Below the pieces are notes generated by a model. It was not told where the DNA came from and ran no database searches. It was given only the letters and a program-made list of their open reading frames with translations. From Ministeria vibrans ATCC 50519 (Eukaryota > Protista > Filasterea), in the NCBI GenBank assembly GCA_943704425.1, contig CALSCP010000932.1, positions 1-58,736 on the forward strand: a DNA stretch of 58,736 nt, written 5' to 3'. Made by a program: the position numbers and the translations under genes. Shown piece by piece: positions 1 through 58,736 of this stretch (positions within the stretch are counted from its first letter, which is position 1; each line of letters begins with the position of its first letter).

Positions 1-38
1 ACCCATCCATATATCTATCCTCATAATCTAACACACAG

Positions 39-359
39 TCACGACAACAAGCACACCAGCCGCCCTACAGCCGACCCGCCCCGCCTGTGTACCACGGGAG
101 CGCCCCGCAGCCACCTGGACTTGCCGCCGCCGACCACCGATCCGATTGCCTCAACCACGACTTCGACTTTACACTCCTTGCCGACAGACACCTTCATGGT
201 GTCAGAGCCCTAAGCCTCCTCTGGGGGTATGGCGTACCATTGCGATTGCCTCACTGGATAGCGTCGACACAGCACTATGACCTGCCACTGTTCTCCCATG
301 TTACCTCTAGAGTTTCGGTCGAGTTTGCAAGGCGGTCTGGCTGTGTCTTCGCGTGGTGA
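39..359 (+). CDS. Terminal exon of an unidentified gene entering from the left edge
   Basis: AG at 37-38 is followed by an open GC-rich frame ending ...SGCVFAW-TGA, then an AT-rich 3' region; no recognisable motif. Confidence 0.4.
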   Translation, partial: SRQQAHQPPYSRPAPPVYHGSAPQPPGLAAADHRSDCLNHDFDFTLLADRHLHGVRALSLLWGYGVPLRLPHWIASTQHYDLPLFSHVTSRVSVEFARRSGCVFAW

Positions 360-602
360 CTGTATCATATAAATGAGTTGTATTCTTCTTCTTCTATTTA
401 TTTTCCTAATTATTTACTTGATAAATATAATAATTTCTTCTTCTTAATAATTACATCATGTACATCTGTTCGCATTCTGTAGTTTGTCAAGTTGCGTTAT
501 CGCTTCTCTAGTATTGGTTAATTATAAGCCCCTTCCGGGGAACGTATTCTATGATATATATTAATGATCAACATTCTAATTTTCACTTTTATTCTCACAA
601 TC

Positions 603-1730
603 ATGTCAAAGCGAAAGCACGCGTCGCTACCGTGCGATGCAGAGGAGATCAGTGCCGACGACTACTACGCGAAGAGCAGCGAATTCCGCCTGTGGCTCGA
701 CGCCGAGCGCGACAAGCAGTTCTCTGCGCTCTCTCGCGACGACGCCACGAAGTACTTTGCCAAGTTCGTGCGCAGATGGAACGACGGGGCCCTGAAAGAC
801 ATGTACTACGTCGGCGTGAGTCCCACCGACCTGCTCTCCAAGCTGAACAAGGTTTGATTCGTCTTGTGTCTGTCGCGTCGTTTGTTTTCCGCTTGTCTGC
901 GAACCAGCCTCTGAACCACGCACACGCACACACGCACGCACACACACACACACACAGTGTCCCTTTTGACCAGATTTCTCTTCTTTTTTTTCGTTGACTG
1001 GATCTTCTCATCAGTCACTTTGTGTGTTGTTTAACACACTGTCTCTTGACAGAAATCCGCCTGGAAACACTCGAGCAAACTGAGTGCGGCCGAGCAGCAA
1101 AGCATGGACAGTGTTGCCAGTGCGGCCCACACCTCGTCGTCGTCCAAACGCTCCAAAGCGTCGTCGCATCAGCACCAGGAGCGTCATCGTGAGAGCGAGT
1201 CGGACCGCCGCGCTCGCAAAGAGACGGAACGCGAAGAACGCGATTACGAATCAAAGCGACGCGAACGCCACCGCAAAGAGCAACACCGTTCGCTCATGGA
1301 CGAAATGTGAGCGAAAAGACACACTCCTTATTATACGAGATATTCAATAATTATTTTGCCTCCTCTGCATAGTGCGCCTAAAGAGACCGGACGCGATGCA
1401 CTTATCGCCAAGAGAAGAGAAAAAGCAGCTAAAATTCACGGACGTGCACGAGAAGTCAGTTTAAAAAGGTCAAAATTCATTCCATTACATTGACTCTTTG
1501 CTGTGTAGGTCTCACCGGGAATAAGTGATCATGATTTGTACGGAGGAGGGAAAGATGACTCATCGCGACAACTGAGTCGGTTGAAGGAGAAGGCGCGAGA
1601 AAAAGAAAGCGCGCGCTCGGAACACGCGCGAACCGTACTGGCACGACACAATGAGAAGGAAGCACTGCGGATGGCGGAAATGAGGGCGCTGTTGGACGCA
1701 CGACTGGCACGCGAGGACAGTGCGAAATGA
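603..1730 (+). CDS. Style cell-cycle inhibitor 1 (SCI1)-like nuclear protein, multi-exon
   Basis: ISADDYYAKSSEFRLWL...FAKFVRRWNDGAL..MYY resembles the conserved SCI1-family block. It is followed by R/E/K-rich exons with GT-AG introns, ending ...AREDSAK*. Confidence 0.65.
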
Positions 1731-2050
1731 CACAGAGATAGAGACAGAGACAGTGATTGTTGTACTAAGGAAACCCGATACAAAATGAATGATCCATTTG
1801 AATGGCCCTTCTGTTTGGAAATTTGAAAAGGAGAGTGTAAAGCAATTGAGAGAAATGATCGCCAGAACGCATTTGTGGCAGTAGAAATGGTTTGGCTGTG
1901 GTTGACAGTCAATCGACGACAACAAAAACATTATTGACACGACGCAAAACTGAAAACTTGTCTTTTTGTGTTTGTTTCTCAAGACTGAAATTTTTCTTGT
2001 TTTCATCATAAATTTAAGGACCAGATACACAAAAAACATTAAAAATAGAG

Positions 2051-3547
2051 TTAAGATTGGACAACTGCGCCTGAGTCTTCCTTTCCTTTGAATTTGGGCT
2101 TGCCCAGTGAGAGTGGCACATACCGATACTTGATCATATGCCTAAGGAATGAGGAAGAGAGTAAAATAATGAAGTATGAAAAATGTGTGGAAGGCAATAC
2201 GAAAACAAATGAGACACACTTTGTGTGCTAGAATACGAGGGGTGCGTAAGAAGCACGAGTGGAAGATCGATTGAAAGGGTTATAATAAAAAATAATTGGC
2301 CCTTACTTGATTTGTTTTTTCATCGTGATTGCAAAGAGCATAATGAAATAAACGACCAAAATGGGCCAAAAGACAGGAACATCAAAGACAGAGAAAAAGG
2401 TACAAAACAAAGCAATCAGAGTCGCATAGGTAATGCCAAGCCTAAAAAGAAAAGAGGGTGTAATTAGGGATACGGTGAGCGTGTTGGCGTTGGTGTAATT
2501 GCCTCTACGATGTGCTCTTGTTAAGGTTAGGGTTACACTTATGGGAATTCAATTGTCATTAGCGTTAGGAATGCACGTCATGTCGTTTGGGGGTTAGGTA
2601 TCAAATTGAAAATGGCACATGTTGAAACAAAGCTTTGTCATACCAAAACTTGAATTCGGGCAATCGTCGAATGAACGGTTTATACTGAAACAAAATAGAA
2701 AAATACACCAATGAGACATATAAAAAAAACATAGCATGGCTTGTTCTTACCTCATCACCACTTTTGGTGGGCAGTTGTAAACCATCGTCATCCGGAGTCT
2801 AAAAAGTCAATGAACTTAGACGCTCTCACGCTCGCTCTATCTTTGCAAAAGTATATACATCTGAATCATTGGAGAGTGCCGGATCGACTTTTGGGGTGAG
2901 GAAGAGAATGAGCTGGTTGAGGAGATAGATGCCCAATGCATAGGTGACAATGTAGAACCCTTCGACCATGTAGACGCGGAAGGCGTACAAGTCCATCACG
3001 ACGAAGGTTAAGAACCAGCGAAGGTACGTGCGAGGCGTCAGGTCGTCCAAGATCTTTTGGTGTCGCTGTACATGTGTGCGTGGGGGTGTGGGTGTGGGTG
3101 TGGGTGTGGAAGTGGGCCGAGTGTTAGCCTTGTGTGAGCGGATAATAAGATATTACCATTCTGAGTGACTGAAAAATCATTGACACTTTGGATGCTAAAA
3201 CAAATACAACAATCGAGTGGTGTCAGTGGGAACGAGGTGTCTCGGCACAGCACAGAGGCGATAGCACGGCGCGCCGCGAGCAGCAACGGCGTCGAGAGAG
3301 ACGGGAAAGCGAAAAAAGCAAGAACGCGTCGCCACACACACTCTGCGGGCCCAAGGAGTCCTCTCCAACGCACCACCCGAGAGTAATCTCAACCACACAG
3401 GCTAGCTTACGTGTTTCAAGCGGCGCGGCGCCTCCAGCGTGCGTTGAGCCATCATCTAACGGAATCACGAAAAAGCACAGAAAAAGATCAGGAGAGAAAT
3501 ACACTTTGCTTGCATCCAACGTCCCACGTGGCCTTACCAGGAAGCAT
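2051..3547 (-). CDS. RER1: Protein RER1 (Golgi-to-ER retrieval receptor), multi-exon
   Basis: GFYIVTYALGIYLLNQLILFLTPKVDP, plus a FDVPVFWPILVV-type exon and a last exon HMIKYRYVPLSLGKPKFKGK. The start codon at 3547 is tentative. Confidence 0.9.
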
Positions 3548-3983
3548 GGCGAAAATGTCGGCAAATGAGGACGAAAATTTGTGTAAATAACTCAAACTGT
3601 TGACTGAAAGTGTAATGTGGCGGTTCAGATTGAGTTAACCAAGTTTGGATGAATATCATCAACAATCGTATTATAAGCGTATCTGTGCCTAGTGTGGGTA
3701 TATGCGTGCTCTATCTTCTTGGTGGGCTAGGGCTAGCATATGACGAAAGCATTGTATTACTCTGCGATTACTCATTATGGTATACGTTCACTGTAATCAC
3801 TTCACTTGATTTATTCCTATTATGCGTTTGCTCTTAATAGAAACATCTCTTTTCTGAGTCTTCACATCTTAACGAACCGATCTCTTGCTTGGCACGCTGA
3901 GGTATTCCTGAGTACAGCGATCACAGGGCGGTTCGGCGGGTGTGCGTTGGGCTGAGTGGGCTCTCGTGAATACTCATTTCATT

Positions 3984-5245
3984 ATGGTCTCTCAACGCGT
4001 GATTGCCTCGGCCGTCACGCTCACCGTCCTTGTCGGCGCAGCTTCATTGGTGTACATCTGGCAAAGGGCGGCTGTGCCCCTTCAAACTGCGGTGAGGGAA
4101 GATTTCGTCGCAATTCCCTCTCTTGCTCTTACCGCCACAACCACGCCAACCATCTGCTTCGTTGGCGCACGGCGGGCCGACAGCGTCCTTCGTAGCGGCT
4201 GTCGCACGACCCGCTTTGCGCCAGCAAGACATCCGCCGCAGCGCTGCGACGCATTCTACTACGTTCACTTGAAGACACAGTCGCACACCATCGACTCAAT
4301 GGTGAGTCGCTCAACATACCCGACCGCACCCTTCATCATGGGCATGTTTGAGTCACCTGCTCCGGACCGTGATGCGTACTCGTACCGGCTCAAGGGCCCG
4401 CACTGGTCCCGTCTTCATCCGCTCTGGACCTACACCTACCGCCACGACTCAACACTCCCCGACAGCAGCCGTACACGGGTGCCGTGATCTGGAACAACCC
4501 CACTTGGTCACCTCAGCCGAAGCGTGAAGGTCATTTTATGATGCACGCTGTGAGCAACATTTACGCGCGGCGACGCATTGTACTTCTCCGCAAGCTCATT
4601 GCGGCTCTCCCCGCCCCTCTCCGGACACATGTGCATGGATACGGGAAATTCATGGGCGATCATCGCAATAGAACACTTTCCGGGTATGTAACAGTGCACA
4701 AGACACACCTTGTCTTACATTGTGTGTTTGTTTTTCGCTTTTTTTTTAGTCTCAACTCTCTCACACCTATTGCGCGTTCGTACAAGTTTGTATTTGCCTT
4801 TGAAAACTCCGCCTGCTTCGACTATATCACGGAGAAATATTGGCGCGCTATTGGGGCGGAAAGTATACCGGTGGTCTTTGGGGGACACACAAACTACTCG
4901 CGAGTACTCCCGCTTAACAATGGCCAGCCGACGGCGCTTCTTCTGAGCGACTTTGACTATAACATGACTGCACTTGTGGAGCACATGTTGTACCTCGATA
5001 GCAACGAGACTGCCTACAATGCATATTTGTTGTGGCGTCGTCTTCCTCCATCCCAGCTCAACCCTCTCTTTGTGGAGCTTATGCAACAGAAGGAAGGGTC
5101 TCTCGACCACGCGTGTCGCATTCTTCAAGGACACAGCCCTCTTCCCGTGCCCGTTGTCGATGTTGAGCGGTGGTGGAATAGTGGGGTCACAGAGGACCAG
5201 CCCGCATGTGTCCCCATGAAGGCCCCCGCTCCGAACATTGCGTAG
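3984..5245 (+). CDS. Alpha-1,3/4-fucosyltransferase (GT10), with an apparent frameshift at ~4457-4460
   Basis: N-terminal TM anchor, then FESP and WTYTYRHDS motifs and the GT10 signature YKFVFAFENSACFDYITEKYW..IPVVFG. Probable 66-nt in-frame intron at 4684-4749. Confidence 0.8.
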
Positions 5246-5396
5246 AAGAAGAAGAAGTTGTATTTATTATAGTGTATATAAAATTTACAAAATAAATGGA
5301 TCGAGACTGGGAGGGAGGGGTGTTTATTCTCTACTTTTTACCGCTCAATCAAATCGAATTTGTCTCATTCAATGGAATCCAAAGATGTATTCAAAA

Positions 5397-6688
5397 TCAG
5401 TCTTCCAACCAACGCGCAATGTGATCATTCACAAACACATTGTTAGGGTCCATTTCACTGCGTACCATAGCAAACTCATCCCCTAAAAAAATTATTATTA
5501 TTTTAGTCTAGTCAAGTACGAATGTCGGGAAAAGGCACGAGCGTACATTGGCAGCCAATCCAAGCGTTTCAAGGAATAAAAAACAAATTCCAATTGCAAT
5601 TGAACATCGCCACACACGCACACACAGAAAGCATAATACGCACATACACACAATCATACTCACATGCGCACACACACACAATCATATACATGCACACCCT
5701 CAATCACACGCGCCCTCCCTCTGCACTTACACTTTGGATAGAGCGCCCTAAAGCGTGCACCCCGGACGTCAAACATCTTCCCCAAGTGCGGTCGACCCCC
5801 CAGCGCAATGGCCGTCTCCTGCAACATCCCAAAAAAGTCGGCAAGTACTGTTGGACGCGAGTGGAACTGCAGTCCCGTAGCATAACACGCAGTCCGCCCG
5901 TAACTCCCCGATAGCGCAAATGAGTCGCTCGCGGTGAACCGCAGCTCAATCAAATGCAAAATCGGTTCATTTTGAGACACCCACTCGTAAATCTGAAGAA
6001 AAGAAAAAACACAGTATGAAACAACAGAGCGAGAGAAAAATCAAAAGAAAGTGATGAAAAATGATACATGAACTCAGAGAGAGAGAGAAACAAGAGAGAA
6101 ACAAAGTAATGGAGAGAGGAGAGGAGAGAGGACTAGTAAAACAAATACCTTTGTCATATACTCTGCACAGTTCTCAATGGGCACTGCAAATTCCGTCTCA
6201 GCGTGACTATCATACATTACATGATCAGTACTTTCTTATACAAAAATTATAACTAATATCTCACAAAGTGGTGATTTTGTGTGACTCTCAGTGTGTGGAT
6301 GATCTCTTACGCCATAATATGCAATGGAATCGTCAGTGCGTCGCGAGAACGAGCGATGCGGTCCACACTCCCCAATCTACCAATCACGACAGTCAGAATC
6401 ATGATAATTGTCCCATGAGTGCACACGAGAAATCGCACACAATCGAATAATATAATACTTATTATTATAAGTAATCAATATCCATATCACAGAGTACAAC
6501 CCCCCCACTTTTGTACAATCTATTCACACCGTCAGACCGTCATATTTGTGATTGACTTACGCTCCTCCTTTCATTAGCTGTTGCAAAATCCTGAAGAAAA
6601 ACAAACACAAAAGTCGATTGAATGAGATCCTTCATATCCATTCAAATCGTTACCATTTGGCTGATTCTGGAAAGTAATCACCAAACTG
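5397..6688 (-). CDS. Aldonolactone oxidase (L-gulonolactone / D-arabinono-1,4-lactone oxidase family), C-terminal part only
   Basis: Spliced exons give HAETEFAVPIE, IELRF, GGRPHLGK and YPKWDEFAMVRSEMDPNNVFVN, typical of the ALO domain. The N-terminal FAD-binding domain is not present in the window. Confidence 0.75.
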
Positions 6689-6786
6689 CTGAATAAGCTC
6701 AACACAATAAGCCTAACCCCCCCCCCCCCCCCCCCCTCCTCTCTCACTAATGACTCCTTTTATAATACTGACGCATGGTTGTTTAG

Positions 6787-7368
6787 ATGGGATCGTTTGG
6801 AATTGACGACGATCACCGCATGACACACGCGCTACTGCGCGAGACGACTGCGCCCGTGGCTATGTGCACGGGCTACTGCAATTTGACGGATGAGTATGCG
6901 GAGGCGCTGGTGCGCGAGAACACCGCACCAGCGGTGGATGTCGTTGCGGCCGGTCCCCTTGCCAATGGGTTCTTTGGAGCGGCTGGAATCAAGGGCTATG
7001 TGCCCGTCGTGTATCGGTATGCACTGCAACGCATGTGGGAGCGTATTGGACGCGCACAACAGCATGCACGGGTGCATCTGTGGGAGTGGGAGCGCTACGG
7101 ATGGACATTTCATGCGAAGGGACTGTGGGCCGACGACTCTACCGTCACAACGACCCTCATTGGTTCGCCCAACTTTGGCTGTCGCTCAGCCTTTCGTGAC
7201 TTTGAGCTTCAGTTTGCCCTGTGCAGTGCACACACGACGACGCGCGCACAACTGCTGACGGAACGCGATCGTCTGATGGCACGTGCAGAGCGGTTTCATC
7301 CCCCAGCGGACGCACACGTCCCTCTCATTGTGCGTCTTGCCTATCGCTATGCTCGTAACTACTTTTGA
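6787..7368 (+). CDS. PGS1: PLD-type phosphatidylglycerophosphate synthase, last exon only
   Basis: TGYCNLT, NGFFGAAG, WTFHAKGLW, TLIGSPNFGCRS..RDFELQ and a terminal RNYF all match PGS1. The exon is preceded by a splice acceptor; upstream exons are absent. Confidence 0.88.
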   Translation: MGSFGIDDDHRMTHALLRETTAPVAMCTGYCNLTDEYAEALVRENTAPAVDVVAAGPLANGFFGAAGIKGYVPVVYRYALQRMWERIGRAQQHARVHLWEWERYGWTFHAKGLWADDSTVTTTLIGSPNFGCRSAFRDFELQFALCSAHTTTRAQLLTERDRLMARAERFHPPADAHVPLIVRLAYRYARNYF

Positions 7369-7474
7369 GACGACGAATGTCCCTTTCGATATTTCGGCAG
7401 GGAGGAATATAATATTGTGTAATTTTTTTACTGGTACTGCAAAGATCTCAAGAAGAAGGGGGAAAATGTGATAG

Positions 7475-9004
7475 CTACGTTTCGGAATGATCAGTCACGT
7501 CGTGATTGATGTCATAGAGGCTCTCGTGGGCCAGTGCATCCGCCCACTCGTGCTCCACGACAATGACGTCATGGGCAATGGCAATGTGGTACGATGGGGT
7601 GCGTGGCAGGAAGGCCTTGCTTAGGAACAGCCCGCCTGCGTGCGACTCGGCGTGCATGCGTGCGTGCGTGCGCAGTGCCTCATCCGCGGCACTATCCACC
7701 TAACAATGCGCACGAAAATTGACAAACAATTATTGATGAAGTGAGTGGGATGAAGCACACACAAACATATTAGTTTCTCTCTCCCTCTATCGCGTTCTAT
7801 CCTTTGATTCTCACATCACTTTGTTTCTTTCTACCATTTGTGTGTGTGTGTGTGTGTCTCTCTCTCTATCCCTTTGTTTTGTTTCTCTATCACTCTGACT
7901 TTTTGTCTCTCTCTCTATAACTTTGTTTCTCTCTCTCCCTCATTTCTCTCACTATCGAATCTTTATCTTACTTCGTCTTCTTCCGGGTCCTCTCCCCCAA
8001 TCTCCTCCATTGCTTCGTGTAGCAGCTGCGTCATAATGCGTTGGTAAATGGTATACTTTTTCAGCTCAAACTCAAAGTAGTCCCCTAAAGAGAAAAGGAA
8101 AACTTCATATCGTTTTACATGCGAGTTAAAACGAACCTTGAAGATTGTAGTTGATTTCCTGTTGCTTAGAGCGGCTTTGTGAGAAAGTCTAAACAAAAAG
8201 GATGAGCGTTGAATTTCGGTGTCTCTCGTGCCGTACCTTTGTATGTTGACTGAGCTTCTTCGCAAACTCATCGCACATTGCACTGTGATGCTCGACCTGC
8301 TCAACCTAAAAAGAAAAGGATAAGGTGAATGACTGTGAGTGATTAAGATATGCGCATGTGTGAGGGTACTTCGTTGAGGCGGGTGCGACTGCTGGGCTGA
8401 AGAGGACGATTGAAGACGTGCTGGCTGCCCATGGGCGCAGGCAATGGGGGTGCTGACTGCTGCGCCGCGAGCTGGTTGATGCTCCCCAACCACGCACGCA
8501 TCTCGTGTGCACTGAATTGCATTAGTAAATTGGGCTGGTGTGTCGATAGATTTTTTGTTCGTACTTTCTTGCTTGGAAGAGATACTCTTGATACCGATTG
8601 GTAGTGACGCGAAACACATTTTCACGCTTCTCGTACCACGACGCAACCTACACATATAAAAAAAGAACAAAAGAACAAATGATTGAGTCTGCGACGCGAA
8701 AAGTGACACACACACACACATGCAGAAAGAAATAGTGTGTGAGTAGGTGTATGTTGTGTCACTCACCTCTGCAACCGCGTGACGCAGAGTGACGCGGAGA
8801 CCAATCACCTCGTGCTGCAAACACACAAACACACGCACACACCAATGAGTGTCAGTTGTTCCTCTCATCACTCTTCTTGTTTGATTGTCAATTACTTTGC
8901 GATGAAGCGGGTCTTTGACGCGCGGGTCGTGCGCGAGAAACAAGCACGATCCGATGAGCATTGCGTGTCGCGAGTGCCACCGTCGATTCTACGCCATTCC
9001 ACTG

Positions 9005-9071
<67 letters not shown>

Positions 9072-9367
9072 TACTTATATAATACACCACACACATACAG
9101 ACAAACATAGCCTCTCTTTCTATCACTCTGTTTCTCTCTCTCTATCACTCTGTTTCTCTCTCTATCACTCTGCTTCTCTCTCTCTATCACTCTGTTTCTC
9201 TCTCTCTATCACTTTGTTTCTCTCTCTCTATCACTCTGTTTCTCTCTCTCTATCACTCTGTTTCTCTCTCTCTATCACTCTGTTTCTCTCTCTCTATCAC
9301 TCTGTTTCTCTCTCTATCACTTTGTTTCTCTCTCTCTATCACTTTGTTTCTTTCTCCCTCCCTCCTC

Positions 9368-9457
<90 letters not shown>

Positions 9458-10532
9458 GTTCTGGTGGTCATACTGCTGGATATACCTTTGCGCGCTTCAA
9501 GTTGGAGTCAACGAGACGCTTCATAATGAGAACCCCTTCGCGTGTCACCTCCTGCTCTCCCTCATCATCCTGATGCATTGCACTCAGCGACAACTGCACC
9601 TCAGATTTCATGTTCTACACGTACAGATGTATCCAGACAACAAATCATAAATCGTTCTCTGACTGGCGTCGCATCGACTGAACCCCCGTCCCTCTCTGCC
9701 TTACCCCTCCTTCGCTGAGACGGTGCTGTGGCGGCTCATTGATACGCTTCTGTTCTGTCTCGTCTTGTGGCATCCAAATCTCCGTTCGTTTCACATCCGC
9801 ATACAACTCCTACAACAGTCCGGCCATCCGTGAAAAGGGGGCACGGGTGCACTCGGGGGGATACCTTGAGAAACTGCGTGTCGATGGCCGCACCGCCATC
9901 GAGTTCGCGACAGTTTGTGATGAAGCTCTTCACCGACATCTTCTTTTCGACGTTCTGGTTGTGCAAGTCGGTGTTGAGCAGCACCAAGGCAAACGTCAGC
10001 CCGTACACGGCCAGGGGAGACGCAAAGGCAGTGGGATTCTGCGCGTGGTAGTGGTCTGCGAATGCGTCGAGAATGCGTCCTTTCTCCTGAGTCTCCCCTG
10101 CAACAAAAAAAGGGCCCGCCGCAATCAAATGGGTGCTGAAACAGCCACAGGCGCATGGATACCTTTGAATGTGAACGCGCCCATGAGTTCGCGAAGGGAC
10201 TGGAGCAGCTTCTTGCCCTTAAAATCCCAATGCGACATGTACGCCTTGAGCGTCTGCTGCGAATGCTCGTCGCTACCAAAATCAACACAGAGAGCGGGTG
10301 TGGGTGAATAGAGGGAGGCGGAGGGGGTGGAGGGGGGCAAAGGGAAGCTAGTGGGGGACGTGGAGCATGCAGGTGGGGCGGCGGGAGGAGGCAGAGAGAG
10401 CCAATGAATGACATACGTTCCGATGAGCTGTTCGCAAATGGTTTCGTGTGTATGGCCATCTTCTTTGGCATGCAGCTTCTTGGCAAGTTCCGCAGCAGTC
10501 TCAGCTGTCGACGATGATCCCGAACCAGTCAT
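7475..10532 (-). CDS. PSD: Sec7-PH Arf GEF of the EFA6/PSD family, multi-exon
   Basis: Sec7 motifs GETQEKGRILDAFA and LVLLNTDLHN. The post-PH block WLGSINQLAAQQSAPPLPAPMGSQHVFNRPLQPSS and the coiled-coil YFEFELKKYTIY match EFA6/PSD. Start is tentative. Confidence 0.8.
9005..9453. repeat. Intronic compound microsatellite: (CA)n, CTCTCTATCACT[CT]TGTTT units, (CT)n
   Basis: Directly visible in the sequence. Confidence 0.95.
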
Positions 10533-10733
10533 CGATTGCGCTACAGCACTGAATGTTCTCAAAAAATATGAAAACTTTCAAAAATGAGACCAGAGAGAGT
10601 CAGAGTCGCACAGTACTACTAAAAGTTAATCGATTTTTTTAACGGTGCCAAAACCAAAATAATTGATATAGTAATTCTGAACCCATTGTCCAGTCCCATT
10701 CCACAGGTAGTGAGTACCCTTCATGATTTGACG

Positions 10734-12118
10734 TCATACAATCAAAGACTTTGGAACAAGAGTGAACTTGATGAGACACGAAGGGCCGTCGCAGTGGGGC
10801 GCAGTGGACTCCCAAAGGAGACCGAGAGCACGGGATGAGGGTGGGAGGGCGGAAAGGCATGCATAGGCGGCGTCAGATGGGGAGACGAGAAAGGAGTGGG
10901 GCCATGAGTGGCCGTTGTCGTCGCTGCGGCGGATGCGCATGTTGTCGCGGGAGACCTTGGACGCCGGGTTGGCAAAGTAGAGAGTGCCATTGGAGGGGGA
11001 AGGATCGCTGAGAATGGATGCCATGCACACGGGCGAGATGAGCTGCGGAGCGGGTGTGGTGGTGCCAAAGGACTCGCCGCCGTTGTGAGAGATGGCGACG
11101 CCGCGGCAGTCGCCTGGCAGGTAGTGGTTGTTGCGCATGTTGGCCATGACGTCGCCCGTCGATAGCTCCACCAGCTGCGCCTCATCCATGTGAGGGAACA
11201 CTGTCTGCGAGAGGTTGTAGGTCGCTCCACCGTCGTCCGTGTAGAAGACGACGTCGTTCTGGTACGCTCCGTAATGCGCAATAAAAAGCATGCGACCTGC
11301 GTGAGGACCGTGTTGCAACTGGATGCCTGTGCCAGGCCCCGTGTCGGCGCCCTTCCACTGGCCCAGGAATCCGCCAATGTTGTGCGGACGTGTCCACGAC
11401 ACGCCGTCTTTGCTCGTCGATTGGAAGTTGCTTCCATTAGCACAGAATTGCAGCACAGTTTGAGAGCGCACCGCGTCCCACACAATCGTTGGTTGCGACT
11501 GTGTGTAGTCCGTGCCGAAAGGCACAACCAAAGACGACCAAGTGAGTCCCCCGTCAAAACTCTGCTTGGTGCACACAACACGCGATGCCCCATTTGAAGG
11601 TGGTCGTGCGACGGTCGCAGTGGGAATGCAGCCGTCGCCCGTGGTGAAGCGACACTCGGCAAACGCAATGAGACTGTGCGGTGTCAACACCACAGCGGGA
11701 ATGCGAATGCACGGAAAGCCGCCCTCGCCGTGCGTGAACACGTCCACACTCGTCAGGTTGGGGACGCACGACGCGTACACCTGCGCCAGCTGCGTGTCGC
11801 GCGTACAGTACGCCGTGCCGTTCTCGTAGTGCTGTCCAGAGACGTCGAGGGTGGAGGCGGCGTAACAGCGCCACTACGCAAGAAGGGCTCGTGCGTTATC
11901 ATCCCATGCCAGTGCGTGGTGTTCACCTGGTCGATGGCACGGTGTGCGTTGGTGTCGTGCAGCGCGTAGAGCGGTCCTGATCCGGCGGGGAGATCATTCA
12001 AGCAATTTGCTGGCTCGTTGCACCACGCATCCATACGATCCTGGCACGAGTCGCTCAAAACAAGAGTAACAGTGCCAATCACGACCAGGAGGGTGCTGGA
12101 TACGGCTGGGAACTTCAT
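10734..12118 (-). CDS. Secreted GH33 sialidase with an N-terminal Cys-rich (MAR-like) module
   Basis: Signal peptide MKFPAVSSTLLVVIGTVTLVLS, RIP motif (CIRIPA), Asp-boxes SFDGGLTW, SKDGVSW, TDDGGATY, SHNGGESF and SDDNGHSW, and late AAYA and LLWE motifs. One intron at 11874-11926. Confidence 0.9.
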
Positions 12119-12734
12119 GATCAATTTGAATTTGAATTGGATTTATTTTCTAACTCATAAGTCATTGATTCTTCTAAGTTCAACGACAATGATGAGTGGT
12201 CATCTCGTGCCTGTGCACGAAGACGCCAACGGCCCGCCTAGAAGTGTTACGACAACTCGTTGGCGTCCCGAAAAATCCTCTGAGTCTATTCTTGAACAAA
12301 ACTGAGTCTGCCTTTCCGTCTCGGTGGCACACTGCCACTGGCATCCCAAGTTTCCGGTGTATGCACGGCGAGAGAGGCGCGCCCAGTGCGAATCGCGCGT
12401 CTTCTGGCGCGTTTTTAGTTTTCCCATGTGGTGATGTGTTTTCGTCCACAGAGGCCCTCGCCATGCGAAGCAGGCCATGGCGGTGCCACGATCAGTCCTT
12501 ATACCGTTCATTTTCGCTGATCACGCTGATCAGCAGCTGTGCCTTTCTCTAGATTGAGTTTTATAATATTAAAAAGACGTTTTTACTTTTTTTTTTTTTG
12601 AGTCATCTCAATTTTTTATTCATCTCAAATTCTCAAAATAATCTCAAAGTGACTCAACTCAAACAAAAAAAAATCGAAAAGAGACAAGAGTATAGGGTGT
12701 AATCGACCAACGAGGAGTCTGAGTAGTTTGGCCC

Positions 12735-14467
12735 ATGTCGCTGTCTGACTCAAACAAACTGGAGGTGTACGAAGACGGTTTTACCATTGTGCCAAATGCA
12801 GTGGAGGAGCCGCTGCGAAGAGCCGCACTGCGCACCATCAACAAGGCTCTGGCGCAGGGCATGAGTGGGAAAAACGACTTTGTCGATGGGATTCAATTTC
12901 CGTCGCTTTCGGTTCGGTTTCATTGGTCGATGCAAACACTGGAAACTTCCCTGGTACTGAACTTGCAATCGCTGTTAGGTGAGCAAGGCCATCACGGATC
13001 TGTACAACGCGTCGGCGTGTCCGTCCATCTTCAGCACGCTGGTGGGCTCGACGCGCCCCATCCACTTCGGCCAGATCGCACTGCGCTTTCCGGGCGACAT
13101 GTGCATGGCGGCCGACGCCTCCGTCCCCAAGCCGTACTGGCCGCGCGCCTGGCACATCGACGGCCTTTCCAACGCAGACCCGCACTCAACCCTCCACCAT
13201 CCAGGGCGCATCGACCACTTCACTGCCCTCGTCGGCGTCGCCCTCTGCGACATTTCCGTGTCCTTCATGGGCAACCTCGTCGTCTTCCCCCGCTCCCACC
13301 ACGCCACCGAGCAGTACGCACCCCTCTCCTTTTCTCGCTGTAGACCCTCACCCCCTCTCCGTCTCCCTCCTATGAAGGTACTTTCGCACCCATGGTTGCG
13401 ATACGCTTGCGCAGGCTGGTAACGACGGCATGCCAAAGGACCTCCCGCTCTCTCAGCCCAAAATGGTACAGTCTCCGTCTCGCTCATTCTCAGTCGCCTC
13501 TGTCTCTGCCTTGCTCGCTCTCAATCGCCCCTGTCTCTGTCTCACCCACTCTATACCGTCTCTTTAGCTCTGTCTTCGCGCCGGCGACATTACCATTGCG
13601 CACTACAATCTCGCCCATTCCATTGCTCCAAACACCCGCGAGAATATTCGCTATGTGGTGTACTTCCGAGTCAAATCGGCAAACTTCGCAACGTAATTTT
13701 TCGAAATTTTACTGAAACAAACACACACACACATACCACAAAGACATATTCACACACACACACACACACATACATAAATACATACATACACATACAGACA
13801 TACATACTGAGTCACTGACGAACTTTGCCTCCTTTTTTCATAGAGAACATGAGTTTCGTCGCGAAGCATTGACTGACATTTGGCGCGATTGGGCCGGGCT
13901 TCAGTTGCTCATTCAACGCCACAAACAAACCATTCCTCAAAGTATTATTTTGTTATTCACACTGCATCCTAGTCGTCCTCACCCGTTCTTTCTCGCTATC
14001 TCTCTATCACTTTGTTCATTTTATATTTCTCTTTCTTTGTTTTCTCTCTCTCTCTCTTTCTCTCTCACTCACTTTCCCTTACAGTCTTAGCAGATCCGGC
14101 TGATATTGAGAGCGCGACTCTATTGCAGTCCACAGAGCAACTTTTCAAAGCAACGCGCTACGGTGACGTCCGTCCACTCTTTGTACGTCTCACGCAATTG
14201 CGTCCCAATGACCCGCTCCTCATGTTCCATGCGGCGTCTGCCTTTACGTGGTACGAGGCACTTTTTTTTTGCTCCAGGAGTAGAGGAGGGATGGGCGAGA
14301 TAAGAAGCAGTGTGGCTGATCTCTCTCTTTGTCACTTTCTCTCTCTATCACTTTCTCTCTCTCTCTTTATCACTTTGTTTCTCTCTCTCTCCTATCACTT
14401 TGTTTCTATCTCTCTCTGTCACTTTCTCTCTCTATCACTTTCTCTCTCTCTCTCTATTTGTTCTTTC

Positions 14468-14542
<75 letters not shown>

Positions 14543-15831
14543 TGTGTGTATATTAGGGGCGCTGACTGTGTGACGAGTGAGCGTGGAGAGGAGTACTGCC
14601 GTCGCGCTGTTGTGCTTTGTCCCATAGCTGAGGTTCCATTCTCTTTTTCTTTTTCCTTCCTTTTTCCCTCTCACTTTTCAACCTTTCTAACACTCGCAAT
14701 TTTTTCTCTCCATTAGACTTACGCTCTTCTGGCACAGAATTTAGAGCAGCAACAAAAGTACCGAGAAGCCGCAGAGGCAGCAGAGGCAGCTCTCAATGCG
14801 CCCAAAACTGACCCGGATGGTAAACTATATTCATCAGTGTGACGTGAAGAACTCTCACACATGTTATTGATTGGACACATGGCAGATTTTGGGGGGGAAG
14901 CCAGTGCGGGATGGATGCGACCGATGATTGTCAATGCACTGCGTGTTGCAGAGCAGTCTCTAGCCAAGATTGGACGAGGTGGGGAGGTTGCTCGCGTCAA
15001 GGGATTGTTTCAAAGCAAGTACGGACCCGCTGAGGCACAGAGGGGCGCATCTGGTGGTGGTGGTGGTGGAGGCGGGGAGTTTGATGGGGTGTCGCTCATT
15101 GAGTTGTGGCGCTCAGCCGGCTTGCTTTTGAAGGTATGCACCGAGTACCATCAATTGATGCTCTCAAAATATTGCTATAGAGTCCGACCAAGGACTGGCA
15201 GAAGGGCCGTGCCCTGTTTACTCGCATATGTGAGCTCCAGGATGACTCGTGGGCGGCCCATGCATTTCTCGGGGCCTGTCACGTCTTCCAGGTAAGTGTT
15301 TGAGGTCAGCCTGCGCGTAAATGAGAACGATATTCGTTAGATTTTACCGGGGAAAGGCAGGGACTTTGGCATTGGGGAGCATCATTTGAGGCGCGCCGTT
15401 GAACTCGATTCAACTCAGCTCATTGTCTACTCCACCCTCGCTCGTTGTTGCTACAGACAAAGTACCGACAGAACACCAAAACAAATTGTAAACCTGCACT
15501 GTTTTTCGAGTAACCATATGACGATCCCTCAGGCAACTACGATGGTGCTGTTGCTGCGGTGTCGCAAATGCTCACCTGCGAGCTTGATCCAGCCGAACCA
15601 GATCACATTGGCATGATGCTCGATGGCCTTAAAGCCGCAAAGCAGGTGTGTTACTTTCCCCTCCCCCTTTTCTGCTGTAACTCATGGTGTATCGTTACGC
15701 TGCAGTCCCTTGGTTATCTCAAGGCACCACCATCACAGTACGAGGCTTTTGCGGGAAGCGCCCGGACCAAGTGGCCCCATCTGAGTGCTCGAATCGATGC
15801 GATTAGCTCGGGCGGGTGTTCTATAATGTGA
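12735..15831 (+). CDS. PhyH-like 2OG/Fe(II) dioxygenase fused to TPR-like repeats, with a C-terminal CaaX motif
   Basis: EDGFTIVPNAV, WHIDG, GNLVVFPRSHH, AGDITIAHYNLAHSIAPN and RYVVYFR. Downstream helical exons include YALLAQNLEQQQKYREA and LRRAVELDS..VYSTLARCCY. The protein ends GGCSIM*. Confidence 0.7.
14320..14537. repeat. Intronic CTCTATCACTTT-type repeats and (CT)n
   Basis: Directly visible in the sequence. Confidence 0.9.
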
Positions 15832-16081
15832 TAGTATGATATAATCATTATAAATTTATCAACTCTCGCTTGTATTGCGGTTGCTCTTGGCTGGCTTCCT
15901 TCCAGTTATCCGCAACGACGTTTGCCTCTATTCATTCACCTAAGAAGTCACTCTCCGCAGTATTTTCTCTCAGAAAAAAAAACCTCAATAAGAATAAGAG
16001 AGAATCATCGTGTACTCTCTCAATCAAAGCAAATTCACTCACTCTCAAAGTCACTCACTCTCTGTCAAACACACACATGCA

Positions 16082-16102
16082 CTCTGTCTCTGTCTGTCTC
16101 TG

Positions 16103-16189
<87 letters not shown>
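16082..16189. repeat. (CTCTGT)n/(CT)n microsatellite, probable assembly join
   Basis: Directly visible; immediately precedes an internal TM9SF3 exon. Confidence 0.9.
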
Positions 16190-16192
<3 letters not shown>

Positions 16193-16193
16193 G

Positions 16194-17896
16194 TTGGCTC
16201 TTGTTGCATTGTGTGTCATTCTTCTTGCCATTGCAGGTGATCTCTACGAAGGGTAAGTCTTCCTTTTCCATCGTCCCTTTCTTTTCTTTGTGCGTCCTCC
16301 CAGCTCCCCTTTCAATTCTTTTTTTGTGCATTTGGACGGGGCTTATTTATTTACGTGGACAAGATTTAAACAGACGGTCAATCTTAGTGATAATGTGTTT
16401 ATCCCGTACCGTTCGTTCGCTGGGAAAACCGTCTAACATACTTGTTTTTTTTTGTTATTATTTAGGTAAGAGGATGTTTTCAATGGATTTCCACCGACTC
16501 TTCGTCTACATCAAATTCCACTCTGGAGCTTTTTATATACTCCAGTTTGGGTCGCAAGTAGACTAAATCAAACTCTGACTAAGAAGAAGCCCATTTTTAC
16601 AATGTCCCTTCTTCTTGTGCACCGAAAAAGAATCCCTAATGGCTCAACTCAACCATTCAACGACTCTGAACTCACCGCCAACATTATTTATTTTTTTAAA
16701 AAAATAATGTCTTTTTGACACACACACTCTCTCTATTCTTACTGTTTAGGCGCGGGTCTCTTCTGACAACTGCAATTTTTGCGTATGCGGCGACGGCACC
16801 TGTGGCCGGTTTTATCTCGGGGTCGCTGTATGCGCGCATGGGGGGCACAGAATGGATCAAGCAGATGGTGTTGACGGCGAGTTTGATGCCCTGTCTGGCT
16901 GCATCCTTCTCTTTCCTTGTCAACCTCATTGCCATGTACTACCATGCCACCCGTGCCATTCCCTTCACGACCCTTCTCTCCATCACTGCCATTTGTCTCT
17001 TCATCATCCTTCCACTCACTCTTGTCGGTACTGTCCTTGGCCGTAACATCAATGGTGTCGCCGAGTTTCCCTGCAGAGTCAATGCAGTCCCGCGTCCCAT
17101 TCCCGATAAGCGATGGTACACTTGTTTGTTTGTGTATATCGAGCGCTCACATTTTTTTGTTTTGTAGGTACACTGAATTATCAATTGTGATTCTGTTGGG
17201 TGGACTCCTCCCGTTTGGCAGCATCTTTATCGAAATGTACTTCATCTTCACGTCGTTCTGGGCGTACAAGATCTACTACGTCTTCGGTTTCACGCTCCTT
17301 GTCTTCCTCATCCTCATGGTCGTCTCCATCTGCGTCACCATTGTCAGCACCTACTTCATTCTCAATGCGGAAGACCATCGCTGGCACTGGGCGGCTTTTC
17401 TCTCATCTGCCTCCACCGCTCTCTATGTCTACCTCTATGCCATTTACTACTTTCTCTGGCGCACAAAGTACGCTGATTGATAATTAATAATAATTATTTG
17501 TCTTTTTTATTAACATTAATAATTATTTGTTTACTAGAATGTATGGGATGTTCCAGACTACCTTCTACTTTAGCAACATGGCACTGCTCTGCGCAACACT
17601 CGGAATTATGTGTGGTACGTTCAACTCCTCTTCTCCCCTTTGGTCTCACTCTGAAGTCTCGTGTCACCTGTCTTTGTTCACGTTGTCTTGTTTCACTTGG
17701 GTCCCCTTTTTGCTTCCTTCTCCCTCCTTTATGTCCCTCCTTCACTTTTTTTGTCTCCCTCATTTCCTTCTTTGTCGTTGCTTTTGCCTCCCATTGACTC
17801 TGCTCCTCTCTTTCTCTTTCCTGTTTAGGCGCGATTGGGTTTCATGGCGCTTCCTATTTTGTGCAAACTATATACCGCAATGTTAAGATTGATTGA
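16194..17896 (+). CDS. TM9SF3: Transmembrane 9 superfamily member 3 (nonaspanin), C-terminal half only
   Basis: [63 protein letters not shown] and a terminal IYRNVKID*. The 5' half is missing. Confidence 0.92.
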
Positions 17897-18019
17897 ATGT
17901 TTTCTCTCTTTCACCTATATTCCTTTCTTTTTTTTTCAAATAAAAACCATTGGTTTGGTTTGTTTTTTATTCATATCCCTCTCTCTATGTGTATGTGTTT
18001 GTGTGTGCATCTGGATAAC

Positions 18020-19154
18020 TCAGGTGGCGTTGAGACGGAGCAGGGCCGTCGGTGGGCCCAACACGGCGACATAAACATCGCCTGTGTCGCCATCGACGCC
18101 AATCTCGTGCTCCTTGGGCGTCCCTAGTGGTACCCGTTCAACCACTGTGCACGGCCCAATATCACGCGGGTCTTGTGTGGTCGTCTCGAGCGATAGCACC
18201 GAGAGGCGTCCCTCAAAGGGTGTTGTTAGACCTTCATAGTTTTGCTCAAGCACTAAAAGCAGTCGCCGCTTGTTGTCCACGCGCACACTCCAGGGAGCAC
18301 CCGGTGCAAAACAAGACCAGGAGCCAAGCTCAAGTCCCGTGTGTCCGTCCAGTGCAACAGTGCGGTTATGTCCGCGATCCGCAACCCACAATATGTGTCG
18401 CTTCGATTCGTACGCCACCGAATGCGGCGAAATGAACGCCGTTCCGTTCACACCATTACCCGCAACCCACACCACGTTGAAGTTCTTGTCCAACTTCACA
18501 ACGCGATTGTTCACGCCACCATCGCCATCGCCCACATAGATGTTGCCGTCGCCGTCAAACGCCAAGTCTGCGCAACTAAAAGGGGACACAATCATTCGAA
18601 AATTATTGTCTATCTTCTTTCCAAACGGCGTGGTCAACCTCAGTGCTTACTTTCCAAACTCAATGGGATCGAGGCCAGTGCCTGCGTGCCCTTGCTTTCC
18701 CGCCATAGCCACTTGTCTTCCGTCCAGAGTGAATTTGCGGATGACATGATCGCCCACGTCCGCCACCCACACGTACTCATCTTCGCCGTTGACAAGCTGC
18801 CGCTTCATGCCATGCGCCGAATTGATGGTGTCCATGCCCCACGACCGCAGATAGTTGCCCGCCTGCACACACCAAGCACAGCGCTCAAATCGACGCCAAC
18901 ACACATTCACTTTTGCTTACAAAGTCGTAAACAAACACGGGTTCGGCTGCCGGGTTGCGCTGCGCACAATGAATCTCGTTGCCGCTCTTGGTGACAGCAA
19001 CGGCGGTGTAGTTGCTTGCCGCTGAGTGGGTGTAGTGCGGCCAGTTCTCGTCCAACACATATTTCGGGACAGCAGCACGCGCAGGGAGCGCCGCAACGCA
19101 CAGCGACACCGCTAGAATCACACATCCCATTCGCATTCGCATAGCTGGATGCAT
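18020..19154 (-). CDS. NHLRC3: Secreted NHL-repeat beta-propeller protein, NHLRC3/PAL-like
   Basis: Signal peptide, then YVLDENWP, AHG, VWVADVG, GKQGHAGTGLDPIEF, DGDGGVNNRVVKL, PHSV and WVADRGHNR. The DGDGG.NNR motif resembles NHLRC3 rather than the DGYCNSR of catalytic PAL. Confidence 0.78.
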
Positions 19155-20410
19155 GGTCAAAGAATTGAATAAAAAATGAAAAATGAAAAATGAACTGATG
19201 ACATTGTTTAGGTTAAGAATCATCATAATTACGTCGCATAATAACATTGAATTAATAATAATAATTCGTATTATTATGACTCATATGAGGATTGAGGATG
19301 TTCATGCAATATGATCACTTTTGATGTCAGTTGCTTCCACCATTTATTTTTTGCTTTGAAAAGTTGCAGCTTTGCTTCCGCTTTACTAAGTAGTCGACTT
19401 TTTCCAATTCGCGCATAAACTTCCAGCGCCCACAGAATTATCACTGCGTACTTTCACTCACTGAAAAAGCCCCCTACGCGCCGCTGAAAGCAATATCACT
19501 GGGTACCGTACAAAGCGCAAAGCGTATCGTCGAAAAATGTAAGGGTGATTGGTAGTGAGGAGCAACTGAGCACTTTGGCGGGGCAAAGTTTGCACCGGAC
19601 CGACGGGTCGGAAAAATCACTCATTGCAGGCACTGCAAATAAATGACCACGTATATCGTGAAGCGTTGTGTACAAGCCTAGGGCAGTCGAAATGAACTCC
19701 CTACCAATACTAATGGTTTATTTTGTTCCCGTACACTACAACCAACTCATTCAAATACAGTACTGCTGAATCCGAGGAACATTAATGTCCACTCACGAGT
19801 CTTCAAATGGGCAGACAGTCGTTTTAAACAACACGAGTGAGATACCACTCACCACTATGTGAAGAACTGCAATAAGAGAGATTGAAAGCAGAAAGCATTG
19901 TCAACACGATCCCCAAGTGAGCTGGTGCGGCTCAAGCCTGTAATCTGCAAAATGCATACTAACGATCGTGACGGGTTACATCAACGCCGAAGAATGGGAG
20001 GGGACGAGAGAATTATTACAATGCACCAAGAAGTGTGCCAAGACTCAGCTGTTCAAGGACACTCTCAACACAACACGCGCGCTATTTTTCGTCAAGAACC
20101 TAAATGTCTCCGATACAGCCCAATACCTGTCCAATGGACCAATAGACATATCCATATGTACGAGTGCTAAATGAGGCGGGGTAATCATACATAGCACGGA
20201 GGTACCGTTCAATACAAACAACACACTTGTCACATCACCGCATGTACCAAATTTTCAACAGGTAGCAAATATTGAACGATACCTCCGTACCAAGGTCCAA
20301 GTACAACGGGCGAGTCTCGTGCGAGAACGATTGAAGCGATATCATGTGAACAGATTTCCCGCAGTAAATTAAATTTACAATTAATATTGATGTTTTAATT
20401 TCTTCGTATG

Positions 20411-23400
20411 TTACACCACCACTTGGTCGCTCAACTGCATCAGTCGCGAACACGTATCCTCCAGCAACTCAAACCTACAAGACGGCATTAATGGTAAATT
20501 GGATTCTTTTATATATAATATTATATGCATATATCTCTTCCCCCTTACACATGGAATTTGGCAATCGAGTGGAAAGTGCGGAGTTTGTCATGGAGTGCCT
20601 TTTGCGAATATGCAGCAAGCGAGAAGCTGCCCGAGCACTTGCAATAAGTACTGAGATTGTCAGCACGCACCTACAGACGAACGCAGACAAGAAAGAGGAA
20701 TCAGAGGGAAGACACACACACACACACACACACACGCAAAACGACAAAGATCTATTCCTCACATAAACTCTGAGCCTCGTCTCACTCACACACACTAAAC
20801 TGACCTCGTGACACTTGTTGCACACACAGTCCTGCAGCTGATACGAGACCACATATCGTTGTATGGTCTCCACCAGCTGCTGCTCAATCTCCGCCCGATC
20901 ATAATCGAACGAGCAGCTGGGACATTTGAACCTAAGTCCGAAAGAAGATTCAGAACAGTCTCAAATATAAGTGAAAAAAAAATACAGAAAGAAAAGGAGG
21001 AAGAAAGAAACAAAGTAATAGAGAGACATAAATAGAGGGAAAGAAAGGAAGAAGAAAACACAGAGGAATAGAGAGATAAATAGAAAGCAAGGAGGAAGAA
21101 AAAAACAAAGTGATAAATAGAAAGAAGGAGAGTGAAAAGAGAAAAGACAAAAAAAAGAAACAAAAGCAAGAAATAAGCTTCATGTTACCTCTGCGAGAGA
21201 TCATCCGCCATCAGATCCTCATCGCGGCACAAATCGAGGTCGCGACAGTGCTTACAGTGCTTGCAGATCACATCCGTCAGTGTGTACGACAAACACGGAT
21301 TGTGGAACACAGCCTGTCACACACACACACACACACAATATTAGTGCGCTACTATAAATTAATATAAACTTACGCTTTCACTGAACTCGCGCACTTGGAC
21401 GAGCCTGAGAAGGGAGCGTTTCATAATAGCCACTTCACTGGCCACCTCCGAGTTGAGTGACAGCACATGACACACAAACTTACAAAACTACTCACACACA
21501 AACAAAAGTCCATTAAGTAAGGTCAGACACACACTTCGAACAGGCACACACGCACACACAAATGTTGATACCTCAAGAGCAGGAGAGCGCATGCGCAAAT
21601 GGGAACCTGCACGGCGAGGAAAGGCGTCGCTGGAGAGGCCCTCGGCCAAAGGCGCTCCGTCGCCCGGAAGCATCTTCTGGATGAGCCCCATCAGATGTGC
21701 CATGCGCTCAAACAGTTTTTTGTGCACCAACTCCTTGACAAAGAGCGCCTCTTCCTCCGACAGCACCACTGGCGCGTCCTTGCCGTTTCCTTTCAAGCGC
21801 TGCTGCTTCACCTTAGCCAGCACAACACTCTGCGAGAGTGTGCTCTGTTGCTCGCGCGTCGCCACTCGCTGCTTGTACACTTCCGTCATGTACTCCGCCA
21901 CCAACACCAGAAAGTAGTCTTGCAGTGCGTCCGGCAGAAACTCGCAAATGTTCCACGCAGCCTCCACCGTCACATCCTCATCGCCTCCTCCAACACTGCG
22001 TGCCTGAGAGACGCCACGCGTCATTTCCACATCGCCATCGCCATCCTTGCTTCCCTCTCCCTCCTCGCGTTCTCCTTCATCATCATCATCATCTTCTTCT
22101 TCTTCATCTTCATCTTCGTCCAACACACGACGCCGTGCTCTCTTGCGTCTCTGCGCCTCCGCCTTCTTCTCCGCCTTCTCCTCCGCACTTTCTTCGTCTT
22201 CTTCTTCGTCTTCATCCGAGCTAAACTCATCAGGTAATCGCAATTCGCTCGCTTCCGACGGCTCCTCCATCATCAACTTGCGTCGCGCCCGTCCCTCTTC
22301 CGTCCTTCCACGCCCTGCCTCCTCCTCACCATCGTTGCTCACTTCCATTGCACCCTGTCCTCCGCCCCGTCCACTGCCAGGCGTGCGGAACGGCGACTTG
22401 TTGCCGGGTGTCGTGACCCGCTCGGCGTGCACCGCCGGAATTGCCCCGTAGTTGGCCTGGTCCATCCACAACAGCTCCATCCAGTAGTGAGACGCCTCAA
22501 ACGAGATAGTGCTGAACAGGTCGCGCTGGCGAATCGACTCAAAAATGTACTTCATGTACGCCTCGGCGTCGGCGAGCGTAGTCTTGCGCGTGCTCAGGAC
22601 AATCTTGTTGAAGTTGGCAAAAACAATGGTGGCGCCGAGACGCCGAAACTCTCCAATGAGTTGCATAAAGAGCTTCTTCATCATGCCAAAAAGCAGACGA
22701 CACAGACCCGGGTCGTGCAGCAGCGCACTCGACGTCTTGAGCCACCGATAAAAGTTCATCAGCTGCTGATCGGCCTCCTCGTTGTTGTCCGCAATGACCT
22801 GGTGCAGCCAGGTGTGCACAAGCGACTTAAGCACACGAAAGGCACCCGAGCACAGCGCTGCCTCGTCAAAAGCACTCATGTTCGCACCCATCAAACCCGC
22901 CACGCCACCGCTAAGGTGCTCGCCCAACGATCGTGGTGCGACCGAGTCAAACGTCGCCAGCGAGCCTGCGGCGCCCTCCATGTCGTGAATGTGGTTGCTT
23001 TGCAGCACCGTGTTCACGGCGAGTGACGTCAGCGTCACCTCCACACACACCGTCGCGTAGTTGCCGGGCGCATTGATCTCGACGCCACCCGTTGCTCCGA
23101 TGCCCTCCGTCTCCATCATCAGACGGTTGTCGTCGTCTTCCTTGCCGCCCAGGTCCGGCAGCACCGATGGACTCACCCAGAGCACATGGCCGCGCTGCAA
23201 CAGAGCCCGACCGTATGCCAAGTCCGCGGCAAACGTCTGAAAATCCGCCTCAATGTTGCCCACGGGCACTTGGGCGTAGCGCGCGTGTCGAAGCTGCTCG
23301 CGAAACCAATCGCGGTAGTTGAGGTGCCCCGTCAGCAAGCGTGTCACTGCGAATCGCTGCCAGTCAAGTGGAGGGTAGAGGTTGTCTGACGCATTGGACT

Positions 23401-26114
23401 GCATGCGTGCCGTGGGAAACTCGCGCAGGGTCGGCATGTGCTCGCTCAGCTCCAGCTCGCTCAGAGGCGACTGATACACCAACATGGTAGGTCCCTTGTG
23501 TTCGTTCTGCAGGTCAACCAACAGCGACTGTACCAGACGGAACGCGCCCCGAAAGTCGCGAACCGTGTGCACCGTAAACGACATCGTCTCGGGTACGTCT
23601 GGTGTTACCTGCGACGGCTCCGGCTCGCCCGCCTCCGCTCGCGCCTTCACCAACATCGCCTGGTGTTGGCGCCAGAGAGCTGCGTGCGTACGACGCACGT
23701 TGGGCATGCGGTCCGTGCGATAGGGATCGACATTGATCACGACAGATGTCTTGGCATGGAAAAAGCCCATAACGCCGCGGGTGTCGGCCGCCGAGTGGTA
23801 CAACAGTGCGGTGCGCAGCGCTCCGTCCGCCACATATGCATGGTTCTCAACCATCTGCAGGTCGTCGAGGCAGTAGGGTACGCCCTGACCTGGGTTGCTC
23901 CAGTGTGGCGAGGAGCGACGCACGCCACACACGCTGCCCAGGCGCAAGAGAGCGCGAAACACCAGCGGCACCTTGGTCTCGTAGACCCCCTCAATGTCCG
24001 TGTGCATCAGGAAGGCGCTCAGCTCGCGGCTCTTCTCGAGGTACTGCTTCTCCGGCATGCTAAACTTGTACAAATTGAAGCACGGGTGGGAGCGCGGGAG
24101 AATGCGGTTGACACGCGGCCAGGTGAGCTCGGGGTCGAGTGTGCGCGAGTTGACGTAAAACTCGCGAGGCACATGCAGATCGACGGCGTGCAACATGCCA
24201 TTGGCCATGAGCCACAGACGAAACTCGCCCGGTGTGGGTGTTGCGGCAATCTGCAACAGTTGCCAGGTGTGGCGCACCAGCGCACGAGTCTGACGCTGAA
24301 AAAACGACGTCAACTGCATGGGCACACCCGTGGCCAGACGCGACTTCTTGCCGCCGCGACCGCTCGTGTCCAGCATGCCCACGAGCGTTCCCTTGGCCGC
24401 CGGGTTTATATCGGCGACACCCAGCGTAGCCGGATCAACGCCCATTTCGGCAGCCTTGGCCATGAGGTCGCGACGACGCTTGCGCTCTTCACGCTGCAGA
24501 CGCCACTTCTCCTTCTGATGACGCAACCAGCCCTGGTAGTCGCTCTTCTCGTCGGGTGCCTTGCCCATGTCACGCCACGACTTGACAGGCGTTGGCTCGA
24601 CCGGTGCCGTCTCGCTCGCACTACTCGTTGTGGCTGGTCGTTTGCGACGGCGCGTGACCACGGGTACGTTGGGACGTCGCACCGTTGTCCCAAAGTCCTC
24701 CATGTCGCCCACGTCGACAGGCCGACGCTTCTTCATCATCTTCTTGACGAGTCGCTTGACCGTGCGTCGCACGATCTTGGTCTTCTTGGGCGCCGCTTCC
24801 AACGCAGCACCACCGTCCACAGCATCTGCCGCTTCACCCGCGGGTTGCATGAGATCGTCGTCGCTGTCATTCGCCTCGTCATCCGTAACCTCCACCTCTT
24901 CTTCCACCTCGACCTCTACCTCGACCTCCTCCATCTCAACGTCACAGTCGCCGTCCAAGGCAGCTTCGCCCGGTTCGTCGTCCACCATGTCCTCCTCCTC
25001 TCCATCGACCTCTTGCTCGTCACCCGCTCGACTCGCATTAACGAGGCCCCCAAGCGCTGGTTTTCGCACAAGAAACTCGTCCATACGCTTCTGCTTGAAC
25101 GTATCCAGCTTCTCGGCGAGTCGGCGCAGCAGCCAGTCGGGATGGCGCACGCGCGGCACCGGGTTGCCCACGCGCTGCATGGCCGCGGGAATGGTGACAA
25201 TCTTCTGGACACACGAGGCAAAACGCTCGATGTAGTAGCCCCAGTCGAGGAGATCGCGAATGTCGGGCACAGCATCGCCACCGGTGAGTTTGAGCCAGCG
25301 CAAGAGGTAGTGGCGACGCACTGCGGGCTCGGCGCGGAAAATGGCTGTGGGAATGGTACGCTCGGTGACGGGTGCGCCCTCGGGCTTGCGACTGATGACA
25401 AACTGGCAGGCGAGACCCTTGTCCTTGACCATTTGGTCTCCAAGGAACTCGGCAAGGCGCTTCGCGGTGCTGATGCTCGTGGATTTTTGCTCACCGTAGT
25501 CCTCGAGGGTGCGACTCATGGAGCGATTCTCGGAAATGAGCTCGAAGAGTTCTTCGTCGGCAAGGTCGCGCGCTTGCGAGTAGAGCACGTCAAGCCAGTA
25601 GTTGGCAACGTCGGCGACCTTGGTGTAGCACTCTTCGAGCGTGTCGCCCTTGAGAAACGACTCGAACACCTCCGACTGGAAGATTTTGACAATCTTGAGT
25701 TCGCCGCGACGTTTGATCTCAAAGCCCTTGAGCTCGGCGAGCGAGCCGTCCTCGTTGAAGACGGCATAACGCTTCTTGAGACGCTTGTCCTCCTCCTTGG
25801 ACGCCGGCAAAATCATGGCGCGGTAGGGACCGTCAACTTCAAAGAAGATGCTATTTTCGCTCTTGATGGAGTACCGCAGTTTCTGCGGGTCCGTTGGGTC
25901 CAGGTCTTGGTACTGATGATTGGTGTGCTTCTCGTTGACCATGAGATTGAGCATAGCGCCAGGATAGCTAAATGAACCAAGACGAGTCAGACATGAGTGT
26001 GAGTGTGTGTGAGTAAATTTAATAATAAAATAAAATAAAAATTATTATTATTATTATTATTATTATAATATTATTAAAAATAATTTATTATTATTATTAT
26101 AATTATTTTTATTA

Positions 26115-26179
<65 letters not shown>

Positions 26180-29100
26180 ATTATTATTATTATTATTATT
26201 ATTATTATCAATTTCTATTATTATTATGTGTGTGTGTGTGCTAGTGAATAAACTTATATAGCTCACCTCAAGACAAACTTCTTCTTCTTGCCGTCTGACG
26301 TGTGCATCTCGTAGTTCTCCGGGAATGAGCCGGGCAGCATGCACCAGATTCCGTCCGTGTCGAGTTCGAGTGCCCGTCCAATCTGCTCGACAAGGATGCG
26401 CGCCTCCTTGATAATGTTGGCACCCGTATGGCACACAATGCCCGCCATCTCCATGCTGTACCAGCGAGCACCACGTCGCATCACATAGCCGTAGAACGAG
26501 TTGACTACGAAAACAAACAAACAGGAGGGGTAAGCAAAGGATTGTCATGGTGTCAAGTTCAACAGCTTACGAATGCACTTGTGAGCGAGCTGAAGTGAAT
26601 CGTAAAGAACCACCATGTTGAGGGCCTTTTGGCGCTCGACCATGGACTCACAGGCGTCCACCTTGCGCTTCCAGGTCTTGAGCAACGCCTTGAACTCGTA
26701 GCGACGGTCGCGAAAGGCGCGCACCGTGTCCACGTAGAAAGGGTTCTCGCGCATGCACACGGTAGACTCGCGTTCTTCCACCTTGGTCTCGCGCGTCTTC
26801 TTGTAAACCTTGCGACAGTAATCACCAAGACGCTTCTTGAGCAACGTCGACTGATCCTCGAGCGAGAGCTCTTGAAACATGCGCGAGGGCAAGCCGGGCG
26901 AGGCGCCTGGCACACGCTCCGACTCGAGCTGCATCTTGATCATTTCGTACTCGTTGCGACGTGCCGGGAGGTATTCGCCGCGCCAAGACCACTGGAGTTT
27001 GCGCTGGCACTGTGACTCGGGTCGGTTGAAGTCGCAGGCGGCGCATGTAGCCTCGTCGACGACTGACGAGGGCTGCAGACGATTCGTCAGGATGATGTTG
27101 GGGTACATGGCGCTCACATCAAGATGGTAGATGAGCGGCTCCTCCAGACGAAAGGGCGTGTCGCGCAGCTGTTCGAGTGTCTCCACAATTGAGTCGCGCA
27201 CCTCATTAAAGTTGGTGACGAGGTCCGGATCGACGTTGGCCTCGTGACGGATCTCGTGGCGCAGCGTGGGCTCGACACGATCAATGAGGTCTTGAAAAGC
27301 TTGCGGCACAAGACGGAACTGGTACTTAAGGTCGGAGCGAAACACACCAGACTCGAGCGCCTCGACGTGACCGCCCACGTACGTCTCAACATCGAGCAAG
27401 TGACCCTTGTACATAGAGCCGTGCTTTTGCTCCTGCTTGTTCGGCATGACAATCTCCGCCTTGAACGACTCGACCATAAGCAGTGTCTCACAGAGAGTGC
27501 CCGAGCCCTTGCGCAGCACCTCATCGGGCTCCATGGGAATAATGGTGCACAGCGCAAAGATGAAGGGGTGCACGTATTTCATGTAGAGGTAGTAGGTGGC
27601 GACGGCGTCGGACACGGAATAGTTGGACATGACCTAAAAAAGATGATAAACAAGATTTCTCCGTCATTTTGTTCTAATCTCTTGCAATTCCTTTCCATCT
27701 CCATTTCTTTCTTTTCTCCTCTCCAATATCTCTTTCTCTCTGTTTCACTTTGATTCTTTCTCTTCTTTCACTTCGATTCTTTTGTCCCTCGTTCACGTTG
27801 ATTCTTTCTCCCTCTCTCTTTGCTTCGTACCTGAGGCTGCTCAGAGGCCATGCGACACATCTCTTCGGGGTCAATTTCCAGGGGGTTGTAGCCGAGCTTG
27901 GCCTTGGTGACGGCCTTGAGGCCCTGGGAGCCCTGGGGCAGGTAAGAGTCGCGCTTGACCCAGCGGTAGGCGTCCATGTGACTGGCGTGGCGCGCCTTGT
28001 ACTCGTTTTGGTTGTCCTTGGCAAAACCAATCTCGTCAGCCATGCTGATGCCGTGCATTTCGGCGCGTTGCTCGACAAAGGGCCAATCGAAGAAATCGCC
28101 GTTGAAGGTGACAAAGATGGACGGGCGTGTCTGAACTATGTGTTCAAAGAAGCGCTCGAGCAGCGCCCGCTCATTGGGCTCGTTGAACACAATGAAGGGC
28201 CCTTCGTACTCGGGTTTCGGTGTGTACTCAAAGTCATCAACGTCCGCCGAGATGACTTCCCGGTTCGTAATCAGGTAGCCTACAAACAAGACACACAACG
28301 CACAAAGGCATAAAATAAAGCAACAAACGGGAGTGACCGTGGCGGTGCTAGGAAAAGCACAGGAGGAAACAGTACCTTGCCGATCAATCATGTACGAAAT
28401 CATCATAATGCTGTCAATCTTGGCATCGGGAAACTTGAGGGGCAGTTTGGTCGTCTCAATGTCAAAGGCAAAGACGACTGGATCAGGACGCTCGAGCAGG
28501 TCGGGACGATGCGTAATAAAAGTGTCGGTACCCGTGGATCGCACATCGTACCATAAACCTAACGGAAAAGTCGAGGAAAGAGAGAGAGAGAGAAAGGAGA
28601 GTTTGAGTCAAGGGAAGAGTGTAATTGGTGTGCACAAACATAGTTAATAAACAAAACACAAAAACAAAACAAAACAAAGTGCTTACCGACGTTGATTTGG
28701 TTGTCAATAGCGACGCGAATGTGATAGGGGACATCGTACTCACGGATGTCGGTGATGGAATCGAGCACATCGCCCTTGGTGGGCCCGGTGGTGGCGCGTG
28801 TGGCAGTGAAGTCGGTGTAGGCACTGGCGCCGCCCGCTGTGAACATGGCCGTGTGGGTGGTGCTTGCTGTGCTCTCTTTGGCACGTGCAGCGTTTTTTCG
28901 TACGGCGGTCAAAATGGGCTTGCGGACCTGGTCAAAGAAGAAAAACAAAAAAGAGAAGAGTGACAAGGTCAATTAAGAGCGAGAGGGAGTGTGTGTTACC
29001 CTGAGAAGATCGGACACATTGATGAATTTGAGTTTGAGATAGAGTTGGCGGATTCCAATGAGATGATTTTTCTACGAGAGGGAAATGTGTAACAATGAGC

Positions 29101-30157
29101 AAAGAATACGGCGTGTACTGGTTCGCACCAAGTCGAGATCTTCGCGGGGACAGTGTTCAACATCGACTAGGACACCTTCGTACTTGCGTCGAAGGTATTG
29201 CTCCACCTCAATCTCCGTTCCCTCCTACAAAGGTACAAGGATGAGCATTTAAACAACATCAAGATCAAGATCGAGATCGAGATCAAGAGAGATAGGGCGT
29301 ATGTACCTTGACGGAAATGTAAAAGTACGGCTGATAGACAAGGGTTGCTTTGAACCGACCACCATCCTACAAATGAATGTCTATTCAGCACTGTGTTGCA
29401 CTGCGAACACTGTCGCACCTCTTGCATAAAGTAAAAGTCAATGGAGCTGCGAGCGACACGTGAACGGTCAAGGGCGGTCACACCTGGCTTCATGTTGATG
29501 AGCCAGCCCAAACGCGTCTTGACACACACACACACAGAACGACAAAGAGTGAGTTTTGGGTCGTTCAGTGTGTGGCTCTTACTTCGCCGTCGCGGTGGCG
29601 CTCGTAGCCAAACTTGGAGTCCATGTTGTCGTCAAGCTCCTGCCGGGTCAGGGCAATCTCGGCTTTGGTGGCGCGTTCGGCGTCAGCGGCACTGGGAAAG
29701 AACAAGAACGAAACACGTCAGTACGCACGCTGATGGGTGCAGGCGAGACGGAGCAGCCGCCGGGCGAGGAGCGCAATATGCACAAGCACGGGTCAGACGG
29801 GCGAGAGGGGACGCGCATGCGCAGCAGAGTAATGTTGTCAAAATCTGCTCAAGCGAAAAAAAAAAAAACGAAATTTGGCGCGTAATGCTCAAAGACTGAA
29901 AAATGTGGAATGTGGACAGAAAAGCATGCCGTTGACGGCAGAAACCCGTATGGGGGTGTTGGTAAAGACGGCTGAGGCGGGCTAGGGGCGCCGGGTGTGC
30001 GGCGAATGAGGATAATTCGGTGAGCGTACTTCTCGCCACTTTCGTCGGGGTTGAAGAAGGCGCCACGGACTTTCCCGCCTCCTTTCCCCCCGCCGGAATA
30101 CGAGGCAGAGCTGCCGTCCTTGCGGTAGTTCCGCTCGTTGCGGTTTAGACGGCTCAT
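20411..30157 (-). CDS. POLE: DNA polymerase epsilon catalytic subunit, multi-exon
   Basis: Exonuclease [14 protein letters not shown], polymerase motifs [13 protein letters not shown] and [20 protein letters not shown], an inactive C-terminal pol-like half, and C-terminal Cys motifs. Confidence 0.97.
26041..26226. repeat. (TTA)n microsatellite in a POLE intron
   Basis: Directly visible in the sequence. Confidence 0.95.
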
Positions 30158-30439
30158 TCGACGACTCAGCAAATAACAATAAAAATAATTGAAAAGAGAA
30201 ACACAAGAATAATAATAATAATAATTTTTATTCATAATAATTATGATTAGTTTTATTATTATGATATTTTTTTGTTCTTATTATTATTTTATCACGTCGT
30301 TTCGTTTATGATTGATAATATTTATAATAAAGTAATTAAATTTGCTTCTATTAATATAATACAGAGCTTTATTGATTCGGATTGTCAACGTCAACAACTT
30401 CGGCAAATGGCTGCAACTAAAAGGGGGAGGGTGCAAGTG

Positions 30440-32197
30440 TCACTGTGTCAATGAAGCGAGAAGAGTATTGGTTTTGCGTACGGGACAATTGGCATCGGTG
30501 CGCAACATAGCCTCAAAATTATCATCATCGGATTCGACATTCTCAACAGAGCCCGCCTCGCAGTCGTGGAGGGTCGGAGAGACAGCGGGCGTGAGGCGTT
30601 TTGCGCGGCGGGTGAGTGTTGCACCTACGCGCGTGGTGGTGGCTGTGGTGACAAAGGAATGGGTACCGCTCGTGTCGAGTGGACGTGCAGAGGTATCTGC
30701 AGCAGCAGCGGCAGCAGCAGCAGCAGCAGCAGCAGTAGCAGTAGCAGAGCGAGGAGCACGCACGGGAGCCGGCTCAACTGACCTGAGGACCACTTTGCAC
30801 TGCGCCAACAGCTTCTTCTTCAGGCTCTCTTCATTCAAGGAGGTAATGTGACTCTCGACGAAAATTAGCACAATGTCGGACTCGATGTAGTCACGAAAGA
30901 CCTGCTCGAGCTCGCGTTTAAGCTTCTTCTCTTTCTTGGATAGTCCGTCATTCTCCTGGTCGAGCAGCTGATGCTTGAGCTGCACAATCGAGCGCAATGC
31001 TGTGTTGATGGCGACGGTCCACGCAACACTCTTGGGCAGTGCTACGTAACGACACACACAACAAAGTGACCGTCAGTATATCAACATCATTCATCCAAAT
31101 CATAGCTCGTTACGTTTTTTCTTGTGCTTCGGCGCTTCAAACTGGTCGAGAGAGTCGGACTCGGAGGGCACGGGATGGGGCGCCAGGGCAACGCGGAGGG
31201 CCTCTTCGGCGTGGGCGAGGTTCCGGCGGATGGGCTTGCACAGCGCGCTGGCAAGGAGACGGCGCAAGAGGCTCTTGAGCAGAATGGAGTTGCCGTAGTC
31301 GAGCGTGTCGGCAAGACGCACATGGATGGCGTTCTTCTGAGCGTCACTAAGATCGCTCAAGGCGGAATGGCACGCAAGGGCAACCCGCTCGACGGCCGGC
31401 TCAAGTGTCTCGGGACACGTGTTGGACTGCGGCCATCCCTCGGGGAACGTATCGCGCTTTTCTTGTTCCAATGACGTAAGTTCCATCACGACACTCTCGG
31501 GCAGTGAGACGGCAAGCGCCTCTTCCAACTCCGCCTTCTTGTTCTTGCTTCCACCCTTCTTCTTCTTGTCCTCTTCGCCCTTGTGCTTCTTCGCTGCATT
31601 CCCACCACTACCACTGCCACTACTCCCATCCGCCGCGCCACCACCCCCACCATTGCCACTTGGCCCACCCTTGGTTGCCGATAGGTCGTCGGTGTCTGCC
31701 TTGCGTTTCAAACCACGCTTCTTCTCGCCGGCCCCCGCATTGCTGCGGCTCTTGCCGCTACGCTTCGCTGCACCACTGACGCCACTGCCGCCAACCACTT
31801 CGACACGGCCACGATAGACAAAGAAACCACTCTCTTTGGTCATGGCGGCTCCCTCGGGCAACGTCAACTGGTCGTGATTGTCACTGTCGTCGATCCATGG
31901 GTCATTGTAGTCGTACTCATCGTCGCGTCGCCTGCGCCCTCGTGCCTTCCCCTTCTCCTTCACCTATAAACAAAAAAGATGAAGAAAAAACACAATAAAA
32001 ATGTAAGAGGTTCCGCTTGTTGGATGTGTTGCAGGGCAAACCTCAAGGAGCGCGGCTTTTTCACGTTCGCGCGCCTGGATCGAATCGATGACACCGGCCA
32101 GACCCGATGGAAGCCCAACAAGTGGCTCGTCGTCGTCGTCGTCTTCGTCGTCGTCGTCTTCGTCATCATCATTATCATCATCATCATCATCATCATT

Positions 32198-32237
<40 letters not shown>

Positions 32238-32821
32238 CCATCATCATCATCGTTGTCGGCGTTGTGCTCGTCGTGTTTACGACTCGTTTTGGATCGGAAC
32301 GTACGAAAGAGCAGGATTGAGCCTGGCTGCAGTGTTTGCAACGACAACTCCAACCGTTTCGTTTGCGCTTTGCGTTTCTTGCGTCCCCGTTCACCTTCGT
32401 CGCTCACCACCTCGTCCTCTGCATTGACATCTCCATCCTCCTCCTCCTCCTCCTCCTCTTCGTCCTCGTCGTCATCGTCCTCTTGGTCGTTGTCGTCTCC
32501 CTCCCTCTCCTCCTCCTCCTCCTCCTCTTCGTCCTCGTCGTCGTCGTCGTCGTTCGCACCCCGCCCATCCCCATTGCCGACGCTCTTCGCCCCCGAGGCA
32601 GGCTGAGCCCCAGCAGGCCGCCGTCCCTTGGCTCGATCGACCGCAACAACGTCCGAGCCACTCGATTCGCCGCTGCTGCTGCTACTCCCACTTCCACCCT
32701 CGTCGCCGTCGTCCTCGTACGCCTCTGGCGCGTTCGTTATGTCATACGACGCGTCCGTACTATCGTCAGAAACAATCATTGGAGTGGCACAGGCGGCGAC
32801 GGCTGCCCTTCGCTTGGACAT
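30440..32821 (-). CDS. Ubinuclein/HPC2-like HIRA-complex subunit (HUN/HRD domain) with acidic tracts
   Basis: DEYDYNDPWIDDSD...GFFVYRG matches the HPC2-related domain; long poly-D/E tracts; GT-AG introns. Confidence 0.75.
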
Positions 32822-33088
32822 TGATGCAGTGCCGAAATAATTTAATTAATATAGTTTCGACTTTCGCTCAAGTCAAATGGCAAACAGTTGTGTGCGACAG
32901 TAAAAGTGGAAAGCCGTCACTGATAATCTGAAACGACATTCGGACAATAGTTGATCAATATACGCCGATTAGTCAACACTTTGGGGAAAATACACGACGA
33001 GCGCTAGTACACAATTGTCGATTGTGAGAGGATAATTATAATGAGGCAAATAGAAGAATAATAATTACAAAGAGTGTCTCTAAATCAT

Positions 33089-34210
33089 TTAGATGGCCGC
33101 CTCGGCAATGGGATTGGCATGGATTGTGACAGCGCGGATGCGCACGGGCTTGAGAGGTCGATGGCGCTCGTCGACGGGCGAACGTTCGAAAAAGTCAAGG
33201 ATGTCAAGGCCATCAATGATGCTACGCAAACAACGGTAGTGAGTGTCGATGGACGGGTCAGCGTGACTCTACCGGCCAAACACGGTATTTTTTCCGTCTA
33301 GATGTGGCTGCTTGGCATAGGTAAAGAAAAACTGCGATCCATTCGTGTTGGGTCCACTGTTGGCCATTGAAAGTACGCCCCGGCCCGAGTGCTGAACGCA
33401 ATAAAGTTATCATTAATAATTATTCTTCTTATTATTAAAATCATTATGAGGTGTTTTTTGGGGACGTACTTTCAGTCCTGCATTGAATTCATCGTCAAAC
33501 TTCTTGCTATAGATACTCTGACCGCCTTTCCCTGTGCCCGTGGGATCGCCCGTTTGCAAAATGAACCCTTTAATGTTTCTGGACGAGAGAGAAGCGAGAA
33601 AGGAGAGAGAAAGGAGGAAGAAAGTAACAAGTAATGAGAGTGAGAGAGAATCAAGAGACACAAAGTGATATGAGAGAAAAGAGAAAGGGAGTCAAAGTGT
33701 GTGTCAGGGAGAGAAAGAGGAACAAAGCGATGAACGTGAGAGAAAGGGAAAGAAAGTGATGAGAGTGAGAGGGAGAGAGACGAAGTGATGAGAGTGAGAG
33801 AGGGAGAAAGAGAACCAAAGAGAGAGAGAGAGTGTGTGTGTGAGAGAGAGAGATAGAGGAAACAAAGTGATGAGACATTTCATCGCAATCACAAGATGTG
33901 ACTATCATTGAGACATTTGTCTGAGGATCGTATGGTACACTGAAAGAAACAAAATCCGGTGGGTACAGAGGTCGTATGGGCGAGAAAGGGAGTGTGGAGA
34001 GAAGAGGAGAAAGGGAGTGCAAAGCAGAACGAACCTGTGAAACTCACAACCGTCGTAGTAGTGGCTGGCGCACAGAGCCAGGAAGTTCTCGCATGCCTTG
34101 GGTGCCTGATCGCAATGCAGCTCTACTTTGACATCGCCGTATTCGGTGTGTAATGTCACGCTCTAAGAGAAAACGATCAACGCACACTCTGCGACGTCGA
34201 ACGATACCAT
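33089..34210 (-). CDS. PPIL3: Cyclophilin-type peptidyl-prolyl isomerase, PPIL3-like
   Basis: ATG-only first exon, then [72 protein letters not shown] and TIHANPIA. Confidence 0.9.
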
Positions 34211-35414
34211 TTCTTGAATAGCACACTGTGCCACACTGATCGCAAGCGCACACCCAGTCAATCAACAAAGACCGTAGAGTCTAGATGGTATACGAAAAGA
34301 ATTCAAATGTAATTCGTAATCTTAATGTGCCGTTGATCTCTCACTCGTCACAAAGGTGTTTCAGTTGACAACTGACATCCCACGCTGCACACCCGCACTG
34401 AACTACTACACACTATTACTCTACGTACTAACAACTAGGTACTAAATATCGAGTACTGAGTCATTCTTTTCAGTCGTGCGTCATACGCTCGTCATTCGAT
34501 CAGTATTCGATCATCAGTTCGTCAGCCAAAAAAGTCGATCGCGATTCTCAGCTAAAATATCGAATAGAAATTCCCAAATCGACCTTTTTTTTTTCTCTTT
34601 TTAAAAAGTAAGTTGTCCTAATAGTTTCCTCCCCGCCTTCATTTGCACACCTGCATCCCTTCTTGTACCGACACGTCGCGGCGCAACGAATTTATCGTTT
34701 GAGCAATAATTTTTTTTCTTCGCGAAAACTCGTCCAAATCTGCTCAATCGGATCTGTTGGAGCACTGCCGTTGCTACTGTGTTGGCACACACCATTGGTG
34801 CTTGTCGGATCCACTGCGACCGGCTCGCTCCGCATGCGCCATCATGTCTTTCCGACATGCAAACAAAAAACGTCACAAAAAAAAAACGCGCGTCAGCAAA
34901 AGATCGGCACGTACGCAAGCTTAATGATGGCGCTGTGTGGCACAGTCCACATCTGTGCATCGTCGGCCCACGCTGCAAGCAACGTCGTTGTTTGATGCTC
35001 CTGCGTTTTGCGGTGGATGGCTCAAGAAAGAAAAAAAAATTTTTTTTTGTTGACACACCCAAACAATAAAAAAAAGCGTCTTTCGCGATCGTTTTCGACG
35101 TGCTCTTTCGTTCTATTGAACCAATGCATGAACGGCGTCTGCGATCCTGCTTACGATGCAGCGTTTCAAGTGGTCTATTGGCTGGTCACACGCGCCGCGT
35201 TGTCATTGGTGTATCACCAAACCCCTCTTTTTTTGTCATTTCGCGTCCAATACGCCTGCTGGGCACTTGTACTGCGCGTACTAGCCAACCTACACTTCTT
35301 ATTTTCTCGTCGTCTGTCTGTTTTTCGACCTTTGCACGACTTGATTATTTTTTGTTTACTCATTTTTTTTTCTTTTTTTATCGCAGAACAAACCCCCCAA
35401 AAACCTATCTCAAG

Positions 35415-36404
<990 letters not shown>

Positions 36405-36410
36405 NNNNNN

Positions 36411-36518
<108 letters not shown>

Positions 36519-36555
36519 GTCTCTGTCTCTCTATCTTTCTCTCGCATAAGCCTCT

Positions 36556-39500
36556 TTAACAAGAATGGGTCACATCCGAGGAAGTCTTGGGGGTCGTCAA
36601 GTCGAGAGTGATGGGTGCTGCCTTGCCGGCAAGGAACACGTTGTTCAGGCACCCCAGGAAACCACCGCCGCCCAGCGACAAGTCGGCGTTGTGCGTGTCA
36701 ATCGACAGCGGTGCGCCCTTGGCACTGCCCGACACCCCGACAAAGTCCACAAACAGATATCCTTTGACGCCGTTGCGGCTGACCACCACTCGATGCCAGA
36801 AGCCATCGGCAATATTCACTGTCGATGTAATCACCGCAGTTGCTACACACACATACACACACATATCAGAACTCCACACATTACTCTCTTTCTCTGTGGT
36901 TCTTACATCCTCCGGCGTTAAACTGGAGCACGGGGAAGCCTGCGACGAGGGTGACGGAGAGCACGTCGGGGTGTCCATCCGAATTGGTCTGGTACAGAAG
37001 TGTGCCCGTTTGCGAGTCGGGGCGCACATTGAACGACACCGTCGTGTCCACGTCCGCATCAAACGGATCAAAGGTCGCAAAGGCCGCGCCCGAAGTGAAC
37101 GTGGCGATGCCACCAGGTGCCGCAGGATAGCTCACCTGCACCGCACGCGCCGTCGTCGTGTCCAGCTGGTTCATCAGGCGTCCATCGATCACAATGTTCT
37201 GCATCAGACCCACAAAGCCTTCGTACAGGCGATGCTTGATTCCGCCCACATTCAGCAGTCCCGTACTCACCTAAAATAAAATAATAATCAATTAATGTTA
37301 TTTTTATGATTATTATTATTATTATTATTGCAGTTCTTAGGGTTAGGGTTAGAAAAATAAAGTTCTTTTTTTTTTACCTGAAGTCCCGCACTAAGACCCT
37401 GCGACACAATGTTGAGCACAATGGTACCGTCAATGCGCACGGTAGAAATGGCGTCAACGCGGCTCCATACAATGTTGTGCCAAACGCTGTCGTCGTAGCG
37501 CGTCGTGGTCGTGCCCGAGCCCGAGCCCGAGCCCAAGTCGTAGCGCACCACAAGCTGGCCAATGTCGTTCAAGTAAATATCCACGTAGTCGTAGCCATTG
37601 GTCGACTGCTGGTAGATGAGGCGCTGAATGCGCAGCGTACTCACCGCGCGGAAGTCCATGCTCAGCGTCGACGTGCGTCCATCCTTGAACGACTGCGGCG
37701 CATTCAGCTCGACACGGCCGTCGCCACGCAGCGACAGAATACCCTCGTAGAAGTCGTTGCAGGTGGTACCCGAGAAAGAATTCACGCATGCACACTTGAA
37801 GGTTTGTGTATAGGTTGTCGGGGTGCATGTGCCACCGTTCAGGCATGGGTTCACCGCGCAAAGCGAACCAAACGTGTGTACACAGCCAAAGGCGACGTTC
37901 GTCTGCGAACTCTGCGTCAGGTCCAGCGCACTCAACGTGCCAAAGATCACGTTGCTAATGCACCCACGCACATTGGCACCCATCGTGAGCGTGTTTGTCT
38001 CAATCACGCGGTCCGACTGAGAGTGACTCACTGCAAACGGATTGCTCGCGTCCACCGTAAGCGTCGCCACGCCGGCACTCGTTAGCGAGAACCTCGCCGT
38101 GTGTGGGCGTCCGTCAGAGACGGTAAACGCAAAGGCGGTCACCTGCGTCTTCACACCCGAACCCGTGTCAAACACAACCGTGACCAAGCTGTTTGCAACA
38201 GTCATGGCAAGCGAGTCGCTGTTTGCCCCACTGCCACTGTTGGTCATGTCCAAGAGCACCGCCGACGAAGTCGTCGTCACAAAAGTCACCTGCACCTGAA
38301 TGTCGACAAAGCTCGGGGCCGGCGATGTGTTCAGTGTGAGCGAGCCCGACGAGCCGTCCAGACCAAAGGTTGCGGCCGTCTGAGGACCCGACAAAAGAGT
38401 GCAGACCGTGCCGTCGCCCGTGTACGCCGGGAAGCAGGCGCACGTAAAAGCCGTCGCTGTCTCGGTACAGGTGGCGTCAAAGGCACACGGCGTCAGTGTG
38501 AGAGGCTCGTCACACGTTGGCTTCAGAACGCAACCCACAGCCGGTTCGCCAATGTAGCCCGCCTGACACTCACAGGTGCCGCTGAACGAGCTCGACGAGG
38601 TCACACACTCGGTGTTGGCCGCAGTGCAGAAGTTGGGGTTCTCCACGCAGAAGTCAAGAGCTGTCTCGCACGACTCGCCCGTATAGCCGGCCGAGCAGGC
38701 GCACACCGCGAGCGTCTCAGAGGCAGCCGTGCACACACCTTGGTTGTTGCACACATTGGCAATGGTACAGGGGCAATCAATTCCGTTAGGCGTCACCGTC
38801 GCACTGCCGCTCAGCTGTGTCCACGTGTACGTCGACAACAGCTGCGAGTCAATTTGACAAATCTGCGCGTTGCCCGTCACCGTAATGCTTTTGAGCGCGC
38901 TAAACTGCACCAGCACATCAATGTTGGTCAGACCCGAGTTGTCCACAATGATCACGTCGGGTCCTTGGCAGTTGCTGCACGGGAAGGGCGCAATTGCAGC
39001 GAGAATTTCGAGTGTCGCAAGACCGGGACACGACGACACCTCGACGAGCGTTGGAGCGCTCGTGAGCGCCGACTGGCCAATAATCGAGGTGGTCTGCTCA
39101 AGCGAGTTGAGCTTGTTGAGGCTGAGCGCACTCAGCGACGTGATCGCCGAAGCCGACACCGACGTGAGGTTGGGGATGTCGTCCAGATCGAGAGCCGCGC
39201 CCACCGTGGCGAGCTGAGGCAGACTCACGCTGACCGTGGCCGGCAGATGCACAATGCTGAGGTCGGCCGAGACACTCACGAGCGAAGCAAAAGTCACCTC
39301 GGCGAGTGCAGGGAACGTCGAGAGGGTGAGCGACCCGTCGACACTGGTAAGCGCCGAAAGCTCTGACGTGTCCACAATAAGCGTAGAAGTAGAGGAGAGC
39401 ACAAGGGAGCCACCGACAACGCGCTCAAGCTGCGCCAATGGCGACAGGCTTGCCAGACTAGTTGTCGTGATAAGCAGGGTGCCCACCACTTCGACGCAAC

Positions 39501-42500
39501 CCGTTAGGAGCGACAACTCGTTGGGTGTGTCCACCAGAATCAGATTGTTCTTAGCAATGCAACGCATCTCGTTACAGCTTGAGCCCGTCCACTCGAAGAC
39601 AACAGCGGCATTGTCGCCGTTGAAGCCGCACGTGCACGTGTAGTCGGCAACGGTGTTGGCAACGGTGGTACACGTGCCGCCGTTCGCACACGGGCTCGAG
39701 TCGCACGCGACATTGACCACGTCGCACTGGTCGCCGGCAAAGCCGTTGGGACAGTCGCAGACAAATGCAGACGCACCATTGTCGACCATGTTGGTGCAGG
39801 AACCGCCATTCTGGCACGGGGATGATGCACACGCCGGCTCCAGTTCGCAGAAGTCTCCCAGGTAGCCCGCAAGACAGGTGCAAGAGAACGAGCCCGACAC
39901 GTCGGAGCACGTGCCGCCATTCGAGCAGGGCACCGAGGCACAGCCGTCAATGACACTCTCGCACAGGATACCTGTGTACTCGGGGACACACTGACACACA
40001 AAGGCGCCCGTCTGCGGCACACACTGAGCCGTACCCACAAGCGAACACGGCGACGAGTCGCAGAAGTCAATCTCGGTGTCGCATCCGCTGCCGGTGTAGG
40101 CAGCCGTGCATTGACACGCAAACGAGGAGGCATCGCACGTACCGCCGTTGACACACTCGGCCCCGTTGAGGCCACAGTCCGACGGACACGACACGTCCGT
40201 TGTGATGTCCGAGATGGCCGCGAGAGGGAAGTTGCCAAATGTCGAGGGCGTCTGCTTCTTGTTGTTTTGCGGATTGGTAATGGAACAGAGAAGGGGGTTG
40301 GCGGTGATCTGCAGAGTCTGCAGGCCGTTGGCCGTGTCGAGCGGCGAAACACTCTGGATCCAGTCAGCATTGGTAAGCACGGCGTTCGAGTCAATGATCA
40401 GACTGGAGCCCACGGAGCCGAGTGTCGCACCCGATTGCGATGTGAGTGCCGTCAGAGCACCATTGCCGGTAACAGACAACGTGTTGGGCACTCGGTCCAT
40501 GTTGATCAGAGTGATGGTCGACAGCACGTCGTTGTTCACAATCGAGAGGGAGCCTTGCGTGCCGACACACGGCGTCGCGAAGCAGTTGGCAATGGAAATG
40601 TCGCCGGCAATCTGAACCAGCTTGGCATTCTGCTCCACATTGAGACCACCCACGATGAGGGAGGGGAATGTCGCAGACACAAGCAATGAGGTCTGCTCGA
40701 CCGAAAGGAGACCCTCAACAACACGCAGATCGTTAAGGTGCGACGACACGTCGACATCGGTGACAATGCCCGTGATCGTCAGGCCGCCCGTCACACGCTG
40801 ACAACCCACCATCTCGCTCATGTGGACCGAAGAGCCCACAACGAGAGTGTCCGCGGGTGCAACCGCACTGCAGACAATGGTCTGGCACTCGGCGCCCGTA
40901 AGCGAGTAAACAATGTTGTTGAGAGGCGATGTGATTGCCGGCGGGCACTCGCACACGTATGCGTTCGGTGAAGGTTGTGTGCAGACCGAGCCAAACTGGC
41001 AGGGGCTGCTTGAGCACTCGTCCACATCAATTTCACATTGATCCCCCTCAAAGCCAGGCATGCAGGCGCAAGAGTACGCTTCGGGTGCCGTGGTTGCAGT
41101 GCAGGTACCACCATTGGCACAAGGTGTCGACGCGCAAGGCGTCAGACTCGTTTCGCAGGTGAGCCCGGTAAAGCCTGTGTCGCACACGCATGTGTGGCGG
41201 TTCACGCCATCGGTGCAGGTTGCGCCGTTCTGACACGGGCTGCTTGCGCACTCGTCAATGTTCGTGGCACAATCGGCGCCCGTGTAGCCCTTGGAGCAGG
41301 AGCAGACGTAGCCAACAGGCTGGTCAATGCACAGACCAAAGTTGAGGCAGGGGCTGCTAGCGCACTCGTTAATTGCTGACTCGCACTTGACGCCCGTGTA
41401 TCCTGTGGCGCAGGTGCACGCGTAACCGCCCACAAGATCGACACAGGTAGCGCCGTTGGTGCAAGGCGACGAGGCGCACTCGACGACCTGCTGCTCACAC
41501 TCGTCACCGGCAAACCCAACGGGACAGGTGCACACGTGCCCACCGCCCACGGTACTGCATGTTCCACCGTTGAGGCACGGCGACGATCCACACTGACTAA
41601 TAAGTTCCTCACAATTGGTACCCGTGTAGAACTGTGCACACTGACATGTGTAGCCATTGACAGCGTCGGTACATGTCGCACCATTCTGACAGGGCAGTGA
41701 CGCGCACTCGTTGGTACTTTCAGCGCAGGTGGGGCCCTCAAAACCGGCGGCACAAGCACAAGTGAATCCATTGGTGACGTCGTCGCAAGTCGCTCCGTTT
41801 TGGCACGGCGACGAAGCACACTCGTCGGTGTCGCTCTGACACTGCGAGCCAAAAAAACCGGCGGCACACGTGCAGGTGTAGCCGTAGATTTCGTCCTCAC
41901 AGGTGGCGCCATTCTCACACGGTGTGGATGCACACTCGTTTACATTGATGGTGCACAAAGTGCCCACAAAGCCGGGTGTGCACTCGCAGAAAAAGGCGTT
42001 AGGCACAGGTTGCAAGCAGTCACCATTGACACACGGCGACGAGGCACACTCGTCGACATCCTGGTCACAGAGCGGTCCAGTGAAACCAGTGTTGGCACAG
42101 TCGCACTCGAAAAGGTCTGGCATAGATCCCTCAAGACACAGGCCATTGGTACATGGCGACGAGTCGCACTCGTTGACGTCCACGTCGCACTGGAGGCCGG
42201 TGAAACCAGCGGCACAGCCACAGGCAAAACCATCCACAAGCTCGTTGCAGGTCGCGCCGTTGCTGCAGGGCGACGAATTACATTCAATAATCTCAATGTC
42301 ACACTGAGTGCCGGTGAAGCCTGAGGCACATTCGCAGCTGTACACACCAACGGTAGGTTCGGAGCAGTCACCGTCCACACACGGGCTGGAGGCACACTCG
42401 GCAATGTCGTCGGTACACGCGACACCCTCATAACCGGCGTCACATGTGCACTTGAAGCCAAGGGACTCTTCCGCACACGTGCCGTGAACGCAGGGCGACG

Positions 42501-45500
42501 AAGCACACGTGAAAACTCCGCTCTCGCATAGGACACCCGTGAAACCAGAAATACACACACAAGTGAATCCGTTCACTCCGTCGGTACAGGTGCCTCCGTT
42601 CTGGCACGGCGTGTTAGCGCAGTCGTCAATATCCGTCTGGCACTCGGCGTCGGTGAATCCCGCGACGCACTCGCAAGTGTAGCCGTTGACGTTGTCGCTA
42701 CAGGTGCCTCCGTTCTGGCACGGCTGGTTGGCGCAGTCGTCAATGTCCGTCTGGCAATCGGCGTCGGTGAATCCGGCAGCACACTGGCAAGTGTAGCCGT
42801 TGACGTTGTCGGTACAGGTACCGCCGCTCTGGCACGGCTTGCTCGCACACTCGTCCACATTGTCGGCACAGTGGTCGCCACTGAAGCCAAGAGCGCATGT
42901 GCACGTGTACGAGTTGAGCAGCTCATTGCAGGTCGCGCCGTTCTCGCACGGCATCGACGCACACTCAAGCAGGTCCTGGTCACAGAGAGTGCCCGTGAAG
43001 CCTGCAGCGCAATCGCACGAGAACCCGTCGACAGCGTCGACACACGTAGACGAGGCGTGGCACTGGTTGCCAGCGCAGTCGTCAATGTCGGTCTCGCAAT
43101 CAGAGTCGGTGAATCCTGCGGCACACTCGCAAGTGTAGCCGTTGACGTTGTCGGTACAGGTGCCTCCGTTCTGGCACGGCGTGTTGGCGCAGTCGTCGAT
43201 ATCCGTCTGGCACTCGGCGTCGGTGAATCCCGCGACGCACTCGCAAGTGTAGCCGTTGACGTTGTCGCTACAGGTGCCTCCGTTCTGGCACGGCTGGTTG
43301 GCGCAGTCGTCAATGTCCGTCTGGCAATCGGCGTCGGTGAATCCGGCAGCACACTGGCAAGTGTAGCCGTTGACGTTGTCGGTACAGGTACCGCCGCTCT
43401 GGCACGGCTTGCTCGCACACTCGTCCACATTGGATGGTGCTGGCAATCGGCGTCGGTGAATCCGGCAGCACACTGGCAAGTGTAGCCGTTGACGTTGTCG
43501 GTACAGGTACCGCCGCTCTGGCACGGCTTGCTCGCACACTCGTCCACATTGATGGTGCACTGGTCACCAACAAAGCCGGGGGTGCAGACGCAGAAGTACT
43601 GGCCAACCACCTGCTGTGTGCACACGCCGTTAACACAAGGTGACGAGCTACACTCGTTAATGTCCTGCTCACAAGAGTCTCCCATAAAGCCAGAGGCACA
43701 GTTGCAGCTGTAGCCATTGACGGCGTCGGTACAGGTGCCGCCGTTGACGCAGGGTGTCGAGGCGCACTCGTCAATGTCGTTGCTGCAGTCGTTGCCATTG
43801 AATCCGGCCACACAGACGCATGTAAATCCGTTGTCGCCATCCGTACAGGTTCCGCCGTTCTGGCACACGGCGTTAATACAATCGTCAATGTTAGTCTGAC
43901 AATCAGTGCCGGTGAATCCCGCTGCGCATGTGCAAGTAAAGCCGTTGACACCATCCTCACATGTACCGCCGTTCTGGCATGGTGCGTTTGTACAATCGTC
44001 AATGTTCGTCTGGCAATCGGCGTCGGTGAATCCAGTGGAGCACGCACAGGTGTAGCCGTTGACGGAGTCGAAACAGCTGCCACCGTTCTGACACGGCGTG
44101 CTAGCGCACTCGTCAATTTCCACGTCGCACAGATCGCCAGTAAAGCCCGGATCACAGATGCACTCGAAAGCCGATGATGCAAGCTGCGAGCAGACACCAT
44201 TGAAGCAGGGTGACGAGTCACACTCGACAATGTCTACGCTGCAGTCGACTCCGGTAAAGCCTGAGGTGCAGTCACACTCAAACGTTCCCGGCTTAGTACC
44301 CTCCGAACAAGTGCCGCCATTGTGGCAGGGCGACGACAAGCACTCGATCGTCTCCTCGGCACAGGTGGTGCCTTGGAAGCCAGCGGCGCAGGTGCAAATG
44401 AAAATAGTTGTCAGGTCGCGGCAGGTGGCACCGTTCTCACACGGCGATGACGCACATTCGTTGATGTTTTCATTGCAAAGGGTACCGGTGAACCCGTTAG
44501 GACACTGACAGGTAAAGCCGGCAACATGATCAATGCACACCGCGCCAGAAGCACACGGTTGACTGGCACACTCGTTGATATTGACCTGGCAACGAGGTCC
44601 AGTGAATCCAGCAGAGCAACTACACACAAACGCATCGACACTGTCAAAGCACGTCGCGCCATTGGCACATGGGATGCTGGCGCACTCGTTCAACTCAGAC
44701 TCACAATGAGTACCACGAAAGCCCGGTGCACAAATGCAGGAGTAGCCCTCGCCAAAGTCGCGGCACGTGGCGCCATTGCTGCAAGGCTGTGATGCGCACT
44801 CAGAAAAGTCCAACTCGCAACGGTCGCCAAAGAAGGCTGTGGTGCACTCACATGTGTACGTGTTGGGTGTCGCACCGTTGGAGCAGGTACCACCGTTAAG
44901 ACACGGATTCGAATTACACTCGTTCACGTCAGCATTGCAAAGCGTGCCAGTGAAGCCCGCCAAGCACTGGCACGTGAAACCAGCACCATTCTCGAGGCAA
45001 GTGGCGCCATTGCCGCACGGATTGGAAGTGCACTCAATGGTCTCCGTCGTGCACACACTATCGGTAAAGCCGGCAGCACACTGGCAAGTGTAGCCGAGAA
45101 CAGCGTCGACACAGGTGCCACCATTGGCACAGGGGGCCGAGAGACACTCATCGATTGCAGTGTTGCAAGTGGCACCCTCAAAACCGGTGCCCGTGCAGTC
45201 ACACTCAAAGAAATTGGCAAAAGAGCCTTCGGAGCAGGTACCACCGTTGAGGCACGGGTTCGAGTCGCATTCGTTCGCGTCCTCATCACAAAGCGTGCCG
45301 GTGAAGCCAGCGGCACACTGGCAAGTGTAGCCGAGGTGAGCGTCAATGCAAGTGGCGCCGTTGGCACAGGGAGCCGACAGACACTCGTCTGTTGCAGTGT
45401 TGCAAGTGGCACCCTCAAAACCGGTGCCCGTGCAGTCACACTCAAAGAAGTTGGCAAAAGAGCCTTCGGAGCAGGTACCACCGTTGAGGCACGGGTTCGA

Positions 45501-48500
45501 GTCGCATTCGTTCGCGTCCTCATCGCAAAGCGTGCCGGTGAAGCCAGCGGCACACTGGCAAGTGTAGCCGAGATGAGCGTCAGAGCAGGTAGCGCCGTTG
45601 GCGCAGGGAGCCGAGAGACACTCGTCTGTTGCAGTGGTGCAAGTGGCACCCTCAAAACCGGTGCCCGTGCAGTCACACTCAAAGAAGTTGGCAAAAGAGC
45701 CTTCGGAGCAGGTACCACCGTTGAGGCACGGGTTCGAGTCGCATTCGTTCGCGTCCTCATCGCAAAGCGTGCCGGTGAAGCCAGCGGCACACTGGCAAGT
45801 GTAGCCGAGATGAGCGTCAGAGCAGGTAGCGCCGTTGGCGCAGGGAGCCGAGAGACACTCGTCTGTTGCAGTGTTGCAAGTGGCACCCTCAAAACCGGTG
45901 CCCGTGCAGTCGCATACAAACTCATTGGGTTTTTGTCCTTCGGAACACGTGCCACCGTTGAGGCAAGGGTTCGAGTCGCATTCGCTTGCGTCCGCATCGC
46001 AAAGCGTGCCGGTGAAGCCAGCGGCACACTGGCAAGTGTAGCCGAGGTGAGCGTCAATGCAAGTGGCGCCGTTGGCACAGGGAGCCGAGAGACACTCGTC
46101 TGTTGCAGTGTTGCAAGTGGCACCCTCAAAACCGGTGCCCGTGCAGTCACACTCAAAGAAATTGGCAAAAGAGCCTTCGGAGCAGGTACCACCGTTGAGA
46201 CAAGGGTTCGAGTCGCATTCGTTTGCGTCCTCATCGCAAAGCGTGCCGGTGAAGCCAGCGGCACACTGGCAAGTGTAGCCGAGATGAGCGTCAGAGCAGG
46301 TAGCGCCGTTGGCACAGGGAGCCGAGAGACACTCGTCTGTTGCAGTGGTGCAAGTGGCACCCTCAAAACCGGTGCCCGTGCAGTCGCATACAAACTCATT
46401 GGGGTTTTGTCCTTCGGAGCACGTGCCACCGTTAAGGCAGGGGCTCGAGGTGCACTCGAGGGCATCCTCCGAGCAGTCGGTACCCGTAAAACCAACGGCA
46501 CAGTCGCAAGCAAACGAATCGAGCATGTTGGTACAGGTGCCTCCGTTCTGACACGGCGTTGACAGACATTCGTCAACGTCTTCATTACAAGTGGTACCAG
46601 TGAATCCGCTGGGACACACACACGTAAACGACTGAACCCCGTCAACACATGTCCCTCCGTTGTTGCAGACAGTTTGTTGCGGACAGTCGTCAATGTTGGT
46701 CTCGCATATGTCGCCTTGAAAGCCACTGCTGCAAAGACAGAAGAAGGCACCAAGCGAGTCAAAGCAAACGCCGTCATTAAGGCAAGGATTCGAATCGCAC
46801 GAAAGCAATTGCTTCTCACAGTGGATTCCGGTGAAAAGCGATGGACAGGTGCAAATGTAGCCGTCCACAAGGTCGACACAGGTGCCGCCAAACTGACATG
46901 GAAGCGACGCACACTCGTTTGTGTTTGTACCGCACGAGGTTCCCTCAAAACCCGCAGCGCACGAGCAAGTGTACGAGCCGATGCCATCCGTGCAGGTTGC
47001 ACCGTTCTCGCACGGTGCCGAAGCACAATCATCAATGTTGCTCGCGCAGTGGGTGTCGGTAAAACCAAGAGCACACTGGCACGTGTAGCCATCCACAATG
47101 TCGATGCAAGTGGCACCATTTTGGCAAGGCATCGAAGCGCACTCAATCACCTCAACACCGCAATCACTGTTGGTGAAGCCCGAAGCACACTCGCATGAAA
47201 AGGTGTTCACTCCGTCGGTACAAGTGCCTCCGTTCTGGCACGGCGTGTTAGCGCAGTCGTCAATATCCGTCTGGCACTCGGTGTCGGTGAATCCCGCGAC
47301 GCACTCGCAAGTGTAGCCGTTGACGTTGTCGCTACAGGTGCCTCCGTTCTGGCACGGCTGGTTGGCGCAGTCGTCAATATCCGTCTGGCAATCGGCGTCG
47401 GTGAATCCGGCAGCACACTCGCAAGTGTAGCCGTTGATGCCATCTGTGCATGTGCCGCCGTTCTGGCACGGCTTGCTCGCACACTCGTCCACATTGTCGG
47501 CACAGTGGTCGCCACTGAAGCCAAGAGCGCATGTGCACGTGTACGAGTTGAGCAGCTCATTGCAGGTCGCGCCGTTCTCGCACGGCATCGACGCACACTC
47601 AAGCAGGTCCTGGTCACAGAGAGTGCCCGTGAAGCCTGCAGCGCAATCGCACGAGAACCCGTCGACAGCGTCGACACACGTAGACGAGGCGTGGCACTGG
47701 TTGCCAGCGCAGTCGTCAATGTCGGTCTCGCAATCAGAGTCGGTGAATCCTGCGGCACACTCGCAAGTGTAGCCGTTGACGTTGTCGGTACAGGTGCCTC
47801 CGTTCTGGCACGGTATGTTAGCGCAGTCGTCGATATCCGTCTGGCACTCAGCGTCGGTAAATCCCGCGGCGCACTCGCAAGTGAAGCTGTTCACACCGTC
47901 GATACAGGTGCCGCCGTTGTGACACGGTGCGCTATCACAGTCGTTTACATTTTCGCTACACTCGGTGCCAGTGAACCCGGTGGGGCACAAGCAAAAGAAA
48001 ATGTTAACAGCGTCGGTGCATGTTCCGCCGTTTTGACAGGGGTTGGAGGCACACTCGTCAATGTTCGTCTCGCACATCACACCTTCAAAGCCCGTCAGAC
48101 AATCACACGTGTAGCTATTGAGACCGTCAACACAAGAGCCGCCAAACTGACAAGGAATCGACGAACACTCGTTGACATCGTTGCTGCAGTCGTTGCCATC
48201 AAATCCAGCCAAGCACTCGCAAGAGAAGCCGTTGACGTTGTCGGTACAGGTGCCTCCGTTCTGGCACGGCGCGTCGGTGCAGTCGTCAACATCCGTCTGG
48301 CACTCGGCGTCGGTGAATCCCGCGACGCACTCGCAAGTGTAGCCGTTGACGTTGTCGCTACAGGTGCCTCCGTTCTGGCACGGCTGGTTGGCGCAGTCGT
48401 CAATGTCCGTCTGGCAATCGGCGTCGGTGAATCCGGCAGCACACTCGCAAGTGTAGCCGTTGATGTTGTCGGTACATGTGCCGCCGTTCTGGCACGGCTT

Positions 48501-51500
48501 GCTCGCACACTCGTCCACATTGTCGGCACAGTGGTCTCCACTGAAGCCAAGAGCGCAAGTGCACGTGTACGAGTTGAGCAGCTCATTGCAGGTCGCGCCG
48601 TTCTCGCACGGCATCGACGCGCACTCAAGCAGGTCCTGGTCACAGAGAGTGCCCGTGAAGCCTGCAGCGCAATCGCACGAGAACCCGTCGACAGCGTCGA
48701 CACACGTAGACGAGGCGTGGCACTGGTTGTCAGCGCAGTCGTCAATGTCGGTCTCGCAATCAGAGTCGGTGAATCCTGCGGCACACTCGCAAGTGTAGCC
48801 GTTGACGTTGTCGGTACAGGTGCCTCCGTTCTGGCACGGCCACTCNNNNNNCAGCGCAGTCGTCAATGTCGGTCTCGCAATCAGAGTCGGTGAATCCTGC
48901 GGCACACTCGCAAGTGTAGCCGTTGACGTTGTCGGTACAGGTGCCTCCGTTCTGGCACGGCTCACTCGCGCACTCGTCAATACCTTGGGCGCAAGTCGAG
49001 CCGGTGTAGCCGGAAGCGCATGTGCAGGAGAAACCAGCACCATCCGGCAGTTCGACGCATGTGGCGCTATTCTTGCACGGGGACAAGTCACAATCGGCAA
49101 TATCCGTTTGACAGTTGGCACCCTCGAACCCGCTGCGACACAGACACACATAGAGATCGGGGCCTTCGAAACAAACGCCCTGATTCATGCACGGGCTCGA
49201 CAAACACTCGTTAATTGATTCGGTACACAACGTGCCGGTGCGGCCCGACGGGCAGTCGCATGAGAACGAAAAGAAGCCATTGTTGCAGGTGGCGCTTGCA
49301 TGGCACGGCTGTGAAGCGCAATAGTCGATGGGTGTTTCGCAGTGAACGCCTTCGTGGCTGGTGAGGCTGCAGTCGCACTCGAAGCCACCGAGGTTGTTGA
49401 CGCACTCGCCACCGTTTGAGCAAGGCGATGATTCGCACTCATCAATGTCCTGGTTGCACAGCGCCCCGGTGAGGCCTGCAGCGCAGTCGCACGTAAACGA
49501 CAGATGAGCATCGACGCATGTGGCGCTCGCGTGGCAAGGGCTCGAGGCGCACTCGTCCGTCGGTGTCTCGCATGTAGTTCCCTCAAAGCCCGTGTTGGCA
49601 CAGTTACAGGTGAAAGAATTGATGCCGTCGGCGCAGATGCCGCCATTGCTGCACGGGTTGGTCTCGCAATCGTCAATGTTGGTGGTGCACTGACCGTCGG
49701 TGAAGCCAGAGGGACACAGGCAAGCATAACCATTTTGCGCGTCAAAGCAAATACCGGCATTCTCACAGGGGCTCGAAGCGCACTCATTAATGCCCACGTC
49801 GCAGTTGGTACCGGTGAATCCGGAGGCACAGTCGCACGAGTAGCCATTGATCAGGTCGTTGCAAGTTGCTTGTGCGTGGCAAGGACTCGCGGCGCAGTCA
49901 TCAAAGTTGTCGGCACAGGTGTTGCCGGTAAATCCGTCGACGCAGGTACACGAGAAGGCATTCGCCTCGTTGGAACAGGTGCCACCATTGAGGCAGGGGC
50001 TGCTCGCGCACTCGTCAACGTCCGTGTCGCAAAGTGCACCGGAGAAGCCAGTACCGGTACAATCACAGCTGAAGCCGTTGACCGAGTCGGCACACGCGCC
50101 GCTGTTGAGACACGGGCTCGAGGCGCACTCATTCGTGTCCGAGTCGCACAGAGGCCCAAAGAAGCCAGTGGTACAGTCGCAGGTAAAGCCGTTGTCGCCG
50201 TCAACACATGTGCCCTCGACACACGGTGTTGAAACGCACTCGTCAAGATTGGTCTCGCAGCTGTCGCCGACAAAGCCGTCGCGGCACAGGCACACGTGGG
50301 TCTGCACACCGTCGATGCAGGTTGCCCCATTGAGGCAGTTGGAGGAGACACAGTCGTCGATGTTCTCCTCGCACATCGCGCCAGTGAAACCCGATGTGCA
50401 TACGCAGTTGTAGCTGTCGATACCGTCCACGCACACCCCCTGATTCTGACAGGGCGCCGAGAGGCACTCGTTGACTTTGACGGAGCAGTCGTGGTCGGTG
50501 AAGCCGCTAGCGCACTCGCATGTATAGGTGTTGTCGCCGTCGACACACTGACCGCCATTCTGACAGGCGCCCAGAAAGCAATCATTGACGTTGTCGCTGC
50601 AGTCGATACCTTCGAAACCGACGGGACAGGCGCAGACAAAGGCCTTGCCATCGGGAATACATGTGCCACCGTTTTCACAAAGGGGCGAGCAGTCTTCGGC
50701 GGCACGACGCAAACGCTCGTGTTCCGCCTCGGAGACAAGGTGGTGGTTCTCGGCAGTGGGATTCACAGCGAGGCGTTCGATGAGGTCGTCCCAGACGGCA
50801 GACGAATCAATGCCCAGAGTGCGCAGCATGTTGCGCGCCACCGAAGCGTTGACGGCAGCGCCCGACGGCTGCGGTACGTAGGTGAGATCAACATCATTGT
50901 CGGCGAGCGAACTGGCGTGCATGACAAAGGCGCGGCAAAGCTGCACTGCGGCGGCATGGTAGTCACCGGAAAACGTCGCGAGAATGTCAAAGGCACGGAA
51001 CTCGGCGGTGGTGGCCGCATCGAGAGGCACATGCTCGTTGAGGGGCAGCAAATGAATGATGTTGAGCGCATGGTACTTCCACATCTTGGTCGAGTCCGGT
51101 GCGGCCATGGAAAGGGCACCACCGGCGGTGTGAATAAGTTCGTCGGCGGCGAAGCGCTTGAAGAGGTGCACCAGGTTGGCGAGGGTACGCTCGTTGGCGT
51201 TCAATTCCGAAAGACGCTCCACAAGCTCGGGATGGGTGGTGTGGAGAGGCGTGGTGAAACGGTTGAGGTCACCACCAAAGTGTGTGGTACCAAATAGACG
51301 ACGCATGACTGGGTCAAAGCTTTCGTAGAGGAGCACCAGATTGGTGAGGGCTCGACCGTTGGTGGCAATGCATGAGGCGTTGACGTGCACGTGCATGCCC
51401 GAGCGATCGCCTTCGGTGACCAGACCGGACTCGCGCAGGGCGTTGACAACGTTCACGAGCGTGGCTGAGTCGAGAAGCGGCGGGGTCACAAGCTCGTAGC

Positions 51501-51791
51501 CGTCCAGGACATAGCCAACGTTGACGTACTCGGGCGACACTCGCCAAGAGCGTTTGAGCGAATCAACGTACGTGACGGTCTGAAGACGACGGACAGGAAA
51601 CTGCGCACCCAGGGGGTGCTCTTCGACACGAACGCTTCGCGCGAGGGAGCCATGCGCGCCGTCAACCGCCTTCGCGACAACGTGCATGATTTTTTCGTAG
51701 TTTTCGGCGGGCGCGCTGTTCACGTGCTTGATAAGCATAGAGCCCACACCCGCATACTCAATCTCAACACCATAGGCAAATGAATCACGAT
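36556..51791 (-). CDS. Giant (~5,000 aa) protein: putative amidoligase domain, RLRR site, ~90-100 EGF/cbEGF repeats, two receptor-L-like segments and LamG domains; 5' exon(s) missing
   Basis: The ORFs at 48760-51804, 42573-49151 and 37288-43560 are one gene broken by an N gap (48846-48851) and a 119-bp duplication (~43321-43551). Introns at 37271-37377 and 36843-36906; splice acceptor at 51792-51793. Confidence 0.85.
45070..46440 (-). repeat. Coding tandem repeat with a 237-bp unit (two EGF domains, 79 aa), about 5.5-6 near-identical copies
   Basis: Shadow ORFs end at 45330, 45567, 45804, 46041 and 46278, an exact 237-nt period. Confidence 0.9.
50880..51791 (-). other. Putative amidoligase (Amidoligase_2-like, glutamate-cysteine ligase/COOH-NH2 ligase fold) domain within the giant gene
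   Basis: Ordered motifs FAYGVEIEY, GYELVTPPL, SGMHVHVN, KYHALNI and TTAEFRAFD. Confidence 0.75.
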
Positions 51792-51963
51792 CTACAACAC
51801 ACAAGGCAATGCGTGAAAAATCGTCGGGTCAGAAATGAAAACAGTTAAGGTCGTGCAGGCGAAGACGCACCCACGCACCNNNNNNNNNNGTGGGCCGCTT
51901 TTTTCTCTTTCCATCTTTATTGGTACTGGTACTCTTTTTTTTGTTGTGGTTGTTATTGTTTAC

Positions 51964-54469
51964 CTTCTTGTAGAGGTTGTAGAGATCGGCAAAGGCGGTA
52001 CGAGACGGGTAGCCACCTTGGAGAAGGGCAAGCACCTCCACCATACCGGCGCACTGGAGCTGCGAGAGAATCTCGCCACCCGAGAAAATACCGGGCTTCA
52101 TCTTCTGGTTGGGCTTGATGCAACGGATGAAGTTGGTACGCGTAGACTTGAGCTACAGATGAGAAAGAAGCACAAAAGAGAGGCGTTAATGACAAAAAGA
52201 AAGTAATTATTATACAATATACAAAAAAAAAAAAACTTAAGTTACCTTGGCCATGAGCTCGTTGAGCTGGAGCTTGAACTTGGTGCCGAGCGACGAGAAA
52301 TGGAGCTTGCCCGAGTCCTTGGACTTGGTGCTGCCGTCCTCTTGGATGACGGGGACCTCCTCGAAGAGGCTCTTGGTGAAGGGGTCGACCGCCTCCTGCA
52401 TGAGCGCCTCGAGATCACCGTGGAGGGCGTCGTTGTTCTTGTCGATGAAACCGTCGGTCTGGTAGCAGACGGCACCGGCGAAGTGGCGGACGAGGAAGCC
52501 TTCCTCCTCGTTGAGCTTGCGGTGCGAGGGGACCTTGGACTTGCGGGGCACGTCGAGACGGAAGTGCTTCTTGTGGCGCGAGTGAATCTGCTGACCAAAG
52601 TGCTTGTCGCTGCGGTTGGGCAGCTTGCTCTCCTCGTCGAGCATCGAGAAGATACCGGTGCCCTTGGCCTCGATGAGATCAATGACATCCTGGTTGTCGA
52701 GGTACTCAATCTGCGTGTAAGAAATACCCTCCTGGTTGTAGATTTCCTGCTCCTGCTTGAGCACCTGAGGAAAGAAAAAAAATTGAATACAAAAATAGAC
52801 AACAAGTCGTTCTTATTTATTTTACCTTCTCGTTAAAGAACTGCTGGAGCTTCTCGTTACAGAAGTTGATGCAGAACTGCTCGAAAGAGTTGTGGAGGAA
52901 GAACTCGAAACCGGCAATATCGAGGACACCGATGAAGTGAGCGGACTGGTCGTAGGGGAAGCACTCGTTGACGCGACCGACGATCCAGTCGAACATCTTG
53001 GAGTAGATGCTCTTGGCGAGAGCATCACGAGCGTGCGACGCGGCCTCGGGCTCGAGAGGCACACGGTAGATGGTACCCATGGAGTTGCCACGCTTGGACT
53101 GCATGATACGGCTGGTGAGACGCTCCTTGAGGTCCTCTGGGTTGATGCCCATCATCATGGCGACACCGCTGGCGGACTTTTGAGAGTCGGCCTTGATCTG
53201 CGAGCCTCCCTTGGCGTCGGTACCTTCCTCAAAGGTGATGTTACCGAGATGGAGAACAGCGGCAATGATGCGCAGGACGTTCTGTTGTTCCTCGGGGGCC
53301 ATGCCGACGCGCGCCATGGCGTCTTCGAGCTCGGCGAACTCACCGACGTCATCGAGACCGTCAATTTTGCCGAGGTTGCTGTCCTTGAGGTAGGTGAACG
53401 ATTCGGCGGGGCCAAGACCCAGATTCTTGCGGTAGTCAGCCGAGGCGCCACGGCACAGACGGTAGAAGACGTGGTAGTTTCGCTCCTCGTTGGTCTGGTG
53501 GATGATGCGCGACTTCTCGAGGACGTAATGCGAGATGTAGGCGCCGTCAATGACGCACTGCGTGGTAAAGTGCAGCTCGATAAACTTGCCGAAGCGAGAC
53601 GAGTTGTGGTTGCGGGTGGTCTTGGCGTTGCCAAAGGCCTCGAGCAGCGGGTTTGCCTGCAGAATGCGCTCCTCAATGTCACCCTTGTCCGAGCGACCCA
53701 CCACTGACAGGTAACGGATGACGTACTTGGTCGTTTCTGTCTTGCCAGCACCGGACTCACCGGAGACAATGACGGATTGAGACATCTAAAAAAATAGTAT
53801 TATTAATATATTATAATTATTGCATTTCTTCTTCTTTTTTTATTACCTTGGTCGCCTTCATGTCACGGAAAGCCTTGTCGGCAATGGCGAACACGTGCGG
53901 GGGCTCTGTGCCGAGCGACTTGCCAACGTACGACTCAATGTGCTCCATGGTGTAGATGGGCAAACGAACAAAGGGGTTGATGGCAATGAGGATGTTCGCG
54001 GTGAAGGTGTACATGCCGCACTGCTTCACATCACCCTCAACGTAACGCTTGCGCAAGTTGTGCAAAAGCGAGGCCTCTAAAAACAAGGTGGGATGTTGAG
54101 TTCTGTTCAAATATAATTATAGTAATAATAACAATTCACAACACTTACCGTTCAGGAACATGAGACCACAGTTGTCAGCAACAGCCGTGTTGTCCGCGTC
54201 GTCAGCGGGGAAGGATCGGTCGAAAGGAACGACAAAACCCTGAAACAAAAAAAAAACAAAAAAAAAAGTCAACCAATGTTAAAAGAAGAAAAAGAAAAAC
54301 GGAAAGGAAATAAACCTTACCGGCTTGCCGTTGAGAGGACGCACTTCGAGGCCATCGGCTCCGACTGAAAAACGAAGAAGAGACGGAAACGATGAGTACT
54401 TGTGTTCCTTCCGAATGTTTTTTGGATTCTGTTCAACTTACTGTCGTCAATCTCGGCAAGGACGTAACC
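51964..54469 (-). CDS. Myosin VI-like motor domain, multi-exon; start not located and 3' part lost at an N gap
   Basis: [56 protein letters not shown]...[20 protein letters not shown] and [12 protein letters not shown] are characteristic of class VI and close relatives. Confidence 0.85.
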
Positions 54470-55607
54470 CTACGCACCAGACGCAAATGGGATTGTGGTG
54501 TGGAGAAGAAAGAAAGAAAGACAGAAGAGAGGTCAGTCGAAAAAGATCACACAACAAAAAAAAATGATATGACATATGGAAAAAATGAAAATGGCCGCGA
54601 TCCATGAAGATTCTTGGTGGGCAGCGTAAGGAGTAGCCGGGGGATGTAAACAGGGGGCGGGATCAAGCGAAAGACTCGAGGTAATATGGAATACAGAAGT
54701 TCGGGTGTGTCAAAAAACGCTCAACGACGCAGAAGCAAGTGCACGGTGGCAGCGGAGTGACACAGTGACGGGGAAGGGTAGTGAACGGCTGAGAAAGCAA
54801 GGGGAATTCGAGAGCAGGAGAGTCGTACGACGGAAGATCCTCTCCAACGTCACGCGAAGCAGGAATAGAAAAAGATGGAAAAAAAAAAAAAAAAAAAAAA
54901 AGGATGTTGCAAAAAGAGAGAGAGAAAAAAAAACGACGACTCTATCAAGGAAGCCACGCGGTCGACACATTATAGTGGGGAATGTGGAGGAGAAAGGTGG
55001 AGAGGTAGCGAGCATTTTAGCACGTTTCAGTGTCCATCAGTGTCCCAACGGCTAAAAAGTGAAAAGGACCAGTAGACGCGCAGCACAGCGACGACGACGA
55101 CGTCTGTGGATCCTGAAAGAGCTCTTCTCGTACATTGAGGCACGGGGGCGGCGAGGCGAATGCATTCAACGCGATCTTTTTTTATCTTTTTTTTTCCCTC
55201 TTTTTTTTGAAACTTGTGAAACTGATTGGCAGGGCATTTTGCTGCGCTGTTCTTACCACATGTTGAGCGGGCAAGGACCATGCCAAAGCACGCCATTAAG
55301 GACAACAGAAGCTTGGTAGAAGCCATCGTTGTGCTACAGGCGATAGAGAAAAGAAAAAAGAATGAGATAAGTTAATATCAGGCATCAGCTCAATCTTATT
55401 GAGCAACAGCCAAGAACTGGAGTAGTAATTGAGAGTATAGCGGAAGCTGATCAGGATGCCAATTTATAGTGGATATATGTAAGCGTGATGACAAGCCGGG
55501 GGTTGGAAGTAAGTGAAGAGAACAAGGAGAGCGAACGAGCTACTATTTTGGAACAGGCCGTATACACGTTATTATGATGAATATATATTTTTTTAATATT
55601 ACTACTG

Positions 55608-56082
55608 CTACAAGAGTCCACCAATCTCGCTCATGAAGGCAGCGTAAGCGTCGTCCTTGGACGACGACACAGGCTTGGACGCTGTCGGAGGGGCGACGGG
55701 AGCGGGACCAGCGGAAGCGGAGGGGATTGGCTTTGGACGCGGAATGGGAGCCGGCTTGCTGGTGGCGGTGGAGGCAGCCGAGCCGGTTCGACGGACGCGC
55801 AGTGCGGTGGGTACAAGACGTTTAAGTTCGGCGCGTGTGTCGCGCATTTTGGGCGCAGCCGAGATAGTGGGGGCAATGACGGAGGTGGAGGAGGCGGAGG
55901 GGCGGCCTGAGAGGGTTGGCATGGAGATGGTAGGTGGACGGGGCACCTGGGCAGTGTATGTGGCTGCTGTGGGACCTGCGGGTGGAGCAAAGGCGCGTGG
56001 GTGCATCGTGGAATGGGGTGGGGCCATCGAAGAGTGAGGTTGAAGCTGTCGTTGCTGTTGTTGCTGTTGTTGCTGTTGTTGC

Positions 56083-56118
<36 letters not shown>

Positions 56119-57076
56119 AGTTGTGGTGGTGGTGGTGGTGGTTGGTGTTGATGTGGAAGGTGCGACGGGGGAGCAGGGGGTGGAGGCAGGGAGAATGGGT
56201 TGTGAAGAAGATGTGGTGGAGGAACCGAAGCAGCAGGGGGCGGTAGACCAAAACCGGGGTGTTGCGGAGGAGGAGGTGGCGGCAGGTAGGCGGATGGGGC
56301 AGAGCCGATGGAAGAAGGAGGTGGAGGTGGGATGAACATGCCGGGGGGTAAGCGAGGCATGGACCCGGAGGGTGGTGGTGGCGGAGGAGGCAATGACATC
56401 ATGGTACGATGGCCGTTGTTGTTGTTGTTGTTGATGTTGTTGATGTCGTCGTCGTCGTCGTCGTCTGAGGGTGGAGGTGGCGAGTCGTCGCGTTCATCGT
56501 TGCCCTCCTCCTCTTCGTCGGGAGGCAGCGGGATTTCTTCGGGTGGCGGAGGCATCATGGCACGCATGAGTTCGGCTTCTTCTTCGGCCTTGCGCATGGC
56601 TTCCGCCTGCGCTGCAATGACGGCCCCTTCGCGTTTCTTGTCGCGTGCACTGCGCCACTTGACAAACTCTTGGTACTGCACCGGCTGCTCCTTCTCGTAC
56701 GTTGTCAGCACCTTCGCAAGCGTCTCTTTCAGCCGTCGTTTCTTCTCTCCCAGTACAATGGGGTTGAGGCGCTTGCCAACGTCTGCACAACGAACAGTGA
56801 CAGTGGTCAAAATATTTCTTTTTTCCCATCAACGGATTAACTTACCGCCATATTCGAGTTCGTCGAGATCAACGACAAGGTCACGCGGGTTCTGTGCCAA
56901 GAGCTTGGTTGTAGCTGCCACTTCACGTTGCTTCTTCGCCTGTGGGCGTGCAGGAAAGTCGGCAGGTCAAAAAAAAAAAAACGAATAGGAAATGTCAAAG
57001 TTGGGACCTTTTTGAGCTCTTTTTGGCGCTGTTCCTTGCGATGCTTGTCCGCAGGGTTGAGCTCTTTTCTTCCCAT
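55608..57076 (-). CDS. WBP11: WW domain-binding protein 11 (splicing factor)
   Basis: N-terminal LNPADKHRKEQRQKELKK, a Pro-rich and polyQ middle, LVPTALRVRR, and C-terminal KDDAYAAFMSEIGGLL. Confidence 0.9.
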
Positions 57077-57229
57077 GTTGTACAGCGTACAGACTGGCAA
57101 AATCGAGCTGAAAAAAAAAACAATGGAGTGAATGGATTGACATTTGTTATTGATCTTGACTCTTTTATCTTTAGTCTTTTCACAACTTTTCTTTCGAACG
57201 ACCGGGAGGGGATTGTGACCGACGTGATT

Positions 57230-58669
57230 ATGAGGGTGTGGTCAGTGTCGGTGCCGTCACTGGCGCTGACGCTGGCGGTGTTGTTGGCGTTGGTACATGG
57301 CCAGAAAATATCATCGGAGGGAAACACACTGACGCTGGAGGGCAACGACGAAGTGCACGTTGTTGGCAATGTGCTGATCAATGGCGTTGATCTGGATACG
57401 GTCGTGCGCGAGAGTGTCCATGCGGCCTTTCCCTGCGTCTCGGCGCCCTGTCAACATGGCGGCCGCTGCACCGCTCCCAGCGCACCACGCTTCTCTTGCG
57501 AGTGCGTCGGCGGCTTCTCCGGTGACCAGTGTGAGCAGGGCTGCATTGAGCCGAATGCGTTTGAGAATGTACATTGTCGTGTGGTGATACGGAAGTTGTG
57601 TGTTGTGTCGCTGTCGTGTTGTGTGTTGTGTGTTGTGTGTTGTGTGTTGTGTGTTGTGTGTTGTGTGTTGTGTGTTGTGTGTTGTGTGTTGCGTGTTGTG
57701 TGCTGTGTGTTGTGTGTCGTGTGGTGTGTTGTGTGTTGTGTGTTGTGTGTTGTGTGTTGTGTGTTGTGTGTTGTGTGTTGTGTGTTGTGTGTTGTGTATT
57801 GTGTCGCTGTCGTGTGGTGAGTTGTGTGTTGTGTGTTGTGTCGCTGTCGTGTGGTGATACGGAAGGTATGTGTTGTGTCACTGACCATGGATGTGTCTTC
57901 GTTGCTTGCAGTGCACCCTTGCGCCCTTATGGTCCCCCGTGCAGTATGGCGGTGCGGGACGCGACACATTTGAAGCGGTTGCCATCGACCCGGTGACGGG
58001 ACACCTTGTTGTTGCCGGGTGGACGCAGTTTGCTCCGCAGTTCAACGGAAGCGCACTCCCATTTGCGGGTCAGTTTGATCCGCTCGTTGTCATTCTGCAT
58101 GCCACCGACGGTTCCATCATTTCCATGGCAGTCATGCCCAATGCCACGGCCTTCTCAGAGGTACAATAAAGCTCTAACCATCGTCGCGACGTTACATGCT
58201 AGTTTCCCATGTAGAAATTTTTCGGCGTCGACGTGGGCCACTCGTCGCTGCTGCGTCGAGCTTACGCTGTAGGTAACGTTGATTCAGACATCTTCGGCAA
58301 TTTTGCGGGTGCCACAGATGGCGGTGTGGCAGTGCTGAACCCAGAAACGGGCGCCGAGCTGTACTCCCAAGGGTACGGAAGCTCCGGACTTGATCAATTC
58401 TGGTCGGTGGCAGTCGACGTATCCTCCTCCTCAGACACCCGTATCAAACATTTTTTCAAGGAGAATACTATCCCAAGCCCCTAATAATATGCCGATAGAG
58501 ACAGTGCTGTATGTGGCGGGGACCACGACAAGCGCGGAATTCCCGTCAGTGACCAGAACGGGCGCAAACAATCATCGCGCGCTGCTTATGCGCCTCATCG
58601 ACACAGGCACTACTCTTACGTACGCACTCCGCATCTGTTCATGAATTTGCGATCAATCTTTGTGTCTCG

Positions 58670-58736
<67 letters not shown>
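57230..58736 (+). CDS. Secreted protein with one EGF domain and beta-propeller (SBBP-like) repeats; probably continues beyond the window
   Basis: Signal peptide MRVWSVSVPSLALTLAVLLALVHG, EGF CVSAPCQHGGRC...CECVGGFSGDQC, and repeats YGGAGRDTFEAVAID..LVVAGWT and YGSSGLDQFWSVAVD..LYVAGTTTSAEFP. Confidence 0.7.
57596..57860. repeat. Intronic heptamer tandem repeat (TGTTGTG)n
   Basis: Directly visible; it produces the spurious VVCCVLC and HTTHNTQ ORFs. Confidence 0.95.
58671..58736. repeat. (TG)n microsatellite at the window end
   Basis: Directly visible in the sequence. Confidence 0.95.

Follow-up and report, generated by a model that had tools for sequence, protein, structure and literature searches.

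The known enzymes of the glutamine synthetase/glutamate-cysteine ligase fold are cytoplasmic and form amide bonds at the expense of ATP, and their products include glutamine, glutathione precursors and Pup-protein conjugates. YbdK, GshA and glutamine synthetase share this fold with PafA and Dop of the pupylation system, and PafA provides a precedent for the attachment of a carboxylate to lysines of proteins by an enzyme of this kind. The Amidoligase_2 family (PF12224) is said, in its family description, to have as gene neighbours an amidotransferase-like thiol peptidase or an Aig2/GGACT cyclotransferase. PF12224 corresponds to the "COOH-NH2 ligase" family that PMC2938197 and PMC4431377 credit to Iyer, Abhiman, Burroughs and Aravind (2009), and is known from phages, plasmids, bacteria, giant viruses and fungi. 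Here we compare with these systems a gene of the filasterean Ministeria vibrans, in which a head of this family is continuous with a very long series of EGF repeats.

The window, i.e., the whole stretch of DNA that was analysed, comprises the 58,736 nt of contig CALSCP010000932.1 (M. vibrans ATCC 50519, assembly GCA_943704425.1) and contains only three runs of N, at 36405-36410, 48846-48851 and 51880-51889. The gene occupies, as assembled, at least 15.2 kb (~5,000 codons), and its neighbours are both cut by N gaps, actin at 36405 and myosin at 51889. DNA polymerase epsilon, also encoded in the window, gave matches to animals and unnamed sequences alone, at 35-41% identity and with itself not among them; the kinship of the gene described here is filasterean-like. 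The features of the gene, in the direction of transcription, are as follows:

51792..51878, minus strand: 3' part of the first intron, with donor-like GTGCGT sites directly after the 10-N gap, then a pyrimidine-rich tract and the acceptor AG at 51793-51792
48852..51791, minus strand: exon piece A, a single frame of 979 codons (from 51789) for the head, a helical linker of ~70 aa and EGF repeats 1-16
50929..51774, minus strand: Amidoligase_2 (PF12224) head of the glutamine synthetase/glutamate-cysteine ligase fold, from Pfam, conservation, AlphaFold and Foldseek
48846..48851, no strand: 6-N assembly gap with a shift of the reading frame; the preceding 110 nt recur exactly at 48840-48731
43440..48845, minus strand: piece B, ~46 EGF repeats, many of the calcium-binding type
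45062-46385, minus strand: tandem array within piece B, 5.6 copies of a 237-nt (two-EGF) unit with 92% matches
43321..43550, minus strand: frame break near 43440, with adjacent copies identical over 111 nt that start at 43550 and 43431
37378..43431, minus strand: piece C, ~29 EGF repeats, two L-domain-like modules and two LamG domains
~40000-40600 and 39349-39525, minus strand: the L-domain-like, leucine-rich modules of piece C, with Cys-rich/EGF spacers
~37972-38283 and ~37620 to the exon end at 37378, minus strand: the LamG domains of piece C
37271..37377, minus strand: AT-rich GT-AG intron of 107 nt, phase 0
36907..37270, minus strand: exon D, the end of one LamG domain and the start of the last
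36843..36906, minus strand: GT-AG intron of 64 nt, phase 1
36556..36842, minus strand: last exon, with the end of the last LamG domain and the stop codon (36556-36558), aligning to the C-terminal end of the orthologue P0001

An earlier note on this DNA had read 36556-51791 as one uninterrupted frame, with no Ns or introns at the junction. This description is accurate for the junction of the head with the EGF repeats: 48852-51791 forms one gap-free ORF on the minus strand, in which the ~300-aa Amidoligase_2 domain runs directly into EGF repeats, and translation of the minus-strand ORF 48760-51804 revealed no stop, N or intron-like sequence at the junction. It fails for the gene as a whole, which contains frame shifts at 48846-48851 and near 43440 and the two GT-AG introns at its 3' end. 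There is no start codon at 51791, the base that immediately follows the splice-acceptor-like ...ttgtgtgttgtAG, and the 10-N gap sits 88 nt upstream of the head exon. At the 6-N gap, the 110 nt before the gap are repeated exactly, starting 5 nt past it, and this duplication looks like an unmerged contig overlap. Near 43440, the 111-nt copies are spaced by 119 nt, which is not a multiple of 3, and the EGF repeats then continue in another frame. As both frame breaks lie inside exactly duplicated stretches of ~110 nt, they are probably assembly joins. The pieces and exons of the gene were queried separately in all searches, rather than as a spliced full-length protein.

The “dozens of EGF repeats” announced by the earlier note amount to 82 Pfam EGF matches or 91 six-cysteine units; 16 Pfam EGF matches occupy the 617 aa that follow the Amidoligase_2 domain. 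Its claim of L-domain and LamG modules stands for the three LamG domains and for one L-domain module: the Receptor L domain (PF01030) at ~39349-39525 scores 31.2 bits, above the Pfam cut-off of 21.8, whereas the upstream L-domain-like module scores 19.8 bits and remains under it. The C-terminus is polar and ends in LamG, with no hydrophobic segment or membrane helix found in it. Like Crumbs, EYS, Slit and agrin-type proteins, the window protein has calcium-binding-type EGF arrays that end in alternating EGF and LamG domains. Unlike Crumbs, it has neither a membrane helix nor a Crumbs-type tail, and L-domain-like modules are interspersed among its repeats. An enzyme head is not known in the animal proteins of this type.

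The motifs GVEIEY, YELVTPPL, SGMHVHV, KYHALN and TAEFR, from which the head had been assigned to Amidoligase_2, occur in that order in ORF 48760-51804, and both profile comparison and structure prediction bear the assignment out. The head matches the Pfam model PF12224 from position 5 to position 243 of its 245, with 39.6 bits against a cut-off of 22 and an E-value of 7e-10. Its AlphaFold model is a confident one (pLDDT 89.9, pTM 0.91), and a Foldseek search of BFVD with this model gave 41 matches at E<=1e-3 (TM 0.4-0.5), which are phage and giant-virus proteins almost all named amidoligase. The top Foldseek matches in the PDB are the YbdK-type structures 1tt4 and 1r8g (E 4e-5 to 5e-4, probability 1.0), followed by GshF, GshA, glutamine synthetases and GatB; TM-scores in this PDB search are only 0.3-0.4. 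YbdK/GCS2, GshA and glutamine synthetase agree with the head in fold class, but they are cytoplasmic, mostly stand-alone or oligomeric, and share no detectable sequence or profile similarity with it: a profile search of the head against the PDB gave no match, and in hhalign neither YbdK nor GshA of E. coli reached a probability of 1%. Neither the head nor its relatives in bacteria are covered by an NCBIfam model.

Examination of the putative active site shows that all 22 near-invariant residues of the subfamily are kept in the window head, namely (numbered from the Arg codon at 51789) E9, E11, D76, R80, W82, E87, D96, G97, E99, P103, S130, H133, E156, N176, R201, E217, W237, K238, N243, E263, R265 and D268. 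The motif set ExE; E..DGxE.V.PP; S..H.H; WKY..N; xEFR.xD, present in the head in unchanged order, is invariant or nearly so in 30-40 homologues, and its residues fall on the predicted β-strands 6-14, 81-87, 97-101, 131-137 and 261-268 of the AlphaFold model. The near-invariant acidic, His and Arg residues are retained from the Bdellovibrionota to the eukaryotes at 25-44% identity. Such retention has the pattern of a working metal/nucleotide site and not of a decayed one, and the head is, judging from these residues and the model, apparently intact catalytically. Since there is no sequence or profile link to YbdK, GshA or solved structures, ligand residues are not mappable by alignment; their putative correspondence to the known ligands of metal, ATP and phosphate is judged from the fold matches and the GshA site. 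The head resembles the PF12224 family in its profile match over nearly the whole model, its structural matches and its strand-borne acidic, His and Arg residues. It differs in scoring 39.6 bits with the family model as opposed to 229 bits with its own subfamily, and the subfamily differs in that the head follows a signal peptide and is N-terminal in repeat proteins of 800-5,000 aa.

Homologues of the head were collected by an exhaustive phmmer search, which gave 73 matches; word-index protein searches with the head alone, or with residues 1-310 of its best match P0001, found nothing beyond self. P0001 (229 bits, 44% identity) is a protein of 1195 aa encoded on L001, an independent contig from run SRR33270664, in which the head, ~5 EGF repeats and three LamG domains lie within one 3.6-kb ORF. 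Upstream of this ORF, L001 contains a signal-peptide exon and a 64-nt phase-1 GT-AG intron that interrupts the same codon (x|R-D...FG.E.EY), in the same phase, as the start of the window head exon (the two L001 exons were joined only for a frame check). Towards the other end, piece C is collinear with P0001 residues 522-959 (E 1e-35), and the last exon of the window gene aligns to residues 1090-1193 of 1195. The two genes thus agree in intron position, in their EGF-LamG tail and at the C-terminus, and the window gene has ~85 more EGF repeats and the two L-domain-like modules. Further filasterean orthologues were found in EukProt, in Pigoraptor vietnamica (EP01136_P014521) and P. chileana (EP01137_P034667 and P024472), and the heads of these orthologues, with that of P0001, are 35-44% identical to the window head. 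Like the window gene, the Pigoraptor versions have an orthologous head followed by EGF. Unlike it, they contain a single EGF, and a mucin-like stalk leads to a membrane helix: P0002 and P0003 are composed of a signal peptide, the head, EGF, a Ser/Thr/Pro stalk, the helix and a tail, an arrangement predictive of type-I membrane proteins with the head outside.

An N-terminal head is the rule in this set. All 12 matches at E<=1e-30 have the head near the N-terminus; 11 are proteins of 1,058-2,426 aa and the twelfth (P0011) is a 277-aa fragment. A hydrophobic leader precedes the head in 50 of the 57 homologues that could be judged, the median head start being residue 34, and together with the Pigoraptor forms this agrees with the extracellular setting proposed in the earlier note. 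In the window gene, the first exon falls in the 10-N gap and is missing from the assembly; it is expected to encode a signal peptide, as in these homologues and the L001 orthologue, and the protein is presumably secreted. As this exon was lost in the gap, the head can be placed at the tip of the protein only presumptively. Just past the catalytic His, the five heads from the window, L001 and Pigoraptor all carry a sequon N-[AG]-[ST], as opposed to D-G-x, with no sequon, in the bacterial homologues compared. The architecture had been thought undescribed, and in the literature on amidoligase/COOH-NH2 ligases and on Capsaspora and Pigoraptor, HGT and EGF we found no description of an amidoligase-EGF protein; it is not unique to this genome, as unannotated orthologues are present in public data.

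The earlier note described the family as mainly stand-alone proteins; the nearest bacterial kin of the head are not of this kind and already consist of a signal peptide, the head and a long repeat stalk. The closest are giant proteins of the Planctomycetota such as RMG07446.1 and MBL4848115.1, whose annotation goes no further than hypothetical, HhH-domain or ComE-like. Their heads are 33-39% identical to the window head over ~300 aa, including a helical “...LGLDP...” extension past the core; they have the same leader-head-long-stalk layout and form the closest branch in trees. Their stalk, however, consists of Cys-free helix-hairpin-helix (HhH) repeats (ComEA-type, PF12836) instead of EGF, L-domain and LamG modules, their heads have no N-x-S/T sequon after the catalytic His, and their genes are bacterial and intron-less. 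The Bdellovibrionota versions carry a HEAT-repeat stalk. In 24 bacterial loci of the subfamily, we found no conserved gene neighbours of any kind, including the peptidase and cyclotransferase neighbours ascribed to PF12224.

Phylogenetic analysis agrees with the horizontal origin that had been suggested for the head. The subfamily set of 14 heads is supported at 100/100, and the heads from eukaryotes group in a single clade (100/99), either beside the Planctomycetota heads or within them. The larger tree places them as sister to the Planctomycetota heads (85/96) and a second tree nests them inside (99/99); nesting is not secure, in view of the larger tree and of the AU test, which does not reject the sister placement (p 0.21). 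The direction of transfer consequently rests on distribution, which points to a bacterial origin of the head. As the bacterial kin already possess a leader, head and stalk, the design would have been inherited and the stalk swapped.

The head-EGF fusion is real, and the window gene is one real, very large nuclear gene with a head of native DNA. In so patchy a scaffold, with its three N gaps, cut neighbouring actin and myosin genes and two joins within the gene that carry duplicated ends, one might suspect a chimeric assembly, or contaminating bacterial DNA attached to an EGF gene of a eukaryote. The junction, however, lies within a 3,028-nt stretch without N, and the head is host-like in GC3 (0.69 vs 0.70) and in codon preferences, which correlate with those of the EGF part, of DNA polymerase epsilon and of myosin at r 0.81-0.86. 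A eukaryotic acceptor opens the head exon at an intron position common to L001, the head-EGF combination recurs in that independent genomic contig and in two predicted proteins of Pigoraptor (EukProt), and P0001 is matched by both head and tail. Contamination was rejected on codon use and the common intron position, and the chimeric reading is largely refuted, to the point of being extremely improbable. It is also very unlikely that the gene is a decaying pseudogene whose product is the head with ~16 EGF repeats, or nothing. Two frame changes are indeed present in the sequence as given, but at each of them the adjoining 110-111 nt are exactly duplicated, in one case beside an N gap, and such duplication is the signature of unmerged contig ends within a repeat. 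Thousands of codons, moreover, are open past each break, with well-formed EGF, L-domain and LamG modules, and the C-terminus matches that of P0001.

The acceptor at the start of the head exon would also be expected if the gene extended upstream, into the myosin motor or a large exon hidden in the gap, so that the head was not the N-terminal tip; myosin-motor exons do lie ~170 nt upstream on the same strand, beyond the 10-N gap. The last visible of these ends in phase 0 (...YNLYKK|gtaaac) and the head exon needs phase 1; therefore the two cannot be spliced in frame, and a myosin-head fusion was rejected on splice phase. A cytoplasmic motor attached to ~90 disulfide-rich EGF repeats is topologically implausible as well, and the short leader of most judged homologues and the exon order of L001 (signal peptide, intron, head) speak against any such extension, which we consider highly improbable.

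We consider it rather probable that the gene encodes a bacterial-derived, extracytoplasmic carboxylate-amine ligase head on an adhesive stalk. The product would consist of a signal peptide, the ligase head, a helical linker, ~90 EGF repeats, two L-domain-like modules and three LamG domains, with no membrane anchor. The head would represent a distinct extracytoplasmic branch of Amidoligase_2, whose transfer from bacteria would predate the split from Pigoraptor; the layout of a head on a long binding stalk would have been kept, the stalk being replaced by animal-type adhesion modules, and the EGF array would then have expanded by tandem duplication in the Ministeria genome. ATP- and metal-dependent formation of amide bonds is a prediction even for the PF12224 family as a whole. 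We infer that the head is a ligase, in which case it would use Mg-ATP to convert a carboxylate to an acyl-phosphate and join this to an amine, giving an amide or isopeptide bond. As the head nearly always takes the secretory route on a binding stalk, its substrates would likely be macromolecules of the cell coat, the matrix or a bound target surface, and catalysis may draw on the ATP of the ER/Golgi lumen or, at the surface, on pericellular ATP.

ATP is scarce outside cells and in the bacterial periplasm, and an ATP-dependent ligase that is nearly always found behind a signal peptide sits badly with this scarcity. The head may instead be a hydrolase or amidase, for which Dop, a depupylase as opposed to the ligase PafA, is a precedent, or a pseudo-enzyme that binds a carboxylate- or phosphate-bearing surface molecule with the stalk providing avidity. 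Export of nearly all homologues to ATP-poor compartments would suit such a head, as would the lack of partner genes for substrate synthesis in the 24 bacterial loci and of any characterised member in the literature found. Retention of every near-invariant acidic, His and Arg residue speaks against it, though it separates the two readings weakly, since much of this site would be conserved in a hydrolase too; we judge a non-ligase head to be unlikely, if by no means far-fetched. The fullest form of the ligase reading is itself tentative, and we regard as possible rather than probable an active ATP-dependent amide/isopeptide ligase that modifies or cross-links, outside the cytoplasm, the coat, matrix or prey-surface macromolecules bound by its stalk, a bacterial invention captured by protists.

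Two bacterial phyla, along with filasterean-like protists, thus possess an intact-looking member of this fold that follows a signal peptide and heads very long binding stalks. If the head is active, ATP-driven covalent chemistry would occur in the extracytoplasmic space, and a new class of extracellular protein/glycan ligase would have appeared first in the Planctomycetota and the predatory Bdellovibrionota, before close unicellular relatives of animals re-mounted the head on EGF/LamG adhesion modules. Matrix cross-linking by transglutaminase and lysyl oxidase proceeds by a different mechanism. The comparison also draws attention to giant exported proteins that make up an uncharacterised family, with HhH stalks that are possibly DNA-binding in the Planctomycetota and HEAT stalks in the Bdellovibrionota.

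Teneurins, in which a prokaryotic YD-repeat half is combined with EGF repeats, have been proposed to originate by HGT in a choanoflagellate (PMC3278476). The window gene would be a second case in which a unicellular relative of animals has had a bacterial module grafted onto adhesion architecture of the EGF type, and like teneurins it places such a module with EGF in a surface protein encoded largely in huge exons. It differs in having a ligase head as opposed to a YD shell, and in being presumably secreted (or, in Pigoraptor, type I) as opposed to a type II membrane protein. Teneurins, moreover, were retained in animals, but the 73 phmmer matches of the head include no animal homologue. The window gene also illustrates the scale of EGF-array expansion that can be reached in such genomes.

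The region of the window gene, which lies on the minus strand, is tiled by four open reading frames; these and its other features are given here.

Features of the window gene
48760-51804, minus strand: first of the four ORFs, with the head and the start of the EGF repeats
42573-49151, minus strand: second ORF
37288-43560, minus strand: third ORF
36556-37113, minus strand: fourth ORF
37271-37377, minus strand: short GT-AG intron near the 3' end
36843-36906, minus strand: short GT-AG intron near the 3' end
36556-36558, minus strand: stop codon
42553-43432, within the gene: dispersed block of several EGFs
47205-47927, within the gene: dispersed block of several EGFs
48214-48981, within the gene: dispersed block of several EGFs

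The first ORF opens with a globular domain (the "head"), followed by EGF repeats without an intervening stop. Translation recovered in this domain the amidoligase motifs listed in the earlier note, in the same order, and Pfam assigned residues 11-292 of the ORF to Amidoligase_2 (PF12224; 39.6 bits, cut-off 22; E 7e-10), the match spanning profile positions 5-243 of 245. The 617 residues after the domain contain 16 EGF matches. Since the window has only three runs of N (36405-36410, 48846-48851 and 51880-51889), the head-EGF junction near 50,700 lies within 3,028 nt of uninterrupted sequence, and its proposed continuity holds.

The claim of a single frame across 36556-51791, on the other hand, is contradicted by frame changes at 48846-48851 and near 43440. 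At the former, a gap, the preceding 110 nt are repeated exactly, starting 5 nt beyond it; near 43440, two adjacent copies are identical over 111 nt at a spacing of 119 nt, within an EGF array of 114-nt period whose other copies match at about 76%. Both breaks have the appearance of contig ends left unmerged within repeats, and downstream of each there are thousands of open codons with EGF, L-domain and LamG sequence. The assembled gene, each piece and exon of which was searched separately, encodes some 5,000 residues, including 82 EGF matches by Pfam (91 units if counted by their six cysteines), three LamG domains, and one L-domain module above and one below the Pfam cut-off. The assembled number of EGF repeats may differ from the true one.

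The 15.4-kb block 36411-51879 is flanked by gaps that interrupt the neighboring genes. Immediately before position 51791 stands ttgtgtgttgtAG, so the head exon begins at a splice acceptor, in phase 1; together with donor-like GTGCGT sites directly adjoining the 10-N gap, this means that the first exon is missing. A myosin exon was ruled out as the upstream partner, as it ends in phase 0. The closest counterpart is P0001, a protein of 1,195 residues encoded by genomic contig L001 (run SRR33270664) and composed of a head, EGFs and three LamG domains. In L001, an ATG exon with a signal-peptide-like leader precedes a 64-nt GT-AG phase-1 intron, after which the head restarts at x/RDLAFGMELEY; the window gene has x/RDSFAYGVEIEY, at the same codon and in the same phase. 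The window tail (37378-39000) is collinear with residues 522-959 of P0001 (29% identity, E 1e-35), and the last exon matches its residues 1090-1193. The shared intron position, the collinear tail and the C-terminal match thus indicate a gene of the P0001 type. The fusion is real, head and tail belonging together, and the window gene is a P0001-type gene with some 85 inserted EGF repeats and two inserted L-domain-like modules.

Recent tandem duplication accounts for part of the EGF expansion: a 237-nt unit is present in 5.6 copies with 92% matches. The dispersed blocks, 720-770 nt long and 93-96% identical, suggest that duplication or gene conversion took place recently within the gene, and they probably caused the assembly breaks. 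Contamination as the source of the head is disfavored, because in codon preferences it correlates at r 0.81-0.86 with the EGF part as well as with the DNA polymerase epsilon and myosin genes, and its GC3 agrees too (0.69 versus 0.70).

When 1.84 billion cluster representatives were searched exhaustively with phmmer, the head gave 73 hits at E<=1e-3. In all 12 matches at E<=1e-30 the head is near the N-terminus; 11 of these proteins are 1,058-2,426 residues long, and P0011 is a 277-residue fragment. P0011, P0002 and P0003 come from the filastereans Pigoraptor vietnamica and P. chileana, the latter two proteins consisting of a signal peptide, head, one EGF, a Ser/Thr/Pro-rich stalk, a membrane helix and a cytoplasmic tail. 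P0004-P0010, P0012 and P0013 are bacterial, with a leader and then the head, and their named members are Planctomycetota. ComEA-type helix-hairpin-helix (HhH) repeats occur in five of the eight bacterial proteins scanned, P0006, P0008 and P0012 giving no HhH match. More distant homologues are found in Oligoflexia, Bdellovibrionales and Elusimicrobiota, several with HEAT repeats. By a crude hydropathy rule, a hydrophobic leader precedes the head in 50 of 57 judgeable homologues, and the head starts at a median of residue 34. Two members of the giant family occur in some Planctomycetota genomes, three MAGs having two separate loci each (L013/L018, L012/L014 and L016/L020). In L007, a 1,889-residue HhH-repeat giant (1325-6994) lies directly upstream of an amidoligase-headed giant (7001-10471).

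In a tree of 47 rows, a branch with 100/99 support separates the eukaryotic heads and one long-branched sequence from the rest; together with nine planctomycete-type heads, these sequences are set apart from the other 33 at 100/100. When named GTDB genomes were used, with Bdellovibrionota as the outer group, the eukaryotes nested within Planctomycetota (99/99); a sister position was not rejected (AU test, p 0.21). Economy favors a single bacterium-to-eukaryote transfer that predates the split of these protists, because the distribution is broad in bacteria and narrow in eukaryotes. P0033 (L010 751-2238, run ERR13847227; 495 residues), composed of a leader, a divergent head and a C-terminal region rich in Cys, clusters with the eukaryotic heads, though its branch is very long, and may represent another eukaryotic lineage whose tail differs.

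Alignments of 30-40 homologues show the positions listed here (numbered from the Arg codon at 51789) to be invariant or nearly so, and the window keeps all of them: E9, E11, D76, R80, W82, E87, D96, G97, E99, P103, S130, H133, E156, N176, R201, E217, W237, K238, N243, E263, R265 and D268. An AlphaFold2 model of the head, built from the homologue alignment (pLDDT 89.9, pTM 0.91), maps these residues to strands 6-14, 81-87, 97-101, 131-137 and 261-268. The amidoligase fold proposed earlier was borne out by Foldseek, with 41 BFVD matches at E<=1e-3, nearly all phage or giant-virus amidoligases. The best PDB matches, of low TM-score (0.3-0.4), were the YbdK-type 1tt4 and 1r8g, then GshF, GshA, glutamine synthetases and GatB, in keeping with a GCS/GS-type fold. 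The ExE, E, H and ExR residues on the sheet we take to be the counterparts of those that bind metal and phosphate in E. coli GshA; alignment support for this correspondence was sought and not obtained. Right after the catalytic His, all five heads from the window, L001 and Pigoraptor have an N-[AG]-[ST] sequon, replaced by D-G-x in the bacterial homologues shown, which is consistent with ER passage of the eukaryotic heads.

Literature searches found no study of any subfamily member, and gene-neighborhood analysis found no conserved neighbors of the bacterial genes. The head is best read as a putative extracytoplasmic carboxylate-amine ligase on a binding stalk. Its site of action would be the ER/Golgi lumen or the surface, and it would act on macromolecules of the coat, matrix or a target surface. 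The main rival, a hydrolase or binding role, is credible because ATP is scarce outside cells.

Upstream of the window gene, myosin motor-domain exons with short, AT-rich introns occupy 51963-53900 and beyond on the minus strand (Myosin_head E 6e-126 for 52817-53785; GESGAGKT and FIRCIKPN motifs present). The myosin gene is interrupted after YNLYKK/gtaaac, just above the 10-N gap, and its neck and tail are therefore absent from the scaffold. On the other side, an actin gene (35430-36404, plus strand) is cut off by the 6-N gap at Pfam profile position 332 of 410, and a 133-nt (CT)n microsatellite follows directly (36405-36543 with the gap). Clearly, more sequence is missing than the gap lengths given in the scaffold indicate.

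Also on the minus strand are the DNA polymerase epsilon catalytic subunit (21488-28544, including a 1,488-codon exon) and two apparently unrelated ORFs, one with a HUN (HPC2/ubinuclein) domain (31100-31963) and one with BNR/sialidase-like repeats (10734-11780). The best database matches of the polymerase are from animals (35-41% identity), with no self-hit, so the proteome of this genome seems absent from protein collections. Exons in the window have about 58-60% GC (GC3 0.66-0.84); the introns seen are mostly 60-110 nt and strongly AT-rich with frequent A/T runs (e.g., 37271-37377, 52766-52825 and 53786-53845), those at 36843-36906 and 51792-51878 of the window gene not being AT-rich. This contrast in composition could aid gene prediction in the M. 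vibrans genome.
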